Source of the DNA: a virus
Taxonomy: Duplodnaviria; Caudoviricetes
DNA: 54,616 nt
Virus record (IMG/VR): IMGVR_UViG_3300042448_002124
Span: 1-54,616 of that record
Direction: 5' to 3' (one strand)
Below the pieces are notes generated by a model. That model had not been told where the DNA came from. It searched no databases and saw only the letters and a program-made list of their open reading frames with translations. Within the stretch, counting starts at the first letter, position 1, and every line of letters begins with the position of its first letter. Shown in pieces: positions 1 through 54,616 of this stretch. The translations under genes and the position numbers were made by a program.

Positions 1-670
1 CAAGAGAAAACATTTTACAATTTGGTCTGGCATATCCGCAAATAACCAAGCAGATGACGCGGAAACAGTTGAGCAATTAGTTATTAAAGCACAAAGCGAA
101 TCAAAAGGACACCTTAAATTATTAAAACTACCTAGTGACTCTGTTACTATGAGTGAAATAAAATCCAAGTTGAGAAAAATGATTGCTGATGGTTTTAAAA
201 TAGATGTTTTAACTTTAGATTATATTGATTGTGTATCACCAGAAAGAGCATCATATGGTGAAGAATGGAAAGGTGAAGGTTCTATTATGAGGCAATTAGA
301 AGCCATGACATCGGAATTTGATATTGCAATATGGACAGCAACACAAGGTAATAGAGAATCAATATCGTCCGAAGTTGTTACAACGGATCAAATGGGCGGA
401 TCAATTAAAAAAGCACAAATCGGACACGTTGTCATATCTGTTGGTAAAACACTAGAACAAAAGGAACACAATCTTGCTACTTTAACACTATTAAAGTCAA
501 GAATTGGTAGAGATGGTGTGATATTTGGAAACTGTCATTTTAACAACGAATACTTAACAATTAACACAGATAAGACCACAACATTGTTAGGTTTTGAAGA
601 AGATAAGGTTGAAAAAAACATACAAAGAGTTAGACATGTAATGGACAGAAAAGAAGGGAAAAAAGTATAA
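1..670 (+). CDS. dnaB: Replicative DnaB/T4 gp41-like helicase, C-terminal part (5' end outside the window)
   Basis: Frame is open from position 2 (KRKHFTIWSG...). Contains the Walker B-type LDYID, the WTATQGNRES motif and LLKSRIG..G, typical of SF4 helicases. Confidence 0.88.
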   Translation, partial: KRKHFTIWSGISANNQADDAETVEQLVIKAQSESKGHLKLLKLPSDSVTMSEIKSKLRKMIADGFKIDVLTLDYIDCVSPERASYGEEWKGEGSIMRQLEAMTSEFDIAIWTATQGNRESISSEVVTTDQMGGSIKKAQIGHVVISVGKTLEQKEHNLATLTLLKSRIGRDGVIFGNCHFNNEYLTINTDKTTTLLGFEEDKVEKNIQRVRHVMDRKEGKKV

Positions 671-791
671 AAAAAAATTATTTTTTATCCTAGGATTTTC
701 ACAAATATATATGCTATTTATTTTTACCTCTTTCGAAAAACAGCGCTGAAATCAGAGGACATAATTACTAAAACGATAAAAAAAAGAACAC

Positions 792-2702
792 ATGGATTTT
801 AAAGAAATTGAAGTCCCCTGGGGGGAGATTGGCTACATTACATTTAAGAGAACGTACGCTAGAAGAATTAAAGAAGAGGATCAAAATTCCAAAACAGAGG
901 AGTTTTGGCAGGTAATCCAAAGAGAATTGGATTCATCAGAAAAACAATTAAAAGTTGGTTTTACTGAAGAAGAGAAAAAAAGATATGCAGAACTAAGAAT
1001 GAAACTTAAGTTCTCAACTGCAGGTCGTTTTATGTGGCAATTGGGTACAAAAACAGTTGATAAATTAGGTTTACCCTCATTACAAAACTGTGCTTTTGTT
1101 GTTGTTAACAACCCAATTAGACCATTTACATGGTGTTTTGAAATGCTAATGCTAGGTAGTGGAGTAGGATACAATATCCAAAAACACAATGTGTATCAAT
1201 TACCTAAATTAAAGGGTAAAATTAAGATTGAAAGAAAGGATACTGGGGATGCTGACTACATTGTACCAGACACCAGAGAAGGATGGGTTAAATTGCTTGG
1301 GAAGGTCCTTAAAGCGCACTTCTATGGTGGACAGGGGTTTACTTACTCTACGATTTGTATTCGCTCTAAAGGTGCCCCAATCAAAGGATTTGGTGGAACA
1401 GCATCGGGGCCCGAAGATTTATGTTGGGGTATCGGTGAAATCCATAGAATTTTAAATTCTAGAGCAAATAAAAAATTAAAACCAGTTGATTGTTTAGATA
1501 TCATGAATATCATTGGATCGGTGGTGGTTGCAGGTAACGTTCGTCGTTCAGCACAAATTGCTATTGGAGATTATGATGATTTAGAATTTCTTAAATCAAA
1601 AAGATGGGATTTAGGCCAAATCCCTAACTGGAGAGCAATGAGTAACAACTCAGTTGTAGCACCAGAAAATATGGATGATTTACCTAATGAATTTTGGGAA
1701 ACCTATAACCAGGGTGAACCATATGGCTTGATTAATTTGGAATTATCTAGAACGGTTGGTAGAACAGGTGAAACACAGTACCCTGACCCAGATGTTGAAG
1801 GTTTTAACCCGTGTGCAGAGCAATCTTTAGTTAACTTTGAAACATGTTGTTTGGCTGAAGTTTACTTACCAAATATCGAATCTTATGATGAATTACTAGA
1901 AGCAATAACATATGCTTATAGGATGAATAAACATTCATTAGCCCTTCATTGTTCATTAAAAGAAACTGAAGATATTGTAAACAAAAACATGAGAATGGGT
2001 ATCGGAATGACCGGTATTTTACAAGCAACAGAAGAACAAAGAAGTTGGTTAAAAGACGCATACGTTTGGTTAAGAAACTATGATGAATGGTATTCAGGCG
2101 AACACGGTTTCCCTAAGAGTATTAAATTAACTACGGTTAAACCTAGTGGAACATTAAGTTTACTTGCGGGTGTTACCCCGGGCGTTCACCCAAATCCTGC
2201 AGGACCTTACTATATTAGAAGGGTTAGAATTTCGTCTCATTCTCCTTTGGTTGATGTTTGTAGAAAACACGGATATCCAATTGAGTATCAAAGAAAATTT
2301 GATGGTACTGAAGACAAATCAACAATGGTTATTTCTTTCCCATGTAAACTACCAGAAACAACCCCGGTTGCGGCCGATTATGACTGGAGAGTACAAATGG
2401 ATATGGTAAGAAGAATGCAATCAGAGTGGTCAGATAACTCAGTTAGTTGTACGGTTTATTATAGAAAAGAAGATTTGGAAGACATTAAACAATATCTTAA
2501 AGATCATTTTAGACATGAAATGAAAACCGTTTCTTTCCTTTTATATCATGGCCACGGTTTTGATCAAGCACCATATGAGACAATTAATAAAGATGAATAT
2601 GATGCAATGGTTAGTAAAACAATACCAATTACATCTGTTGAGATAAAAGAAGACGACATGGAACTACAAGATTGTGCGACAGGAGCGTGCCCAATCAAGT
2701 AA
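792..2702 (+). CDS. nrdJ: Class II (adenosylcobalamin-dependent) ribonucleotide reductase, monomeric RTPR type
   Basis: Motifs RTYAR, LQNCAF, GNVRRSAQIA, the thiyl-radical NPCAEQ, TTVKPSGT and a C-terminal CATGACPIK redox tail. No small subunit is seen in the window and no intein is evident. Confidence 0.93.
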   Translation: MDFKEIEVPWGEIGYITFKRTYARRIKEEDQNSKTEEFWQVIQRELDSSEKQLKVGFTEEEKKRYAELRMKLKFSTAGRFMWQLGTKTVDKLGLPSLQNCAFVVVNNPIRPFTWCFEMLMLGSGVGYNIQKHNVYQLPKLKGKIKIERKDTGDADYIVPDTREGWVKLLGKVLKAHFYGGQGFTYSTICIRSKGAPIKGFGGTASGPEDLCWGIGEIHRILNSRANKKLKPVDCLDIMNIIGSVVVAGNVRRSAQIAIGDYDDLEFLKSKRWDLGQIPNWRAMSNNSVVAPENMDDLPNEFWETYNQGEPYGLINLELSRTVGRTGETQYPDPDVEGFNPCAEQSLVNFETCCLAEVYLPNIESYDELLEAITYAYRMNKHSLALHCSLKETEDIVNKNMRMGIGMTGILQATEEQRSWLKDAYVWLRNYDEWYSGEHGFPKSIKLTTVKPSGTLSLLAGVTPGVHPNPAGPYYIRRVRISSHSPLVDVCRKHGYPIEYQRKFDGTEDKSTMVISFPCKLPETTPVAADYDWRVQMDMVRRMQSEWSDNSVSCTVYYRKEDLEDIKQYLKDHFRHEMKTVSFLLYHGHGFDQAPYETINKDEYDAMVSKTIPITSVEIKEDDMELQDCATGACPIK

Positions 2703-2708
2703 AGATAC

Positions 2709-2780
2709 AGATGACTCCCTAACGTCAAGTTACGCCTTGAGCATCTTAGATTAGGTTATACTGGAGTTAAACCCCTAATC
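2709..2780 (+). ncRNA. Candidate structured RNA element in the nrdJ 3' trailer (two hairpins plus a possible pseudoknot)
   Basis: Pairings AGATG/CATCT (2709-13/2742-46), TCAAG/CTTGA (2725-29/2736-40) and GATTAGG/CCTAATC (2749-55/2774-80). Bulge ACTCC (2714-18) is complementary to loop GGAGT (2763-67). Confidence 0.45.
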
Positions 2781-2783
2781 ACT

Positions 2784-2809
2784 AATCCGGACATTTGTTC
2801 GGATTTTTT
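2784..2809 (+). terminator. Intrinsic terminator after nrdJ
   Basis: AATCCGGAC-attt-GTTCGGATT stem (one G-U) followed by a T run. Confidence 0.75.
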
Positions 2810-2835
2810 ATTTAATACCATTTTATCATTCATTA

Positions 2836-2842
2836 TATTTAT
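2836..2842 (+). promoter_or_regulatory. TATTTAT phage promoter motif (representative copy)
   Basis: The same heptamer precedes genes at 715, 2836, 5178, 12802, 20964, 26006, 28808, 36438, 37408, 42914, 44567, 48592, 51172, 51934 and 53930, and on the - strand at 39253-39260. Confidence 0.75.
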
Positions 2843-2846
2843 TTGT

Positions 2847-3299
2847 ATGGCTACATCATATGGCGTTGATTTCCCATTTAGGGATAGTTTAATGGGTGAT
2901 TATGTTAGAATGACCAGAACTCAAGACGAAGAGGTTAGGGCCAATCTAATACATTTATTATTAACCAAGAAAGGTACTAGATATTTTTTACCTGACTTTG
3001 GAACTAGATTATATGAATATATTTTTGATCAAAATGACGTCGTTACATTTTCACACATTGAAGATGAAATTAGGGACTCAGTAAAAAAGTATATCCCTAA
3101 GTTAGACATTAACTCAATAAAGGTTGTTAATGCTGAAGAAGATCCTGAGACAGGAACAAGTATTAGCGAAGACGAGGACACAAGATTATTTAGAGCATCT
3201 AGCGCATCAACTAAACCATATACGGCTAAAGTTAGAATAGATTATACAGTTAATAATGGGACATTTGGAACTAGCGATTTTGTAATTATCAATATATAA
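2847..3299 (+). CDS. Baseplate wedge subunit, T4 gp25/gpW-like
   Basis: NLIHLLLTKKGTRYFLPDFGTRLYEYIFD matches the GPW_gp25 signature; first gene of the baseplate block. Confidence 0.88.
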   Translation: MATSYGVDFPFRDSLMGDYVRMTRTQDEEVRANLIHLLLTKKGTRYFLPDFGTRLYEYIFDQNDVVTFSHIEDEIRDSVKKYIPKLDINSIKVVNAEEDPETGTSISEDEDTRLFRASSASTKPYTAKVRIDYTVNNGTFGTSDFVIINI

Positions 3300-3300
3300 A

Positions 3301-5133
3301 ATGAGTAAAAAAATATCATACACCAACAGGGACTTTGCAGGAATAAGAGAAGAGTTAGTTAATCTAACAAAAGATTATTATCCTGAGATTATTCAAAATA
3401 CTAATGACGCTTCAATTTTTTCTGTATCGTTAGATTTGAATGCCGCTGTTGCGGATAACTTACATTATCATATTGATAGAGTATGGCAAGAAACAATGTT
3501 AGATTTTGCTCAACAGAGACAATCTTTATTTCATATTGCTAAAACATACGGAATTAGAGTTCCTGGTTTAAGACCATCAGTAGCGTTATGTGATTTCAGT
3601 ATTAATGTTCCGGTTAGAGGTGATAAAGATGATGATAGATACGAAGGTATATTAAGATCGGGTGCACAAGTTTCTGGCGGTGGGCAAGTATTTGAAACAA
3701 TTGAAGATATTGACTTTTCTAACCCATTTAACAATAGAGGAGAACCAAATAGATTAAAAATACCAAATTTTGACGCAAATAATAAACTTCTTTCATATAC
3801 AATTACAAAAAGAGAAGCGGTAGTTAACGGAGTTACAAGAATCTTTAGAAGATCTGTTTCAACTAGAGACCAGAAGCCGTTCTTAAAATTTTATTTACCA
3901 GAAAAAAATATACTAGGTATTACCTCTGTTATCCATAAAGAAGGTACATCATTTGGTGCAAACCCTAATGCTAGTGAATTTATAAATTCTGATAACAAGT
4001 GGTATGAAGTAAAATCATTAGTTCAAGATAAAGTTTTTATTAAAGACCCAACATCAGTTTCAGATAGAAAAAACTTTAGTGCTGGAACATACCTTAAAGT
4101 TTCAAATAAATTTATTTCAGAATATACACCCGAAGGATATTTGTCAATGACATTTGGTTCAGGTAATGTTGATCCATTAGATAATTTAGATAACTATGTT
4201 ACTGGAAATTTAAAAGTTACTTTAGGAACGTACTTAAACAACCTTTCATTAGGTAATATACCTAAGTCAAACACAACCCTTTTTGTCAAATATAGAGTTG
4301 GTGGTGGTAAGTCAACTAATTTAGGTATTGGCATTATAAACACAGTTGAGAATGTTGAATTTATTCTAACTGGACCACAATCAACAGTTAATAACCAGGT
4401 TCAACAATCATTACAAGTTACAAATATAACCCCAGCGGTTGGCGGCGCAGATCAACCAACTATAGAAGAATTAAGAAACATGATTGCGTATAATTTTTCT
4501 GCTCAAAACAGAGCGGTAACATTAAACGATTATAAATCATTAATTGAAAACATGCCATCAACCTACGGTGCGCCAGCAAAGGTTAATGTAATGGAAGAAG
4601 ACAATAAAGTCAGAATCAAACTTCTTTCATACGACGAGAGCGGTAACTTAATTGATACAGTTTCTAATACACTAAGAACCAATATATTGAATTATCTATC
4701 AGAATTTAGAATGATTAATGATTACCTAGATATTGTTAGTGGTGAGGTTATTGATTTAGGTTTAGAAGTTGATTTAATTGTGGACAAGAATCAAAACCAA
4801 TCAGAAATTGTAAAAGATTCAGTTAGCACCATTACCGACTATTTTTTAGTTGAAAAAAGAAAGATGGGTGATCCACTTTTCGTTGGTGAATTAAAAAAAG
4901 CGATAACAGATGTATCTGGAATAGTTCAAGTTGTAGATGTAAGAGTTTTTGGTAAGACAGGTGGTGAATATTCAACATCTGAAGTTGCACAACAATACAA
5001 AAACACCGCGACAAAGGAGATACTTCAGAGCGATATGACTGTATATATGAAAGCCAATCAAATCTTTCAAATAAGATTCCCAAATAAAGATATCAAAATA
5101 AGAGTTAAAACTCTGGGTTCCACTACATACTAA
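3301..5133 (+). CDS. Baseplate wedge subunit, T4 gp6/baseplate J-like
   Basis: N-terminal YTNRDF..IR, FGSG, YRVGGG, GGADQPTIEELR and QNRAVTLNDY motifs; follows the gp25-like gene. Confidence 0.88.
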   Translation: MSKKISYTNRDFAGIREELVNLTKDYYPEIIQNTNDASIFSVSLDLNAAVADNLHYHIDRVWQETMLDFAQQRQSLFHIAKTYGIRVPGLRPSVALCDFSINVPVRGDKDDDRYEGILRSGAQVSGGGQVFETIEDIDFSNPFNNRGEPNRLKIPNFDANNKLLSYTITKREAVVNGVTRIFRRSVSTRDQKPFLKFYLPEKNILGITSVIHKEGTSFGANPNASEFINSDNKWYEVKSLVQDKVFIKDPTSVSDRKNFSAGTYLKVSNKFISEYTPEGYLSMTFGSGNVDPLDNLDNYVTGNLKVTLGTYLNNLSLGNIPKSNTTLFVKYRVGGGKSTNLGIGIINTVENVEFILTGPQSTVNNQVQQSLQVTNITPAVGGADQPTIEELRNMIAYNFSAQNRAVTLNDYKSLIENMPSTYGAPAKVNVMEEDNKVRIKLLSYDESGNLIDTVSNTLRTNILNYLSEFRMINDYLDIVSGEVIDLGLEVDLIVDKNQNQSEIVKDSVSTITDYFLVEKRKMGDPLFVGELKKAITDVSGIVQVVDVRVFGKTGGEYSTSEVAQQYKNTATKEILQSDMTVYMKANQIFQIRFPNKDIKIRVKTLGSTTY

Positions 5134-5158
5134 GATAATTTTTGTGTATATTCTCCTT

Positions 5159-5184
5159 TAGAAATTCGGCGAGTTTCTATTTAT
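5159..5184 (+). terminator. Hairpin (possible terminator) overlapping a TATTTAT motif
   Basis: TAGAAATTC-ggc-GAGTTTCTA followed by TTTAT; the 3' arm runs into the promoter motif at 5178-5184. Confidence 0.45.
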
Positions 5185-5190
5185 ATTAGT

Positions 5191-8100
5191 ATGAACCAAA
5201 AACATAGAATTTTAACAAATATTGGTAAAGACAAGACCGTAACGGTAAATCTAGAACAGAAATTCGATTTATTAGAGATATTATCGTTAAAATTCACACA
5301 ATATGATGTTTATACCTCATTGTGTGCTGATTATGGTGTTGTTTGTGGTAGAGTTTCAGTAAACAACGGTTTTGGTGTTCCAAATGCTAGGGTTTCTATT
5401 TTTATCCCACTAAAACAGGAGGATGAAGATGATCCAGTAATATCCGCATTATATCCTTTTAAAAGCACACAAGACAAGAATGATAGTGGTTATAGGTATA
5501 ATTTATTACCATCTAGAAAGCAACATGGTGGACACGAGCCAACCGGTACATTCCCAGATCAAAAAGATATTTTAACTAGGGAAGAATACTTAGAAGTGTA
5601 TGAAAAATACTACAAATACACTGTAAAAACAAATAGTTCTGGAGATTTCATGATTTGGGGGGTTCCATTAGGTGAACAAACAATACACGTTGACGTTGAC
5701 TTATCTGACATGGGATGTTTCTCACTTAGGCCATATGATTTTATTAGAAATGGGTTCGGTGTTGATAGTTTTAAAAACACACACTCATTTAAGTCCAGCC
5801 AAGACATAGATTCACTTCCACAAATTGTTTCATTCGATAAAACAATTGACGTTGTTCCGTTTTGGGGTAACATCGATTTATGTGAATTAGGTATAACAAG
5901 AACGGATTTCGATTTATCAAATCAGGGAGTCAAAGTTGAACCAAAAGCATTTTTAATTGGCGGAACATATACCGACACATCTAAAAATTCGATTAACAAA
6001 AATTGTCAACCAAGAAGAAAGATGGGTAGGAAGTGTGATTTAACAACAAGCACCGGAACTATCGAGGCGATTAGATTTACCACAGAAAAAGATGTTGACA
6101 GTAGACCCGTTTTAGAAGAATACGATTTAAATGAAGATATTCCAGAAGACGGTGGATTTGTTTTTTCTGTACCCATGAACATGGATTATGTTTTTACAAA
6201 CGAATTTGGAGAAAACGAAATAACAAATGATTCAAACAAAGGGATACCAACATCCGCTTGTTATCGTTTTAGATTCAACCTAGGTGATGAAGGAAAAGAA
6301 AGAACAAGAAAAGTTGCATCATATATAGTACCAAACATTAGAGAATATTCAACACAAATAGATCAATCATACACATTTTCAACTAATTGGAAGGAGTATC
6401 CAACTTTAGCGGTTTCATCAGATTCAAATCGAGGGATATTATATAATGATTTTGGTCAATACTACCCTAGAGATTATTTTTACAGGTTAACGTACGGTAA
6501 AGTTTACACAGTATCATCTTTTCAAAATTCTTATTTTAAAGGCAACACTTTTAGTAATGACAGATATGTCGGGATAAAAGAAATTGTTCCTTCTGAAGAA
6601 GAAGATTGTTCAGACAATGTCGTAACCCCACCAGTTAATTTTGGGATAAGAAATTTTACATTTTCATTATTAATTGCAGATGTGCTTTTATTTTTTGAAC
6701 ATTTAATCAATCTAGTAACATTAACGCTATTCAATACATTGGCAATTGTTTTTCATGATTTTGCTGACGCTGTTGATTTTAGACCAATTAGATTTTTAGC
6801 CAGATCTGTTAGAAAGTTTGCATACACATTACAATCGGCAGGACAAAGGCAATTATATTTAATAACTTACCCTGAATGCGAAGAATGTAATGGTGAAAAT
6901 GATTATGGTACATCTATTGCCGGCTCTAGTTCTAAAGATTATTGTGTGGTTGGACAAGGACAAATACAAGGTTCAATAAGTGGTACAGAGAGGGTTGATT
7001 ATAACTCTGCTTCAATATACCCGGGAACATCAAATTATTCTTGGAGCGGTGCTGTACATAATTTAGGAACAATGCATCCAGAGGTTAGAGTTTATATTGA
7101 TAATGGTTTAGGTGGTTACACTCAATTAATTGATTATAACTATACCGACCCAGGAACGGTACCTAGTAATTCGTTTTACAAAACAGGTATTACAACTAAT
7201 TCAATGGATATTGTTTTTACGTTTGTTGACCCACAAGTTGGTTATGTTGAATTTAGTAGTGATGATAGTTCTAACTTACTGCTTAATATAACAAATTATA
7301 CACAACAACCATGTACCGGAGGAACGTCTACGGCGATTATTAATAACGCTGATTTTATTAGTAGACAAAACGATTATGGTTTAATTGTGTCAGGATCTAC
7401 TAGTGCAGTTATAGAATTGGATGGTACAGATAATTTAATATCAACAGACGGCACATCGTTGTTTCTAAAAGATTCAACAAACTCATTTTCCGAAAACACT
7501 TTATATACAGTTTTTATTGTTGACCTAAACTCGGTACCGCCAAGCATTGATACATTATTAGAAAGCGGCTGCCAACTATATGATACACCATATGACGAAG
7601 GTATTGTCAGATATTATTATATTGGTTCAGGAAGGACAGTATCATATGTGTACCAACCAGACATCACGTCTACAAATATTTCAAATAGGAATGAACCTTT
7701 AGTAAAAGAATATAGAGGAACAAATTTTACATCAATAACACCTAGTGGCGAAAGTGAATTTAGTAATGGTGTCTTTTATTTTATTCCCGCCACCCAGGAT
7801 AACATTCAACTTTATGAATACCTAAAAGAATATAGAAGAAGAAAAAGAGTTAGTAAATTGTTTTGTGGGGGAATTGTAAATTATTCATTTATTGATAACT
7901 GGTTATCTGGTTCTCTATATTTTTTCCAATTCAAAGGAAGAAAAGGAAAGTATTGTGAAGATGTGATAAGATATGTTGGACCACAAGACAAGTATTATTA
8001 TAGGTCAGCAATTTATACCAATGAGAGTAATTGGGGGGTATCTAAAGGAATTTATGGTAGAACATTAGGAAGACCAACAACATTAGTTGATTTAGGTCCT

Positions 8101-9168
8101 AGAGATGAATTTATAAAAGAAATATGTGTTGACTCAACATTAGATCCAAACTGTTCAGTGTCTAGATCAATTGGGCCAACATCATTTCAATCATTCGGAG
8201 AATTATTAGGTTTAGCAATAAACTATAGAATGGATGTGAGTAACAATACCTTTGACATAAAAGATTTTTTCGATAACACTGGCTTTAAGTTTACAAACAA
8301 GGTTTTTGATGGTGATATTACACAATTGATTTCAATAAATAATGAAGCAGGTATTCAAGAATTTGATTTACAAAGTCCAAAATATCTTGGCTACTCATAC
8401 CAGGTATTAGACCCAGATATATATCCACAAGTATTCAAACCAAATGGATATTGGGGAGCGTTACCCGTTACGTTTGAATTCGATGAAGACGGTGAAAGAG
8501 TTAGAGCGTGCTTAAATGAACCAACGCATTTAGCAAATGACGGAGTTACATATATTCAAGGAAGATTAACGGAATCTTCACAAAAGGTTCCATTCTTTCT
8601 TTGGGATAAAAAAGGGACTGGTTTTGGTGGGACAAATGAAGCCACCTCAGATAATCAATCTTGGGATTACACACAAGTTCAGGTACAACCATTACAAGGT
8701 ATGACATATGCATATAATTTAAACAATAGTTCAGACGATTCATCCGATAGGTATTTGTTATTACCTATGACATATGATTTTAGTGGATTAACAGTTAATA
8801 CTGGTAACGCAACTAATGATGTTGAATTTGATGCTGTAATTGATGGTAACATATTCCCTGTTGGTTATCATGATTATGATAGCGAATATCCAGGATTTAC
8901 TGTTTTAGCAGTAACAAGTGGTAGTACAGTTAGCCCAATTACTGGCACGCTGTATACAAGATATAGTCACGCCGGAACTTGGAATTCACAACCATGGGAC
9001 TACACGGATGATTTTATAATTAGAAAGACACAAGATTATTATAGCGGAACAAAACAAATTTTGTCAACACCGTTCATGTTCTATTTTGGATTGAAAGCAG
9101 GTAAAACCGGGCTTGATAAATTTGTACAAATGTTTGGTCCAAAAGGAGCATTCCCATCAGCAGAATAA
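5191..9168 (+). CDS. Large putative baseplate/tail structural protein with an N-terminal carboxypeptidase-regulatory-like beta-sandwich
   Basis: 1325 aa; GVVCGRV..G.GVPNARVSIF...TNSSGDF.IWGVPLG pattern; many Cys; lies in the baseplate block. Confidence 0.6.
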   Translation: MNQKHRILTNIGKDKTVTVNLEQKFDLLEILSLKFTQYDVYTSLCADYGVVCGRVSVNNGFGVPNARVSIFIPLKQEDEDDPVISALYPFKSTQDKNDSGYRYNLLPSRKQHGGHEPTGTFPDQKDILTREEYLEVYEKYYKYTVKTNSSGDFMIWGVPLGEQTIHVDVDLSDMGCFSLRPYDFIRNGFGVDSFKNTHSFKSSQDIDSLPQIVSFDKTIDVVPFWGNIDLCELGITRTDFDLSNQGVKVEPKAFLIGGTYTDTSKNSINKNCQPRRKMGRKCDLTTSTGTIEAIRFTTEKDVDSRPVLEEYDLNEDIPEDGGFVFSVPMNMDYVFTNEFGENEITNDSNKGIPTSACYRFRFNLGDEGKERTRKVASYIVPNIREYSTQIDQSYTFSTNWKEYPTLAVSSDSNRGILYNDFGQYYPRDYFYRLTYGKVYTVSSFQNSYFKGNTFSNDRYVGIKEIVPSEEEDCSDNVVTPPVNFGIRNFTFSLLIADVLLFFEHLINLVTLTLFNTLAIVFHDFADAVDFRPIRFLARSVRKFAYTLQSAGQRQLYLITYPECEECNGENDYGTSIAGSSSKDYCVVGQGQIQGSISGTERVDYNSASIYPGTSNYSWSGAVHNLGTMHPEVRVYIDNGLGGYTQLIDYNYTDPGTVPSNSFYKTGITTNSMDIVFTFVDPQVGYVEFSSDDSSNLLLNITNYTQQPCTGGTSTAIINNADFISRQNDYGLIVSGSTSAVIELDGTDNLISTDGTSLFLKDSTNSFSENTLYTVFIVDLNSVPPSIDTLLESGCQLYDTPYDEGIVRYYYIGSGRTVSYVYQPDITSTNISNRNEPLVKEYRGTNFTSITPSGESEFSNGVFYFIPATQDNIQLYEYLKEYRRRKRVSKLFCGGIVNYSFIDNWLSGSLYFFQFKGRKGKYCEDVIRYVGPQDKYYYRSAIYTNESNWGVSKGIYGRTLGRPTTLVDLGPRDEFIKEICVDSTLDPNCSVSRSIGPTSFQSFGELLGLAINYRMDVSNNTFDIKDFFDNTGFKFTNKVFDGDITQLISINNEAGIQEFDLQSPKYLGYSYQVLDPDIYPQVFKPNGYWGALPVTFEFDEDGERVRACLNEPTHLANDGVTYIQGRLTESSQKVPFFLWDKKGTGFGGTNEATSDNQSWDYTQVQVQPLQGMTYAYNLNNSSDDSSDRYLLLPMTYDFSGLTVNTGNATNDVEFDAVIDGNIFPVGYHDYDSEYPGFTVLAVTSGSTVSPITGTLYTRYSHAGTWNSQPWDYTDDFIIRKTQDYYSGTKQILSTPFMFYFGLKAGKTGLDKFVQMFGPKGAFPSAE

Positions 9169-10919
9169 TGGAAAAGAAACAAATCATATTACCAAATAAA
9201 GAGTACGCAAAGGCACCAGAAAAAGACATACAAACCAAAATAGGTTTAGAATCTTCAGAAGAGTTATTACGTGAAGGTGATCGTAACATACTTTTAGATA
9301 TTGATCAATTATATAATGATGAAAGAAATGAAAGTAAAAAATATAAGATTTATGGAAAATTAAAAATGATTTTCAGAAACTTATATTCAGGATCAACTGG
9401 TTATAGTGATCTTACAAAAACATTATACTTAAATGGTGATGGTGCATCAGGAGATAATCAAGGATTTTTACCTTATAATGAATTCGCTTTTCTTAGACGC
9501 GACTTACAACGCGAAGTAATATCGGTACCAACAGTTAGCACAGGATCAACTATGGGTACCTACGATTCGTCTGGAGTAAGTACGATCGGAACCGGTGGAC
9601 ACATAGACATATCAATAATGGAAGCACCATATTTTAATTGGAATTTTTATTTATCATATGTACATGATAGTGATCCAGAACATTATATTGCATACACACT
9701 AACAGGAGGAACACAAACACCAGTTGGAACAAAGGCAAAACATGGAATCCCAACTAGGGTCTCAGATGAGGGCACATATTACAAGTTAACAACACCAGTT
9801 CCGCATGGAATTAGCGAAAATGAATTTATTCTTATAAGTGGCGCATCACAATATAATACAACGGCTTATTCAATAATGAGAGTTGGAGATGAAATATATG
9901 ATTCAGAAAAATACGTATTAAATATTAATAAAACTGAACTTAGTGGTAGAACATTAAATGGTGTTGTATTAATTAAAAGATGTTTAGATAAAGAAGATGT
10001 TACAGGTACCACTTGTTCATACTATGTTCATAAACATAAAACATTAACTGAAGTTGATGCTTATATTATGGATAAGGCGGGTTTTGAGAGTCCAATATTT
10101 GAAGATGAAAAAAAATTATTATTTGAAAATAGTGTTGGTGAAAATGATGTTTTAGTTGAAAGAAACAGAATGGAATCTGTGATATTTGATTTTAGGGAAC
10201 CATTTGTTTTAACCGGAATAACAAACAACTTGGATTACACACCAAACGAGATTTATTTAACAACAATTTTTAGAAATGGTTCTGGTTATTTTGAATACCC
10301 ACCAAAAGTTGGTTATAAATTTCACCTACATAATTCTTGGGTAGATAATCATTATAGCGGAACTACTGCTAATGAAACAACTATTAGCGGAACCTCTTGG
10401 AATGTAAGTGGAATTACATTTACTAGTGGAAACACCCTACCAACAGGAACAGTATTAACAGGCGCGTTCGTTGAATACGATCACGTTAACATGAAAGAAA
10501 GGGTTATTAGTGAAGCGTTACATAAGATAACTAACCCAGTTAATATTTTTGATTTTAATCAAAACGATTCTGCTTATTATACGAATGTTAATACCTCAAA
10601 TAAATTAGGATTATATTATCAACCACATTATAAAATAAAGTTAAGACAAGAATCGCCTTACATTGAAAGTTCAGATACTAAAAATATTTATAATCTCCCA
10701 GACAATGCTGAATTTTACGAAAAAACAAAAACATGGAGATGGAGAGATATATATGATCACGGTTATGTTGATGATCTTGGATTTGGAACTGATTTTCCAT
10801 TTGTAAATGGTCAACATTATGTGATGTCAGATATTAATTTTTATTTAAGAAATGAATATGCATTTTTAAATAAATCAGACGGAATAAGGGAATTTGGAAA
10901 GAAAAACACAAATTGCTAA
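9168..10919 (+). CDS. Putative virion structural protein
   Basis: 583 aa, TAATG-coupled to both neighbours, T/G/S-rich beta-type composition. Confidence 0.55.
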   Translation: MEKKQIILPNKEYAKAPEKDIQTKIGLESSEELLREGDRNILLDIDQLYNDERNESKKYKIYGKLKMIFRNLYSGSTGYSDLTKTLYLNGDGASGDNQGFLPYNEFAFLRRDLQREVISVPTVSTGSTMGTYDSSGVSTIGTGGHIDISIMEAPYFNWNFYLSYVHDSDPEHYIAYTLTGGTQTPVGTKAKHGIPTRVSDEGTYYKLTTPVPHGISENEFILISGASQYNTTAYSIMRVGDEIYDSEKYVLNINKTELSGRTLNGVVLIKRCLDKEDVTGTTCSYYVHKHKTLTEVDAYIMDKAGFESPIFEDEKKLLFENSVGENDVLVERNRMESVIFDFREPFVLTGITNNLDYTPNEIYLTTIFRNGSGYFEYPPKVGYKFHLHNSWVDNHYSGTTANETTISGTSWNVSGITFTSGNTLPTGTVLTGAFVEYDHVNMKERVISEALHKITNPVNIFDFNQNDSAYYTNVNTSNKLGLYYQPHYKIKLRQESPYIESSDTKNIYNLPDNAEFYEKTKTWRWRDIYDHGYVDDLGFGTDFPFVNGQHYVMSDINFYLRNEYAFLNKSDGIREFGKKNTNC

Positions 10920-11683
10920 TGAAAATATTAACAACAACATCTGATATCAATTTAAACATTTCTGGCGAACAAGATTTTAAAACAAATCTTGGGTGGCATG
11001 AGAATTTTCAAGAGTTTGAAGACAAGGCACTTAGAACAATCATAAATCCTGTTGATAATTATGAAACAACAAGATACATACATGAACCATATACGGGTAT
11101 TACTTCTGGAATTTCCCAATGTGATATTTGGTTTTATTTTTATTTTTTAGATGAAGTTGGTAGTTACATTAAAGGTCTTGACTATAACCTAGTTGGTTTA
11201 TCTCCAAAAGAGAACGCATTAATGTTAAAACAAACGGTAAAAAGTTTTTTTAGGTTAGAATTTTTCACAACACCGTTTAGAGAAAATCAAAAATTGATAT
11301 ACGCTAAAACTTTATCATTACCATTAGGTCAAAAAGTTTTTTTAAGTGATTTGAATGATTTTATTCGTGTACCAGTTTTTACTGGTAACAATTATAGTAA
11401 CACAGAAAATATGTATTTTTTCTGGTTTCAAGATAGTAGCGTATACAGTGGTACAACTTTCTATATGAGTGCTAGGTTTTTTAATGCGGAAGACGGTTCA
11501 GTAATTCCTTTTGTAAATAAAGATGTGTCGGCGACTTCATTTATCGATAAAAATGATCTATATTATCAAATCACGATAGACCAAACAAATCATTCATATA
11601 TTGTTAAACAATACAACGGTTCTGTTGGTAGCAGGAAGGGTTTTAAGAATACACCCATAAACTTTTATGAAATCAGAACATAA
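10919..11683 (+). CDS. Putative virion structural protein
   Basis: ATG at 10919 overlaps the upstream TAA and is preferred over TTG 10913; aromatic-rich, 254 aa. Confidence 0.55.
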   Translation: MKILTTTSDINLNISGEQDFKTNLGWHENFQEFEDKALRTIINPVDNYETTRYIHEPYTGITSGISQCDIWFYFYFLDEVGSYIKGLDYNLVGLSPKENALMLKQTVKSFFRLEFFTTPFRENQKLIYAKTLSLPLGQKVFLSDLNDFIRVPVFTGNNYSNTENMYFFWFQDSSVYSGTTFYMSARFFNAEDGSVIPFVNKDVSATSFIDKNDLYYQITIDQTNHSYIVKQYNGSVGSRKGFKNTPINFYEIRT

Positions 11684-12795
11684 TGAGAACTAAGAAATTT
11701 GAAATATTACGTGAAAATATTGTTAGTGGCTCATTAGTGTCATTGAATAGTCAGAATTGGTATGATAGAGACGGTTCTCTAGTTCCTTGGTCCGGGAGCG
11801 TATATATTGGTCCAAACCAAGGTGATGTTATCTATAACACAAATACCGGTAGTTTTTCGGAAGGTTATTATAAATGGAGCGGAACAACTTGGTCTAATAT
11901 AACTAAACCACAAGCGTATGGTGATAATCAATTACCGTTATTTTTAGAGGTTGATTTAGACGAAATGGGTGTTATGGTGGAATTTGATGGAGAAATTGAA
12001 CAAGTTGAACAACTATGTAATTTTACTTATGCTGGATCAAGCAACACAATCACGGTTTATAACACAGGGAGTACAAATAGATTAAAAAAACTTGTCGACG
12101 CCAACTTCACGGTTGATTGGGGCGACGGATCAATATCTGGCGTTACTTTATTATCAAATGTTTCACACACCTACACCACAACCGGAGAAAAAATAATTAA
12201 ACTTACTATGGATAGTCCATGGTCGGTTGAAAATGTTCAAAAAATTGTTCATATTCCTTTAACTTCTGGTTATACCGGATCAAACCCATTAGGTACACTA
12301 ACATTTAACGTTCCATATACATCTATAACTGGTGTAACACAAGATTACGTTAACGATTATGACAGCAATACGACCGGATACACCGGCACAACAATGTTTA
12401 CAGCAATTGGCACAAGTAGAGTTGATGAATTAAGATTATACGGTTCAACAAACACTTATTCAGGTGTAACTACGGGTACAACCACCATGGATGGTGAAAC
12501 TTACACATATAGTGGATACACATTGGATAACCTGTCTTATCTGGATTTATCCGATGGAACCACATTAATTACAGGTAACACATCAAATTATGACCCTGAA
12601 TTTGTAATCAACACGATGCTTACCAGAAATGAACATTTTCTAGGTTTTATCACCGATCCTATAATATATTCTGATGTTTTTGTTGAGAGAGGCAAACAAG
12701 GTGTAACCGAATATAATTTACGACTTGGCGAAATTGACAATCTTGGTGAATTAGATGTGTACGGAAATGGGTATTTTAAAGTTAGAAAACAATAA
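11683..12795 (+). CDS. Putative virion structural protein with a PKD-like Ig domain
   Basis: FTVDWGDGS...SHTYTTTG is the PKD signature; TAATG coupling. Confidence 0.6.
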   Translation: MRTKKFEILRENIVSGSLVSLNSQNWYDRDGSLVPWSGSVYIGPNQGDVIYNTNTGSFSEGYYKWSGTTWSNITKPQAYGDNQLPLFLEVDLDEMGVMVEFDGEIEQVEQLCNFTYAGSSNTITVYNTGSTNRLKKLVDANFTVDWGDGSISGVTLLSNVSHTYTTTGEKIIKLTMDSPWSVENVQKIVHIPLTSGYTGSNPLGTLTFNVPYTSITGVTQDYVNDYDSNTTGYTGTTMFTAIGTSRVDELRLYGSTNTYSGVTTGTTTMDGETYTYSGYTLDNLSYLDLSDGTTLITGNTSNYDPEFVINTMLTRNEHFLGFITDPIIYSDVFVERGKQGVTEYNLRLGEIDNLGELDVYGNGYFKVRKQ

Positions 12796-12819
12796 AAATT
12801 ATATTTATCATTAAAAGAC

Positions 12820-13725
12820 ATGGCAGTAGGTTCATACGGAATAATTAGACCAGCAGACGTTTCACCAGAAGATGTTGAAATACTGTACCACTATGTGGAA
12901 AATAGGTCAACAGATTCCACTCCAATATTAAAAAAGTTAACTTCTACAGATATTTTAACGCCAGTATTTCACAATAGCAATACCGGAGGTTTAAATGGTA
13001 CTGAAATATTGGGAGGAATGTACAATTTAAAGTTGTTAGCGGAAGATTTTACGGATTTGGGCGTATATACGTTACACATTCGTCCAAAACAAATCAGAGC
13101 AACAATTACTGATTGTGGGATTTTGGCAGCATTACCTTCTGTTAGGGGGTTAGTTATTGACTTAAATGACGTGGCACCTGATGATAGAAACAAATTTATA
13201 CCACAAGGACTTGTTGGTTACAGAATTGAATATATTGACGATAATAACAGAAAAGTACCTAATTTCTATAGATTAGTTACATCGTCTTTTTATTGTGAAC
13301 CAATAACATCTAACTTATCAAATTCTTCACAGAAGTCAATTAGGTATAGATATACTGATACAACGACTAACTTGGTGTTTTTAACATTAACCCCGTCATC
13401 TGCACCTTCAAATAGACCAAATAGCATACCTTTTATCGGTAAACCGACACAAGCAATTATTTTAACGAATACATTTTTCAATCCAACAACAGTTGAAATA
13501 GAAATGGTTGAACATGATGCATCAACTCTTGCTCACGCATTATATGGTAATCAAACTAAAGCGCTTTCTAGTGGTATATACACTGTTTATGGTGACAATA
13601 ATAATATTTACAAACAATTCAACCTTTACGAAGTTAAAGACGAATTTAATGAGACATTATATGAGGTTCGCGAAGAAAGAACTAATATAGATGAGACCTT
13701 AAACTTTGATGATATCACACAATAA
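12820..13725 (+). CDS. Putative baseplate/tail structural protein
   Basis: 301 aa, preceded by TATTTAT at 12802 and coupled to the 2400-aa gene. Confidence 0.55.
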
Positions 13726-16700
13726 TGGCAAAAAGGAAAGTACCAAGTCAGGCGGCATCGGGGAATGAAACGTTTTCAGATAGTTTAATCGGAAGTCAAA
13801 TTACCGATGGAACTAGTCAACTGACTAATAGTGTATTTGCCGTTGATAAAGTGATCCCACAAAAAGATGCTAAGTCATTTAAGACAGCGCCTTTTTCTAA
13901 TTTTTTAACTTTAGATGATTTAAAAATTGAAACAGATTCTCCAACTACCGTAACTCAATCTACAGGAGAAAAAAGACCAATTAAGTTTAATGATTCTAAA
14001 AACGATGCTAGTAAATCTTTATTTGGTTCTTTAAGAGAAAGATTTGCTATTTCCACTGGTAGAATTATAAAAAATTTCCCAGCGGTTTTCATGGTTGACC
14101 CAACGTCACCAATCGCATCCTCAATATATTCTGCAGAAAATATTTCATATGACGTTTTAACAGATAGAACAACTTTTACGCTACAAACGTCTATTATTTA
14201 TAATCCATTAGATATTTTATTTATTGCTCCCGTAGTAAATAAAGAAAATGACACGGATAACCAAATAAGAAAATTTTATTCTTCTTATAAAAAATATGTT
14301 TTAGATGTAAATGACAAAACATATCAAATTGTTTCATACAGTGAACCGGATGCTAATAACCAAATAACATTAAAAGTTACAGGTAAACCATTCACTACAA
14401 CAACATACACGGGTTCATACATTGTTAGACCTAATAATGGTGTTGTTGAGGAATTTTATATAGGATTAGATGATTTAGAACAAACACTATTAAATAGAGA
14501 AACATATCCAAAATATAAAGCAGGTTTTCAGGTCCCTAAAGACACTTTAGGTGGCGGAAAAACTGAAATTGTTACAGAATATGCTATATGGCCAATATCT
14601 AAAGACGGTTGGAATATAAAAATAGTTGGTGTTGATTTTGAATCATATATTGATACTGTTAATTCGTTGGCAATTGAAATTGATGATTATAAATCTAATT
14701 TAATTGTTAGATTCTTAACCGCACCACAACTTTTTGAATTTGATACAGAAGATCAGAAGACGAACAAAATCTTTCAACTATATGGTCAAAGTTTTGATAG
14801 GGTAAAAAAATATATTGACAATATTGCATATATGCGTAATGTAAGTTATGACACAATCAACAACTTACCAGATGTTTTTTTAAAAAACCTAGCAAATACA
14901 TTAGGTCTAAATACGGTTAATTTATTCGATCAAAAAACACTAGAAGAACAATTATATAATTTAGGTGGACAAACATACCAAGGTGTGCCAATAGGTAAAA
15001 CTTTGGTTGACGCAGAAATTGAGTTCTATAGAAGAATTTTAGTAAACCTTGCTCACATATACAAATCAAAAGGAACTAGAAGTAGTTTAGAGTTTTTCTT
15101 AAAATTCATCGGCGCACCAGATCCAATGATTAAAGTTGACGAGTTTGTTTATAATGTTACATCAAGTTTACCAACTGGTAGAATTGAAAGTGACATTAAT
15201 GAAGTTATACAAGGTGGTAAAATCACAAAAACATTATCATTTAATCCTGACACATTTAAATACGATATTAATGAACTTGTTGGTGATGATGCTTTTAACG
15301 AAAGAACAGATTTCCCGGTTGATGAAGCAACAGGTTTACCCTCCGCCCCAACAACAAACCAAGATAACATATTTTTCCAAATGGGTGCCGGATGGTATGA
15401 ACAAACATTAGATCATAGAGCGCACGATATATTGGATACTCAAAATTCAATTACAAGTGGGAGAACAAAAACATTAGTAACAAAATCAAAATCATTCACA
15501 TATGGTGAAGATTATTATGACATATACAGAACTATTCCTGGTCTTGATTATGGTTATGATTTAAGAAATGCCATTGATAATGTTAAAGGACAAGTTGTTG
15601 ATGATTTAGACACCGCAAGATTAGTATTAAATAGAAAAAATATAAATGTATTTGTGTCAACAGCAAAAGCCGTTGATTATGATATTTGGAAAAAATCACA
15701 AAACTTAGAATTAACATTTGGAACACTACCAATACAAACAGGTGTTACATACGCACAATTTACTCAAGACCTATTAAGTGAACAAATAAAAAATTCTCAT
15801 ACAATAAAATACAAGAAAAATTATATTGTATTAGAGGAAATTTTTAGAGAATATTATTCACACCCAGGATTTACATCATATGATTTCATTGATGTGTACA
15901 ACTTTGTTGATGTGATGAGTCCGTATTGGACAAACATATTAGATCAGATAATTCCAGCAACAACGTTATGGTTAGGTGGTAATTTAATTGAAAATAATAT
16001 TTTAGGTAGACCAAAGTACCCATACAGATTCCCTTGCCAACCAACTGAGTTCGTAGATAATTTATATCCAGATTTTGAAACAACAATTGAAGAGGATTTA
16101 GAAACCATTCTAGGCGGTGAAGAAAACTTAAGAGGGTTAATTAAATTTAGTGGAATAACATATTCTTTAGTTATTGATATTGACGGTATTGAATATACCG
16201 GAACAACAACTGTTGATTTGTTTGGTGATACTTTATTTGACACATTTACTCCTGGCGCAACATGTACTGATCTAACAACATCATCAACATATGTACCATT
16301 AATATGTGAATATAAAGATTGGATAAATCCAGACATAACAGCAATAAAAACCCAATGGAAAAACGCATTAGCCGATTTGGTTGATGAGATTAACACAACA
16401 TACACTGGATATACTGAAGGTTGTATTCCAACATATGAACCATATAGTGCTGTAACATCTGGTTCAACATGCACCGGATACACACCAATGATTTCTTATG
16501 AAATTTTTACCGATGTTGATGGAATTGAAAAAATTAAATTTTACTCTTATAAAAACGGTTACAGTGATTGCACAATAAAAGATTATATTGACTTCTTTTT
16601 CTTGGCTGATTATATCTACACGCCACCAACGTGTGAATTAGAAGTACACGTAACAGCACCATGTGATGTTTTTGAATCAGGAGAAGAAATTTGTAAATTA

Positions 16701-19700
16701 AAAAGTGATGTTTATATTAACATAAGCGGGGCAACAGGAAACGAAGATGATATCTGGGGAGTGAACATTTTCTATGATTGTGATGAAAATTACAATGACG
16801 GAATAAGTCCAATAGAAATTCAAAGATCTATTTCTGATCCATGTGTTTTTATAATTAAAGATGTGTACGAAGATGGGGATATCAACAATAACCCGATCGA
16901 CTTAATCATAACCGATGCCGCAAACTGCGAACAAAAGTTAAAAATTGAGGGTTTAGATATAAAAATTGAACATGACCCATACCCATTGTCAACATCTGGT
17001 CGTAGCCACACACAATTATTTGAAATTTCGTCAATAGATGGTTCCGGAAATGTTGTTTCCGTAATATCTGGTGTAACATATTGTGATAACTACACAGGAT
17101 TTACTATTACGCCAAAAATACAATATCGACCAACCTTTGATTACGGCATAAAGAAAGGAACTTTTGTGCTAAAAGCCACTGGAAATACTATCAACGTTAA
17201 TACATGGTTAGATGTTCAAGCCGCAATATCGTCTGGAGCAATTAATGAAACATTAATTGAAAATGTAAATAATGGTGATCATTTGTTGTCTGCGGAATTT
17301 TTAGATTGTCCATTCCCTACAACAGATTTTAGAAATGTCCCAATAAGTGGTTACTCTTTTGGGTTTGATTATAAATTAATTGAAATTACAAATATTGATT
17401 GCTTAGGTTCAATTAAAAAACATTTAATCAATAATGAGTTTGAAGTTTTACCGACAACAGAATTAAGAGTTTACAGAGATGGTAAATTTATTAGTGAATT
17501 CCCAGAGAATTTAATTATTAAACCAGAACCACCAATGGAACCTTGTTGCGATGTTGATGAGTCATATTTTAAACAACATGGTGATTATCTTTTAAATCAA
17601 ATAGGATTTCCAATCGAAGTTGAAACAGTTGATTTAGATTACTGTTCTAGAAGTATATTTTACCATATAAATTTTGATGGATCTGGCGACGTTGTTTTAT
17701 TTAACGGAAATACTAATTCTCAATTATTATTATCGTTTACGCAAAATAAATTTAAAAACCTAGATTTTAATTTAGAACAATATCATTCATTTGGACCATG
17801 TATAAATGATTATAATCCTAGAATACATTCTGGTGGTGTATGTAACAACACGCCAGTTGTCACTTGCGGTACACACCATAGCAATGCCACACCTACACCG
17901 ACGCCAACTATCACACCAACAATAACGCCAACCTTTACTATTACACCTACCCAATCTATTACACCAACCGAAACATTAACGCCAACGTTAACTGTTACTC
18001 AATCTATAACACCAACACTTACTATTACACCTACCCAATCTATAACACCAACACTTACTATTACACCTACCCAATCTATAACACCGACACTTACTATTAC
18101 TCCAACACAATCTATTACACCAACCGAAACATTAACACCAACGCTAACATTAACACCTACATTTACAATAACCCCAACGCAATCTATAACACCGACACTT
18201 ACTATTACTCCAACACAATCTATTACACCAACCGAAACATTAACACCAACGCTAACATTAACACCTACATTTACAATAACCCCAACGCAATCTATAACAC
18301 CGACACTTACTATTACTCCAACACAATCTATAACACCAACACTTACTGTTACCCCAACTGAAACACTAACACCGACACTTACTATAACACCAACACTTAC
18401 TATTACACCTACTCAATCTATAACCCCAACATACACTATAACTCCAACATATAGTATAACACCAACTATTACCCCAACATTAACCATAACGCCAACATAT
18501 ACAATTACACCGACGTATAGCATTACACCAACTATTACTCCAACATTAACCATAACACCAACTGAAACACTAACACCTACATTTACTCCAACAGAAACAT
18601 TAACACCAACGTTAACGGTTACACAATCTATTACACCGACTCAAACTATTACACCTACATATACAATCACACCAACAATCACACCGACAGAAACGTTAAC
18701 CCCAACATACACTATAACTCCAACATACACTATAACTCCAACATATAGTATAACCCCAACCATTACACCGACTGAAACATTAACACCAACATATACAATC
18801 ACATCAACACCAACATCAACCGAGACACCAACACTTACACCAACATTAACACCAACGTTAACTATTACTCAATCTATTACACCAACCGAAACATTAACAC
18901 CAACATACACAATTACACCAACAATCACACCAACCGAAACATTAACGCCAACATTTACAATTACACCAACATATACTATAACTCCAACATATAGTATCAC
19001 TCCGACAGTTACACCTACTGTCACTATTACTCAATCTATTACACCAACTCAAACGATAACTCCGACATTAACTTTAACACCTACATATACAATCACACCA
19101 ACAATCACACCGACATTAACTATTACACCAACATATACAATTACTCCAACATATAGCATTACCCCAACTATAACACCAACACAAACTATAACTCCGACAT
19201 TAACTATAACACCTACATATACAATCACACCAACGTTAACAATTACTCAATCTATTACACCAACATATACAATCACACCAACCATTACACCAACTCAAAC
19301 TATAACACCAACTCAAACTATAACACCAACTCAAACTATTACACCTACTGTTACTATCACCCAATCAATCACACCAACTCAAACTATTACACCTACTGTT
19401 ACTGAAACAATAACATTAACACCAACTCAAACTATAACACCAACACAAACAATTACACCAACATTTACGCTAACACCCACATATACATTAACACCAACAA
19501 TAACACCAACTTGTGATTGTCCTGCCGGATTTACATTAACATCTGATGGTAATAGTTGTTATAGGGTTTTAACCACTAGCCCAACAACTATTGCTAATTT
19601 ATATGTTGGCGATGGTGGTGATAACGCATCGTACGGACAATACGGTGTTAAAATTTACAATGTAAACGATTATAACGCTTCAGGTTTCACTATAAGCGGT

Positions 19701-20927
19701 AATTTGGCGTTCTCCGGATTCACAAACGCATTTGATGGTTCTAGCACAACATCTGTTGAAGGATATTGGGCTAGTGTTATGAATAATAATAATGTTTGGG
19801 TTTCCGGTAATGTAAACTGGCCTGGACCATCATCGTTTGCCTATCCAAATTATGTTAGTTTCTGTGCAACATTTACATTGGCAACAACTAAAACATATTA
19901 CATTGGTGTTGCGGGAGACAACGATATTACAATTAAATTAAATTCTGTTACATTAGTTAATCAACCAGACAACCAACCAGTAGATAACTTCAGATTCTAT
20001 CACATATATCCTGTGGTTTTACAAGCAGGACCAAATATTATTGAAATAGAAAACTGGAATAGAAGTAGCGTTGGTTCATTTGTTGCTGAAATTTATGATA
20101 ACACATTATCACAACTTACTTCTGCAACAAATAATACAATGGTAACCAAAGTGTTCACTACTGGTGATTACTTACCTGGAGGACCACTCGCCGGAGAACA
20201 ATTCTGTAGCAACTACAGTTGTCCAGCAACCTATAGTTTAGATTTATCAAACCCAAGCAGCCCAGTTTGTAAAAAAATTGAATACGTTAATTGCGGAACA
20301 ACACCAACCCCAACACCAACCGTTACTATAACCCAATCTATTACACCAACACAAACTATAACTCCGACATTAACAATAACCCCAACTCAAACAATAACCC
20401 CAACACCAACCGTTACTATAACCCAATCAATTACGCCAACTCAAACTATTACTCCAACTATTACGTTAACACCAACTCAAACGATAACTCCGACATTAAC
20501 TATAACACCTACATATACAGTTACACCTACAGTCACACCTTTCTATCAAAACTGTGGATATGGTTGTGAAGCGTATGAAACAGATCAATCTTGTACACCT
20601 TGTGATCCTGCAGGAACTCAAGTAAATATTACCGGTTGTGCTGAGTTTACAGGAAGCAATCAAGTAACAATGACATTATACAGTTCTGTGAACGTTTCCA
20701 CAGATATAACAGTAAATTTTGTTATTGATGGTGATTTCGGTACACATATTGAAAGCAGTTTAGTGATAAGTAGCGGTACCGCATATGTTTCTGGTAACGT
20801 TGGTTCATATGTAAGTTTGGAAATAATTAATAATGCGTATATCGACACAATAACCCCAACGTCTTATGGTTCCCAATCATATGTTCCTGGTACAGTAGCA
20901 TATGGTTCAGGATGCACCCCACCATAA
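13725..20927 (+). CDS. Giant baseplate protein (gp7/P2 gpI-like core) with a ~540-aa Thr-Pro-Thr stalk and a lectin-like domain
   Basis: [14 protein letters not shown]...[19 protein letters not shown] resembles the gpI/gp7 wedge motif; TPT tracts; PA14-like IGVAGDND domain. Confidence 0.62.
17889..19511 (+). repeat. Coding tandem repeat TPT(x)(T/S)(I/L/V), mostly 18-nt units, ~541 codons
   Basis: Directly visible A/C-rich, G-poor tract. Contains a higher-order 108-nt duplication starting at 18075, 18183 and (partial) 18291. Confidence 0.97.
20298..20540 (+). repeat. Second Thr-Pro-Thr coding repeat in the 2400-aa protein
   Basis: [21 protein letters not shown]... about 81 codons. Confidence 0.95.
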
Positions 20928-20976
20928 TTTTTTTACTATTTACATATAAAAAAATAGATTCGATATTTATGTTAAT

Positions 20977-21795
20977 ATGGCTATATCGCTTAGATTAACT
21001 AACATAACTTGTCCGAATCCGTTCACTTTAGGGTACTCAACGTCACCCTATGGAACGTTTACGAATGTAAGTTATTCTGGATCGACACCAACGGTTATTA
21101 TTGCTCATTCTTTTGAATTTGATACACAGTATTTCATAAAATTAACAGATTCCGTTACGAATAGATATATTATTGAAAACATATATATACACGATAGTAA
21201 AGCGTTTCCTTGTTATGACACGATCGACTTTGATCTGTCAGCACAATGTGTAACAACACCAACACCGACAATCACACCAACACTTACTGTTACCCCAACT
21301 GAAACACTAACACCGACACTTACCGTAACACCAACCCCAACAGTAACTAGTACGGCTGTAGTTCAACCAACACCTACGCCAACACCTACACCAACCGAAA
21401 CTAGTGCGCCACCAACACCTACACCAACAAGTACACCATTAATGTTGGCTATTAATGTTACTAATTCAATTAATGGAACTACTGGAACAATTAATGAGGT
21501 ATTAATACCTGGTTTATTGGATTACCTAACGCCAATTACTCCTGAAGGTCTAATGCTTGATATATTAACGGGTACAACGGAAGCCCAAACAATATCGATA
21601 GCAATTATTAACGCAGAAATATCTAGAACATATACCGTTAGCGTTACGGCTAACGGGCCTACCGGAAGTGGCATAAATAGATCCGCAACAGCGTCACAAT
21701 TTGCTACTTTGGTTTCTTCATTTACCCTAACCCCAACAATAAATTTAACGGGTGTAATAACGTTAAATGTTACATTAGATGTAAATTACCCATAA
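20977..21795 (+). CDS. Putative virion appendage protein with a TPT linker between two beta-rich domains
   Basis: 272 aa, TPT tract at ~21251-21438, TATTTAT 6 nt upstream of the ATG. Confidence 0.6.
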   Translation: MAISLRLTNITCPNPFTLGYSTSPYGTFTNVSYSGSTPTVIIAHSFEFDTQYFIKLTDSVTNRYIIENIYIHDSKAFPCYDTIDFDLSAQCVTTPTPTITPTLTVTPTETLTPTLTVTPTPTVTSTAVVQPTPTPTPTPTETSAPPTPTPTSTPLMLAINVTNSINGTTGTINEVLIPGLLDYLTPITPEGLMLDILTGTTEAQTISIAIINAEISRTYTVSVTANGPTGSGINRSATASQFATLVSSFTLTPTINLTGVITLNVTLDVNYP

Positions 21796-21798
21796 TAA

Positions 21799-23985
21799 AT
21801 GGCATTATATAATATAACCATATCAAACATAACAGGAAGTACAACACCTTGTGCTACGTATAAAATTTATACTGGGACAACAATGTATTTTTCAGATTCT
21901 GTGTTTTTTTCTAATGCCACAATTAACACTACAACTGGATATACCTTTGCTATGCAATACAATGGACCATCTGACGTGTTATTTGTGTTTGTTGAACATT
22001 GTGATGGACACTCAACACCAATAGATGATTTATCGTGCTGCGGCGATCCTGAAAAAAAACAAGGAGGGTATCAGGTAAGAATGGTTAAATTAAATTGTGG
22101 ATCAACACCTGCATTAACAACAACACCTACTCCAACAGTTACACCAACCCAAACTATTACACCTACACCAACTATTACACCTACACCAACTATTACGCCA
22201 ACCCCAACGGTTACAATAACCGCGACACCTATTATACCTCCACCAAGTGGGGAGACACCAACACCTACACCAACATTAACACCTACTAACGTTATTCCTT
22301 GTATTGATTGTCCGACCGGTTATACATGGACACCAATAGGTTACGGTGTATGTACATCTACCGATGTTACATCATCGACAGCACCAATAAACCCATATAT
22401 TGCATATGAGAGAAAATATTTTGAATATAGTACTAGTGGTACAACAGTTTACCAATCTGGTTGGAATATAAACGGAACTGGAACCGAACAAATACATTTA
22501 AACACTTTTAATGTTTGGAGAAACACAACGGGTTTTAATCTTGCAAATCCAGGTAATGGTCCTTTAAATAGAACAGGTATTTGGGCAAATATTGATACTG
22601 CAGATCCTATTGATTATCCATTGGATACTTGGATAGGGTTTAATTTCTGTCTAACAGGAATAATAGGTGGTGAATATTATATTGGTATTGGTGCAGATAA
22701 TGAATTTAGATTAGAAATTGATGGACTAACAATATTAGACACATATGCAAATTCAGGTTTAAATGAACTCGCAAAATTTAGAGAATGGCATGTTTACCCA
22801 ATTACATTAAATCCTGGTGATCATATTATTGGGTTATATGGGTATAATTTAATTGGTAACGAAACTAATCCTGCAGGATTTGGTTGTGAGATATATCAAA
22901 ATAATTTAATAGAATTACAATCGGCAGATGAATTAAATGACCTTAACATTATATTCACATCGGCAGATTTTATAGGTGAAGTAATACCAGTAATTAAAGA
23001 TGTTAATGGAAATTATTTATCATCCGGATACACATGTCCTAGTGGGTACGAGTACGCTCAGTGTGATAATAGTTGTTGGAAAGTATTGTATTGTCCTGAA
23101 TTAACACCAACACCAACATTAACACTAACACCAACTCAAACTATAACACCAACATTAACAATAACACCAACATTAACACTAACACCAACTCAAACTATAA
23201 CACCAACATTAACAATAACACCAACATTAACACTAACCCCAACTCAAACTATAACACCAACTCAAACTATAACCCCAACTCAAACTATAACACCAACATT
23301 AACACTAACCCCAACTCAAACTGAAACCATAACAACTATTTGTTATTTTTATACTAACTCATCGGGTGTTAATTGGAATGGTGATTGGGTGGATTGTGAT
23401 GGTACAAATCATTTTGCTGAAAACGTTCCTGATGGAAATTCAATTTGTGCAAGACCAACACCATTTACATTAACTGGAATAGATTTAGTACAAAGTAGTG
23501 TTTGTTCAGGACCAACTCCAACACAAACTATAACCCCAACTCAAACTATAACCCCAACATTAACACTAACCCCAACTCAAACTATAACTCCGACCCAAAC
23601 TATCACACCAACTCAAACAATAACACCTACTGGTACTCCTACCCCAACACCAATAACTGAAGCAAATATTGATATAACCAATGGTTCATTGGATATTGAA
23701 ATAACTGGAGTTTATGTTAACGGAGTGGAGTCAACAGTTGTTGGTGGTACAATGCCAAGTACAACTGGAAACGGAGTAAATCTAGCAACAACACAAATAG
23801 GTACCTATGATGTGATTGTTTATTATGGTTGTTCAACGGCTGGTCAGCGCATAACATTTACAGATAGTGATTCAAATGTTACTTGTATTAATACTTTAAC
23901 TGGTTCAAATAGTTACAATTTTACTGCTTCAGTTGTAGCAACAGATCAAAATGTTTTAATTGAAGCAACAGATGGAACCTGTTAA
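21799..23985 (+). CDS. Putative virion adhesin: Cys-rich modules, three TPT linkers and a PA14-like domain
   Basis: 728 aa; the YYIGIGADNEFRLEIDG domain is paralogous to the one in the 2400-aa protein. Confidence 0.6.
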   Translation: MALYNITISNITGSTTPCATYKIYTGTTMYFSDSVFFSNATINTTTGYTFAMQYNGPSDVLFVFVEHCDGHSTPIDDLSCCGDPEKKQGGYQVRMVKLNCGSTPALTTTPTPTVTPTQTITPTPTITPTPTITPTPTVTITATPIIPPPSGETPTPTPTLTPTNVIPCIDCPTGYTWTPIGYGVCTSTDVTSSTAPINPYIAYERKYFEYSTSGTTVYQSGWNINGTGTEQIHLNTFNVWRNTTGFNLANPGNGPLNRTGIWANIDTADPIDYPLDTWIGFNFCLTGIIGGEYYIGIGADNEFRLEIDGLTILDTYANSGLNELAKFREWHVYPITLNPGDHIIGLYGYNLIGNETNPAGFGCEIYQNNLIELQSADELNDLNIIFTSADFIGEVIPVIKDVNGNYLSSGYTCPSGYEYAQCDNSCWKVLYCPELTPTPTLTLTPTQTITPTLTITPTLTLTPTQTITPTLTITPTLTLTPTQTITPTQTITPTQTITPTLTLTPTQTETITTICYFYTNSSGVNWNGDWVDCDGTNHFAENVPDGNSICARPTPFTLTGIDLVQSSVCSGPTPTQTITPTQTITPTLTLTPTQTITPTQTITPTQTITPTGTPTPTPITEANIDITNGSLDIEITGVYVNGVESTVVGGTMPSTTGNGVNLATTQIGTYDVIVYYGCSTAGQRITFTDSDSNVTCINTLTGSNSYNFTASVVATDQNVLIEATDGTC
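23110..23260 (+). repeat. Near-perfect 54-nt tandem repeat inside a TPT tract
   Basis: ACACCAACATTAACACTAACACCAACTCAAACTATAACACCAACATTAACAATA at 23110 and 23164, with a partial third copy at 23218. Confidence 0.9.
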
Positions 23986-24017
23986 ATGATGAAAAACAAA
24001 AATTTATATTTTATAAA

Positions 24018-25988
24018 ATGAGTAAAGGAGTAATAATAGATTTTAAAATAGATACCGGACATACCCAATCAAATTTTCCTCAGTATGTTTATACCGGATT
24101 AACCGCCGATTCAGCAACTGGATTAACAGTTTGCAATGGCGTGACTGGTAATACCTGCAACCTTGAAGGGTTAGACGATGGATTACCATTTATTTATGTT
24201 AAAATAACTTGTAATGGTTGCGATGACCAAATATTTAAAGTTGAATACCCTACACCAACACCTACCTTAACACCTACATTTACATTAACACCTACATTTA
24301 CATTAACACCAACCCAAACTATTACACCAACCGCATCATTAACACCAACGCTTACACCAACATTAACACCAACATTAACACCAACATTAACTATTACTCA
24401 ATCTATTACGCCAACATTAACCTTATCGCCAACACCAACATCGGAAGCGCCAATAGAAGTAACGATCACAGTGAAATATCATGGAGCATCGGAACCACTT
24501 GGAAATTTAGCATGTAATTCTGGTACCGATATACAAGTTGTAATGGATAGCGCAGATTTTTGTACCGCAACAACATATACTAGTAGTTATTTTACATCAA
24601 TTGGTACTGGAACTTTTTGGTTATCATATAATGGAAAATATAGACAAATATACCATAGCAGCGGAAACAGTGCTACTCAATCAGGTACATGTCAAGATTG
24701 TGTAGGTATTGAACCAACATACTATTATTACGCGATGGGTGATTGTGCGGACATGAGGTATAGTTATACAGCATCTACTATTACAGGATTCAGCCCACCA
24801 ATCCAAATACCAGGTTGTGATACTTTAGCAAACATTGCAACATTATCAATGCAAAACCCTGCAGTTACGTCATACTATGTATCAAATCCATTAGATGCCT
24901 GCGGATTTGGAGGCAGTTATGTTAGTACAATAATAGCGAGAAGTTCTACTGAAATTACTGAAGAAACTGTTTTTAGTATTAGTGGTCAGTGTTTAGCAGT
25001 TGTAAGTGTTGAAACAGAGTATGTTACAGGGTGGACTGTCAATTTAGACGAACAGACACCTGTTGGAATCGGTTGGGACGCATGTAGTAGTTGTTCACCA
25101 CCATTTACCGGATTTACAATAACGGGTTACAGTGGTGTTACATGTGATACAGAAGAAAATGTAATAGCATATTCATTATTAGGTGGATTTACTTTAGGTA
25201 ATGCTTACGGAATACAAATGTATAGCGGTGGAACAGCAACAGGTGAACGTATATGCATGACATTAAACGCAAATTTAGGTCCACAGTTTGTTATAGAAGA
25301 TCCTGAAACTGAAGGAATAACTGGATATCAAATTAGCGATGCCGGACCAACAACATTCCCACCAACATTTAGTGGTTATACTAATTGTAATGCATGTGAT
25401 GGTGTAGTTCAAAAGTATATGATAACAGGTGAAAGATGTGACACTACAGGCAGTGTTACAATATGGTCGGACACAGCACCAACAGTGGTAAGTGGAAATA
25501 CAATTTCAGTAAATATTCTTGGAACTATTGTATGTTTCCTTGTAACACAAGCAGACCAATTTACTTCCGCAGTTTACAATGATTTAGGTTTCACAATAAT
25601 TGATACAGGATGTGATTGTAATGGAAATAACGGAGGAGGAGATGTTAATGTTAATAATATTGTTTTTGCACCATCCTCATTTACAAATACTGGAGGTGAA
25701 TGCCAAAGCCCTGCGAATCAATATTACACGGAATCTACCTCAACTCAAATGGAGTTGACATTTAGAGATTCAAGCAATAATCCAGTAACACCTAACGGTG
25801 CTGTTGAGTATAGGGTGAACGGAGGAAGTTGGCAATCATTAACTGTAACAGGAAGTACAGTAACATTTTCGGTAACGTTAATATTTGGTGATAATCTTAT
25901 TTGTACTGGTGGATCAACTTATGCGGATACGTTAGATATTAAGGTTGGAACAATAACAGTAGACACATATATAGCAGGATCAACGTAA
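24018..25988 (+). CDS. Putative virion appendage protein, Cys-rich, with a TPT linker
   Basis: 656 aa; TPT tract ~24248-24441; repeated small Cys modules ending in CxxC/CxC. Confidence 0.58.
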   Translation: MSKGVIIDFKIDTGHTQSNFPQYVYTGLTADSATGLTVCNGVTGNTCNLEGLDDGLPFIYVKITCNGCDDQIFKVEYPTPTPTLTPTFTLTPTFTLTPTQTITPTASLTPTLTPTLTPTLTPTLTITQSITPTLTLSPTPTSEAPIEVTITVKYHGASEPLGNLACNSGTDIQVVMDSADFCTATTYTSSYFTSIGTGTFWLSYNGKYRQIYHSSGNSATQSGTCQDCVGIEPTYYYYAMGDCADMRYSYTASTITGFSPPIQIPGCDTLANIATLSMQNPAVTSYYVSNPLDACGFGGSYVSTIIARSSTEITEETVFSISGQCLAVVSVETEYVTGWTVNLDEQTPVGIGWDACSSCSPPFTGFTITGYSGVTCDTEENVIAYSLLGGFTLGNAYGIQMYSGGTATGERICMTLNANLGPQFVIEDPETEGITGYQISDAGPTTFPPTFSGYTNCNACDGVVQKYMITGERCDTTGSVTIWSDTAPTVVSGNTISVNILGTIVCFLVTQADQFTSAVYNDLGFTIIDTGCDCNGNNGGGDVNVNNIVFAPSSFTNTGGECQSPANQYYTESTSTQMELTFRDSSNNPVTPNGAVEYRVNGGSWQSLTVTGSTVTFSVTLIFGDNLICTGGSTYADTLDIKVGTITVDTYIAGST

Positions 25989-26017
25989 TAAAAATTAAAA
26001 AATAATATTTATAATAT

Positions 26018-28129
26018 ATGAGTTTCTTAAACAGCAATAATTCAGAATTTTTAACAGCAAGATTAACCCAAAAAGGTAGAAAGTCAATTGCTGAAGGTAA
26101 CTTTGTTATAAGTTATTTTCAAGTAGGGGATTCTGAATTTGATTATAATTTTACAGGTTTCACAGGACAAGGAACAAAACCCCACCAAAAAGTTTTGGCT
26201 CCATTTGATAAAGATGCACAAGTTAAATATCCATATAAATTAACACCTACAGAATCATTAACCTATGGCAACCCTGTTAGACAAAACACTCTTGAAACAA
26301 TTAAGAATGTAATGGGTCCAGCGGGATTTGTTTCTGATTATCATGAATATGATTCAGAAGCGTGTACCGGTACAACAATAAATTGTGAAGTACAAGAAAT
26401 TAATTTATCGAGAGTCGACGGAACAAATGTTTTAACTGTTTTAACTGGCGAAACATATAATGACTGTGAATATATTACTGTTCTTTTTAATAATAGAACC
26501 GTTAACGATATACCAACATTAACAGAAAACTCAACTAGTTTAGTTTATAAAATTATTTCAATAGATGGCAACGAAATAACTTTAGATAGAGTTATGCCAA
26601 ATTTCACAACACTTTCTGGTTATGCACAAGTAATATGCCATAACTGCGGTGTTGAATATGGTGTGGAATCGATAGTTGCTCCAGTTTGTTCACCAAAACA
26701 AGTAGATCCAGCAGATGCCCATGATCCGTGGAGAATGGAATTTGTTTGGACAGAAAAACCAGCAGGTTTAGACGATTTAAATGAAACACTAACAGGATAT
26801 ACAGGATCACAATACGCATCAACAAAAGAATATCTTGGATATACATCAAGTTCTGGACAAAGATTTACAAATTTCACAGGCGGAACAATAAGTTATCCAA
26901 CAAGTTATTTAAACTCATTTGGTGAAGAAATTGAATTAACTCCAGAGGAAACAAAAGTAATAGCAATTATTCATTTTTCCGAATTAGGTGATTCCATTAA
27001 CGATCCTGAGAGGTTTTTTAAATATGATGATTATATAGCAGGTGAAGATATTGAGGATATTGAAAGTTTTGAAGTTTACATTCCATTCTTAATGTATCAT
27101 AGGAATACTGGAACAACAATAGGTGCCGTGTTCTATATGGGTGACACAAATTATTATGTCACATCATCTAAAAACGATAAACCTAACACAAATAACGTGG
27201 TGTTTAGATATTTGTTAGATGAACAAGGTAATAAAGTTGGTAAAGTATTCACAGGTAAGAAAATCGTAGTGTTTGATGATCAAGAAATTATTGCTGCATT
27301 AGAATATAAAGCAAATAGAAGATATACATTACCAGCACCAAGAGTTAGTTCAGTGCCAGTTGACTTACCATGTGCTATAGGGGACGACCCAATTATTATA
27401 ACAGGTGAAACGGCATATATAACATATGTTCTAGAATATACTGGTGATACAGCATTAAGTGGTCTTCATTGTAACTACTACAGTAAAGTTACAGGATCAA
27501 CAAGTTGTAACATTTCATTAAAGTTTAAAACTGATGATTTTACATTCATGACCAATAACGCTAGTTTATCTGGCAGCACAATAGGGTTTAGAGCAAATAA
27601 ATTTAGTGCGTTAGTGCAAATAGTGTCCGGAACAACTACCCAACCGGAAACAGATGGTTGGGTTAAAATTGACATTACAGATCAAATACCAAACCACACT
27701 GTTGGGAATTTGATTAATCCCACAAATTTGTGTGATAAACAATTTGTAATAAGTAAAACAATGTTTGATGACGACGGTACATTGTATTCTATCGGTACCA
27801 ACACATCAACAACAGATTTTTTAATTGGCAATCAACCAGATTTAACAGTTAGCGGATCAACATTACCACAATTCGGTGATAGTCAACCATTTGCAGGTAG
27901 TATTAAGTTAACAAGAGCAACAGATCTTGAGGTAATGACTTTTATGGTTAACTTACCAAGCACTCAATTTACCGAAACTCAAAATCCGACGTTTATCACC
28001 GGGTCACCAAAAAGAATAACTGAAGTTGCTTTATTGGATGAAAACAAATATGTTTTAGCCATGTCAAAAGCGGCTAAACCGGTTCTTAGATCAGGTACTC
28101 AAGTTTTTGCAGTTAAAATTGATTTTTAA
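26018..28129 (+). CDS. Putative tail/baseplate protein (tail-collar/fibre-attachment-like termini)
   Basis: N-terminal ARLTQKGRK..YFQVGDSE and C-terminal ITEVALLDEN..LAMSK..KPV...FAVKIDF; last gene of the structural block. Confidence 0.55.
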   Translation: MSFLNSNNSEFLTARLTQKGRKSIAEGNFVISYFQVGDSEFDYNFTGFTGQGTKPHQKVLAPFDKDAQVKYPYKLTPTESLTYGNPVRQNTLETIKNVMGPAGFVSDYHEYDSEACTGTTINCEVQEINLSRVDGTNVLTVLTGETYNDCEYITVLFNNRTVNDIPTLTENSTSLVYKIISIDGNEITLDRVMPNFTTLSGYAQVICHNCGVEYGVESIVAPVCSPKQVDPADAHDPWRMEFVWTEKPAGLDDLNETLTGYTGSQYASTKEYLGYTSSSGQRFTNFTGGTISYPTSYLNSFGEEIELTPEETKVIAIIHFSELGDSINDPERFFKYDDYIAGEDIEDIESFEVYIPFLMYHRNTGTTIGAVFYMGDTNYYVTSSKNDKPNTNNVVFRYLLDEQGNKVGKVFTGKKIVVFDDQEIIAALEYKANRRYTLPAPRVSSVPVDLPCAIGDDPIIITGETAYITYVLEYTGDTALSGLHCNYYSKVTGSTSCNISLKFKTDDFTFMTNNASLSGSTIGFRANKFSALVQIVSGTTTQPETDGWVKIDITDQIPNHTVGNLINPTNLCDKQFVISKTMFDDDGTLYSIGTNTSTTDFLIGNQPDLTVSGSTLPQFGDSQPFAGSIKLTRATDLEVMTFMVNLPSTQFTETQNPTFITGSPKRITEVALLDENKYVLAMSKAAKPVLRSGTQVFAVKIDF

Positions 28130-28167
28130 CACTTTACAAATATATTTTTTAATTTTATTCTTGTTTT

Positions 28168-28767
28168 ATGGAGACAAAATTAAAAAACAAATCTAAGATT
28201 TTAGGTCTAGACATTTCTACTAAAACTATTGGTTGGGCATTATTTGACCTAACTGGTAAGAAATTATTAGAATTAACACATTTCTCACCTAAAATCAAAC
28301 CACAGCCAGAAGATAAGTTAGAAGAACTTATTAAAAAAGCAGATGCTTTTAAAGCACAATTAGAAAAATATAGAGATTTAGGTATTTTAAAGGTTGTAAT
28401 CGAAGAGCCACTGTTAAATTCAAACAACATTTATACTGTTGGTACATTATTACGATACAATACAATGATCTGTAAGGCGGTTTACGATGTTTTAGGCCTT
28501 GTCCCAACATTCATATCAACATATAATGCTAGGAAATTCGCTTTTCCTGATTTAGTCAACCCAAACGACAAAGGTAAAAATGTTTTATTCGGAGGTTATC
28601 CCAAAGATATTGACAAAAAACACGTTATCTGGGAACACGTAAACGCTGTCTGCCCTGAGGTAAAATGGTTATACGGTAAAACAGGTCAACTAAAAAAGGA
28701 ATGTTATGACATGTCAGATGCAGCAACGGCTGTCATTGGATATATCAACATGTTGAAAGCAGAATAA
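28168..28767 (+). CDS. RuvC-like Holliday junction resolvase
   Basis: RNase H-fold acidic motifs ILGLDISTKTIGWA, VVIEEP and DMSDAATAV. Confidence 0.8.
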   Translation: METKLKNKSKILGLDISTKTIGWALFDLTGKKLLELTHFSPKIKPQPEDKLEELIKKADAFKAQLEKYRDLGILKVVIEEPLLNSNNIYTVGTLLRYNTMICKAVYDVLGLVPTFISTYNARKFAFPDLVNPNDKGKNVLFGGYPKDIDKKHVIWEHVNAVCPEVKWLYGKTGQLKKECYDMSDAATAVIGYINMLKAE

Positions 28768-28814
28768 ATTCGGCAATACGATTTTTTTTAACGCTTTTTT
28801 TGTGTTATATTTAT

Positions 28815-28888
28815 ACTTAAGACGGAGCATGTAGTAATACATGTTTAGTTGGTGTTCCCCCGGGGTGGTGTCCGGGGGATTTTTTTTT
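28815..28888 (+). ncRNA. Candidate small RNA (~70 nt) with two hairpins
   Basis: TATTTAT at 28808-14; hairpin 28821-50 capped by a GTAA (GNRA) tetraloop; second hairpin TCCCCCGG/CCGGGGGA followed by T9; no ORF of its own. Confidence 0.6.
28856..28888 (+). terminator. Strong intrinsic terminator
   Basis: Perfect 8-bp GC-rich stem 28856-63/28872-79 followed by T 28880-88. Confidence 0.85.
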
Positions 28889-28915
28889 AACATATTTTTT
28901 TTGTATATTAATCTC

Positions 28916-29854
28916 ATGCCTCAAACCGAGTTAGATTATTTACCTATCATTGAAATCCTAGAAGAAATCCTAGGAGAGCCACACATGCACAATGACTATA
29001 AGTGTCAAATATCTTTTGATTGTCCAGTATGTTCATATGATTTAAAGGGTTTAGACGAAGGTGACGGTAAGGGTAATCTAGAAGTAAACTATCGTTTTGG
29101 GGTGTATAAATGTTGGGCATGCGGTGAAACTAATAACACCCATGGAAACATTTATAAACTTATTAAAAAATATGGAACCCAAAGGCATTTAAAGAAATAC
29201 GAATTATTAAGACCAGATGAAGTAGAAGAATTTAGGAAAGTAACCAAGGTTGCTAGATTACCTAAGGAGTTTATTTCATTAAACAATGTAAGCGCAGGGC
29301 TAAAACTAACACACTATTATAGACAAGCGGCAAATTATCTAAAAAGTAGAAATGTTACCGACGAAATGATAGTAAGATATAATATCGGTTTTGCATACGA
29401 TGGTCTTTTTGCGAATAGAATTATAATACCATCTTATGATTCAGACATGAAATTAAATTACTTCATTGCTAGATCCTATTTATCCAAAACAAAATTAAAA
29501 TATAAAAACCCAGACGTTAGAAAAGAAATTATCATATTCAACGAACATTTACTTAACTGGGAAGAGACAATTTATATTGTTGAAGGGGCATTTGACAGCA
29601 TATTTGTACCAAACTCAATACCATTATTAGGTAAAGTTATGAGTGATTATGTTTTTACCAAAGTATATGAAAATGCAAAGAAAGTTGTTGTACTATTAGA
29701 TGGAGATGCGTGGAATGACGCACAAAGAATTTATGACAAATTAAACGGAGGAAACCTTTTTGGTAAAGTATGGATTGTTAGATTACCTGACGATAGCGAC
29801 ATTGCCGATTTACAAGGAAATTTAGAAAATTATCAACCATTTCAATTATATTAA
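28916..29854 (+). CDS. dnaG: DNA primase (Zn finger plus TOPRIM)
   Basis: CPVC...CWAC Zn finger, RIIIP..YFIARS, IVEGAFD and LLDGD. Start placed at ATG 28916 because the upstream extension crosses a terminator. Confidence 0.88.
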   Translation: MPQTELDYLPIIEILEEILGEPHMHNDYKCQISFDCPVCSYDLKGLDEGDGKGNLEVNYRFGVYKCWACGETNNTHGNIYKLIKKYGTQRHLKKYELLRPDEVEEFRKVTKVARLPKEFISLNNVSAGLKLTHYYRQAANYLKSRNVTDEMIVRYNIGFAYDGLFANRIIIPSYDSDMKLNYFIARSYLSKTKLKYKNPDVRKEIIIFNEHLLNWEETIYIVEGAFDSIFVPNSIPLLGKVMSDYVFTKVYENAKKVVVLLDGDAWNDAQRIYDKLNGGNLFGKVWIVRLPDDSDIADLQGNLENYQPFQLY

Positions 29855-29856
29855 AA

Positions 29857-30711
29857 ATGAATTTACAAGAAATCTCGTTAGAAATCAGAGACCTATTAGA
29901 AAAAAGAAGGCAAGAATTAGCATTAACTTTCGTTGAAGAGAAACACATCTATTTCATGAAGGATTTAGAAGGAAACATTAGATCGGATTTTCCGTCTGTT
30001 TCAAAAGTTCTCAAGAAGTTCCATAAACAATTCGATGCTCCAGCAAAAGCATTAGAAATGTCTAAGGGTGATAGATCGAAACAACAACAATTATTATCAG
30101 AATGGAGAGCAGCCGGCGATTACTCAACAAACATGGGCAGTAGAGTTCATTTTATTTTAGAGAACGAAACGATTGCAAAATATGGTAACTACAAAGAAGT
30201 TAGGCAACCAATTTTTAATTGTGATGATTCACAAATAACCAAAGGTGATAATATGATTACCGCAGGTAGAGATTTTCTAAACTTAATGGAAGAAAGGGGT
30301 GCTATTCTTTTGGATACTGAAATTATTTCAGGAGATAACGAATTAGGGTATACAGGTCAACCAGATAAAGTGTGGTTAATGATGAATAAAGAAAAAACCG
30401 ATTTTGGTTTTGTTTTGACCGATTGGAAAACTAACCAACCAAAAAATTTTGAAGTTCAGTCGTATACAGGTAAAATGTACCCACCATTCCAAAATTATCA
30501 TGACAATGCTTTAGGTCATTATTATTTGCAACTTCCATTATATGCAAGATTGTTATTAAAAATGTTACAAGGAACAAAATATGAAGGAATAAAATCACTA
30601 GGCGGTGTCGTGGTTCTTCTTAAAGATGATGCAACATTTGTTGAGTATAAAGTACCTGCAGATATTAACTCAATGATTATGAGAATTGACATCACAAAAT
30701 ACACGAAATAA
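29857..30711 (+). CDS. PD-(D/E)XK (RecB-like) exonuclease
   Basis: PSVS, GSRVH, E...GQPDKV...DWKT...QLPLY motifs. Confidence 0.8.
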   Translation: MNLQEISLEIRDLLEKRRQELALTFVEEKHIYFMKDLEGNIRSDFPSVSKVLKKFHKQFDAPAKALEMSKGDRSKQQQLLSEWRAAGDYSTNMGSRVHFILENETIAKYGNYKEVRQPIFNCDDSQITKGDNMITAGRDFLNLMEERGAILLDTEIISGDNELGYTGQPDKVWLMMNKEKTDFGFVLTDWKTNQPKNFEVQSYTGKMYPPFQNYHDNALGHYYLQLPLYARLLLKMLQGTKYEGIKSLGGVVVLLKDDATFVEYKVPADINSMIMRIDITKYTK

Positions 30712-31529
30712 TGGTAAAGAAAATAATACACATAGCCGACTTACATATTCGTACAATTCAAATGCATGATTTGTATAAAGAACAGTTTCAAAAACTGTTG
30801 GACGAATTAAGTGTAAAATTCTTAGAATGGGCAGATGAAAATATATCGCATAACGAAATTAGAATTGTTGTTGCGGGTGATATCGCACATCAAAAAATTA
30901 ATATCTCAAATGAACAATTATTATTAACGAGTTGGTTTTTAAAAGAGTTAACTCGTTTTGGTAAGGTTGTAATCATACCGGGTAATCACGATTTCTTGGA
31001 GAACAATGCACAACGTATGGATAGTATAACACCAGTCGTTCAATTATTAAACAACCAACACATTTCCTATTATAAAGATAGTGGTGATTATATGGATGAA
31101 AATATCCAATGGGTTGTCTATTCGCTTTATCAACACAATGCTCGTCCTGAGTTTACAAAAGATGAAGACAGATTAACTGTAGGTTTATTCCACGGACCAA
31201 TCCAAGGAATGTCAACTGACTTAGGTTTTGAATTTGAAGATGCTTATGATCGTTTAAACTTCGTTGATTTGGATTTATTGCTATGTGGCGATATTCACAA
31301 GAGACAGCAATTTAAATTACCTAATGGTGGTAAAGCAGTGATGGTTGGTTCACTAATACAACAGAATTTTGGTGAGACCATTAAGTACCATGGGTATGGT
31401 GTTTACGATGTTAATACTGACGAGTATGCGTTCCATGATCTTAAAAACGAACAACCATTCTTACATTTTAAAATAAACGACATTAAAGACATAGAAGATG
31501 AAAAAGAAGAACTCGTTAATCTTGGATGA
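30711..31529 (+). CDS. sbcD: SbcD/Mre11 (gp47-like) metallophosphoesterase nuclease
   Basis: ADLH, AGDIAH, PGNHD, FHG and GDIHKRQ motifs, then GSLIQQNFGE. Confidence 0.88.
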   Translation: MVKKIIHIADLHIRTIQMHDLYKEQFQKLLDELSVKFLEWADENISHNEIRIVVAGDIAHQKINISNEQLLLTSWFLKELTRFGKVVIIPGNHDFLENNAQRMDSITPVVQLLNNQHISYYKDSGDYMDENIQWVVYSLYQHNARPEFTKDEDRLTVGLFHGPIQGMSTDLGFEFEDAYDRLNFVDLDLLLCGDIHKRQQFKLPNGGKAVMVGSLIQQNFGETIKYHGYGVYDVNTDEYAFHDLKNEQPFLHFKINDIKDIEDEKEELVNLG

Positions 31530-31974
31530 TGAGTTCATACAATATTGCGAACTAAACAATATTAAAGACGCAGACAAGTTAGCAAAAAAAATATTTAACC
31601 AAGGATTTTCAATTGAAAAGTATGGGGAAATTCCTAATGGAATTAAACCAAAAGAAACAGTAATCGAGAAAGAGATCATTAAAGAAGTGATTAAAGAAAT
31701 TGAGGTTATTAAAGAAGTTCCGGTCGAAAAAATAGTAGAAAAAGTAATTGAAGTTGAAGTAATCAAAGAGGTGCCCATAAAAGGTGATACAACAGTAGTA
31801 ACTAAAGAAGTCATAAAAGAAGTTAAGGTAACTGATAATGCTGAAATAGAAAGGTTATTATTAGAAAATAAAAAACTAAGTGATGAATTGAATAAAATCA
31901 CTAGTGCAATGGAAAAATTCAATAAAGCGAAATATCACAAAAGCAGCAACCTTACCGATTTATATGATGAATAA
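31498..31974 (+). CDS. Hypothetical protein with (K/E)V(I/P)-type repeats and a C-terminal coiled coil
   Basis: KEIIKEVIKEIEVIKEVPVEKIVEKVIEVEVIKEVP tract. Confidence 0.7.
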   Translation: MKKKNSLILDDEFIQYCELNNIKDADKLAKKIFNQGFSIEKYGEIPNGIKPKETVIEKEIIKEVIKEIEVIKEVPVEKIVEKVIEVEVIKEVPIKGDTTVVTKEVIKEVKVTDNAEIERLLLENKKLSDELNKITSAMEKFNKAKYHKSSNLTDLYDE

Positions 31975-32021
31975 TTTTTTTTTACAATAAAAAAAACGTA
32001 TATTAATTAAATTTTAAATCT

Positions 32022-32333
32022 ATGGCATTATTAATTTTCTGGGCATTAATGGGGTACGGAATGACCTCTATTTTAGTATGGGGTTCAATATTTGAAAAAC
32101 AAAGAGATTGGATAAGAAGACATTCTAAATTTTTCGGTGATCTTATTTCCTGTGTTTTATGTACTGGTACCTGGGTTGGTTTTTTTCTTTCAATAACATT
32201 AGGTGGGTTAGCCACAAGGTTATTAGATGTTAATTGGTTTTTTTCAGTATTCTATGATGGAATTTATACCGCTGGTGTGGTATGGATGATAAATGCGATT
32301 ATTGAGTTTTTTGAAGAATCTAGAATAAAATAA
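32022..32333 (+). CDS. Small membrane protein, DUF1360-like (CxxC in membrane)
   Basis: Three hydrophobic segments and FFGDLISCVLCTGTWVG. Confidence 0.6.
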   Translation: MALLIFWALMGYGMTSILVWGSIFEKQRDWIRRHSKFFGDLISCVLCTGTWVGFFLSITLGGLATRLLDVNWFFSVFYDGIYTAGVVWMINAIIEFFEESRIK

Positions 32334-32354
32334 AATATTATATAAAATTAAAAA

Positions 32355-33302
32355 ATGAGTTTAACTAAAGAAGAGTTCCACGCAAAAAAAGAGCAATGGT
32401 TAGAAAATGTGAAAACCAAAAAGGGAATCATTGCACAATTAGATGCAGATGGAATGTGTTCAGCATACATATTGAATAAAGTCACAGGATTACCAGTTGT
32501 CGGTATAACAGATTTGTATAACACAATATATGGTATTGGTAAAGGGGATAATGTTAGTGACTACGTGTTTGTTGATGTTGAGATTTTTGATGAAAGTGTC
32601 TACTCTATTGGTAATCATAATAATGTAACTAATGATGAGGTATTAACAGAGTTATTACAGAATAGATTATCTAATTGCTTAAATCCAAATTATCAATTCG
32701 GTGTTACAGTTACAGATTATCGTCAAAAATATCCTTACAGTACTTCATTATACTTAATGGAGTTGTTTGGCGATAGATTTGATATGAATGAAATGCTTTC
32801 AAATGAAAAAATTAAAACTTGTTTAATATTCTCTGATGGCATCTATAACAACGTGTGGAAATATAGGGCAAATTCAGAAGATTGGCAAAAGAAACTTTTT
32901 ACTAATCCAATCATCAACGAACAAATGTTAAATCCTCTTTTTGAAATAAAAGACAGATCAACATACGAAAGAACAATTTTAGATGACATTAAAAGAAATT
33001 TCAATAACTTTGACGCTAAAAGCAAATGCGATAAGAATGTGGAAACAATCGATGCGTTCACTAAAAGGAAATTGGAAAACATGTCAGCACCATTTACCGA
33101 CAGCGGATTTACCACCGAAGTTAATTTCGATAAAAAAATTACCCTAGATAGTAAAATATATAGTCCAAAATTTTATAATCCGATCCCTAGAGAATATCAT
33201 TGCGACCCAATTTTAATTTATGAGAACACGTTTACCATAAATTATATCTACCAAGACAGTATTTCGTTAACAAATATACCAACAGAAGACAAATATGTAT
33301 AA
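32355..33302 (+). CDS. DHH-superfamily phosphoesterase-like protein
   Basis: Motif I DADGMCSA, motif II VFVDV and NCLNPN present; the DHH position reads GNHN. Confidence 0.55.
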   Translation: MSLTKEEFHAKKEQWLENVKTKKGIIAQLDADGMCSAYILNKVTGLPVVGITDLYNTIYGIGKGDNVSDYVFVDVEIFDESVYSIGNHNNVTNDEVLTELLQNRLSNCLNPNYQFGVTVTDYRQKYPYSTSLYLMELFGDRFDMNEMLSNEKIKTCLIFSDGIYNNVWKYRANSEDWQKKLFTNPIINEQMLNPLFEIKDRSTYERTILDDIKRNFNNFDAKSKCDKNVETIDAFTKRKLENMSAPFTDSGFTTEVNFDKKITLDSKIYSPKFYNPIPREYHCDPILIYENTFTINYIYQDSISLTNIPTEDKYV

Positions 33303-35634
33303 TAACCCGTTTATTAAAGTTGAGTGGGAAGATGTTCCAGAAAACTTGACGCAAGAACGTATAAAAAGAGTAAAAACTTATTTTCAAACTAAGTATAACT
33401 CAACCAACGTTAAGATAGTTACTAAAGTGATTAGTAATTTATCTAACACAAAACTAAAATCACTAGAGGCGAGCGATAATATTTTAGATCCGCAATATCA
33501 GAAGAATCTTGTTAAAGATTTTATGAGTGAAAACGGTATTAACATAAAATGGGAATTAGTTAATCGATTAGACGATAAGGTAAATTCAGAAATTGATAAA
33601 CTAAATCAAAATAAAGTTAGATACAACAAATGGTTCATAAAGAAAGTTGAATTTTCTAATTTTCTTTCTTACGGTGAGAATAATGTGATTGAATTTACTG
33701 ATTTAGATGGCATCACTGTCATTGAATCTACCCCTAGAAATTTTGGTGGTAAATCAACTGCAACTGTTGACCTATTGATGTTCTTATTTTTTAATTCAAC
33801 AACAAAAACTAAAACGAATATTGAAATATTCAATAAGTTTTCTGATGCTGACGAGGTTAAGGTAAAAGGTGAAGTCATTATTGATGGCGATACTTACATA
33901 ATATCAAGAAACGTAACTAGAAAGAAAAGTAAATCAGGTGAATACACGGTAAAAAATGATTTAGAATTCTTTAAAAAAGCAGAAGACGGGGCTATCATTA
34001 ATTTATCTGGTGAACAAAGGAAAGAGACAGAAACACTAATTACTTCTGCTATAGGTACTCAAGAAGATTTCCTTTCAACAATTCTTACAACTGGATATAA
34101 TCTAGAAGAATTAATTGAAAGTAAACCAACAGCAAGAGGGCAAATCATTACAAAATTTTTAGGTTTAGAATCCCTTAAAAATAAAGAAGACATTGCTAAA
34201 GAAATGTATAGTGAATGGGGTAAGAAATTGATTTCAAATACAAACAATATTGTTGATCTTGAAAATCAAAATAATGTTGCGACAGAATCTATTGGAAATT
34301 CTAAAGATCAAGTTGAAGCATTAACAATCGCTTTAACCGGGTTTGAGGAAAAAGTAAAAAAGTTAAACGAAAGAAAAGAACATATTTTAACTTTAAAAAA
34401 TAACGATATTGATCGAGAATTAATCAACACAAATCCAACTTTACTTGAGAGAGAGATAAACGAAATTATTACTCAAAGAAACACTAGTCAAAAAAATGCT
34501 GACAGTGTTAATGTAACTGAACCGTCCAACTATTATCTTGAAGATGAACACAACCAATTGAAAGAGAAAATAAATCAATTGGTGGTAGAGAATCGTTTAG
34601 GTGAAAGAGAGAAAGCAGACAAAGAAAAGCACATCAAATTATTAGAAGAAGGTAAGATATGTCCTAAATGCAATAGACCACTAGACGAGGTTGACCACAC
34701 ATATGAGATTGAGGAAACTAAAAAGGAAATTGAGGAGATTAATAAGGATAGGGAAAACAACGATAAAGAACTTGAAGATTTAAAGAAACGATCTGACGCA
34801 TATGAAACCTTAAAAACTGAATTCGATACTTACGAAAGAAATAAACTTCGTAAAGCGAGATATGAATTAGAAGTTGAACAGAAGCAAGTTGAGATTAACA
34901 CAAAACAATCTAGATTAGACAATTATGAAAGGAATAAAAGTAAACTAGAAGAGAATCAAAAAATTGACGGAGAATTAATCACATTAAGAACACAAATAGA
35001 AACTGCTAGCGCCGATATTACAGTTACCAATAATAATATTAGTAAACATAACAATAATATTACTAATATGGAAGAAAAAATTGATACAAATAATAAGTTG
35101 ATAGAAAAGATAAGGGCAGAAGAAGAATATCAACAAGTGTTTAAAACATACTTAACAATTTTTGGTAAGAACGGGATTTCTAAAATTATTCTAAAGAATA
35201 TGATTCCACTACTTAATCAGGAATTGCATCGTTTACTATCTGATAGTTGTTATTTCACTCTTGAGTTAAACATTAATGATAAGAACGAGGTTGAGTTTAT
35301 TATGATCGATAATGAAACCAGGGTAATTAAACCCCTTAATGCTGGATCAGGTTACGAAAGAACAATATCCTCATTGGCATTGAGAAGCGTTTTAACAAAA
35401 GTGTCGTCATTACCTAAACCAAACATTGTGGTGATGGATGAAGTATTTGGAAAGATAGCAGACGAGAATTTGGAAATGGTAGGTGAATTTTTCAAGAAAA
35501 TCAAAAATTATTTTGAACATATCTTAGTAATATCACATAATCCTTTAATACGTAACTGGTCAGATAATATTATCATGGTTAAAAAAGATGATAATATATC
35601 CAGTATTGAATATGTGACGACCAAAATTTCTTAA
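33295..35634 (+). CDS. sbcC: SbcC/Rad50 (gp46-like) SMC-family ATPase
   Basis: NFLSYG, Walker A NFGGKST, coiled coil with a CPKC zinc hook, signature GSGYE, Walker B VVMDE and ISHN. Confidence 0.9.
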   Translation: MYNNPFIKVEWEDVPENLTQERIKRVKTYFQTKYNSTNVKIVTKVISNLSNTKLKSLEASDNILDPQYQKNLVKDFMSENGINIKWELVNRLDDKVNSEIDKLNQNKVRYNKWFIKKVEFSNFLSYGENNVIEFTDLDGITVIESTPRNFGGKSTATVDLLMFLFFNSTTKTKTNIEIFNKFSDADEVKVKGEVIIDGDTYIISRNVTRKKSKSGEYTVKNDLEFFKKAEDGAIINLSGEQRKETETLITSAIGTQEDFLSTILTTGYNLEELIESKPTARGQIITKFLGLESLKNKEDIAKEMYSEWGKKLISNTNNIVDLENQNNVATESIGNSKDQVEALTIALTGFEEKVKKLNERKEHILTLKNNDIDRELINTNPTLLEREINEIITQRNTSQKNADSVNVTEPSNYYLEDEHNQLKEKINQLVVENRLGEREKADKEKHIKLLEEGKICPKCNRPLDEVDHTYEIEETKKEIEEINKDRENNDKELEDLKKRSDAYETLKTEFDTYERNKLRKARYELEVEQKQVEINTKQSRLDNYERNKSKLEENQKIDGELITLRTQIETASADITVTNNNISKHNNNITNMEEKIDTNNKLIEKIRAEEEYQQVFKTYLTIFGKNGISKIILKNMIPLLNQELHRLLSDSCYFTLELNINDKNEVEFIMIDNETRVIKPLNAGSGYERTISSLALRSVLTKVSSLPKPNIVVMDEVFGKIADENLEMVGEFFKKIKNYFEHILVISHNPLIRNWSDNIIMVKKDDNISSIEYVTTKIS

Positions 35635-35650
35635 TTTAATTTTTTTTAAT

Positions 35651-35658
35651 TATATTTG
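35651..35658 (+). promoter_or_regulatory. TATATTTG, matches the Bacteroidota -7 box TAnnTTTG (representative of the TATATT class)
   Basis: Lies 13 nt before the clpP ATG. Same 8-mer at 46015-22; related GTATATT at 28903, 31998, 46524 and 49455. Confidence 0.6.
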
Positions 35659-35671
35659 TAAAAACAAATTT

Positions 35672-36367
35672 ATGACACCAAAGGAATACAATGGCTTCGG
35701 CCTTTTCGCAAAAAGCATGGGTATTAGTTCTTCTAAGATTGATTATTTTAGTAAACATTTAGAATCATACCTAGGCCTTAAAAGTAGTTTAACGCCCTAT
35801 GTTCTTGAAGAAAGACAAATGAATGTAACACAGATTGATGTGTTCAGTAGATTAATGATGGAACGCATTATATGGGTAGCCGGAGAGGTAAATGATAATA
35901 TGTCAGTTATCACACAGGCGCAACTCATGTTTTTAGATAGTTTGGACAACACAGATATTACAATGCACATCGATAGTCCTGGCGGAAGCGTTAAATCTGG
36001 GTTATCAATGGTAGATGTTATGGATTACATCAGTTCAGACATTAGAACAATCAATACTGGTATGGCAGCATCTATGGGTTCTATTTTACTAGGCGCTGGC
36101 GCAAAAGGAAAAAGAGGATCACTTAGATTTTCTAGAACAATGTTACACCAAAGTTCAGGTGGATTCCAAGGAAACATCCAAGATGCTAAAATTGATATGA
36201 TTGAGTGGGAGAAAATCAATAATACTTTATTTGAATTATTGGGCGGCTATTGTGGTAAAGATGCTGAAGTCGTTAAACAGGACGCATCAAGAGATTTATG
36301 GTTATCATCTGAAGATGCGTTGGCTTACGGAATCATTGATGAAATTGTAACCAAAAAGAAGAAATAA
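35672..36367 (+). CDS. clpP: ATP-dependent Clp protease proteolytic subunit
   Basis: DVFSRLMMERII, IDSPGGSV, catalytic AASMGS, MLHQ and RD motifs. Confidence 0.95.
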   Translation: MTPKEYNGFGLFAKSMGISSSKIDYFSKHLESYLGLKSSLTPYVLEERQMNVTQIDVFSRLMMERIIWVAGEVNDNMSVITQAQLMFLDSLDNTDITMHIDSPGGSVKSGLSMVDVMDYISSDIRTINTGMAASMGSILLGAGAKGKRGSLRFSRTMLHQSSGGFQGNIQDAKIDMIEWEKINNTLFELLGGYCGKDAEVVKQDASRDLWLSSEDALAYGIIDEIVTKKKK

Positions 36368-36395
36368 GTTTTAGGGTTTGTAAATAAATAAAATT

Positions 36396-36424
36396 GGGAG
36401 GTGTCTTTACACTTCCCTTTTTTT
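36396..36424 (+). terminator. Intrinsic terminator after clpP
   Basis: GGGAGGTGT-cttt-ACACTTCCC plus T7. Confidence 0.85.
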
Positions 36425-36447
36425 ATTTCTTCCTATATATTTATTCC

Positions 36448-36521
36448 TAGACCTTGTGGTTGAATCGGAAGTGTCCTAGAGACATTTGAGTTGGAATTGA
36501 TACCAACGAATTCGGGTTCAA
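36448..36521 (+). ncRNA. Structured 5' leader (three-way junction) plus the 5' arm of a long-range stem
   Basis: P1 36460-70/36511-21, P2 36471-75/36481-85, P3 36490-94/36503-07 flanked by tandem GA; 36448-62 pairs with 37366-80. Confidence 0.6.
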
Positions 36522-36541
36522 ATACAAAAAAATATAAGGAA

Positions 36542-37357
36542 ATGAACAGAAGAATTTCAGTTAACACAACTGGTCTTGCTGTACCACAATCTTTCATTAC
36601 CAAAGGTAAACAAAGATTAAAACAGCACGTAGACACCGTATATCTTAATAACGGTGATGAGTTCGAAATCGAACTTTTTAATCCAACAAGCAATAAAGTT
36701 TTAGCAAAAATCGAGATGAATGGTAATCCCATTGGTAATGGTATCATACTTCGTCCTGGTGAACGCATCTTCCTCGAAAGGTATCTTGATGAGGCAAAGA
36801 AGTTTTTATTTGAAACATATGTTGTAAACGGGGATAATCAAGAAGTGCAAGATGCTATTGCTAATAATGGTGATGTAGTTGTTAAATTCTATAATGAAAC
36901 GCCCCCACCGACATATTATAACGGTGGTTCGGGAACAGTAACCATTGGCAACCCTGTTTGGGCCAATTATCCATATACCTATACAACGCACAATACGTTA
37001 GGTAACACATCTTTTACCACAACATCGACAAATACAAACACGTTTTACAACACATCTTTAACAAGTGGAACATTTAATACCTCAAATACGTTCTTAAATA
37101 ACCCTAACAGGGTTAAAAAATCGGAAAGACAAATTGAGACAGGTAGAGTTGAAAAGGGTTCCGATTCTAACCAATCTTTTACGTACGATAGTACATCTTT
37201 TAATAGTTGGGCATCTAATACAAATTGGTGGAAAATTAAACCTAAATCAACCCAATTGGTAACAATGGAGGATTTGGTTACATATTGTACTGAATGTGGC
37301 GGTAAAAGGAAAAAAGACACATATAAGTTCTGTCCACATTGCGGAACAAAATTCTAA
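36542..37357 (+). CDS. Uncharacterised protein: beta-sandwich-like N-domain, T/N/S-rich linker, C-terminal zinc ribbon
   Basis: ATG 36542 preceded by AAGGA; ends CTECG...KFCPHCGTKF. The TTG start at 36491 lies inside the folded leader. Confidence 0.8.
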   Translation: MNRRISVNTTGLAVPQSFITKGKQRLKQHVDTVYLNNGDEFEIELFNPTSNKVLAKIEMNGNPIGNGIILRPGERIFLERYLDEAKKFLFETYVVNGDNQEVQDAIANNGDVVVKFYNETPPPTYYNGGSGTVTIGNPVWANYPYTYTTHNTLGNTSFTTTSTNTNTFYNTSLTSGTFNTSNTFLNNPNRVKKSERQIETGRVEKGSDSNQSFTYDSTSFNSWASNTNWWKIKPKSTQLVTMEDLVTYCTECGGKRKKDTYKFCPHCGTKF

Positions 37358-37382
37358 TAATAAACTAATCACAAGGTCTACG

Positions 37383-37407
37383 CGGGGTACTTTTTGTACC
37401 CCGTTTG
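37383..37407 (+). terminator. Intrinsic terminator after the Zn-ribbon gene
   Basis: CGGGGTAC-ttttt-GTACCCCG then TTTG, immediately followed by the next TATTTAT. Confidence 0.75.
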
Positions 37408-37428
37408 TATTTATATTAAAATACGCAT

Positions 37429-37773
37429 ATGAAGATCAATAAAACGAATATACTGCTTGTTATTGTCATTATTTTGGCTGGATATAGTATTTTCCAGGGA
37501 GATAAGATAAGAACCGATGTAGCGGGTTATAATAACAAAATTGACTCAATTCAGAATGAGATCGATTCGGTAGAAATGTTAAACACTAAATTAAGTGAAC
37601 AAATTGGCGTTATCGACCAAGAAATCGATAAAGTAGACGGAAATATAAATAATGTTACAAAAAACATAACAATCATCAAAAACCAAACACATGAAAAAAT
37701 TGATTCTGTTAATAACTATAATTTTTCTGACCTCGAAAAGTTTTTCTCAGACCGTTACAAAGACCAATATTGA
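37429..37773 (+). CDS. Membrane-anchored coiled-coil protein (i-spanin-like candidate)
   Basis: N-terminal TM (ILLVIVIILAGYSIF) then a heptad coiled coil; overlaps the next gene by 83 nt. Confidence 0.55.
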   Translation: MKINKTNILLVIVIILAGYSIFQGDKIRTDVAGYNNKIDSIQNEIDSVEMLNTKLSEQIGVIDQEIDKVDGNINNVTKNITIIKNQTHEKIDSVNNYNFSDLEKFFSDRYKDQY

Positions 37774-38107
37774 TACTATAGTACCATTAAAGGTACCAGT
37801 AGCAAAAATGGTAATTAAGGACTTAATTAAGGGTGATGGCGCTCAGATCGAGATCCTGGAACTTAATAAGGTAATATCCCTTAAAGACGATCAAATCACT
37901 CTTTTTAAACAAAAAGACACGCTAAAAGATCAAAAAATAGGTAATTTGGAGTTAATTATCACAAAAAAAGACCAACAATTTGATTTAGAGAGAGCAAAAT
38001 CCGAGAGTTTATTCAAAGAACTTAAATCACAAAAAAGAAAGACATTCTTATATAAAGTTGGTTCATTTGTGGGAATAGTTGCCACAACAATGTTATTATT
38101 AAAATAG
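37691..38107 (+). CDS. Secreted/envelope coiled-coil protein with signal peptide and C-terminal hydrophobic helix
   Basis: MKKLILLITIIFLTSKSFS-QT signal peptide with Gln at +1; C-terminal VGSFVGIVATTMLLLK. Confidence 0.6.
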   Translation: MKKLILLITIIFLTSKSFSQTVTKTNIDTIVPLKVPVAKMVIKDLIKGDGAQIEILELNKVISLKDDQITLFKQKDTLKDQKIGNLELIITKKDQQFDLERAKSESLFKELKSQKRKTFLYKVGSFVGIVATTMLLLK

Positions 38108-38108
38108 A

Positions 38109-38771
38109 ATGAAGAAATATCTAGATATTAGAAATGTTATCATCGTTATTCTTCTATTGTTGGCTCTAGTTGAGTTCCTAAACCCTAGAGGGTTCATGCC
38201 TGGTAGAACCAAATTAATGACACAAATTGATTCAATACCTTACCCAGTACACGACACAATTCCATTTGAAACGGAGATTGAAGTACCCGTTGAGATCGAG
38301 GTTGAAGTACCAGTGGATAGACCTGTGGAAGTGAGAGTCGAAGTTGAAAAACCAGTGGATACTGCAGCAATTTTAAAAATGTTTGCCGAAAACAAACAAA
38401 CTAAAAAAGATGTTTTAGAATTACCTAACAACATAGGTACGGTGACGGTTTTTGATACAATATCTAATAACAGGATATTGGGTAGATCATTTACCAGTAA
38501 GGTAAAGAAGCAAATCGTAAAAGACACCATTTATACCCCAGTACCTCCAAAACGTTTATATTACATTGGATTTGATGCTAAATTTGATAAACCTAATATG
38601 ATAAACTTATTAGGCGTTAGTATGATGATTAAAACAAAGGACGAAAAAATCTATAAATTCGGTGTTGGTGTGCAAAACATTGTAGGTCCAGACGGAGTAA
38701 ACGGGTCTTTAGTACCAAATATTGGTGGAGGAGTTTACTGGAAAATTAATCTTCGAAAGGGTAGTAAGTAA
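38109..38771 (+). CDS. Envelope protein with N-terminal TM and C-terminal amphipathic beta strands (spanin-like candidate)
   Basis: VIIVILLLLALV anchor, EVPV repeats, terminal NIGGGVYWKINL strand. Confidence 0.55.
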   Translation: MKKYLDIRNVIIVILLLLALVEFLNPRGFMPGRTKLMTQIDSIPYPVHDTIPFETEIEVPVEIEVEVPVDRPVEVRVEVEKPVDTAAILKMFAENKQTKKDVLELPNNIGTVTVFDTISNNRILGRSFTSKVKKQIVKDTIYTPVPPKRLYYIGFDAKFDKPNMINLLGVSMMIKTKDEKIYKFGVGVQNIVGPDGVNGSLVPNIGGGVYWKINLRKGSK

Positions 38772-39225
38772 TTTTTTCTTGAAAAAACGCCCTATCCAAA
38801 GAAATTTCTATCTTATATAATCTAGTTTGTATATCATTATATGAGTTAGAGGTATCTGATTCAATAAATTTTTCATCCCAATTTAATTTGATGGTATGGT
38901 AAAAAGTATCATAATCATCTTTTTCTTCATTAAAAACGTCAAATTCAACTTCAATTTCTTTAGGTCCCTTAATGTTTGTAACACTAATACTTTCAATACC
39001 CCACCTTCTTTCATATATGTACAAATCATAAGTAACTTCAATTTCTTTTGGATGTCTAAAATCATCTATGTCCCTACCCTCAAAATCGTTAAAACGATCA
39101 AAATCTAATTCAACGCTAGCCCTATATCCCGTAAAACGATCATTATCCTCCTTTAAAAGGGAACCTTTAACGGTTTTAACAATATTTGTTAATTGTTTAA
39201 TGTCTAATTTTCTAATTTCTTTCAT
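38746..39225 (-). CDS. Hypothetical acidic protein
   Basis: 159-aa ORF preceded on the - strand by TATTTATA (39253-60); N-terminal LDIKQLTNIVK...LLKED. Confidence 0.7.
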   Translation of the reverse strand: MKEIRKLDIKQLTNIVKTVKGSLLKEDNDRFTGYRASVELDFDRFNDFEGRDIDDFRHPKEIEVTYDLYIYERRWGIESISVTNIKGPKEIEVEFDVFNEEKDDYDTFYHTIKLNWDEKFIESDTSNSYNDIQTRLYKIEISLDRAFFQEKITYYPFED

Positions 39226-39278
39226 GATCTAAAATAGTGTACAGTATAATAATATAAATAGTTATATTAAGTAGAAAT

Positions 39279-39716
39279 ATGGGGACATTTATATTATTTG
39301 TTTTTGGAGATTTTGAAGACCATGGTGATATTGAGTTTTTCTGCTTAGAGCATTTTTCCGAAATATCAGAAAAAGGTGTAAAATACGTTATTGAGAATGA
39401 AGGTAACTGTATTATCATTTTTGAGACCGAAAAAACCAAACAAGAATTGCACGATAAATTAAGTGTTTTATTATCAATTGACCAAATAAAGTTTTACTTC
39501 CTTTTTGAACGGTCATCTATTGTCTCAACCTACCTACCCGAAACCCTAAAAGATTTCGTTTTTAAACCAATGAGCGAGGAAAATATCAAGTTACTAATGG
39601 AGATGAAACCCAAGGCCAGTATGGACTTGGACGAAATTCTAGATAAAATAGATCAACAAGGAGTTAACAGTTTAACCGAGGAAGAAAAAAAATTTTTAGA
39701 CGATTTTGGTAAATAA
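39279..39716 (+). CDS. Hypothetical protein with a C-terminal DUF6576-like domain
   Basis: LDEILDKIDQQGVNSLTEEEKKFLD resembles the helical tail of Bacteroidota rhomboid proteins. Confidence 0.6.
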   Translation: MGTFILFVFGDFEDHGDIEFFCLEHFSEISEKGVKYVIENEGNCIIIFETEKTKQELHDKLSVLLSIDQIKFYFLFERSSIVSTYLPETLKDFVFKPMSEENIKLLMEMKPKASMDLDEILDKIDQQGVNSLTEEEKKFLDDFGK

Positions 39717-39753
39717 GAAAATTTTGTGTAATATTGTTATGTAATACCAGCAT

Positions 39754-40560
39754 ATGAAGAAAACCGCACCAGTTCAAAAAACTGACGAATTAAATTACTA
39801 CATCAAGGATTTGAAAAAAATCCCAGTAATTGACCCCCAAAGAGAGTATGAAGTTTTTGTGCTTCTTAAGGATAAAAAATTAAGCAAGGAAGTTCGACAG
39901 AAGTTGACGGACGAGATGGTTGTTGGTAATTTACGTTTTGTTATATCTGTTGCGAAAATGTACCAAAATCAAGGATTGGATCTTTTGGATTTAATATCGG
40001 AAGGAAATATTGGTTTGATAAAAGCAATTGAAAGATTTGATATCACTTCCGGTTTCAAATTTATATCGTACGCTGTTTGGTGGGTTAAACAATCCATTAT
40101 GGCTGCATTAAATGAATATGCTAGAACAATACGCGTACCATCCAATGTTTTACAAGATGCGCAAAAACAAAAGAAGATAGACGAGAACGACGACACTTAC
40201 TTAATTGAATATAACGACACCTCTTTAATGGGTATTCCATCAACAGTAGATTTATTTAAAGAAATTAATGAAGACGGAGATACATTGATTGAAGTGATTA
40301 ATAACCCAAATGCTGAAGATCCTATGTCAGCATTAAATAATTTAGATGAGGTTAAAAAAAGAATGAAGTATATGTTGTCGATATTAGACGACAGAGAAAA
40401 AACAATAATTGAAGGTTATTTTGGTTTATGTGGTTCTGAACGCAATTTAGATGACCTAGGAGAAGAATTTGGTTGTACTAAAGAAAGAATTAGACAACTA
40501 AAAGACAAGGCCTTAAAGAAACTTAGGAATGAGAGTTTTGGGCTGTTAAACTATTTATAA
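39754..40560 (+). CDS. RNA polymerase sigma-70 family factor (RpoD/RpoH-like, no region 1.1)
   Basis: Region 1.2 LNYYIKDL; region 2 NLRFVISVAK..DLISEGNIGLIKA.ERFD..GFKFISYAVWW; region 4 LDDLGEEFGCTKERIRQL. Confidence 0.93.
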   Translation: MKKTAPVQKTDELNYYIKDLKKIPVIDPQREYEVFVLLKDKKLSKEVRQKLTDEMVVGNLRFVISVAKMYQNQGLDLLDLISEGNIGLIKAIERFDITSGFKFISYAVWWVKQSIMAALNEYARTIRVPSNVLQDAQKQKKIDENDDTYLIEYNDTSLMGIPSTVDLFKEINEDGDTLIEVINNPNAEDPMSALNNLDEVKKRMKYMLSILDDREKTIIEGYFGLCGSERNLDDLGEEFGCTKERIRQLKDKALKKLRNESFGLLNYL

Positions 40561-40565
40561 ACTGT

Positions 40566-42068
40566 ATGAGTAAAAATTGGTTAAAATACTTAGTAGCGAT
40601 TTCCGCTATTATGATTGCAGGCAGCGCCGCCTACTTTTCTGTAACAGGTTTAAGTGTGTTATTTAGCGGTGCAGCGATTGCTGTAATGATCATGGCCGGT
40701 TCATTAGAGTTCGCTAAGTTAGTTACTGCAACATACCTTAAACAAGAATGGAACTCAATTAGTGGCGTTAATAAATGGTATTTAACTTCCGCTGTAGTGA
40801 TTCTAATGGGAATTACTTCTGCGGGTATTTTTGGTTACCTATCAAACGCGTTTCAACAACAAAATATTAAATTAGAACAAGTACAAAGAGAGGTTGATGT
40901 TTGGAACAACAAAATAACGTACGCTAATCAACAAATTACCACATTACAAGGTCAACAAAAAGATTTATCAACAACGCAAAATACTTTAATAACTAAAGGT
41001 AATGTGAATAGTAGGTTATTACGTTCAGTTGACAATCGCGACAAACAATCAAATACAGTCAATAAAAAAATAAACTCTTTACAAGATTCTGTTGTTGTTT
41101 ATAATGGTAAGATTAATGACATTAAAAACGCTAACATTGATATCGAAAGAGAAGTTGGTGGATTTAGGTTTGTTGCCGAAGCATTTGGTGTTGAATTAAA
41201 ATCAGTTGTTAAGTTTTTTATATTTTTAATTGTAATAGTATTTGACCCGTTAGCGGTCGCTTTAGTTATTTCATTCAACCAATTAGTTATGACAAAAAGA
41301 AAAGACGAAGAAGAGGTTGTAAAAGAAAAAGAAGAGGTTGACGTAAAAGAAGTTGTTGATGAATCTGCTAGGTTGAAATTATCTGAAGAAGATTTAAAAA
41401 AACTAGAAGAAATATTACTGAATCCACCCCCACCAAACGAAGCGTTAAAAAATGCTGCAAAAAAATACGAAGAAGAAGTTGTAGAAAAAAAATCAATTTT
41501 TCCTGAAGGGATGGAATATGATGAAGAATACAATCGACCTGTTTACAACACTAAAACTGAAATTTCACAAGAAGAAAGAAAAGAAATATTGGTTGATATT
41601 ATCAAACATGACGAAGAGATAGGGTTATATAATGAACCTTTCGACAACCCAATGATTAAGAAAGGTGATGTTGACTTAAAAGAGATTGCAGAAAAATTAC
41701 AAGATAGAGAATTGTTTCCCGAATCTAATCAAAGAGCAAAAGAGATAATTGAAAATTCAAATTTGGATGCGATTTTAATGGATGGTTTAGGAGATGAAGA
41801 TTGGAGTAGTTTTGAACAACATTGGATTAAACAAACAGAGGAAGAACTTTCCACTATAGAACCAACTGAAGAAGAAGAAAGTAGAAATTTTTCCACTATA
41901 ACCCCAGAACCAACGAATTTTTTCCAAAAAGATGAATATGTTCCATCATTATCCGATGAAGAGGTTAATGAAATGGTTTTAGATGAATGGGAAAGAAATT
42001 TAGATATGGATGAAGAACAAGACGGAATAGATGATCAAACATCTGATACCGAAAAAAAAAAGAGTTAG
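40566..42068 (+). CDS. Multi-pass membrane protein with a coiled-coil loop and long acidic tail
   Basis: Three N-terminal TMs, Q/N-rich coiled coil, fourth TM (FFIFLIVIVFDPLAVAL), E/D-rich C-terminus ending EKKKS on an A10 run. Confidence 0.8.
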   Translation: MSKNWLKYLVAISAIMIAGSAAYFSVTGLSVLFSGAAIAVMIMAGSLEFAKLVTATYLKQEWNSISGVNKWYLTSAVVILMGITSAGIFGYLSNAFQQQNIKLEQVQREVDVWNNKITYANQQITTLQGQQKDLSTTQNTLITKGNVNSRLLRSVDNRDKQSNTVNKKINSLQDSVVVYNGKINDIKNANIDIEREVGGFRFVAEAFGVELKSVVKFFIFLIVIVFDPLAVALVISFNQLVMTKRKDEEEVVKEKEEVDVKEVVDESARLKLSEEDLKKLEEILLNPPPPNEALKNAAKKYEEEVVEKKSIFPEGMEYDEEYNRPVYNTKTEISQEERKEILVDIIKHDEEIGLYNEPFDNPMIKKGDVDLKEIAEKLQDRELFPESNQRAKEIIENSNLDAILMDGLGDEDWSSFEQHWIKQTEEELSTIEPTEEEESRNFSTITPEPTNFFQKDEYVPSLSDEEVNEMVLDEWERNLDMDEEQDGIDDQTSDTEKKKS

Positions 42069-42403
42069 AATTCCTATTAGAAGAAATACTTTCAACCCCT
42101 ACTAACACACCAACTGAAACGATAACCCCAACACCAACTCCAACAGTAACTGAAACTGTTACACCAACACCTACAATAACCTTAACGCCAACGGTAACAA
42201 TTACACCTACAGATCTTCAAGAAGTAGATTCATTGTATTTGGAGGATGGGGATTTACCAATTGAATTAAAAGAGGAAGAAACTCCGGGTGAGGTCACATA
42301 TGATGAAAACCCAACGAATAATGCATTTATCCCAATTATAAGACCAACTAGCAAAATTATCCAAAGAAATGTTAGAAATTCGAAACGTAGAGGTTTTAGA
42401 TAA
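42047..42403 (+). CDS. Start-less -1 frame extension of the 40566 gene (Thr-Pro-Thr plus acidic, 113 aa after the shift site)
   Basis: Open between TGA 42044-46 and TAA 42401-03 with no in-frame ATG; translates [58 protein letters not shown]...RRGFR. Confidence 0.65.
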   Translation, partial: YRKKKELEFLLEEILSTPTNTPTETITPTPTPTVTETVTPTPTITLTPTVTITPTDLQEVDSLYLEDGDLPIELKEEETPGEVTYDENPTNNAFIPIIRPTSKIIQRNVRNSKRRGFR

Positions 42404-42995
42404 TAAAAAATATAAATTAAAGAAGACAAAAGTAAAAAGGAAACAAATTCTTCTATTTGATACACATAGAAGGGTTAATGACTATTTTATGATGTTAAAA
42501 CACAGAAATAATGGTAATTACCAAGATATTCCACACTTTTGCGTTGATAAATTAGGGGTCATTTATAAGATATTAGACACCAACTACACTTCCAATACAT
42601 TTAATTCGTCTAAAATAGATAATAATCAAATAAAGATAGCCATAGAGAACTTAGGGTGGCTAAACAAAAATACCATAAGCGGTATATACATGAATTGGAT
42701 AAATGATCCATATCGAGGCGACCCATATATCAAAAGTTGGCGAAATTATTATTATTGGGATAACTACACAGAACCCCAAATGTCCTCGTTAGTTGATTTG
42801 GTTATGACACTATGTGTTGAGCATAATATAAACTATTATTCAGCACCTTCATCTGGTTTTATTGAAAACGCAGAAAAGTTCCTTGGAATTGTTAGTAAAT
42901 CGAACTTTTCCGATATTTATACAGATATAAACCCGTCATTTAATTTTAATATTTTTGAAGATTATGTCAAACAAATCGAAATGGGGCTACGATGA
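42369..42995 (+). CDS. N-acetylmuramoyl-L-alanine amidase (Amidase_2)-like protein with degenerate Zn ligands
   Basis: PHFCVDKLG.IY, IAIENLG, YTEPQMSSLVDL and TDINP are present; the expected His positions read LLFDT and VSKSN. Confidence 0.65.
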   Translation: MLEIRNVEVLDNKKYKLKKTKVKRKQILLFDTHRRVNDYFMMLKHRNNGNYQDIPHFCVDKLGVIYKILDTNYTSNTFNSSKIDNNQIKIAIENLGWLNKNTISGIYMNWINDPYRGDPYIKSWRNYYYWDNYTEPQMSSLVDLVMTLCVEHNINYYSAPSSGFIENAEKFLGIVSKSNFSDIYTDINPSFNFNIFEDYVKQIEMGLR

Positions 42996-43485
42996 GACCA
43001 AAACAATGCTAAATAAGATTAGATCCTTGAATGAATCTAAAGCATCATCGAACCTAATAATGGAAGATGAATCACAAGACCCAACGCTTGATGATCAAAG
43101 CACACAAAATAAGGATTTCACCGTTATAAACGATGTTGAGGTTAAAGTCCACTCATCAGACACTGCGGACCTAGAAATCACTGAGGAAGAAAAAACAGCA
43201 ATATCTTCTTTGATTGACAATTTTCGCCAACAAGTGGATGAAATGACAGAATTCACCGAAGGTTTTAATATTACCAGCGAACAGGTTCGTTTGGATGGTA
43301 AAATCACCGACAAGGACATTAGTTTTGTTTTTATCACTGGTAACGATGAAACTGGTGTGTATGTTAATGCTGATATGTTAAAATTGGACCAAGAAGTGAT
43401 TACAACGATAGAAAAATTAGAGAAGTTTTACCATTCATTCACTGATTCAATGAATGAATTAATTTTAAATAGAAAGCATAATTAA
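42964..43485 (+). CDS. Acidic hypothetical protein (putative head/internal virion protein)
   Basis: ATG 42964; TKTMLNKIRSLNES...LIMEDE; TATTTAT at 42914. Confidence 0.6.
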   Translation: MSNKSKWGYDETKTMLNKIRSLNESKASSNLIMEDESQDPTLDDQSTQNKDFTVINDVEVKVHSSDTADLEITEEEKTAISSLIDNFRQQVDEMTEFTEGFNITSEQVRLDGKITDKDISFVFITGNDETGVYVNADMLKLDQEVITTIEKLEKFYHSFTDSMNELILNRKHN

Positions 43486-43486
43486 A

Positions 43487-43726
43487 ATGGCATTAAGTAA
43501 CGACGATAAGAAAGATATTGAAAAGATTGTTAAAAAAGAGATTAAGGATTTCATGGACACAACTAAGGCCCATGAAGTTGTCGTTAAAATAATTCAGAAA
43601 GAACTAGGAACGAAAAAGATTGACGAGAAAATTGTAGATTTATCAACAAAAGTAGTTGTTGAACTCTTTAAAACTCTTTGGCAAAGGAAGTCCTTCTGGG
43701 AATCACCATTAAAAGGTGTGAGATAA
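43487..43726 (+). CDS. Hypothetical protein
   Basis: 79-aa helical ORF, tightly packed and TAATG-coupled to the next gene. Confidence 0.7.
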   Translation: MALSNDDKKDIEKIVKKEIKDFMDTTKAHEVVVKIIQKELGTKKIDEKIVDLSTKVVVELFKTLWQRKSFWESPLKGVR

Positions 43727-44577
43727 TGAAATATATTAAACCAAATTTTGAACACGAGTGGGATGAAGCGACTAGATACCCTTTCTTTGAAGAAATGGGT
43801 AAGGAAGAATGGTTCAAATTTGTTATGGACAACTCATCCATTAAAAACTATAGCGATATTAAAAATGAGTTAGGTAATGTTGATTTAGATTTCGAAAATC
43901 TAAAAAAAGAAAAACAAGAAAGATTCCTTAAAAATTTTAAATCAGGTAAACTAGAGTTACCTATTGCTGTTAAGATCTATTCTGATTATTATGATCTAGT
44001 TGCTGGTAACACCAGAATAGCCGGTTTGGTAAAAAACAAGATTGATCCTAAAATATTGGTAATAGACGCCACAAAAGTTATTCCAGAAGACGAAAAATTC
44101 GAACTAGAAGAAACTGGCGCGGATTCAGCAGGAGCATTTGATGCAAACGCCTTTGGTTCAACAACAGTTAAAGGTACCGGTAAATTATCAAACACTAAAG
44201 AATATAACGTACAAGGTGAATTTAAAGAAGCAACCGACGCATCGTCCGCAGGTGCTTTTGATGTGCCGTTATTTGGCTCTACAAAAGGTAGAAGAGATCC
44301 ATTAAGAATAGATGGTGAAAAGAGTATCATGCAGAGTAGAGCGGTTGTAGATAAGAAATTCCCTAAATGGGGTGGTCCAGGTAGTAAATTCGTTAGAGTT
44401 AAAGATAAATGTAAAAAATTCCCTTATTGTAACCAAGGCGACACCGGGGCTATCGAGATGTACGAACAAATAAGTGAATTAAGGGTGGTTATAGAGAATG
44501 CAGCAAAAAAACACGGAATTTCAGTGAAAGATGTTGAAAAATTAGTGTTAAATGATATAAAAGATATATTTATTTAG
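43726..44577 (+). CDS. Hypothetical protein with a ParB/Srx-like segment and duplicated SAGAFD motif
   Basis: ATG 43726 overlaps TAA; LPIAVK...DLVAGNTRIAGL; ETGADSAGAFD / EATDASSAGAFD; C-terminal KCKKFPYCNQG. Confidence 0.55.
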   Translation: MKYIKPNFEHEWDEATRYPFFEEMGKEEWFKFVMDNSSIKNYSDIKNELGNVDLDFENLKKEKQERFLKNFKSGKLELPIAVKIYSDYYDLVAGNTRIAGLVKNKIDPKILVIDATKVIPEDEKFELEETGADSAGAFDANAFGSTTVKGTGKLSNTKEYNVQGEFKEATDASSAGAFDVPLFGSTKGRRDPLRIDGEKSIMQSRAVVDKKFPKWGGPGSKFVRVKDKCKKFPYCNQGDTGAIEMYEQISELRVVIENAAKKHGISVKDVEKLVLNDIKDIFI

Positions 44578-44578
44578 T

Positions 44579-45976
44579 ATGAAAGTTAAAGAATTAAAAC
44601 AATTAATAGAAAATACAATAACTAGTGAGGTTAAGAGAAGAATTACCGAGAGTACGGATGAAGTGTATATTATAAAAAATAAAAAGGGTGAACCAATTGA
44701 AATGTGTGACACTCAAGAAGAGGCCGATCAAAAATTAGATAGTTACCAAAAAGGTGATGAAGGCCAAGAGTTCATTATTGAAAAAGGGTCTAGATTATCT
44801 TTTGATGAATTAGATAATATGGGCGAAAAAACAGAAACTATGAAAAAACAACAACCAGTAGACGAAAAACTAATCGGCGGACAAAAGAAATTAGATAAGA
44901 ACCATAATGGTAAATTAGATAAAGAAGATTTCAAAATGATGCAAGCCGATGAAGAAGAAGAGTGTACAGAATGCGGCGGCGGAACTATGTTAGAAGTTGA
45001 CGAGTACGCTTTACCAGAAAGTGATGAAGATGCTGTTGGTCGTATGTTTGGTGTTTCCGACGATGAAGGTGGTGCTGAATATATCACATCATTATCAGAT
45101 TTAAAAACTTTCGCAAAAAGCAATGGTAATTGTAGAATTTTCAGAAAAGGTTCTATGACAGTTATCTGTAGAAATGAAGATGAGCAAATTGAATACTTCT
45201 ATGATGTACTTGCTAATGATATTGATGATCCTAATCCTGAATTGGAATATACACACCAAGAAGAATTTGATGCATTTCCTGACGAATTAGGCGAAGATAA
45301 AGGAGTTTGTGCTGAGTGCGGAAAAGAACTTTGCGAATGCGGTTCTGGTATGTACGAATCAAAAAAGAAAGTTGTTCGTTTAACTGAAAGCGAGATGATT
45401 AAGTTTATTGCAAACTTAGTAGAAGATAGTATCCCTGGTAAAAGAAAAGCAGATGACATGCGCATAAAAAGCGGTCAAATTAATAAAGCAGGAAATAGTG
45501 CGTCAATGAAGAATGTTGAGAATTCACAAAAAATTCAAAATAGCGACGATCCTAAATTCCCAAACCAAGTAAATGCTAAAAAAGAAAAAGTAGCAAGAAT
45601 TAATTCTGACGAAGAAAATGAATATGTTGAAGATTGGAGAGGTGGTAACCCATTACATATGAAGTATGATAGTGAACCATCTAAACAATTTAAAGATAGA
45701 GTAAAAAAATCATTAGAGGGTCACAGCACGACTGGTAATTCTCAAGATGAATCAAAGGTAGCCAACGTTATAAAAAGCGATTTGGGTGCTAATATGGCTA
45801 AAGCGGCTGAAAGAAAAATGAAAAAGGTTAAAGAGATGCCTATGTACATTAAAGATAAGCAACCAACTACAACAAAGGAGCCGGTTGTTGAATCTAAAGA
45901 TACCGTTAACAAAATGATTTCTGAAGAGATCAAAAGAATGAAAGAGATGGTAGGTTACAATAAGAACACTCAATAA
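44579..45976 (+). CDS. Charged hypothetical protein (putative head-internal protein) with an EF-hand-like loop and CxxC motifs
   Basis: LDKNHNGKLDKEDF, CTECGG, CAECGKELCECG, VRLTESEMIKFI and ISEEIKRMKEM. Confidence 0.6.
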   Translation: MKVKELKQLIENTITSEVKRRITESTDEVYIIKNKKGEPIEMCDTQEEADQKLDSYQKGDEGQEFIIEKGSRLSFDELDNMGEKTETMKKQQPVDEKLIGGQKKLDKNHNGKLDKEDFKMMQADEEEECTECGGGTMLEVDEYALPESDEDAVGRMFGVSDDEGGAEYITSLSDLKTFAKSNGNCRIFRKGSMTVICRNEDEQIEYFYDVLANDIDDPNPELEYTHQEEFDAFPDELGEDKGVCAECGKELCECGSGMYESKKKVVRLTESEMIKFIANLVEDSIPGKRKADDMRIKSGQINKAGNSASMKNVENSQKIQNSDDPKFPNQVNAKKEKVARINSDEENEYVEDWRGGNPLHMKYDSEPSKQFKDRVKKSLEGHSTTGNSQDESKVANVIKSDLGANMAKAAERKMKKVKEMPMYIKDKQPTTTKEPVVESKDTVNKMISEEIKRMKEMVGYNKNTQ

Positions 45977-46026
45977 TATCCTTTTAAATTTTTTCTTTTA
46001 TCCTTATATTTTAATATATTTGGGTT

Positions 46027-46482
46027 ATGAGAAAGCAAGAAGGTTATTTAGAGTTTATCACGTCTGAAAACTACAAGAATCAAGTAGAAGTTTGGTACAA
46101 AGCATATAACATCACTCGCGAGAAGATTGATCTATTTCGTGACTTTATATTAAGTTTATATGATTTAATAGAAGAAACTTACTTAGGTCCTGATATCCTT
46201 TTTGAAGACATCGAACAAATGAATCATTTTAATTGGTGTTGGAGAAAAACCATTGAGAATTTCCAAAAAGAAAACATACCTTTTAAAGAAACCGGTGCTC
46301 ACCGCAACTATTTTTGGGCTTTTTTCCATGAAGCGTTCTATCAAAATGAAGTGGAGGGAAAAACTAACAGAATTAGGGATTATTACAATAAGTTATTCAG
46401 TTTCAATTACAAAAAGTCCAGATCCGAGTTAGATTTGTTAACTGAAGTGTACAAAACAATGGAATCTAATATCAAGAAATAA
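46027..46482 (+). CDS. Hypothetical protein
   Basis: 151-aa aromatic/helical ORF with TATATTTG 4 nt upstream. Confidence 0.7.
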   Translation: MRKQEGYLEFITSENYKNQVEVWYKAYNITREKIDLFRDFILSLYDLIEETYLGPDILFEDIEQMNHFNWCWRKTIENFQKENIPFKETGAHRNYFWAFFHEAFYQNEVEGKTNRIRDYYNKLFSFNYKKSRSELDLLTEVYKTMESNIKK

Positions 46483-46547
46483 AAAAAATACTGATATTGA
46501 CTTTGAAAACCGGAATTTATTTCGTATATTGAATTAAAATAAAGCAT

Positions 46548-46736
46548 ATGGAAACTTTGAAAAAAATCAAAGAACTTGTTGAAAAAATGTCTGTTGACAC
46601 ACAAAAAGTGTACGAAAAGGGCAACAGAAGTGCATCAATTAGAGCAAGAAAACATGCACAAGAAATAAAAGCACTACTTGGTGTTTATAGAAAAGAAATT
46701 CTAGAAGAAATTAAAAATCATGCTGAGTCAAATTAA
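46548..46736 (+). CDS. Histone H1-like Hc1-family small DNA-binding protein
   Basis: EKGNRSASIRARKHAQEIKALLGVYRK parallels the GNKAAGTRARK motif of Bacteroidota Hc1-like proteins. Confidence 0.7.
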   Translation: METLKKIKELVEKMSVDTQKVYEKGNRSASIRARKHAQEIKALLGVYRKEILEEIKNHAESN

Positions 46737-46899
46737 AGTTTACTTTTTAGTGCTTAGTTTAATTTTTTTACTAAAATTCATTTTTCAATTCGTCTCCAAA
46801 TTAAGAGACGAGAACCCCAAAGCGATGGAGGTATCTAAAACAGAAGTAACATTCATTTATTTATCTTTAGCGTATATAATAACATTCATTATAACTTAG
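46720..46899 (+). CDS. Small two-TM membrane protein (59 aa; not in the ORF track)
   Basis: MLSQIKVYFLVLSLIFLLKFIFQFVSKLRDENPKAMEVSKTEVTFIYLSLAYIITFIIT fills the gap between neighbouring genes exactly. Confidence 0.65.
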   Translation: MLSQIKVYFLVLSLIFLLKFIFQFVSKLRDENPKAMEVSKTEVTFIYLSLAYIITFIIT

Positions 46900-46902
46900 A
46901 AA

Positions 46903-47367
46903 GTGTACGAATTAATATCAGATCTTAGACCTTACTTTTTCTCATTAAGAGAAATTAAACAAAACGTTAGTTTAGACATCAGAATTCCAATAAACTGGAA
47001 ACTAGAACACGTGCATCAAGTTGTTGAACAATACAAATCTTTAACATATCAGGTTCAAGATAAGAATGATAAGAATATATTAATTTCACTTGTAAGCACT
47101 GCGGATCAAGAAGGTTTTAATGTTGCCAGAACTTGCGCTATGGAAATAATCACATATAATAAAGAAATTGAAGAGAAAGCAAGATTATTCCAACTCAAAC
47201 AAAAAGAATTACAAGATCTATACCAAAAGCAACTTAGAGAATTGGAAGATACGTTTAAGAATGAACCGTTAGATAAATTAAAAGACCCAAATTTTCGTAA
47301 AGGAGATGGACAAGAGAATACAACAAGGATTGGACTGGCTGAACAAGGAGATGAAGAAGGACAGTGA
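46903..47367 (+). CDS. Hypothetical protein with a C-terminal coiled coil
   Basis: 154-aa ORF, GTG start 3 nt after the upstream stop. Confidence 0.65.
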   Translation: MYELISDLRPYFFSLREIKQNVSLDIRIPINWKLEHVHQVVEQYKSLTYQVQDKNDKNILISLVSTADQEGFNVARTCAMEIITYNKEIEEKARLFQLKQKELQDLYQKQLRELEDTFKNEPLDKLKDPNFRKGDGQENTTRIGLAEQGDEEGQ

Positions 47368-47509
47368 GGAGGTTAAGTCCCATAAGAAAAAAGTAATTGA
47401 CGAAATAAAGAAAATAGATAAGAAAAAAATCTTCGAACCAATACCAAAAAAGAAGATATCTATATTAGAAAAGATATTAATAATATTTGGATATGGAAAA
47501 AAAAGGTGA
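47306..47509 (+). CDS. Small basic hypothetical protein
   Basis: 67 aa, overlaps both neighbours; Lys-rich with a hydrophobic C-terminal helix. Confidence 0.55.
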   Translation: MDKRIQQGLDWLNKEMKKDSEEVKSHKKKVIDEIKKIDKKKIFEPIPKKKISILEKILIIFGYGKKR

Positions 47510-47726
47510 TTTATTTAATCAATTAGCGATTATCGCTGACTTAGTTGAGAAATGTAATTTGCATACTGAAAATAAAGCAATTATTTTAGACGTTGAAAAA
47601 AACGAATTTGAAAGAATTTACAACATGGTCGCAAGAAAAAGTAGAATGTCCGGTGGATTACCAAAAAATAGTTTTAATCTAAAAATAGGTGAAGTTAATA
47701 TCGTTTTTAATACGAGTAATGTCTAA
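47493..47726 (+). CDS. Hypothetical protein
   Basis: ATG 47493; converges on the - strand gene. Confidence 0.6.
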   Translation: MEKKGDLFNQLAIIADLVEKCNLHTENKAIILDVEKNEFERIYNMVARKSRMSGGLPKNSFNLKIGEVNIVFNTSNV

Positions 47727-48354
47727 ACAATTCTCTTCTACTAAAACCTTTACTCATTAAAAAATCATAAAGTTGTTTTCGTTGATACGTCGTAACATCT
47801 TTAATAAAAAGAAAGTTCTTTTTCTTTTTTGAATGTAACTGATTTTTTAAAAGTTCAAATAACCTATCAGTATCGTATAGGTTTTTATTTCCAAATACCT
47901 TGACATCATTTTCAATTTGAACAAATATTTTATTGTTCAGAGTAAAAACTTGGCAAACTTCCTGAATGTTTAATATTTTATCGAACATCTCATGATAACG
48001 TATATGTTTTTTCGTTTCAAAATCAAACACTTTTTCCTCTTCCCACCAAGGTAATATTTCCTTAATCCTGAAATTTGGATCCTCCAAACTAACTGGTATA
48101 TTTCTACCTAATTCGTCTTTTTTGTATGCCTTATCGGTGACTGACCATCTAGTTAACGGATACACTAAAAATAATTCAAAATTTAATTTGGTTCTTTTTC
48201 TTCCTCTAATCTCTGCGCAATACGGGGGTTGTTTTTGGGTTTTATATTCTGACCAATGATCCATTATACGACTTCTATTAATCGTTTTATGTAGAACTTT
48301 CTTTTTTTTACCATTTAAATAAAGTATAATAAAATATCTAAACTTTGACTTCAT
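47707..48354 (-). CDS. Basic hypothetical protein
   Basis: 215-aa ORF, ATGA-coupled to the upstream small - strand gene. Confidence 0.7.
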   Translation of the reverse strand: MKSKFRYFIILYLNGKKKKVLHKTINRSRIMDHWSEYKTQKQPPYCAEIRGRKRTKLNFELFLVYPLTRWSVTDKAYKKDELGRNIPVSLEDPNFRIKEILPWWEEEKVFDFETKKHIRYHEMFDKILNIQEVCQVFTLNNKIFVQIENDVKVFGNKNLYDTDRLFELLKNQLHSKKKKNFLFIKDVTTYQRKQLYDFLMSKGFSRRELFRHYSY

Positions 48355-48503
48355 ATAAATTTATTGATTAACGAATAAAGACCATATACAGCCAATGCGG
48401 ACCAGACAATTACAAACAGAATTGTATATTTTTCAATATATGACGTTGTTTCCTCATATTTCTCCTTAAATTCTGATTTTTTCTTACATTCTTTGCAACC
48501 CAT
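48351..48503 (-). CDS. Small protein, MGCxxC N-terminus plus one TM (50 aa; not in the ORF track)
   Basis: MGCKECKKKSEFKEKYEETTSYIEKYTILFVIVWSALAVYGLYSLINKFI; TGA overlaps the next ATG; GTTATATTA just upstream. Confidence 0.65.
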   Translation of the reverse strand: MGCKECKKKSEFKEKYEETTSYIEKYTILFVIVWSALAVYGLYSLINKFI

Positions 48504-48608
48504 ACCGTAATATAACTATTTTTGGTCGATTTTTCAACCTATCGTTTTATTTTTCAATAATTTTCAATTATATTTAAGTAATAAGATAAAATATTTATAG
48601 AATATAAT

Positions 48609-49133
48609 ATGTCAAACAATTGGTATGTGTTAAAAGTAACACCAGGAAAAGAAAGACAAATGAGCGATCATTTTAATACCTTAATATCTTTAGGTCGAAT
48701 GGAATATGTAACTAGATTTATATGTCCTACCGAAAGAGAGGTTGTAACAACTAAGAAAAAGAAAACTTACAGAGATAGGGTTTTGTATAATGGGTACCTA
48801 TATTTCGAGGCCCAAAACAAACTGAATGACGAGGAGTTAAAAGAAATATCTGTTTTCCCTTCTGTTATGTCTATGTTAGGGGATAAAAGACCAAAACTAA
48901 TGGGCCCGGTTGATATACAAAAAATAATCAAAGACGATAAACTAGACCTACATAGAGAAAACAAATTAGTGGCGTTTATGATTGGTGAAGAAGTGACATT
49001 GACAGATGGTCCATTTACATCATTTGTTGGTACAATAACGGATATAAAAGGTGATAAAGTTACTTTAAATGTTAGAATTTTCGGTAGATTTACATCGGTA
49101 ACAATTGATATTGAACACATTAAAAAGACATAG
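48609..49133 (+). CDS. nusG: NusG-family transcription elongation/antitermination factor
   Basis: NGN domain WYVLKVTPGKE...LYNGYLYFE and KOW domain GEEVTLTDGPFTSFVGTI...VRIFGRFTSV. Confidence 0.9.
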   Translation: MSNNWYVLKVTPGKERQMSDHFNTLISLGRMEYVTRFICPTEREVVTTKKKKTYRDRVLYNGYLYFEAQNKLNDEELKEISVFPSVMSMLGDKRPKLMGPVDIQKIIKDDKLDLHRENKLVAFMIGEEVTLTDGPFTSFVGTITDIKGDKVTLNVRIFGRFTSVTIDIEHIKKT

Positions 49134-49134
49134 A

Positions 49135-49431
49135 ATGGCGAGTCCAGAAGTATTAATTTATGTTGATCGAGTTAAATCATTTTTCAAAACAAATGATGAG
49201 GCGCGTGACTACTTTATTAACGATAGCGACGAAACTAAATTCTATGAGCACTTACTTGATATTTCAGAAAAAAATTATAAAACAAACGGAGAACCAGAAC
49301 TAACAAAAGAACAATTAGAATTACTAAGAGTAACTTTAATTGCTGAAAAAATAACCAAACAGAATTATTTTTATAGTGAAGACGGGTTATTTTTTTTCTA
49401 TGAAAATTACGATCCGATTTGTATGAATTAA
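49135..49431 (+). CDS. Hypothetical protein
   Basis: ATG 49135 one base after the nusG stop. Confidence 0.6.
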   Translation: MASPEVLIYVDRVKSFFKTNDEARDYFINDSDETKFYEHLLDISEKNYKTNGEPELTKEQLELLRVTLIAEKITKQNYFYSEDGLFFFYENYDPICMN

Positions 49432-49467
49432 TTTCTTATTTTCATTTTTTTTACGTATATTAGACCC

Positions 49468-50529
49468 ATGAAAAGAATATTCCCAGAAGATTTATACTTG
49501 TATGAATCGTCATATGGTTCAGACCAACCAACAGAACAACTTTTTTTATTTTATTTCGACTCAATTGTTTCTAAAGAAGTAGGTAGAGAATTATATACTC
49601 CAAAATTGTTTGATTACCTAACAGAAAATGGTTTTATATTAGATTGTAAGGTTATAAGAAATAGAAAACATGACATGCAAAAAGATTTTGTTTATGTTAA
49701 TAAACAAAAACATATTATAATAAAGGCCTCTGGCATGACTGAGCGAGATGCCAATTTATTTATGGTAGAATTTCTTTATGATATTAAAAAGGGTGAGTTA
49801 AGTGCTCAATTAGATTTTTTAGAAATTAAAAAATTCCAAAGGGAAAGAAAAAAAGGTAACATATCGTTAGTTAGAAGTGAGATGGGCCATCTAGATACTC
49901 AGGAATATGATTTAGATATTGCCGATATGGACTTAGGGTTAAATTATGGCGAAGATTTCATAAAAGTACATGATGTTATAATTGAGAAATTAAACAAACC
50001 AAAAGGTAAGGGTATTATTTTATTGCATGGTGATCCAGGTACTGGGAAAACTTCATATTTAAAATATCTAACTAAATTAGTTAAAGAAAAGGATATTTTA
50101 TTCATACCACCTTCATTAGCCGAGGCATTATCAGAGCCAAGTATTATTCCATTTTTAATGGAACATAAAGATAGTATTTTAATTATTGAAGATGCTGAAA
50201 GAGTAATTGCTGATAGAGAAGGTAGTGGTTCACAAGCAGGAGTTTCCAATGTACTTAATATTACTGACGGAATTCTCGGTGATTGCTTAAACATTCAAAT
50301 TGTTGCGACATTCAATATGAAAAGAGAAAGAATTGATCAAGCACTATTAAGAAAAGGTAGATTAATTGCAGAACATAAATTTGAAAAATTAACACTAGAC
50401 GGAACAAACGCATTATTAAAAAGTTTAGGTAAAGATGTGATTTCCGATAAACCAATGACATTAGCCGATATATATAACGTAGAGGTTGAATTAATAAAAA
50501 CAAAAACAACAAATAAAATAGGATTCTAA
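49468..50529 (+). CDS. AAA+ ATPase (classical/BCS1-like)
   Basis: Walker A LHGDPGTGKT, Walker B LIIEDAE, second region of homology IDQALLRKGRL. Confidence 0.88.
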   Translation: MKRIFPEDLYLYESSYGSDQPTEQLFLFYFDSIVSKEVGRELYTPKLFDYLTENGFILDCKVIRNRKHDMQKDFVYVNKQKHIIIKASGMTERDANLFMVEFLYDIKKGELSAQLDFLEIKKFQRERKKGNISLVRSEMGHLDTQEYDLDIADMDLGLNYGEDFIKVHDVIIEKLNKPKGKGIILLHGDPGTGKTSYLKYLTKLVKEKDILFIPPSLAEALSEPSIIPFLMEHKDSILIIEDAERVIADREGSGSQAGVSNVLNITDGILGDCLNIQIVATFNMKRERIDQALLRKGRLIAEHKFEKLTLDGTNALLKSLGKDVISDKPMTLADIYNVEVELIKTKTTNKIGF

Positions 50530-50834
50530 TGGAATTATTAACAACAGAGCAGTTAAAAGAAAGACAAAATAACGGAGAGAAGTTAATGGTAGATTTTTTC
50601 GCCACATGGTGTGGCCCATGCAAAGCACTTTTACCAAGGTTAGAAAGAATGGAGAGTGAATATCCGGATGTTAAATTTGTAAAGATTAATGTTGACGAGA
50701 ATATGGAATATGCTGGAGAAATTGGAATTAGATCAGTACCAACTGTAGCATTCTTTAATGGTAATAACTTAATCACTATGAGCGTTGGTGCAAATACCGA
50801 TGGATTTTATAAAGATATCTTAAGTAAATTGTAA
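50529..50834 (+). CDS. trxA: Thioredoxin
   Basis: VDFFATWCGPCK and IRSVPT. Confidence 0.93.
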   Translation: MELLTTEQLKERQNNGEKLMVDFFATWCGPCKALLPRLERMESEYPDVKFVKINVDENMEYAGEIGIRSVPTVAFFNGNNLITMSVGANTDGFYKDILSKL

Positions 50835-50835
50835 T

Positions 50836-51108
50836 ATGTATAACGTTAATGTCTTTACACTAAATGGTTGTAGTCATTGTGTGGAACTTAAAAACATACT
50901 AAAAGAAAACAAAATAGAGTTTATTGAATTTGAAATAACTCAAAACAAAGAAGTTTTTGATGAAATAATCAAATTAACTGGTCATAACTCTTTACCAACA
51001 ACTTTCTTACAAGATCCAGAAACAAACTCTGGTCCGGTATTTGTGCCCGGTAGGGACTACAAAAGCAAGGAAGAATTGCTTGAAAAGATACAAAAATTGT
51101 TAAAGTAA
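50836..51108 (+). CDS. Glutaredoxin/NrdH-like redoxin
   Basis: VFTLNGCSHC...TGHNSLPT, 90 aa. Confidence 0.82.
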   Translation: MYNVNVFTLNGCSHCVELKNILKENKIEFIEFEITQNKEVFDEIIKLTGHNSLPTTFLQDPETNSGPVFVPGRDYKSKEELLEKIQKLLK

Positions 51109-51119
51109 AAATTATTTTT

Positions 51120-51148
51120 AAAAAGGAGATGTAAAAATCTCCTTTTTT
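51120..51148. terminator. Intrinsic terminator, potentially bidirectional
   Basis: AAAAAGGAGAT-gtaaaa-ATCTCCTTTTTT. Confidence 0.8.
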
Positions 51149-51198
51149 CATACCTAGAAACAGAATAAAAGTATTTATGTTAAAGTAACATAATATAG

Positions 51199-51921
51199 AT
51201 GCCTTTACAACAGATTAACTGGTTACAGATTGACACCCAGACAATACCTTCCGGTTCCCAGATCACATTAGGGGGACCCGACAATCGTTTTGAAGCAGTT
51301 TATGCTAAAAATTTAAACACTTCAGGTTCTTTATTAATTACTGGTAGCATAGAAACTACCGGAGACCTATTCGTTGGTGGTAATCTTACTGTTGCTGGTA
51401 CAACCACAGCCGTAAATTCAACTATAATTGAATTAGGTGACAATATCATTGCTTTAAATGGTACCGAAGGAGCATTTGCGGGTATCCAGGTAAATGATCC
51501 AACAAACCCAAACAAGATTTCCGGTTCATTATTGTGGGATACTCTAGAAGATTACTGGATCGCTGGCCCTTCTGGTAGTGAACAAAGAATTATCCTAGAA
51601 GACGAATTCTTGGCCCTTTCTTCATCAATAAGCACTAGTGGTATATGGCAAGAAACGGGTTCATTCTGGTCAGCAAATTCCGATTTACAGGTTACTGGCT
51701 CTATGATAATCAAAGGTGATTTAAGAGTAGAAGGAACAACAACATTGATACAAACAGTTGACCCTAATATGGAGTCATTAATAGTTTCTGGTGCAATGAG
51801 TATTGTTAAAAATCAAATAAACACACAGATGGTTTCGGCGTCACTTGCAATTGAAAACTTAGGAACGATTGCTGACAGAAGTAAATTTGCGGTAATTGAC
51901 TGTGGAGATGGGTTTTTCTAA
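51199..51921 (+). CDS. Tail fibre-like structural protein
   Basis: (S/T)GS-rich beta repeats; IELGDNIIALN...SLLWD..EDYW module. Confidence 0.65.
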   Translation: MPLQQINWLQIDTQTIPSGSQITLGGPDNRFEAVYAKNLNTSGSLLITGSIETTGDLFVGGNLTVAGTTTAVNSTIIELGDNIIALNGTEGAFAGIQVNDPTNPNKISGSLLWDTLEDYWIAGPSGSEQRIILEDEFLALSSSISTSGIWQETGSFWSANSDLQVTGSMIIKGDLRVEGTTTLIQTVDPNMESLIVSGAMSIVKNQINTQMVSASLAIENLGTIADRSKFAVIDCGDGFF

Positions 51922-51964
51922 TTAAAAATAAAGTATTTATATAAAAACAACTAAATCATAACAA

Positions 51965-53875
51965 ATGGCACAAATAATTAAACACAGAAGGGGTGGGATC
52001 ACGCAACTTAAAGACGTTACGGCGAGGATAGGTGAAGTGGTGATGGCTACCGGTTCAATAAGTGACTTAAACGGTCCCTTTTTATTCGTCGGTGAATCCG
52101 AAGGTGTTCAAGGCGCTTATCGTCCAGCATCTAAGATCTACCAAGGAACAACAGCACCCACTTTATCAGCGGGTTCACATGGTTCAGTTTTAGACGGAAC
52201 CCCGTTCTATGCTGCTGGAAACAAATCATTTTACATCTTAAGCCAAGCAGGTAACAGTAAGATAGATTTAACAGGTAATATCGAAGGAAATACAATTTCT
52301 GGCGTTACCGTTAATAACTTAACTGGTAGCATCGGTACTTTCTCTACATATGTGTCAGCATCTGCGGTAAACGTTACAGGTAATACCCAAATTGGTGGTA
52401 CTTTAACTGTTCAAGGTGTAACAAGTATCAACAACGACTTATCAGCATCTGCGGTAAACGTTACAGGTAATACCCAAATTGGTGGAACTTTAACTGTTGA
52501 AGGCGTAACAAGTATTAACGATGATTTATACATAACAGGTAACACATATCAAACCGGTTCAATTTATCTTACTGGTGATGTTATTATGTCTGGTAGCATC
52601 AATATCGGTGATAACATTAACACAGACATTATTAATTTCCAAGGTGAAGTTAGTTCATCAATCCTTCCACAAACAAATAACGCATTCGACTTAGGTTCAC
52701 CAACAAACGCTTGGCAAGATCTTTATGTTAGTGGAACAGCGTATATTGAAAATATTAATATTGGTGGAATTAGTACAACTGATTTATCACTTCCTGGCGA
52801 TTTAACCGTAAGCGGCACAACAATATTGTCTGGTTCAGTTTACGTTGAGGATTTAACTCAAAAAAGATTGGTTGTTGTTGGTGCGGATGGTTTATTAACC
52901 GATTATAGTGGTTTAACTTTCGATAATGGTAACTTAAATGTTTCAGGAGCAATCGAAGTAACAAATATTCAAGGTACTGGTTCATTATATTTGAAACCTG
53001 ACCAAGCCGACGGAAGATATTTTGAAATTTATAACACAGGTGCAAGTGATACGCACATTAAATCTAGTGGTGGCTTAAGTTTCTTTGGTGATGATACGAA
53101 CTACTTAAAAGTCGACGACTATTCACAAACAGTAACAATTGTTGGTGTAAATGGTGTAAACATTAGTTCTTCATTAACTGTTACTGGGGCAACAACAATA
53201 CATGGTGATGAAACCGTTAATGGTATTTTAACTGTTACAGGTAACACTCAATTAGGTGGTAACTTATACATTTCTGGAACATTAGAGGTTTTAGGTTCTG
53301 CAACTGAAGTACATATTCAATCACAAGTTGTTGAGTTAGATGATAATATCATTAGATTAAACGCTTACTCTCCATTTGAAAGATATGCTGGATTTGAAGT
53401 TATGGATTCTGGATCAACTGGAATTTCCGCTTCAATGGTTTGGGATTCATTAAATGACTATTGGATGTTTGTTTCTGCAAGTGGTCAATCAAGCAAATTA
53501 GTTGGTACAACAGCGGGAACATATGGTTCAGAAGTTAGTTTAACAACAAATAGTTTAACAAAAGCAACTGGCGCTAATACAATTGGTGATAGTTTATTGT
53601 TTGACGATGGTACAACATTATCTTACAACACAAACAAGTTCATTGTAACAGGATCAACTGGTGAAACCTTAATTTTCGGTAACGTAACATTAAGTGCTGG
53701 TGGCGGAGCGGATGCTGGAACTAGCACATCAGCGATTATGTTTAGAAACTCATCTAACGTTCTTGGATATGTATCAACAACTACATCAACAGTTGAAACT
53801 GTTGGTTTGCTTGGATATAGACAATCTAATGGAGCGTTAATATTCTCAGATTTAATCGACGGAGGATCATATTAA
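51965..53875 (+). CDS. Tail fibre-like structural protein
   Basis: MAQIIKHRRG..GEVV N-terminus, G.L.V.G beta repeats, VELDDNIIRLN...SMVWD..NDYW and C-terminal IDGGSY. Confidence 0.7.
   Translation: MAQIIKHRRGGITQLKDVTARIGEVVMATGSISDLNGPFLFVGESEGVQGAYRPASKIYQGTTAPTLSAGSHGSVLDGTPFYAAGNKSFYILSQAGNSKIDLTGNIEGNTISGVTVNNLTGSIGTFSTYVSASAVNVTGNTQIGGTLTVQGVTSINNDLSASAVNVTGNTQIGGTLTVEGVTSINDDLYITGNTYQTGSIYLTGDVIMSGSINIGDNINTDIINFQGEVSSSILPQTNNAFDLGSPTNAWQDLYVSGTAYIENINIGGISTTDLSLPGDLTVSGTTILSGSVYVEDLTQKRLVVVGADGLLTDYSGLTFDNGNLNVSGAIEVTNIQGTGSLYLKPDQADGRYFEIYNTGASDTHIKSSGGLSFFGDDTNYLKVDDYSQTVTIVGVNGVNISSSLTVTGATTIHGDETVNGILTVTGNTQLGGNLYISGTLEVLGSATEVHIQSQVVELDDNIIRLNAYSPFERYAGFEVMDSGSTGISASMVWDSLNDYWMFVSASGQSSKLVGTTAGTYGSEVSLTTNSLTKATGANTIGDSLLFDDGTTLSYNTNKFIVTGSTGETLIFGNVTLSAGGGADAGTSTSAIMFRNSSNVLGYVSTTTSTVETVGLLGYRQSNGALIFSDLIDGGSY
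52355..52528 (+). repeat. 87-nt (29-aa) tandem duplication in the fibre gene
   Basis: SASAVNVTGNTQIGGTLTV(Q/E)GVTSIN(N/D)DL at 52355 and 52442, near-identical DNA. Confidence 0.92.
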
Positions 53876-53898
53876 TAAGAAAAATTAAATAAAATGAG

Positions 53899-53927
53899 AG
53901 GGGAACTTAAAACGTTCCCCTTTTTTT
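53899..53927 (+). terminator. Intrinsic terminator
   Basis: AGGGGAAC-ttaaaac-GTTCCCCT plus a T run, directly followed by TATTTAT at 53930. Confidence 0.82.
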
Positions 53928-53940
53928 GATATTTATTGGT

Positions 53941-54063
53941 ATGGCAATAATAATGACAGAGGGTTTTGTTCTAACAATCACAGAGGTAAATGGATTACTG
54001 TTAACCGAAGATAATGTTATTATAATAAGTCAAGATGACGAACAATTACAACCTAACGAATAA
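53941..54063 (+). CDS. 40-aa acidic peptide (not in the ORF track)
   Basis: MAIIMTEGFVLTITEVNGLLLTEDNVIIISQDDEQLQPNE; TATTTAT 4 nt upstream; TAATG-coupled to the next gene. Confidence 0.55.
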   Translation: MAIIMTEGFVLTITEVNGLLLTEDNVIIISQDDEQLQPNE

Positions 54064-54616
54064 TGGGAAATAGAAAGATAGACCAATTACCAAATTATAC
54101 AGGTGACACCAGCGGTGTTCACGTTGTAATGAACAACGCAAGTAACACAACAACTTATACTGTAACAAAAGAGACATTTTTGGATGGAAATAATACGTTT
54201 CATGGTAATCAAGTTATAACAGGTTCTTTTAATGTAAGTGGTTCAACAACATTTAAAGGTAATCATAATTTAAGTGGTAGTAACACAATTGTAGGTAACA
54301 CTCTTATGACAGGAACCAATACAATTGTAGGTAATACCGTAATTAGCGGTAGTATTGAAGTGAGTGGTAGTTCTAATTTCCATAATTCAATATTCATTGT
54401 AACAGGTTCACAATACCTAACAGGTTCACAGTGGATAACGGGTTCATTAAATGTATATGGTGATATTGATGTGGTGAGTGGTTCATCATTTACCCGATGG
54501 GGAAATAAATTATTCAACTACGGACAATGGTATTCATTACAAACACAAAGTGGTTCGGCAGATACGGTATATCCTATGCGATTTGAAGTACCTACTGATT
54601 TATCTGGTACCTATGT
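54063..54616 (+). CDS. Tail fibre-like protein, 3' end outside the window (not in the ORF track)
   Basis: MGNRKIDQLPNYTG...NTFHGNQVITGSFNVSGS... open to the window end, with TGS/SGS repeats. Confidence 0.75.
   Translation, partial: MGNRKIDQLPNYTGDTSGVHVVMNNASNTTTYTVTKETFLDGNNTFHGNQVITGSFNVSGSTTFKGNHNLSGSNTIVGNTLMTGTNTIVGNTVISGSIEVSGSSNFHNSIFIVTGSQYLTGSQWITGSLNVYGDIDVVSGSSFTRWGNKLFNYGQWYSLQTQSGSADTVYPMRFEVPTDLSGTY

What the first reader, a model, noticed from the sequence alone, without database searches (positions are those of the whole stretch)
28808..28888. Unannotated ~70-nt small RNA gene between resolvase and primase, displaying GGUGU twice
Seen: promoter motif TTATATTTAT, then hairpin GACgGAGCATGTA-GTAA-TACATGTTTaGTT (GNRA loop, G-U pairs valid only on + strand), a single-stranded GGTGT (28851-55), and a GC-rich terminator whose loop is GGTGGTGT, then T9. 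Primase has its own GTATATT motif downstream (28903), so this unit appears independent of it. Inference: a phage sRNA whose repeated exposed GGUGU could titrate an RNA-binding protein or act as a pairing seed.
Basis: partly seen in the sequence, partly recalled or inferred. Interest (0 to 1): 0.7.

Follow-up and report, generated by a model that had tools for sequence, protein, structure and literature searches.

The report
Conserved small RNA of giant phages
A roughly 65-letter structured RNA gene with its own promoter and terminator sits just upstream of the primase gene in a group of uncultured freshwater giant phages, and its terminator loop carries an unvarying six-letter sequence whose partner is still unknown.

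Summary
Window 28795-28888 holds a promoter-like box, a 5' hairpin, a short G/U linker and a strong intrinsic terminator (-32.4 kcal/mol, z -4.2). The same unit lies 26-52 nt upstream of the primase start in 85 of 86 related phage loci. It occurs once per locus and always on the gene strand. Across 46 distinct sequences, 97.8% of cells pair and 20 of 21 pairs show compensatory changes, matched by 0 of 500 shuffles. Three conserved G.U pairs fix the strand. The terminator stem varies freely, yet its loop keeps UGGUGU in 46 of 46. A TATATT-type box ends 6-11 nt before the conserved 5' end in 48 of 51 distinct flanks. No Rfam family matches. The phages fit the published 293-331 kb freshwater "bS21 phages" predicted to infect Bacteroidetes. 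The best reading is a new, independently transcribed phage small RNA whose invariant terminator loop is its working surface. No RNA data were available, so expression, partner and function remain inferred.

The parts
28168..28767 (+). RuvC-like resolvase gene. It is the upstream neighbour in the window but not always adjacent to the element in relatives.
   Evidence: ORF; phrog_159 RuvC-like, E 4.7e-06. 262 relatives in viral contigs, of which the best 80 were kept. In 26 of 86 loci, 144-886 nt separate it from the element.
28795..28811 (+). Promoter-like region of the small RNA: T7 tract (28795-28801), TG at 28803-28804 (extended -10 type) and TATATT at 28806-28811.
   Evidence: Sequence. A TATA[ACT]T box ends 6-11 nt before the conserved GRCGG in 48 of 51 distinct flanks. 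Of these, 25 have a TT[TCG]AC[ATC] hexamer 16-18 nt upstream and 10 have TGn. In the window, 'T5+ N1-6 TATATT' occurs 6 times on the + strand and 0 times on the - strand. Promoter function is inferred.
28819..28821 (+). Predicted transcription start (inferred, not mapped).
   Evidence: It lies 7-9 nt after the -10-like box. Sequence conservation begins here: upstream positions are variable A/T, and from +2 on the G, C, G, G are near-invariant.
28821..28850 (+). Hairpin 1. The lower stem GAC/GUU plus G.U-rich GAG/UUU has a conserved G-purine mismatch. The upper stem is variable and the loop is GUAA (28834-28837).
   Evidence: Folds. 12 pairs, 11 with compensatory changes, 98.3% of cells paired. 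G.U is the commonest pair at three positions (43, 42 and 37 of 46).
28851..28855 (+). Single-stranded linker GGUGU. The family consensus is GG(U) plus 0-4 variable bases.
   Evidence: Unpaired probability about 0.8-0.9 in the predicted transcript. Alignment.
28856..28879 (+). Intrinsic terminator hairpin: 8-9 bp G+C-rich stem and 8-nt loop GGUGGUGU (28864-28871), with invariant UGGUGU at 28866-28871.
   Evidence: 9 pairs, all 9 with compensatory changes. TGGTGT is present in 46 of 46 distinct sequences, including divergent types.
28880..28888 (+). U9 tract of the terminator; the predicted 3' end of the RNA lies within it.
   Evidence: A T-run of 5 or more follows the stem in all aligned relatives.
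28895..28909 (+). Second promoter-like box for the primase: T8 tract (28895-28902), G, then TATATT (28904-28909), ending 6 nt before the ATG.
   Evidence: The same T-tract plus TATATT-type box lies 0-11 nt before the primase ATG in most distinct relatives. Promoter function is inferred.
28916..29854 (+). DnaG-type primase gene, the constant downstream neighbour.
   Evidence: PF08275, E 8.6e-07; phrog_47, E 5.1e-40. The primase start lies 26-52 nt after the element in 85 of 86 loci.

Best explanation
This is a discrete small-RNA gene of a clade of uncultured freshwater jumbo phages. These are the bS21-encoding phages, about 310-336 kb, predicted to infect Bacteroidetes.

A host-type promoter (an extended -10 in the window; a -35-like hexamer plus TATATT in many relatives) starts transcription at about 28819-28821. 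The transcript ends in the U9 tract at 28880-28888, giving an RNA of about 62-70 nt. It folds into two hairpins:
- a 5' hairpin with a sequence-conserved, G.U-rich base and a freely variable tip;
- a strong terminator hairpin with a freely variable stem and a 7-8 nt loop that always shows UGGUGU.

Shown here: the structure, its strand, single copy, its fixed place in front of the primase gene, and the conserved promoter-like and terminator signals.

Inferred: that it is made as a separate transcript and acts in trans. I take the invariant loop, helped by the G/U linker and the openable G.U base, to be the contact surface. The contact would be either a short pairing or kissing seed for an RNA containing ACACCA, or the site of a protein. 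In cis, the same terminator ends the long upstream late operon and shields the primase promoter from read-through.
For: - Structure: 77 matches in 100 sources, one per locus, all on the gene strand. Among 46 distinct sequences, 97.8% of cells pair against 67.1 +/- 1.0 in shuffles; 20 of 21 pairs have changes on both sides, matched by 0 of 500 shuffles; slid controls give 38-56%. A second, pattern-found set of 32 distinct sequences gives 97.9% paired.
- Strand: G.U is the commonest pair at three positions, and the - strand fold loses most of hairpin 1.
- Not coding: element lengths run from 64 to 74 nt in steps of one, and no conserved start codon is present.
- Own promoter: a TATA[ACT]T box ends 6-11 nt before GRCGG in 48 of 51 distinct flanks. 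The composite T-tract+TATATT motif is found 6 times on the + strand and 0 times on the - strand of the window. Five of the six lie in true intergenic DNA, and this is the only one with no ORF behind it.
- Loop: UGGUGU is present in 46 of 46 while every stem pair varies. Other terminators in the window have unrelated loops.
- Not a resolvase 3' UTR: 26 of 86 loci have 144-886 nt inserted between the resolvase and the element, yet the distance to the primase stays 26-52 nt in 85 of 86.
- No attenuator pairing: when the 3' arm is blocked, the 5' arm of the terminator finds no upstream partner in 42 of 46.
- Single copy in three 93-100% complete genomes.
- Precedent: terminator loops of E. coli sRNAs drive regulation (PMC11979758, abstract). 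Bacteroides sRNAs are short promoter-to-terminator transcripts (PMC11697453, passages).
Against: - No expression data of any kind. No RNA run was listed, so the start site, the 3' end and even transcription are inferred from motifs.
- The element is always glued to the primase upstream region (85 of 86). That equally fits a cis role.
- TATATT-like boxes are common in a 33% G+C genome: 69 on the + strand and 63 on the - strand.
- Some boxes lie only 3-6 nt from an ATG, so their promoter nature is itself unproven.
- Only 5-8 nt are predicted to be accessible, which is short for a seed.
- No target could be pinned down. Both ACACCA-bearing candidates I examined have evidence against them.
- The sequence conservation of both strands of the G.U-rich lower stem suggests protein recognition as much as pairing.
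Confidence: 0.55

Rival explanations
1. Cis-acting leader or antitermination cassette for the replication module. Transcription from the upstream box normally stops at the terminator, giving a by-product RNA like the short PR'-tR' transcript of lambda (recalled). A phage or host factor that binds the conserved base of hairpin 1 and/or the loop lets the polymerase read through into primase, exonuclease and SbcCD.
For: - The element is 26-52 nt from the primase start in 85 of 86 loci, whatever lies upstream.
- The genes downstream form a replication and recombination block: primase, phrog_298 exonuclease, SbcD-like and SbcC-like.
- Both strands of the lower stem are conserved in sequence beyond what pairing needs: G.U is kept where A-U or G-C would also pair. 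This fits a protein site.
Against: - A separate T-tract+TATATT box sits between the terminator and the primase ATG in most relatives, so read-through is not needed.
- There is no alternative antiterminator helix in 42 of 46 sequences.
- The terminator is very strong: 8-9 G+C-rich pairs plus U8-9.
- Outgroup phages run resolvase straight into primase with no cassette.
Confidence: 0.17
2. Nothing but the terminator and a stabilising 3' hairpin of the long upstream (late, structural plus resolvase) operon. The upstream box would be a chance A/T motif.
For: - All genes from 13725 to 28767 are co-directional with tiny gaps, and this is the first strong terminator after them.
- TATATT is frequent in this genome.
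Against: - The box keeps a fixed distance to the conserved 5' end in 48 of 51 distinct flanks, while the bases between vary.
- The loop is invariant in 46 of 46, which a terminator does not need.
- The element follows the primase, not the upstream gene.
- The sequence of the lower stem of hairpin 1 is conserved.
Confidence: 0.07
3. A DNA-level element: a transcription-activated replication origin or primase loading site. The displaced + strand would fold into the same hairpins and present TGGTGT to the neighbouring primase. This is analogous to promoter-plus-A/T-rich phage origins and to hairpin priming signals of plasmids (both recalled).
For: - It lies immediately next to the primase gene in 85 of 86 loci.
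- There are two tandem promoter-like boxes and a very A/T-rich stretch at 28880-28915.
- The loop sequence is invariant although the stems vary.
Against: - Three conserved G.U positions would be G.T mismatches in DNA.
- A G+C stem followed by U8-9 is the signature of an RNA terminator.
- There is no change of GC skew at 28.8 kb and no change of gene orientation.
- No iterons or other repeats were looked for beyond reading the sequence.
Confidence: 0.06
4. A sub-hypothesis about the partner. The RNA pairs with the ACA-CCA-AC(A) codon unit that encodes the (I/L)TPT repeats of the phage's own giant late proteins, and so binds those mRNAs at many sites.
For: - The complement of the loop, ACACCA, occurs 102 times in the window (rank 11 of all hexamers). 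The complement of the linker core, ACCAAC, occurs 119 times (rank 4). Nearly all lie in ORFs 13725-25988.
- All six invariant loop bases would form Watson-Crick pairs.
- ACACCAAC arrays on the coding strand occur in 4 of 4 element-bearing relatives tested: 44, 37, 74 and 98 copies, against 0-20 for the reversed control.
Against: - The arrays also occur in 3 of 5 relatives that lack the element: 104, 77 and 21+19 copies.
- The flanking codon does not follow the loop type.
- Thr-Pro repeats written with A-ending codons are expected in any A/T-rich genome, so a G/U-rich loop will match them by composition.
Confidence: 0.08

Closest known systems
Trans-acting small RNAs of Bacteroides (GibS / FopS family)
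   Same: The predicted host phylum is the same. Both are short promoter-to-intrinsic-terminator transcripts with a conserved short segment proposed as a seed (PMC11697453, passages read).
   Different: There the seed is a single-stranded 5' stretch. Here the 5' end is locked in a hairpin and the invariant segment is the terminator loop. No Rfam family, including any from Bacteroides, reached threshold. This RNA is phage-encoded and single copy.
E. coli sRNAs SdsR, RseX and ArrS, whose terminator loops drive regulation
   Same: The loop of the sRNA's own intrinsic terminator is the functional determinant (PMC11979758, abstract and section headings read).
   Different: Those act with Hfq and RNase E in an enterobacterium and, by a section heading of that paper, 'likely without base-pairing'. 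There is no sequence relation. The role of the loop here is inferred only from its invariance.
Lambda OOP RNA and other short phage-encoded terminated transcripts (recalled, not read here)
   Same: A phage RNA of about 70-80 nt that runs from its own promoter to an intrinsic terminator.
   Different: OOP is antisense to a gene on the other strand. Here there is no gene opposite; all neighbouring genes are on the + strand.
Lambda PR'-tR' short transcript with Q antitermination; nut and put antitermination RNAs (recalled, not read here)
   Same: A promoter, a short structured transcript and a terminator placed just ahead of a gene block. Put RNA also consists of two adjacent stem-loops.
   Different: A second promoter-like box follows the terminator here. 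The second hairpin is itself a canonical terminator. No alternative pairing exists. No Q- or N-like gene was identified.
GcvB-type G/U-rich seeds that target C/A-rich mRNA elements (recalled, not read here)
   Same: The conserved accessible parts are G/U-rich, so their complements are C/A-rich (ACACCA, ACCAAC).
   Different: The GcvB seed is a long single-stranded region and depends on Hfq. Here at most 5-8 nt are exposed, and Bacteroidetes lack Hfq (stated in the abstract listed, PMC13370968).

Membership tests
Any family of Rfam 15 | A covariance-model score at or above the family's gathering threshold. | tested here: not met
   0 matches in the whole window. In 8 related loci at E<=1 the only match was NsiR1 at 28.7 bits against a threshold of 39.
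Intrinsic (Rho-independent) terminator | A G+C-rich stem-loop directly followed by a U tract on the transcribed strand. | tested here: met
   8-9 bp stem with 7 G-C pairs, followed by U9. The stem is kept by compensatory change at 9 of 9 pairs. The T-run is present in the aligned relatives. Termination itself was not assayed.
Conserved structured RNA | Base pairs maintained by compensatory substitutions on one strand only. | tested here: met
   20 of 21 pairs have changes on both sides; 97.8% of cells pair; 0 of 500 shuffles match; slid controls give 38-56%. Conserved G.U pairs fix the strand. The result is repeated on a second set. The alignments were fitted to the model, which favours the structure.
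Independently transcribed sRNA gene | Its own promoter, with a mapped primary 5' end. | tested here: inconclusive
   The promoter-like box is conserved at a fixed distance in 48 of 51 flanks. No transcription-start data exist; no RNA holder was listed.
Independently transcribed sRNA gene | A detectable discrete RNA species of the predicted size. | not testable with these tools
   No RNA run holds the sequence. The lake metatranscriptomes used in PMC9723584 were not available to me.
Cis-antisense phage RNA (OOP-like) | It overlaps a gene on the opposite strand. | tested here: not met
   The unit lies in a 148-nt intergenic gap between two + strand genes. The only - strand ORF across it (28714-28917, 67 aa) is broken by the length variation of the element.
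Transcription attenuator or riboswitch leader | A mutually exclusive antiterminator helix involving one arm of the terminator. | tested here: not met
   With the 3' arm blocked, the 5' arm pairs with nothing upstream in 42 of 46 distinct sequences. Factor-dependent antitermination is not excluded.
bS21-encoding freshwater jumbo phages (Chen et al. 2022) | A genome of about 293-331 kb, 31-34% G+C, from a freshwater lake, with a bS21 gene; predicted Bacteroidetes host. | tested here: met
   This was met for relatives only.
- 5 of 5 related records (245-336 kb) have a PF01165 match over the cut-off.
- The window has 32.9% G+C, and the runs holding it are lake water metagenomes.
- 0 of 45 genes have GGAG or GAGG ahead of the start.
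- The window itself is a 16%-complete fragment in which bS21 was not looked for.
- The paper's features were read.

The most novel reading that the evidence does not exclude
The RNA is a ribosome-directed partner of the phage's own bS21 protein. In six of six 16S genes from the family of the one MAG that holds a related contig, the 3' tail reads ...AACACCUCCUUUCU. The common loop GGUGGUGU can pair with ACACCUCC at 7 of 8 positions. GGUGU pairs with ACACC, the stretch that includes the adenine stacked on bS21 (PMC9723584) and the first two bases of the hidden anti-Shine-Dalgarno sequence. The window's linker GGUGU offers a second such site. Under this reading, a phage small RNA would occupy or expose the 16S 3' tail of Bacteroidetes ribosomes while phage bS21 replaces the host protein. 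That would be an RNA component of ribosome takeover. Against it: the invariant first U of UGGUGU would face a U, the divergent loop types (UUGGUGUAA) pair less well, and the host is only predicted.
Probability: 0.04. Interest if true: 0.9.

Novelty: new member of a known kind. Interest (0 to 1): 0.55.

Why it matters
- Phage-encoded small RNAs are known mostly from a few model phages of Proteobacteria and Firmicutes. Almost nothing is known for phages of Bacteroidetes or for uncultured jumbo phages.
- This is an RNA family defined purely from sequence, with unusually clean covariation. It is single copy and has a fixed genomic address at the boundary between the late and the replication modules. 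Its terminator loop is invariant while the stem changes freely, which is a direct pointer to where function lies.
- It adds a non-coding component to a published, ecologically abundant phage group already suspected of remodelling host ribosomes.
- It gives a concrete, small object to test as soon as a cultured relative is found: about 65 nt, with six critical bases.
- It also supports the recent idea that terminator loops can be regulatory surfaces.

Tried and rejected
- RNA evidence: no RNA holder was listed for 26000-32000.
- Known families: Rfam at gathering threshold on the whole window and at E<=1 on 8 loci gave nothing usable.
- Cultured relatives:
  - blastn of the region and tblastn of the resolvase against 50,697 phage records found no match.
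  - The primase finds only matches below 60% identity. The nearest named phage, Flavobacterium phage immuto (33% identity, with the same primase-exonuclease order), has only a plain terminator upstream and no match to the model.
- Earlier notes of this scan: nothing.
- Second copies: the weak extra hit in one 336-kb genome (20.1 bits) is an ordinary hairpin plus terminator with a GAAA-type loop.
- Origin of replication: no GC-skew turn at the locus.
- 16S decoding site:
  - The conserved 5' GACGGG and the loop UGGUGU are exact complements of adjacent hexamers at 1402-1413 of E. coli 16S. Each hexamer is unique in 16S and absent from 23S.
  - Six of six Flavobacteriaceae-family 16S genes read AAGCCA instead of ACACCA there.
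  - The divergent element types also lack GACGGG.
  - I dropped the idea for the predicted host.
- Thr-Pro-Thr codon arrays: see the rival explanation. They are not specific to element-bearing phages and show no covariation with the loop.
- Primase mRNA as target: ACACC follows the ATG in some relatives only.
- Whole-RNA duplex scan of the window: uninformative, because it unfolds the RNA.
- Antiterminator helix: none.
- Host homologue:
  - Model R2 on 150 Flavobacteriaceae-family genomes gave 8 genomes at E<=0.1 per genome, one of them the MAG's phage contig. That is about what chance gives for 150 genomes.
  - One better hit (42.2 bits) is a chromosomal terminator with loop GGUAGUGU.
  - A pattern search in 401 genomes matched 71, with reversed-pattern control hits of the same order, which I did not total.
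  - The result is inconclusive.
- Cellular genomes: the window's resolvase found nothing. An alignment of 15 resolvases found 2 contigs.
- Other spacer at 36368-36541: no RNA family and an unremarkable fold.
- Literature:
  - Searches for the loop word with 'phage' (the 10 papers listed of 580 were unrelated), for jumbo phage small RNAs and for phage-encoded small RNA in Flavobacterium or jumbo phages found no description of this element.
  - The bS21-phage paper does not contain the words intergenic, non-coding, small RNA or promoter.
  - Its supplementary tables could not be read and might list the contigs.

Full report
**What is in the window.** The window is a 54,616-base virus record that CheckV rates 16% complete. 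It has 32.9% G+C and almost all genes on the + strand. The finding lies in the 148-nt gap between a RuvC-like resolvase gene (28168-28767; phrog_159) and a DnaG-type primase gene (28916-29854; PF08275; phrog_47).

- a T7 tract, then TG, then TATATT (28795-28811);
- a hairpin at 28821-28850 with loop GUAA;
- GGUGU at 28851-28855;
- a G+C-rich hairpin at 28856-28879 with loop GGUGGUGU;
- U9 at 28880-28888;
- a second T8 tract plus TATATT at 28895-28909, ending 6 nt before the primase ATG.

The + strand folds to -32.4 kcal/mol (z -4.21; 0 of 200 shuffles as good). The - strand keeps only 6 pairs of hairpin 1. The predicted transcript 28819-28886 folds to -29.9 kcal/mol, with the linker and the loop unpaired.

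**Conservation.** Protein-anchored searches of IMG/VR fetched 29 primase loci and the best 80 of 262 resolvase relatives. Reading the DNA downstream of the resolvase showed the same architecture again and again.

I built a covariance model from 8 gapless sequences.
- It found 77 matches in 100 sources (700,384 bases, both strands): one per locus and all on the gene strand.
- These collapse to 46 distinct sequences, in which 97.8% of cells form standard pairs, against 67.1 +/- 1.0 after shuffling.
- 20 of 21 pairs have changes on both sides. 0 of 500 shuffles reach any of the five measures, and partners slid by 1-3 columns pair at 38-56%.
- The alignment was fitted to the model, which favours the structure. 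The raw sequences show the compensatory changes directly.
- A second set, fetched by a DNA pattern (at least 120 stretches, 80 listed; 51 of 80 confirmed by the model), gives 97.9% paired among 32 distinct sequences. That set is biased, because the pattern fixed three motifs.

Three positions of hairpin 1 have G.U as the commonest pair (43, 42 and 37 of 46). These would be A-C mismatches on the other strand, so the functional strand is the gene strand. Element lengths run from 64 to 74 nt in single steps, which excludes a coding constraint.

**What is conserved and what is not.**
- The upper part of hairpin 1 is free. Its loop is GAAA, GUAA or GCAA in most sequences, but 6-9 nt A/U loops occur. 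One relative has a ~55-nt insertion at the tip.
- The lower stem is conserved in sequence on both strands (GRCGG(G/A)A with UUU(G/A)GUUGG), including the G.U pairs and a G-purine mismatch.
- Every pair of the terminator stem varies, yet the loop contains UGGUGU in 46 of 46 distinct sequences. This includes three divergent types whose 5' halves differ.
- The model prefers that loop, so I also checked without it. A TGGTGT-loop hairpin followed by at least 6 T lies within 160 nt upstream of the primase in 78 of 80 resolvase-anchored loci. The two misses have model hits; one has an interrupted T-run and the other is a coordinate artefact. It is also present in 11 of 29 primase-anchored loci. Those 11 are exactly the loci with 62% or more primase identity, and the 18 loci at 46-51% identity lack it.
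The family keeps GUUGG(U), of which GUU pairs with the 5' GAC.

**Transcription signals.**
- A TATA[ACT]T box ends 6-11 nt before the G of GRCGG in 48 of 51 distinct upstream flanks.
- Of these, 25 also have TT[TCG]AC[ATC] 16-18 nt further up, and 10, the window among them, have an extended -10 TG.
- The three exceptions are the divergent types, which have a box further upstream.
- Bases between the box and the conserved 5' end are variable A/T, and conservation starts at the predicted +1.
- In the window the composite 'T5+ N1-6 TATATT' occurs 6 times on the + strand and never on the - strand. Five copies lie in true intergenic DNA. Four of those precede ORFs, and this one precedes none.
- The primase keeps its own T-tract plus TATATT-type box 0-11 nt before its ATG in most relatives.
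- These are motif arguments. No RNA run holding the sequence was listed.

**Genomic address.**
- The primase start lies 26-52 nt after the element in 85 of 86 loci; the remaining locus is an alignment artefact.
- In 26 of 86 loci, 144-886 nt, often an extra ORF, separate the resolvase from the element. The unit therefore belongs to the primase upstream region and is not a resolvase 3' UTR.
- It is single copy in three 93-100% complete genomes of 311-336 kb. A weak extra hit is an unrelated hairpin plus terminator.
- In four of the 18 loci that lack it (L011-L013, L027), the resolvase runs almost directly into the primase. The other 14 have a different upstream gene or region. The cassette therefore looks like an insertion that split one transcription unit.

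**Which phages.**
- Five of five related records, four with the element and one without, encode a ribosomal protein bS21 over the Pfam cut-off.
- Their size, about 33% G+C and lake origin match the 'bS21 phages' of Chen et al. 2022: 293-331 kb, 31.0-33.7% G+C, freshwater lakes. Their hosts are predicted to be Bacteroidetes from gene affiliations and one Flavobacterium CRISPR spacer (PMC9723584; abstract and the first part of Results read).
- In line with that, 0 of 45 window genes have GGAG or GAGG at -20 to -4.
- The nearest named primase is from a Flavobacterium phage, with the same primase-exonuclease order.
- One related 248-kb contig sits in a MAG titled Flavobacteriaceae. Binning is weak evidence.
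- That paper does not mention intergenic or non-coding RNAs. I could not read its supplements.

**Mechanism.** I commit to a separate small RNA of about 62-70 nt that works through its invariant terminator loop.
- Shown: the fold, the strand, the copy number, the address and the conserved signals.
- Inferred: transcription from the upstream box, release at the terminator, and action in trans.
- A classical attenuator is unlikely. With the 3' arm blocked, the 5' arm of the terminator finds no upstream partner in 42 of 46 sequences. Factor-dependent antitermination is not excluded.
- The conserved G.U-rich base could be an openable helix that hides a second seed, or a protein site. I cannot tell which.
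- A regulatory role for terminator loops has a precedent in E. coli SdsR, RseX and ArrS (PMC11979758; abstract and headings).
- Whatever else it does, the terminator must also stop the 15-kb co-directional block upstream.

**Partner candidates.** The complement of the loop is ACACCA.
1. Phage repeat arrays.
   - In the window ACACCA occurs 102 times (rank 11 of all hexamers), and the linker complement ACCAAC occurs 119 times (rank 4). Almost all lie in the (I/L)TPT repeats of the 2400-aa ORF 13725-20927 and its neighbours.
   - The arrays occur in 4 of 4 element-bearing relatives, but also in 3 of 5 that lack the element.
   - Loop type and array context do not covary.
   - I put this at about 8%.
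2. 16S decoding site.
   - In E. coli 16S, the 5' GACGGG and the loop UGGUGU are complementary to adjacent, unique hexamers at 1402-1413.
   - Six of six 16S genes from the family of the MAG read AAGCCA instead.
   - I dropped this idea for the predicted host.
3. 16S 3' tail.
   - The same six 16S genes end ...AACACCUCCUUUCU.
   - The common loop can pair with 7 of 8 bases of ACACCUCC, next to where bS21 sits, but with the invariant first U opposite a U.
   - I keep this only as the low-odds novel case.

**Host look-alikes.** The broad model on 150 genomes of that family gave 8 genomes at E<=0.1 per genome. One is the phage contig itself, and the total is about what chance predicts. One better match (42.2 bits) is a chromosomal terminator with loop GGUAGUGU, lying between a symporter gene and a LacI-type regulator gene. 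About ten genomes share an unannotated RNA-like element ending in UUUUGGUUGGU plus a terminator. It has no Rfam match in the three such loci scanned (L251-L253). Its likeness to the phage RNA is not statistically secure.

**Verdict.** Expression is unproven, and the 'two GGUGU' idea reduces to one invariant loop. This is a new RNA family of a known kind in a published but uncultured phage group. Function and partner are open.

Noticed in passing
window 17800-20500 (inside ORF 13725-20927), also 21000-25000 and 42069-42368: Hundreds of (I/L)TPT-type repeats, written almost uniformly as ACA-CCA-AC(A/T). They give a GC skew of -0.60 at 18-20 kb and make ACCAAC and ACACCA two of the commonest hexamers in the window. 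Similar arrays occur in relatives with and without the RNA element.
   Followed up: partly
window, all 45 gene starts; e.g. 28904-28918 and 49456-49470: No gene has GGAG or GAGG at -20 to -4 (0 of 45). Several genes have a T-tract+TATATT box only 3-7 nt before the ATG. If these boxes are promoters, that would mean leaderless or near-leaderless mRNAs.
   Followed up: partly
relatives G004, G006, G010, G011, G012 (records behind L007, L015, L097, L086, L029): All five encode a ribosomal protein bS21 homologue over the Pfam cut-off. This places the clade among the published bS21-encoding freshwater jumbo phages. The window fragment itself was not checked for bS21.
   Followed up: partly
L119 3640-3767: A related 248-kb contig binned in a MAG titled Flavobacteriaceae carries the element with a ~55-nt insertion replacing the tetraloop of hairpin 1. 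The lower stem, linker, loop (AGUGGUGU) and both promoter-like boxes are kept.
   Followed up: yes
L251, L252, L253 at 1501-1567 (- strand); about ten of 401 Flavobacteriaceae-family genomes: An unannotated, conserved RNA-like element in host-type chromosomes ends in ...AACGGUAGUUAAUAGAAC...UUUUUGGUUGGU plus an intrinsic terminator. It has a conserved stretch further upstream and no Rfam match. Its likeness to the 5' half of the phage RNA scores only 27-30 bits.
   Followed up: partly
L249 1501-1553 (- strand): A Flavobacteriaceae-family chromosome has a short hairpin plus a terminator with loop GGUAGUGU, which matches the phage loop at 7 of 8 bases. It lies between a sodium:solute symporter-like gene and a LacI-type regulator gene (42.2 bits with model R2).
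   Followed up: partly
L120 3001-3621: A 171-kb contig in a MAG titled Methanobacterium encodes a 50%-identical resolvase homologue. It has no convincing match to the RNA model (11.0 bits, E 0.15) and is probably a mis-binned phage contig.
   Followed up: no
window 792-2702; 3301-5133; 40566-42068: A class II (B12-dependent) ribonucleotide reductase-like gene, a Baseplate_J-like gene, and a 500-aa ORF with a short TacA1 antitoxin-like stretch (E 8.4e-07).
   Followed up: no
window 36368-36541 and 37358-37690: Two further long spacers, each beginning with a good terminator (36396-36417, 37382-37404) followed by a TATATTTAT-like box. The first would give a ~100-nt 5' leader, which has no Rfam match and an unremarkable fold (z -1.8).
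   Followed up: partly
L115 (record G010, 36169-36239, - strand): At the end of a gene, a hairpin with a GAAA loop is followed by GGUUGG and an ordinary terminator. It weakly resembles hairpin 1 (20.1 bits) but lacks the invariant loop.
   Followed up: yes
window 38746-39225 and 47707-48354: These are the only two sizeable ORFs on the - strand in an otherwise one-directional 54-kb stretch.
   Followed up: no

What the first reader, a model, noticed from the sequence alone, without database searches (positions are those of the whole stretch)
36438..37407. Single-gene unit whose mRNA ends zip together: a 15-bp long-range stem encloses the whole Zn-ribbon ORF
Seen: TAGACCTTGTGGTTG (36448-62), 3 nt after a TATTTAT motif, is complementary to TAATCACAAGGTCTA (37366-80), 2 nt before the terminator. 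The duplex is 11 contiguous Watson-Crick pairs, then G-U, two WC pairs and G-U, across ~900 nt. Both imperfections are G-U only on the sense strand, which favours RNA pairing over a DNA inverted repeat. The unit is insulated by terminators on both sides (36396 and 37383), and I noticed no similar clamp on other genes here. Inference: the transcript is a closed-loop RNA carrying a structured domain plus one ORF. It could be an RNase III/processing or circularisation substrate, a stabilised RNP, or an RNA-protein module architecturally like retron a1/a2 arms but with no reverse transcriptase in this window. This is the best candidate for an undescribed system.
Basis: partly seen in the sequence, partly recalled or inferred. 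Interest (0 to 1): 0.85.

Follow-up and report, generated by a model that had tools for sequence, protein, structure and literature searches.

The report
Phage mRNA whose ends pair
A single-gene messenger RNA of freshwater jumbo phages carries a conserved folded leader whose first bases pair with a short stretch just before the terminator, closing the whole message into a loop, and this design is kept in about ninety related phages although the paired letters themselves change.

Summary
The arms 36448-62 and 37366-80 are complementary as described. In this one window an 11-bp repeat could arise by chance.

- **The clamp.** Among relatives of the 271-aa Zn-ribbon protein, 64 of 64 distinct loci of the near clade keep the 5'/3' helix. 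So do 27 of 36 distinct loci of a far set. The arm sequences differ between clades but stay complementary to each other.
- **The leader.** The 5' arm opens a ~95-nt leader: a three-way junction of helices P2, P3 and P4. Covariation supports it strongly, and no Rfam family matches.
- **Strand and context.** G-U pairs place the structure on the sense strand. A promoter-like TATTTAT sits just upstream and a terminator just downstream.
- **Second partner.** The 5' arm is also complementary to a box 3-9 nt before the AUG, and this box covaries with it too.
- **Predicted folding.** Folding of full-length mRNAs gives the 5'-3' helix a probability near 1.

Best reading: an RNA-level end-to-end clamp that buries both mRNA ends and moves the 5' arm off the start region once the 3' end exists. 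The function is inferred, and energy models do not show a translational switch. The retron, circularisation and inverted-repeat DNA readings are not supported. I rate it a new variant of 5'/3'-UTR pairing.

The parts
36396..36417 (+). terminator-like hairpin of the upstream ClpP-like gene, followed by a T run
   Evidence: 9-pair stem, 5 G-C pairs; the ClpP-like gene is identified
36438..36444 (+). promoter-like TATTTAT box, 3 nt before the 5' arm
   Evidence: 14 of 25 + strand copies lie within 60 nt upstream of a gene start, a zone that is 4.8% of the window. They usually sit 11-21 nt before the ATG. Similar boxes precede the arm in relatives. The promoter function is inferred.
36448..36462 (+). 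5' arm. Its core, 36450-36458, pairs with the 3' arm (helix P1). 36452-36458 can instead pair with the pre-AUG box (helix P1').
36461..36520 (+). Three-way junction of the leader. P2 is 36461-36470 with 36511-36520. P3 is a hairpin, 36471-36475 with 36481-36485. P4 is a hairpin, 36490-36494 with 36503-36507.
   Evidence: RNAalifold. Pair counts: P2 has 8 of 9 pairs with changes on both sides and P3 has 5 of 5 in A4; P4 has 5 of 5 in the far set A6. The covariance model R1 scores 105.7 bits here.
36521..36532 (+). A-rich single-stranded linker between P2 and the pre-AUG box
   Evidence: unpaired in the consensus structure
36533..36539 (+). pre-AUG box TATAAGG, the second partner of the 5' arm (P1')
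   Evidence: 95.7% of cells paired; 7 of 7 pairs covary in the far set; cognate versus non-cognate pairing, 0 of 10000 permutations. It is not a generic ribosome-binding site here: 2 of 45 genes have an SD-like word.
36542..37357 (+). ORF of 271 aa (stop included): an Ig-like beta-sandwich N-domain, a hypervariable T/N-rich linker, a conserved ETGRVEKGS box and a C-terminal Zn ribbon
37366..37380 (+). 3' arm, 8 nt after the last base of the stop run TAATAATAA and 1 nt before the terminator stem
37382..37414 (+). intrinsic-terminator-like hairpin (37382-37404) with its T-rich tail
   Evidence: a comparable hairpin follows the arm in 75 of 93 loci

Best explanation
This is a cis-acting RNA architecture of a monocistronic, probably late, jumbo-phage mRNA.

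Shown by comparison:
- The transcript region starts with a ~95-nt leader folded as a three-way junction (P2 carrying hairpins P3 and P4).
- Its first 9-19 bases pair with a short 3' arm. That arm sits about 7 nt after the stop codon and about 4 nt before the terminator hairpin.
- The same 5' bases are also complementary to a box 3-9 nt before the AUG.

Inferred:
- Transcription starts a few bases after the TATTTAT box, so the arm is the physical 5' end.
- In the nascent RNA the arm is parked on the pre-AUG box and closes the leader.
- When the 3' arm is made, some 870 nt later, the longer and stronger 5'-3' helix takes the arm over. It stacks on P2 and abuts the terminator hairpin.
- The finished mRNA is then a closed loop with both ends buried. 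This should protect it from nucleases that depend on free 5' or 3' ends.
- Release of the start region also becomes dependent on an intact 3' end.

My odds: about 0.9 that the 5'-3' helix and the leader are real RNA structures, about 0.65 that the pre-AUG pairing is real, and about 0.45 that the function is end protection plus 3'-end-dependent release of the start region. The confidence given for this entry (0.5) is for the statement as a whole, function included.
For: 1. **Helix kept in the near clade.** In 64 of 64 distinct loci, the core positions -1 to +6 are Watson-Crick or G-U in 62, and 2 loci have one mismatch. On the 28-row whole-unit alignment, 91.4% of cells pair, against 23-44% when the partner is slid. 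Four of 15 pairs change on both sides. None of 500 shuffles reach the covariation score.
2. **Far set.** 27 of 36 distinct loci have a 5'/3' duplex that at most 2 of 200 shuffles reach. The arm sequences are clade-specific. LR756500 (35% aa identity) has a different 12-bp pair, with energy -23.7 against -9.2 +/- 2.6 for shuffles.
3. **Alignment-free test on 17 arm classes.** The cognate 3' UTR gives -12.0 against -6.25 kcal/mol for non-cognate. The cognate pre-AUG box gives -5.57 against -3.26. In both cases 0 of 10000 permutations do as well.
4. **Leader structure.** In A4, 97.8% of cells pair and 15 of 26 pairs change on both sides (0 of 500 shuffles). In A6, 24 of 26 pairs change on both sides.
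5. **Sense strand.** 213 of 1482 leader cells are G-U, summed from the pair table. In the clamp there are 54 G-U against 18 A-C cells, and a G-U at position +7 is kept in 47 of 64 loci.
6. **Predicted folding.** Full-length partition-function folds give the clamp a probability of 0.99 or more in 17 of 18 sequences (0.83 in the other) and about 1 in 8 of 8 clades. In leader-only folds the arm makes at least 4 expected pairs with the last 25 nt in 55 of 57 and 28 of 38 sequences.
7. **Geometry.** The gap from stop codon to helix has a median of 7 nt. The helix has a median of 14 bp. A terminator-like hairpin follows within 0-12 nt in 75 of 93 loci.
8. **One copy per genome.** There is one strong leader match in each of two genomes that are 95-97% complete, always in front of this gene.
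9. **Conservation.** The leader (0.856 mean pairwise identity) and the 3' arm (0.859) are more conserved than any part of the coding sequence (0.34-0.78).
Against: - **No RNA ends are mapped.** One contig of an RNA library continues 23 nt upstream of the arm through the promoter-like box. This could be read-through or carried-over DNA.
- **Energy models give no translational switch.** Predicted accessibility of -12 to +5 is the same in full-length RNAs and in RNAs lacking the 3' arm. It is 0.66 with the arm free against 0.63 with the arm held away, and only 2 of 64 sequences rise by 0.1 or more.
- **Behaviour in truncated RNAs.** In long RNAs lacking the 3' arm, the 5' arm is predicted to pair inside the ORF rather than with the box.
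- **Weak support for the box in the near clade.** The pre-AUG helix is nearly invariant there: 1 of 7 pairs covaries, and 10 of 57 rows are broken at that pair. Its support in A6 comes from an alignment fitted to the model.
- **Competing pairing.** In single-sequence folds of the near clade a rival local pairing (UUGUG with UACAA) competes with it.
- **Loci without a clamp.** 9 of 36 far loci show none, nor do L039, L041 or the Lak phages.
- **Modest covariation in the near clade.** 26 of 500 shuffles reach the number of double-sided pairs, and 170 of 500 reach the number of further pair types.
Confidence: 0.5

Rival explanations
1. RNase III-type processing stalk. The 5'-3' helix, stacked on P2, is cut by a double-strand-specific host nuclease. 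This trims off the 5' arm and the terminator, as in rRNA precursors, T7 early mRNAs or icaR, and so sets the life span or the translatability of the mRNA.
For: The two flanks of one transcript form the helix. P1 (median 14 bp) plus P2 (10 positions) would give about 24 stacked pairs. In icaR, 5'-3' pairing creates an RNase III substrate (PMC3868564, abstract read).
Against: P1 alone has 9-19 bp, and P2 always carries an internal mismatch. No RNase III gene was found in the window or in two near-complete relatives, although a host enzyme would be enough. No processed ends were visible, but contigs cannot show them.
Confidence: 0.15
2. Autoregulatory protein platform. The encoded Zn-ribbon protein, or another phage factor, binds the junction of P1, P2, P3 and P4 and controls its own synthesis. 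The clamp mainly builds the binding site.
For: In the near clade, P4 and the junction letters (TTTGAGTTGG ... CCAAC) are nearly invariant in sequence, not only in pairing. The element occurs once per genome and only before this gene. The protein ends in a Zn ribbon.
Against: In the far set P4 covaries freely (5 of 5 pairs), so the sequence is not universally fixed. The fold is a generic Ig-like sandwich with Z about 6 and no nucleic-acid-binding relative stands out. There is no direct evidence of binding.
Confidence: 0.15
3. DNA-level inverted repeat. The arms are terminal repeats of a mobile cassette, recombination sites of an invertible segment, or two sites for one DNA-binding protein.
For: The unit sits in different genomic places in related phages. 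Sites without it exist in 54 of 80 loci that share the ClpP neighbourhood. Arms that co-evolve by clade would also fit paired protein-binding sites.
Against: - Comparing filled and empty sites shows that the moved piece includes one promoter box and one terminator, so its borders are not at the arms.
- All 64 plus 36 loci have the same orientation relative to promoter and terminator.
- There is one copy per genome, and no transposase-like or recombinase domain is found in the ORF.
- G-U outnumbers A-C, and a G-U is conserved.
- The 5' arm overlaps an RNA junction supported by covariation and has a third covarying partner before the AUG.
Confidence: 0.03
4. Covalent circularisation or a retron-like template. 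The paired ends are joined, or they prime reverse transcription.
For: Only the architecture: the ends are brought together next to a structured domain.
Against: No RVT_1 and no RtcB were found in the window or in two near-complete relatives. No back-joints were seen in contigs of 4 RNA runs. The interior is a normal conserved protein gene.
Confidence: 0.03
5. Chance complementarity in an AT-rich genome.
For: A second perfect 11-nt inverted repeat lies nearby, and near matches to the 11-mer occur at the chance rate.
Against: The helix is conserved with compensatory change across about 90 distinct loci and 17 arm classes.
Confidence: 0.01

Closest known systems
hbs mRNA of Bacillus subtilis, 14-bp 5'/3'-UTR interaction (PMC5737220; abstract and outline read)
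   Same: Both have a short helix between the 5' and 3' UTR of one small monocistronic mRNA, of similar length (14 bp there, median 14 here). It is tied to nuclease access and to translation initiation.
   Different: hbs is a single-gene case in one bacterium, with RNase Y and RNase J1 shown by experiment. Here there is a family-wide element with clade-specific compensatory arms, a three-way-junction leader, the very 5' end apparently inside the helix, and no experimental data.
icaR mRNA of Staphylococcus aureus, 3'-UTR motif pairing with the SD region (PMC3868564; abstract and outline read)
   Same: Both show long-range 3'-UTR to 5'-UTR pairing within one mRNA that bears on the start region.
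   Different: In icaR the 3' UTR itself covers the SD, represses translation and creates an RNase III site. Here the 3' arm pairs with the partner of the start-region box, which would free the start region rather than cover it.
Leader of the maturation gene of MS2-like RNA phages, where an upstream complementary sequence pairs with the SD and closes a cloverleaf (PMC4615214; passages read)
   Same: A 5'-proximal segment pairs with about 7 nt just before the start codon. It closes a multi-hairpin junction that forms before the start codon is made, and the long-distance pair covaries.
   Different: In MS2 the closed form is the final, inhibitory state and translation happens only transiently. 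Here a third element at the 3' end is predicted to win at full length. The carrier is a dsDNA jumbo-phage mRNA, not a genome RNA.
Processing stalks formed by the flanks of rRNA precursors and phage T7 RNase III sites (recalled, not from a call)
   Same: Sequences on both sides of a long RNA pair to form a helix.
   Different: Those stalks are longer and their cleavage is documented. Here the helix has 9-19 bp and cleavage is untested.
Retron msr-msd a1/a2 arms
   Same: Inverted repeats pair at the two ends of a structured RNA.
   Different: No reverse transcriptase was found, and the interior is a protein gene.
PeSL promoter-terminator cassettes of T4-type phages (PMC2839356, PMC4122927; search listing only)
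   Same: A whole transcription unit bounded by a promoter box and a terminator hairpin appears at different genome positions, and empty sites keep one terminator and one promoter.
   Different: This concerns how the unit moves, not the 5'-3' RNA helix. Whether the same recombination route operates here is not tested.

Membership tests
Any Rfam 15 family | match at or above the family's gathering score | tested here: not met
   The whole window gave 0 matches at gathering thresholds. In 36300-37500 at E up to 10, the only matches were terminator-driven and far below threshold (best was L20_leader, 22.3 bits against 58.7).
mRNAs with a 5'/3'-UTR interaction (hbs / icaR kind) | complementary segments in the 5' and 3' UTR of the same transcript | tested here: met
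   Complementarity is shown. That both arms lie in one transcript is inferred from the promoter-like box and the terminator and is not mapped.
mRNAs with a 5'/3'-UTR interaction (hbs / icaR kind) | pairing maintained by compensatory change | tested here: met
mRNAs with a 5'/3'-UTR interaction (hbs / icaR kind) | measured effect of the pairing on stability or translation | not testable with these tools
   This needs arm mutants and compensatory mutants in a host.
MS2-type leader (upstream complementary sequence pairs with the start region) | 5'-proximal segment pairs with the bases just before the AUG and closes a multi-hairpin junction | tested here: met
   the support is weaker inside the near clade
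MS2-type leader (upstream complementary sequence pairs with the start region) | the closed leader is the final equilibrium state of the full RNA | tested here: not met
   In full-length folds the arm pairs with the 3' arm at a probability near 1 and with the box at about 0. This is prediction only.
RNase III processing stalk | about two turns of near-continuous double strand formed by the flanks | tested here: inconclusive
   P1 has 9-19 bp with a median of 14. It reaches about 24 bp only if stacked on P2, which has an internal mismatch.
RNase III processing stalk | cleavage products | not testable with these tools
   Only contigs of RNA runs were available.
Retron | reverse transcriptase gene next to the structured RNA | tested here: not met
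   PF00078 was found in 0 of 3 records: the window and two relatives that are 97% and 95% complete. The control genomes gave matches.
Cassette bounded by terminal inverted repeats, or invertible segment | borders of the moved or inverted DNA coincide with the repeats | tested here: not met
   The filled site has two terminator+promoter sets and the empty sites have one, so the moved piece is the whole transcription unit. No inverted copy was seen among about 100 loci.
Cassette bounded by terminal inverted repeats, or invertible segment | transposase or recombinase, and multiple copies | tested here: not met
   Pfam and PHROGs find only a weak Zn-ribbon match in the ORF. There is one strong leader match per near-complete genome.

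The most novel reading that the evidence does not exclude
This may be an RNA-only closed loop that licenses translation. The 5' end of the mRNA sits on its own start region until the last-transcribed 3' arm pulls it away. It would fall back when the 3' end is degraded, so only complete and intact copies of this message are translated. That would be a phage counterpart of the integrity check ascribed to the eukaryotic cap-poly(A) closed loop, with start and stop codons held within about 30 nt of one helix.
Probability: 0.25. Interest if true: 0.9.

Novelty: new variant of a known kind. Interest (0 to 1): 0.8.

Why it matters
Pairing between the two UTRs of a bacterial mRNA is known from a handful of single-gene cases studied by experiment. 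Here the same principle appears as an evolutionarily maintained design. It is found in about ninety distinct loci of a gene family with at least 562 members in IMG/VR, across arm sequences that have been completely rewritten.

The design is combined with a well-defined leader that is not in Rfam, and with a second, competing partner at the start codon. This gives a natural, compact and sequence-programmable system. It can be used to test whether end-to-end pairing stabilises prokaryotic mRNAs or makes translation depend on transcript completeness. The host background appears not to use Shine-Dalgarno pairing.

It also marks an unknown but widespread jumbo-phage protein as tightly controlled.

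Tried and rejected
- **Rfam:** nothing.
- **tRNA or tmRNA in the window:** none.
- **Nucleotide search of the phage collection with 35600-38200:** only 2 weak ClpP-region matches.
- **Lak megaphages** hold the protein (about 34% identity). I saw no leader match (best E 1.3 in L042-L044; 0.23 at an unrelated place in Lak-C1) and no evident arms.
- **L039 and L041** have model-like leaders (E 0.01 and 1e-4) but no significant 5'/3' duplex.
- **Protein function.**
  - Pfam and PHROGs give only a weak Zn-ribbon match.
  - Foldseek against the PDB has a best E of 0.066.
  - VIA-align wide gives generic Ig-like sandwiches with Z of 6.3 or less.
  - BFVD gives uncharacterised proteins.
  - The ESM Atlas gives only 'hypothetical protein' clusters.
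- **RNA evidence.** 24 runs held 7-15% of the words. Contigs of 4 river metatranscriptomes cover the leader and the first third of relatives' ORFs. They show no joints and cannot show ends. Uncovered parts are no finding.
- **Phage-encoded RNase III, RtcB and reverse transcriptase:** none in 3 records.
- **Switch models from energy folding:** no support.
- **Duplex-energy ranking of the 45 genes:** this gene is first, but by a small margin, because terminator halves in the flanks also pair. I do not lean on it.
- **The loose promoter-box regex** (86 of 95 loci) is weak in AT-rich DNA.
- **Literature.** Searches gave no description of this leader or of a natural end-paired phage mRNA. Paper supplements were not consulted.
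- **Not run.** R-scape or CaCoFold could not be run on a joined 5'+3' alignment, because I could not hand in joined sequences. I used the whole-unit alignment (A1) and my own scripts instead.
- **Rows dropped.**
  - L036: ORF cut by the contig end.
  - L082: ORF broken at 129 aa.
  - L201 and L212: partial model matches.
  - L186: 3' flank of only 3 nt.
  - Identical rows were collapsed before counts.
Full report
**What is in the window**

TAGACCTTGTGGTTG lies at 36448-62 and TAATCACAAGGTCTA at 37366-80. They give 11 Watson-Crick pairs, then G-U, two Watson-Crick pairs and G-U. TATTTAT lies 3 nt upstream of the 5' arm. Terminator-like hairpins lie at 36396-36417 and 37382-37404.

Between the arms lies one ORF, 36542-37357, of 271 aa. 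On this evidence alone chance is a fair rival. A second perfect 11-nt inverted repeat lies in the same 1.2 kb. Near matches to the 11-mer occur at the expected rate, 16 against 12.8.

**Context**

The window is a fragment, estimated at 16% complete, of a virus record. Neighbouring genes are an SbcC-like gene and a ClpP-like protease upstream, and small coiled-coil or membrane proteins downstream. The protein has relatives in Lak megaphages and other huge phages at about 34-49% identity. It also has many relatives in IMG/VR:
- 37 loci were found with the protein itself as query.
- 428 relatives were found with a profile, of which 80 were kept.
- At least 562 were found with a second profile led by a distant member, of which 80 were kept.

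**The 5'-3' helix is conserved**

Printing the flanks showed two things. The ~95 nt from the arm to the ATG are nearly invariant although the proteins are 44-84% identical. A 3' arm follows every stop codon and is itself followed by unrelated terminators.

On the whole-unit alignment of 28 distinct rows (A1), the 15 pairs are formed in 91.4% of cells, against 23-44% when the partner is slid by 1-3 columns. Four pairs change on both sides. None of 500 column shuffles reach the covariation score or the paired fraction. However, 26 of 500 reach the number of double-sided pairs and 170 of 500 reach the number of further pair types. Inside this clade the covariation is therefore real but modest.

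Adding the second batch gives 64 distinct arm pairs. All keep the helix. Two, L034 and L080, have one mismatch, at the same position. Non-Watson-Crick cells at positions -3 to +8 are 54 G-U against 18 A-C. A G-U at +7 is kept in 47 of 64 loci.

**The far set rewrites the arms**

In the 80 loci found with the distant profile, a covariance model of the leader (R1) matched 47 at E of 0.01 or better. Every match was on the gene's strand and directly upstream of the gene. I analysed 45 of these 47 and left out two partial matches. One more had no 3' flank. After collapsing duplicates, 36 distinct loci remained.

In 27 of them, the first bases of the leader and the 70 nt after the stop form a duplex that at most 2 of 200 shuffles reach. 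The arm sequences are quite different from those of the window and differ among clades. Examples are GGGUGCCUUUCGUAC with GUACAAAGGCACCC, AAAGCCUCGUGUGGC with GCUACACGAGGCUUU, and AAGAGCCUGAC with GUCAGGCUCUU. LR756500 has UCUCACUUUGUU with AACAAAGUGAGA, at -23.7 against -9.2 +/- 2.6 kcal/mol.

Nine of the 36 show no clamp, and neither do L039, L041 or the Lak loci.

An alignment-free test on 17 arm classes gives a cognate 3' UTR energy of -12.0 against -6.25 kcal/mol for non-cognate. None of 10000 permutations do as well, and the cognate ranks first in 10 of 17 classes.

**The leader is a structured RNA**

RNAalifold on 64 leaders (A4) gives these helices in window coordinates:
- P2, 36461-70 with 36511-20, which encloses the two hairpins.
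- P3, 36471-75 with 36481-85.
- P4, 36490-94 with 36503-07.
- A closing helix P1' between the 5' arm (36452-58) and TATAAGG (36533-39).

The counts are 97.8% of cells paired against 36-44% when slid. Fifteen of 26 pairs change on both sides, and no shuffle of 500 reaches the observed value on any of the five measures. P2 has 8 of 9 and P3 has 5 of 5 double-sided pairs. In the far set A6, which is fitted to the model, 24 of 26 pairs change on both sides, including 7 of 7 in P1' and 5 of 5 in P4.

Summing the pair table, 213 of 1482 cells are G-U. The structure therefore belongs to the + strand. Rfam has no match. The element occurs once in the window and once in each of two relatives' genomes that are 95-97% complete.

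**A second partner for the 5' arm**

The box before the AUG changes with the arm. It reads AAGG, GAGG, AAAGGU, ACGAG, UCAGG or GAGAU in different clades. The cognate box pairs better than non-cognate boxes, -5.57 against -3.26 kcal/mol, with 0 of 10000 permutations doing as well.

This is not a generic ribosome-binding site. Only 2 of 45 genes in the window have an SD-like word upstream, which fits a host that does not rely on such pairing. The host field 'Prevotella' in the Lak records points the same way, but this is an inference.

In leader-only partition-function folds, the first 12 nt make at least 4 expected pairs with the last 25 nt in 55 of 57 near and 28 of 38 far sequences. In full-length folds the arm pairs with the 3' arm at a probability of 0.99 or more in 17 of 18 sequences (0.83 in L087) and in 8 of 8 clades.

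**Where the transcript probably starts and ends**

TATTTAT occurs 25 times on the + strand. Fourteen copies lie within 60 nt upstream of a gene start, a zone that is 4.8% of the window. They mostly sit 11-21 nt before the ATG. One such gene is a baseplate wedge subunit. The box therefore looks like a late-type promoter that gives very short leaders. This gene is the exception, with 104 nt between box and ATG. Related boxes precede the arm in relatives.

The 3' arm begins a median of 7 nt after the stop codon. The duplex has a median of 14 pairs. A terminator-like hairpin starts 0-12 nt after it in 75 of 93 loci.

The ends are not mapped. Twenty-one runs on record as RNA hold small shares of the stretch. 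Contigs of four river metatranscriptomes cover relatives' leaders and N-terminal coding parts. They show no joints, and one contig continues 23 nt upstream of the arm.

**How it most likely works**

Two things are shown: two mutually exclusive, covarying partners for the 5' arm, and a junction leader. The rest is inferred. The nascent leader closes on its own start region. The completed RNA moves the arm to the 3' arm. This makes a helix stacked on P2 and next to the terminator hairpin, so both ends are buried and the start and stop codons are held close together.

I rank end protection plus 3'-end-dependent release of the start region first. Against the switch part, predicted accessibility of -12 to +5 does not change, and a competing local pairing exists in the near clade.

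**Rivals**

- *RNase III stalk.* It is possible, but the helix is short and no phage enzyme was found.
- *Autoregulatory protein platform.* P4 and the junction are sequence-invariant in the near clade but not in the far set. The protein is a generic Ig-like sandwich plus a Zn ribbon.
- *DNA-level repeats.* The unit does move. The window's neighbours are shared by only 9 of 37 loci. Of 80 loci with the ClpP neighbourhood, 12 hold the gene and 54 have ClpP followed by the downstream gene without it. But empty sites keep one terminator and one promoter box while the filled site has two. The whole transcription unit is what moved, not the piece bounded by the arms. Together with strand-specific G-U pairs, the single orientation, the single copy and the third partner, this makes a DNA-level reading unlikely.
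- *Retron or circle.* No reverse transcriptase, no RtcB and no joints were found.

**Comparison with known systems**

The closest cases are these:
- The 14-bp 5'/3'-UTR helix of B. subtilis hbs (PMC5737220, abstract).
- The 3'-UTR to SD pairing of S. aureus icaR (PMC3868564, abstract).
- The MS2 maturation-gene leader, where an upstream segment pairs with the SD and closes a cloverleaf (PMC4615214, passages).

This element combines features of all three. It differs in being a conserved family with rewritten arms, in using the 3' arm against the start-region pairing rather than for it, and in sitting on a dsDNA jumbo-phage mRNA. My literature searches found no description of it.

**Verdict**

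The RNA-level interpretation is supported. I rate it a new variant of a known kind, with high interest.

Noticed in passing
window, + strand, e.g. 2836, 5178, 12802, 20964, 26006, 37408, 40552, 44567, 48592: TATTTAT boxes sit 11-21 nt before many start codons: 14 of 25 copies lie in 4.8% of the window. This implies very short or absent leaders for most genes. One such gene is a baseplate wedge subunit, so this is probably a late-type phage promoter.
   Followed up: partly
window, all 45 gene starts: Only 2 of 45 genes have an SD-like word upstream. The phage and its host seem not to use Shine-Dalgarno pairing, as in Bacteroidota. That makes the conserved purine box before this one AUG stand out.
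   Followed up: partly
window 36368-37428 compared with L215, L218, L224, L249, L271 and others: The whole transcription unit (promoter box, leader, ORF, 3' arm, terminator) is present between ClpP and the next gene in 12 of 80 syntenic loci and absent in 54. In several of those phages it lies more than 100 kb away on the same contig. This resembles promoter-terminator cassette shuffling.
   Followed up: partly
L273:3273-3790 and L280:3273-3790: At the same ClpP/downstream-gene junction these two relatives carry a different ~170-aa ORF with an NPPY-type motif, possibly a DNA methyltransferase. The junction may be an insertion hot spot. The name is my reading of the translated motif and was not tested.
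   Followed up: no
L013 / L214 compared with window 33295-38771: In this relative the neighbours are 86-97% identical in protein to the window's, and the leader and terminators are almost the same. The Zn-ribbon protein is only 73% identical and has a different N-terminus. The ORF seems to evolve, or to be exchanged, faster than its surroundings.
   Followed up: no
window 36900-37140 (ORF residues ~124-194): The middle of the protein is a T/N-rich linker of low confidence (pLDDT below 50). Its mean pairwise nucleotide identity is 0.34, against 0.69-0.78 for the two ends. It also holds internal direct repeats.
   Followed up: no
protein P0001 (36542-37354): Foldseek against predicted viral structures gives probability-1.0 matches (E 1e-8 to 1e-4, but large rmsd). 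The matches are uncharacterised proteins of giant viruses, nudiviruses, iridoviruses and nimaviruses, including rows named ICP-18 and Wsv390. This could be a widespread viral fold or could come from the sandwich plus the disordered part.
   Followed up: no
L034 and L080, 3' arms: Two unrelated loci carry a single mismatch at the same central position of the helix, C opposite U and C opposite A. These could be natural weakened variants or sequencing errors.
   Followed up: no
window 48609-49133: This ORF matches PHROG 6386, 'transcription antiterminator' (E 1e-19), and is also preceded by a TATTTAT box.
   Followed up: no
window 36380-37430 in runs X1-X24: Twenty-one runs on record as RNA, from river, lake and freshwater samples in 24 studies, hold 7-15% of the sampled words. 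That is about the share the conserved leader makes up. Only four were laid, so this is a lead on habitat and expression, not a finding.
   Followed up: partly

Follow-up and report, generated by a model that had tools for sequence, protein, structure and literature searches.

A conserved, folded leader RNA, strictly tied to one gene, lies in front of the start codon of a zinc-ribbon protein gene in a viral genome fragment, and constitutes a new, well-supported family of structured leader RNAs of huge phages. The stretch of DNA analyzed, hereafter called the window, is a 54.6-kb virus record fragment (54,616 nucleotides) with an estimated completeness of 16%. Every long open reading frame (ORF) of the window is located on the + strand, and DNA of the window is present in lake-water metagenome runs. 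An initial annotation, made from the letters alone, had proposed a compact three-way-junction RNA with tandem G-A pairs at positions 36460-36541, in the leader of the zinc-ribbon gene.

The gene directly upstream of the leader (35672-36367) encodes a ClpP-like protease (Pfam CLP_protease, E 1e-54; PHROG annotation 'head maturation protease') and is itself preceded by a gene for an SbcC-like ATPase (33295-35634; PHROG 77, E 4e-48). A terminator scan identified an intrinsic terminator of the ClpP-like gene on the + strand at 36396-36417, a stem-loop followed by a T run that ends the preceding transcription unit. The zinc-ribbon gene extends from the ATG at 36542 to 37357 on the + strand and encodes a protein of 271 amino acids; a further + strand intrinsic terminator was found 3' of it by the same scan, at 37382-37404. 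Together with the promoter-like box described below, promoter, leader, zinc-ribbon gene and terminator form a single self-contained, monocistronic unit, and among relatives the gene upstream of the leader varies from locus to locus. Past the terminator of the zinc-ribbon gene, at 37429-38771, are three small ORFs with N-terminal hydrophobic segments, one of which has a coiled-coil region and a weak Rz-like spanin match (E 0.0024); these ORFs may form a lysis or membrane module. ARAGORN detected no tRNA or tmRNA gene and recognized no cloverleaf in the window.

Reading of the sequence located the helices P1, P2 and P3, the GA dinucleotides, the A-rich linker, the AAGGA and the ATG all where the initial annotation had placed them, and the minimum-energy fold of 36460-36541 (-17.0 kcal/mol) is exactly the three-way junction that had been claimed. 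The 5' strand of P1 (36460-36470, + strand) is paired at 10 of 11 positions with the 3' strand (36511-36521, + strand), a pairing present in both the minimum-energy fold and RNAalifold and supported by covariation. With zero unpaired bases in between, P1 is followed by the P2 hairpin GUGUC-CUAGA-GACAU (36471-36485, + strand; stem 36471-36475/36481-36485), also present in both the minimum-energy fold and RNAalifold. The junction strand J2/3 reads UUGA (36486-36489, + strand; consensus U-N-G-A) and leads into the P3 hairpin, GUUGG-AAUUGAUA-CCAAC (36490-36507, + strand; stem 36490-36494/36503-36507). The strand that returns to P1, J3/1, reads GAA (36508-36510, + strand; consensus R-A-A), and an A-rich single-stranded linker (36522-36532, + strand) separates P1 from the 3' strand of an outer helix, P0. 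The internal mismatch of P1 is a G.G at 36467/36514; relatives keep one mismatch, mostly G.G, the position of which differs between the 5'-strand variants GUCG and UCGG opposite CGGG, and in some leader classes P1 is fully paired, with no mismatch. The fold energy of 36460-36541 corresponds to a z-score of -1.86, with 9 of 200 shuffles folding equally well; the single sequence is therefore weakly better than chance, and it is the relatives that decide.

A first protein search yielded 37 related viral loci with 44-84% identity, which carried 26 distinct leaders. Across the 37 loci, the approximately 95 nt that precede the ATG hardly vary, in contrast to the upstream neighbors, the initial codons and the protein. 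RNAalifold analysis of the 26 distinct leaders recovered P1, P2 and P3 and added the outer helix P0. In this set 99.3% of cells were paired, against 26-45% when the 3' partners were slid, seven pairs were changed on both sides, and none of 500 shuffles was as good. A covariance model was built from the 26 leaders and then run on loci found by protein: a protein-profile search returned 457 viral contigs with a relative, and the best 80 of the 457 (45-84% identity) were kept. Each of the 80 loci showed exactly one match; all matches were on the + strand, ended at the ATG and scored 69-116 bits. Both the proposed cis element in the leader of the zinc-ribbon gene, on the + strand, and the conservation of its fold among homologous leaders, for which a de novo covariance model had been suggested as a check, are thus borne out at 80 of 80 protein-found loci.

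The 80 loci, chosen by protein alone, provided a second set of 54 distinct leaders. Here 98.1% of cells were paired, compared with 29-45% when the 3' partners were slid by 1-3 columns. Twelve pairs were doubly changed, seven of the nine modelled pairs in P1, four of five in P2 and one of seven in P0. None of 500 shuffles matched the observed percentage paired, the covariation score or the number of doubly changed cells; doubly changed pairs were matched by 2 of 500 shuffles and further pair types by 5 of 500. Within the set, P2 cells were 99.6% paired, and P3 was 100% paired and nearly invariant. The GA of J2/3 (36488-36489) was kept in all 54 distinct protein-chosen leaders shown. Of the features named in the initial annotation, the three-way junction is conserved, as are the GA/RA dinucleotides beside it. 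Columns 23-47 formed a G-U pair in 47 of the 54 leaders and columns 8-106 in 52 of the 54; read on the opposite strand, such G-U pairs become A-C mismatches, and the structure therefore belongs to the + strand RNA.

The association with the zinc-ribbon gene was also seen from the side of the DNA. With a gene-blind DNA pattern, all 128 downstream ORFs of at least 30 amino acids (128/128) were homologues of the zinc-ribbon gene. For the 20-base pattern, 28 listed matches had no homologous ORF; most of these looked like chance matches in coding DNA, and the rest were real elements with other spacing or clipped by a contig end. A looser pattern, with 14 bases specified, returned at least 119 stretches, mostly chance matches. 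Near-complete genomes (95-100%; 316, 324 and 405 kb) each carried one significant copy of the leader (3 of 3). In a pattern scan of bacterial and archaeal genome contigs, one covariance-model match was observed among the at least 120 stretches listed (locus L391, 1422-1518; 75.6 bits), on a 13-kb contig of a metagenome-assembled genome labelled 'bacterium'. This is probably a phage contig binned with that genome, and the scan tells little about hosts. A blastn search against phage records matched the ClpP part and nothing else.

Rfam 15, run at the gathering score with the riboswitch aptamer models included, gave no match in the whole window. In E-value mode over 36300-36700 (E <= 10), eight weak rows were returned, all far below the gathering score: six fell in the region of the upstream terminator, one fell within the ORF and one (RUF1, 13.6 bits, E 3.9) spanned the whole region. 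The L20_leader, GibS and patAB rows correspond to the terminator hairpin at 36396-36417 and not to the leader. The same mode applied at E <= 1 to eight distant leaders described below (L268-L275) returned nothing on the leaders. The Rfam comparison that the initial annotation had proposed thus places the leader outside the known families. It is also undescribed in the literature found, in a search with supplementary files outside its scope.

A promoter-like box of the -7/-10 type, TATATTTAT, is located at 36436-36444 on the + strand and corresponds to a TATAyTTAT common to the upstream regions of 79 distinct loci, mostly with TTTACA approximately 17-19 nt before the box. From this box we infer a transcription start at about 36449-36451, 1-3 nt before CCUUGU. 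Other exact TATATTTAT boxes occur on the + strand at 2834, 12800, 28806 and 44565, with the next ATG 4, 11, 26 and 5 nt away, respectively, and several genes therefore look leaderless or nearly so. The distance from TATATTTAT to the ATG of the zinc-ribbon gene is 97 nt, compared with 4-26 nt elsewhere in the window, in agreement with the earlier remark that so long a leader is unusual in this genome. The leader accordingly lies between the promoter-like box and the start codon on the sense strand, with 80 of 80 matches ending at the ATG and a putative 5' end at the predicted start. Metatranscriptome contigs of relatives from four runs bridge the leader and the ORF, and one RNA-library contig includes promoter letters upstream, both observations for which DNA carry-over is possible. 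The RNA-library contigs carry no start, end or strand information and the upstream gene has no cover; they weakly support the presence of the leader on an mRNA.

The outer helix P0 was identified by RNAalifold. Its 5' strand is the anti-Shine-Dalgarno-like CCUUGUG (36452-36458, + strand), at the putative 5' end of the mRNA, and its 3' strand is UAUAAGG (36533-36539, + strand), which shares bases with the Shine-Dalgarno-like AAGGA (36536-36540); this motif lies 1 nt upstream of the ATG at 36542. P0 is thus a helix covering the Shine-Dalgarno and start region. This result modifies the initial annotation in two respects. The structured part at 36460-36541 stands, whereas the conserved element starts earlier, at about 36449-36452. 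Bases 36460-36462 had been assigned to both P1 and a long-range stem, by which the helices were proposed to stack or switch, and the helix found, 36452-36458/36533-36539, involves no such sharing. P0 alone was 97.1% paired among the 54 leaders, compared with 36-54% when slid, and ACCUUGU was invariant in the 26 distinct leaders (26/26) of the first protein-found set. One of the seven P0 pairs covaries because P0 is almost invariant, and this conservation could have another cause. The innermost pair, columns 10-104, is GU in 26 leaders, UA in 12 and GC in 6, and is unpaired in 10.

The same 5' bases have an alternative register, in which UUGUG (36454-36458) pairs with UACAA (36523-36527) on the + strand, extending P1 and freeing UAUAAGG. 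Columns 10-88 and 9-89 of this register were paired in all 54 leaders, including 12 double changes. In thermodynamic ensembles the probability of P0 exceeded 0.5 in 42 of the 80 leaders, with a median of 0.53. For the window it was 0.42, the minimum-energy form being the P1 extension with the Shine-Dalgarno-like sequence free, and the predicted occupancy of P0 in the leader class of the window was about 0.4-0.5. Given two pairing registers for the same 5' bases, the leader is read here as a two-register control element.

Shine-Dalgarno-like 4-mers were found before 2 of the 43 + strand ORF starts in the window, compared with 17% of random 15-mers, and AAGGA at 36536-36540 is the sole well-placed motif of this type among the 43 starts. 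The upstream regions of the window ORFs are A/T-rich. This scarcity fits a host with ribosomes that do not use Shine-Dalgarno sequences. Genes for ribosomal protein bS21, scoring above the Pfam cut-off, were detected in two near-complete relatives of 324 kb (L360; G002:C1:83969-84118; 44.5 bits) and 316 kb (L361; G001:C1:17858-18016; 40.6 bits); neither the 405-kb relative nor the window fragment showed one. One study reports that bS21-encoding phages of up to 331 kb infect freshwater Bacteroidetes (PMC9723584), and Bacteroidetes are the likely hosts here. Ribosomes of Bacteroidia are described in two further papers (PMC7797042, PMC9976891) as normally not recognizing Shine-Dalgarno sequences. 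Insofar as Bacteroidetes ribosomes normally ignore such sequences, as these papers indicate, 'SD sequestration' may misdescribe the P0 pairing.

With tblastn, members of the protein family sharing 33-49% identity were detected in 15 records of Lak megaphages, for which the host is given as Prevotella, and in seven uncultured huge-phage records of 462-735 kb. Eight distant loci (L268-L275) were scanned with the covariance model. Four were matched just before the gene (E 2e-5, 1e-4, 3e-3 and 0.24); the other four (L271-L274) were within noise, and for these the shared architecture is read from minimum-energy folds alone. In the minimum-energy folds of all eight distant leaders P1 encloses P2 and P3 with no base between P1 and P2, J2/3 ends in GA, and J3/1 consists of 2-3 purines, being GAA in L268, L271 and L275. 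All three helices, P3 included, differ in sequence from those of the window. The same architecture in eight distant folds marks the junction as an old feature that is widely distributed in this phage lineage. In L268 the leader pairs its 5' end with the bases before the ATG through AUCUU:GAGAU, and in L269 through GGUCUC:GAGAUU; no clear P0 equivalent was seen in the folds of L270-L275, which include the Lak phages. What all members conserve is therefore the junction and not the occlusion, and the outer helix is predicted in many members, not demonstrably in all. A search with the L269 protein returned three loci, of which L483 has the same design and keeps CCUU...AAGG and L484 has an uncertain start codon. 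In two Lak leaders (L271, 1377-1494; L272, 1313-1440) an extra hairpin, in place of a P0 equivalent, follows the three-way junction and precedes the start codon. The corresponding Lak ORFs contain in-frame TAG, as they would if TAG encodes a residue in these phages.

The N-terminal domain of the 271-residue protein is rich in beta structure and is followed by a variable linker rich in N, T and S, by an ETGRVEKGS...WKIKP block and, at the C-terminus, by a zinc ribbon of the form CxxC-x10-CxxC. Pfam returned weak zinc-ribbon matches and nothing else, and PHROGs a single weak match at the zinc-ribbon end to a family of unknown function (E 0.0096). PADLOC gave no match, a sequence profile search of the PDB gave nothing below E 0.35, and a search of the Atlas returned viral 'hypothetical protein' clusters only. 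The structure predicted with AlphaFold2 had a pLDDT of 56.9. Its best Foldseek match had an E of 0.017, the VIA Z-scores were at most 6.9, and the folds matched were generic Ig-like or MSP sandwiches. On the strength of these weak fold matches, the protein is predicted to be an Ig-like beta sandwich followed by a variable linker and a zinc ribbon. Nothing in the predicted model appears to speak for or against RNA binding; the fold is uninformative in this respect.

We favor, with moderate confidence, a function of the leader as a cis-acting translational control element of the zinc-ribbon gene. Transcription from the TATAyTTAT-type promoter would begin 1-3 nt before CCUUGU, and the first RNA bases, CCUUGUG, would pair with UAUAAGG directly before the start codon to form P0. 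P0 would close over a rigid three-way junction with P1 stacked on P2 and with P3 held between U-N-G-A and R-A-A. In this closed form the sole Shine-Dalgarno-like sequence and the pre-start region would be occluded and the A-rich linker would bulge out single-stranded, while in the open form the alternative register UUGUG:UACAA, next to P1, would free UAUAAGG. Because the two forms are close in energy, a factor that recognizes the P3 hairpin and the junction could shift the balance between them, and binding of such a factor would set the proportion of occluded and open RNA, and hence the rate of translation. The postulated effector is most likely a protein, and the product of the zinc-ribbon gene itself is one candidate among others. 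The effect on translation is a prediction from the sequences compared here.

Several known systems resemble parts of this design. Autogenous translational operators, known from phage and ribosomal-protein mRNAs, include the T4 gene 32 leader and the three-way-junction mimic of S15. The present leader has in common with them a structured mRNA 5' end followed by an A-rich unstructured stretch into the ribosome-binding site; it has no sequence or Rfam relation to these operators, and nucleic-acid binding by the encoded protein is a candidate property. The initial annotation had also suggested a k-junction-like element. K-turns and k-junctions contain G.A and A.G pairs beside a non-canonical helix and a three-nucleotide bulge, and form a tight kink; k-junctions are said to occur in TPP riboswitches and to have been described by Lilley's laboratory. 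The leader sequence would permit G.A and A.G (or A.A) pairs extending P3, with P2 as the flanking helix and P1, the third helix, exiting from the non-bulged strand. The bulge length does not fit a k-junction, with 2 nt (U, N) and not 3 once the closing pair of P2 forms. This pair (columns 23-47) is standard in 54 of 54 leaders and leaves 2 nt before the GA; in L268 and L269 1 nt is left.

A further parallel is the rpsU (bS21) gene of Flavobacteriia, which is under Shine-Dalgarno-dependent control according to PMC9976891. Both cases involve a rare Shine-Dalgarno-like sequence where other genes have none, and the phage relatives encode bS21; the difference is that the Shine-Dalgarno-like sequence of the leader is paired to the 5' end of its own mRNA across the junction. 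A speculative reading, with a low chance of being correct, sees in the leader an RNA sensor of a new class, specific to huge phages of Bacteroidetes. The invariant junction and P3 would bind a ligand or a ribosome-associated factor and, together with the self-paired Shine-Dalgarno-like sequence, make translation track the state of the host ribosome, for example whether bS21 of the host or the phage holds its anti-Shine-Dalgarno sequence or leaves it free. If this were true, expression of the zinc-ribbon gene would be timed within the infection cycle.

The features that suggest control could also belong to a constitutive structural leader with no switch, in which the paired 5' end and the compact junction would protect the mRNA from 5'-end-dependent decay or, in a variant, the A-rich loop would serve as a ribosome standby site for stable, efficient expression. 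We consider these two forms, taken jointly, rather unlikely, although to be reckoned with: no more than about 3 nt separate the predicted start from the paired 5' end, the unit is monocistronic with its own terminator, there is no known effector, and the RNA-library contigs over the gene in four runs are weakly in favor. A stabilizing hairpin, however, needs neither a near-invariant P3 nor an invariant U-N-G-A/R-A-A junction, two near-isoenergetic registers resemble a toggle, and pairing to the pre-start bases across proteins of 45-84% identity would be left unexplained. A toggle operated by a small molecule or ion bound at the junction, shifting the RNA between the P0-occluded and the open register, would make the leader a new riboswitch class. 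That is decidedly improbable. The invariant junction nucleotides, the nearly invariant P3, the adjacent helix occluding the ribosome-binding site, the two alternative pairings of the same 5' bases and the lack of a match to any known Rfam class are what such a riboswitch would show, but some seven conserved unpaired junction nucleotides with no linker between P1 and P2 leave a very small pocket, and the regulated gene has no metabolic annotation that suggests a ligand. Moreover, both registers are compatible with the folded junction, and ligand binding therefore has no obvious lever.

Cleavage could in principle take the place of a toggle, with a hammerhead-related self-cleaving ribozyme removing the 5' anti-Shine-Dalgarno strand and so activating translation. 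In hammerhead ribozymes the core between stems I and II is a conserved CUGANGA, and the residue at the cleavage site is unpaired. The leader shares with the type III hammerhead its three helices around one junction with P1 open, P2, P3 and P1 taking the places of stems I, II and III, respectively, and it has GA 5' and RAA 3' of the middle hairpin, like the tandem G.A region beside stem II; the GA before P3 and the RAA after it presumably occupy the positions of hammerhead G8-A9 and G12-A13-A14. It differs in the core and at the cleavage site. As the initial annotation had noted, the topology is hammerhead-like with no CUGANGA: J2/3 is U-N-G-A in the 54 distinct leaders shown, a U or a variable base stands where the hammerhead has its essential G5 and A6, and P1 passes into P2 with nothing unpaired at the cleavage position. 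No Rfam ribozyme model matches the leader, either in the window (E <= 10) or at the distant loci L268-L275 (E <= 1). Identification of the leader as a hammerhead ribozyme was rejected on these grounds, and a hammerhead-related activity is very improbable. Scarcely credible is the reading that the conservation is not that of an RNA and reflects a coding extension from TTG 36491, part of an antisense ORF (36433-36768) or a site at the DNA level. The in-frame TTG 36491 and the 111-residue antisense ORF do exist in the window, but the compensatory variation of the helices includes strand-specific G-U pairs, and the distance from CCTTGT to the ATG is 92, 93, 94, 95 or 96 nt among close relatives. 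The indels that change this length are in the P2 loop, in the A run and just before the ATG; as they are not multiples of three, neither the TTG 36491 frame nor the antisense frame is kept, and both coding readings were rejected. Translation from TTG 36491 through the element, which the initial annotation had named as a possible refutation, fails for the same reason, one-base indels between P1 and the ATG breaking the frame.

Huge phages, among them the Lak megaphages and the bS21-encoding phages of lakes, are known almost solely from metagenomes, and their gene regulation is little understood. The natural variation of the leader suffices to define a covariance model, and the leader, tied to one conserved gene, is a candidate new Rfam family. 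It places a good Shine-Dalgarno-like sequence, unique in a window poor in such sequences, in a pairing with the 5' end of its own mRNA, in phages of likely hosts with ribosomes that normally ignore Shine-Dalgarno sequences. As judged from comparison of the leaders, this RNA of huge phages of lake and gut bacteria probably controls translation by hiding the ribosome-binding site. If the leader is a switch, it would offer a simple entry point into translational control in huge phages.
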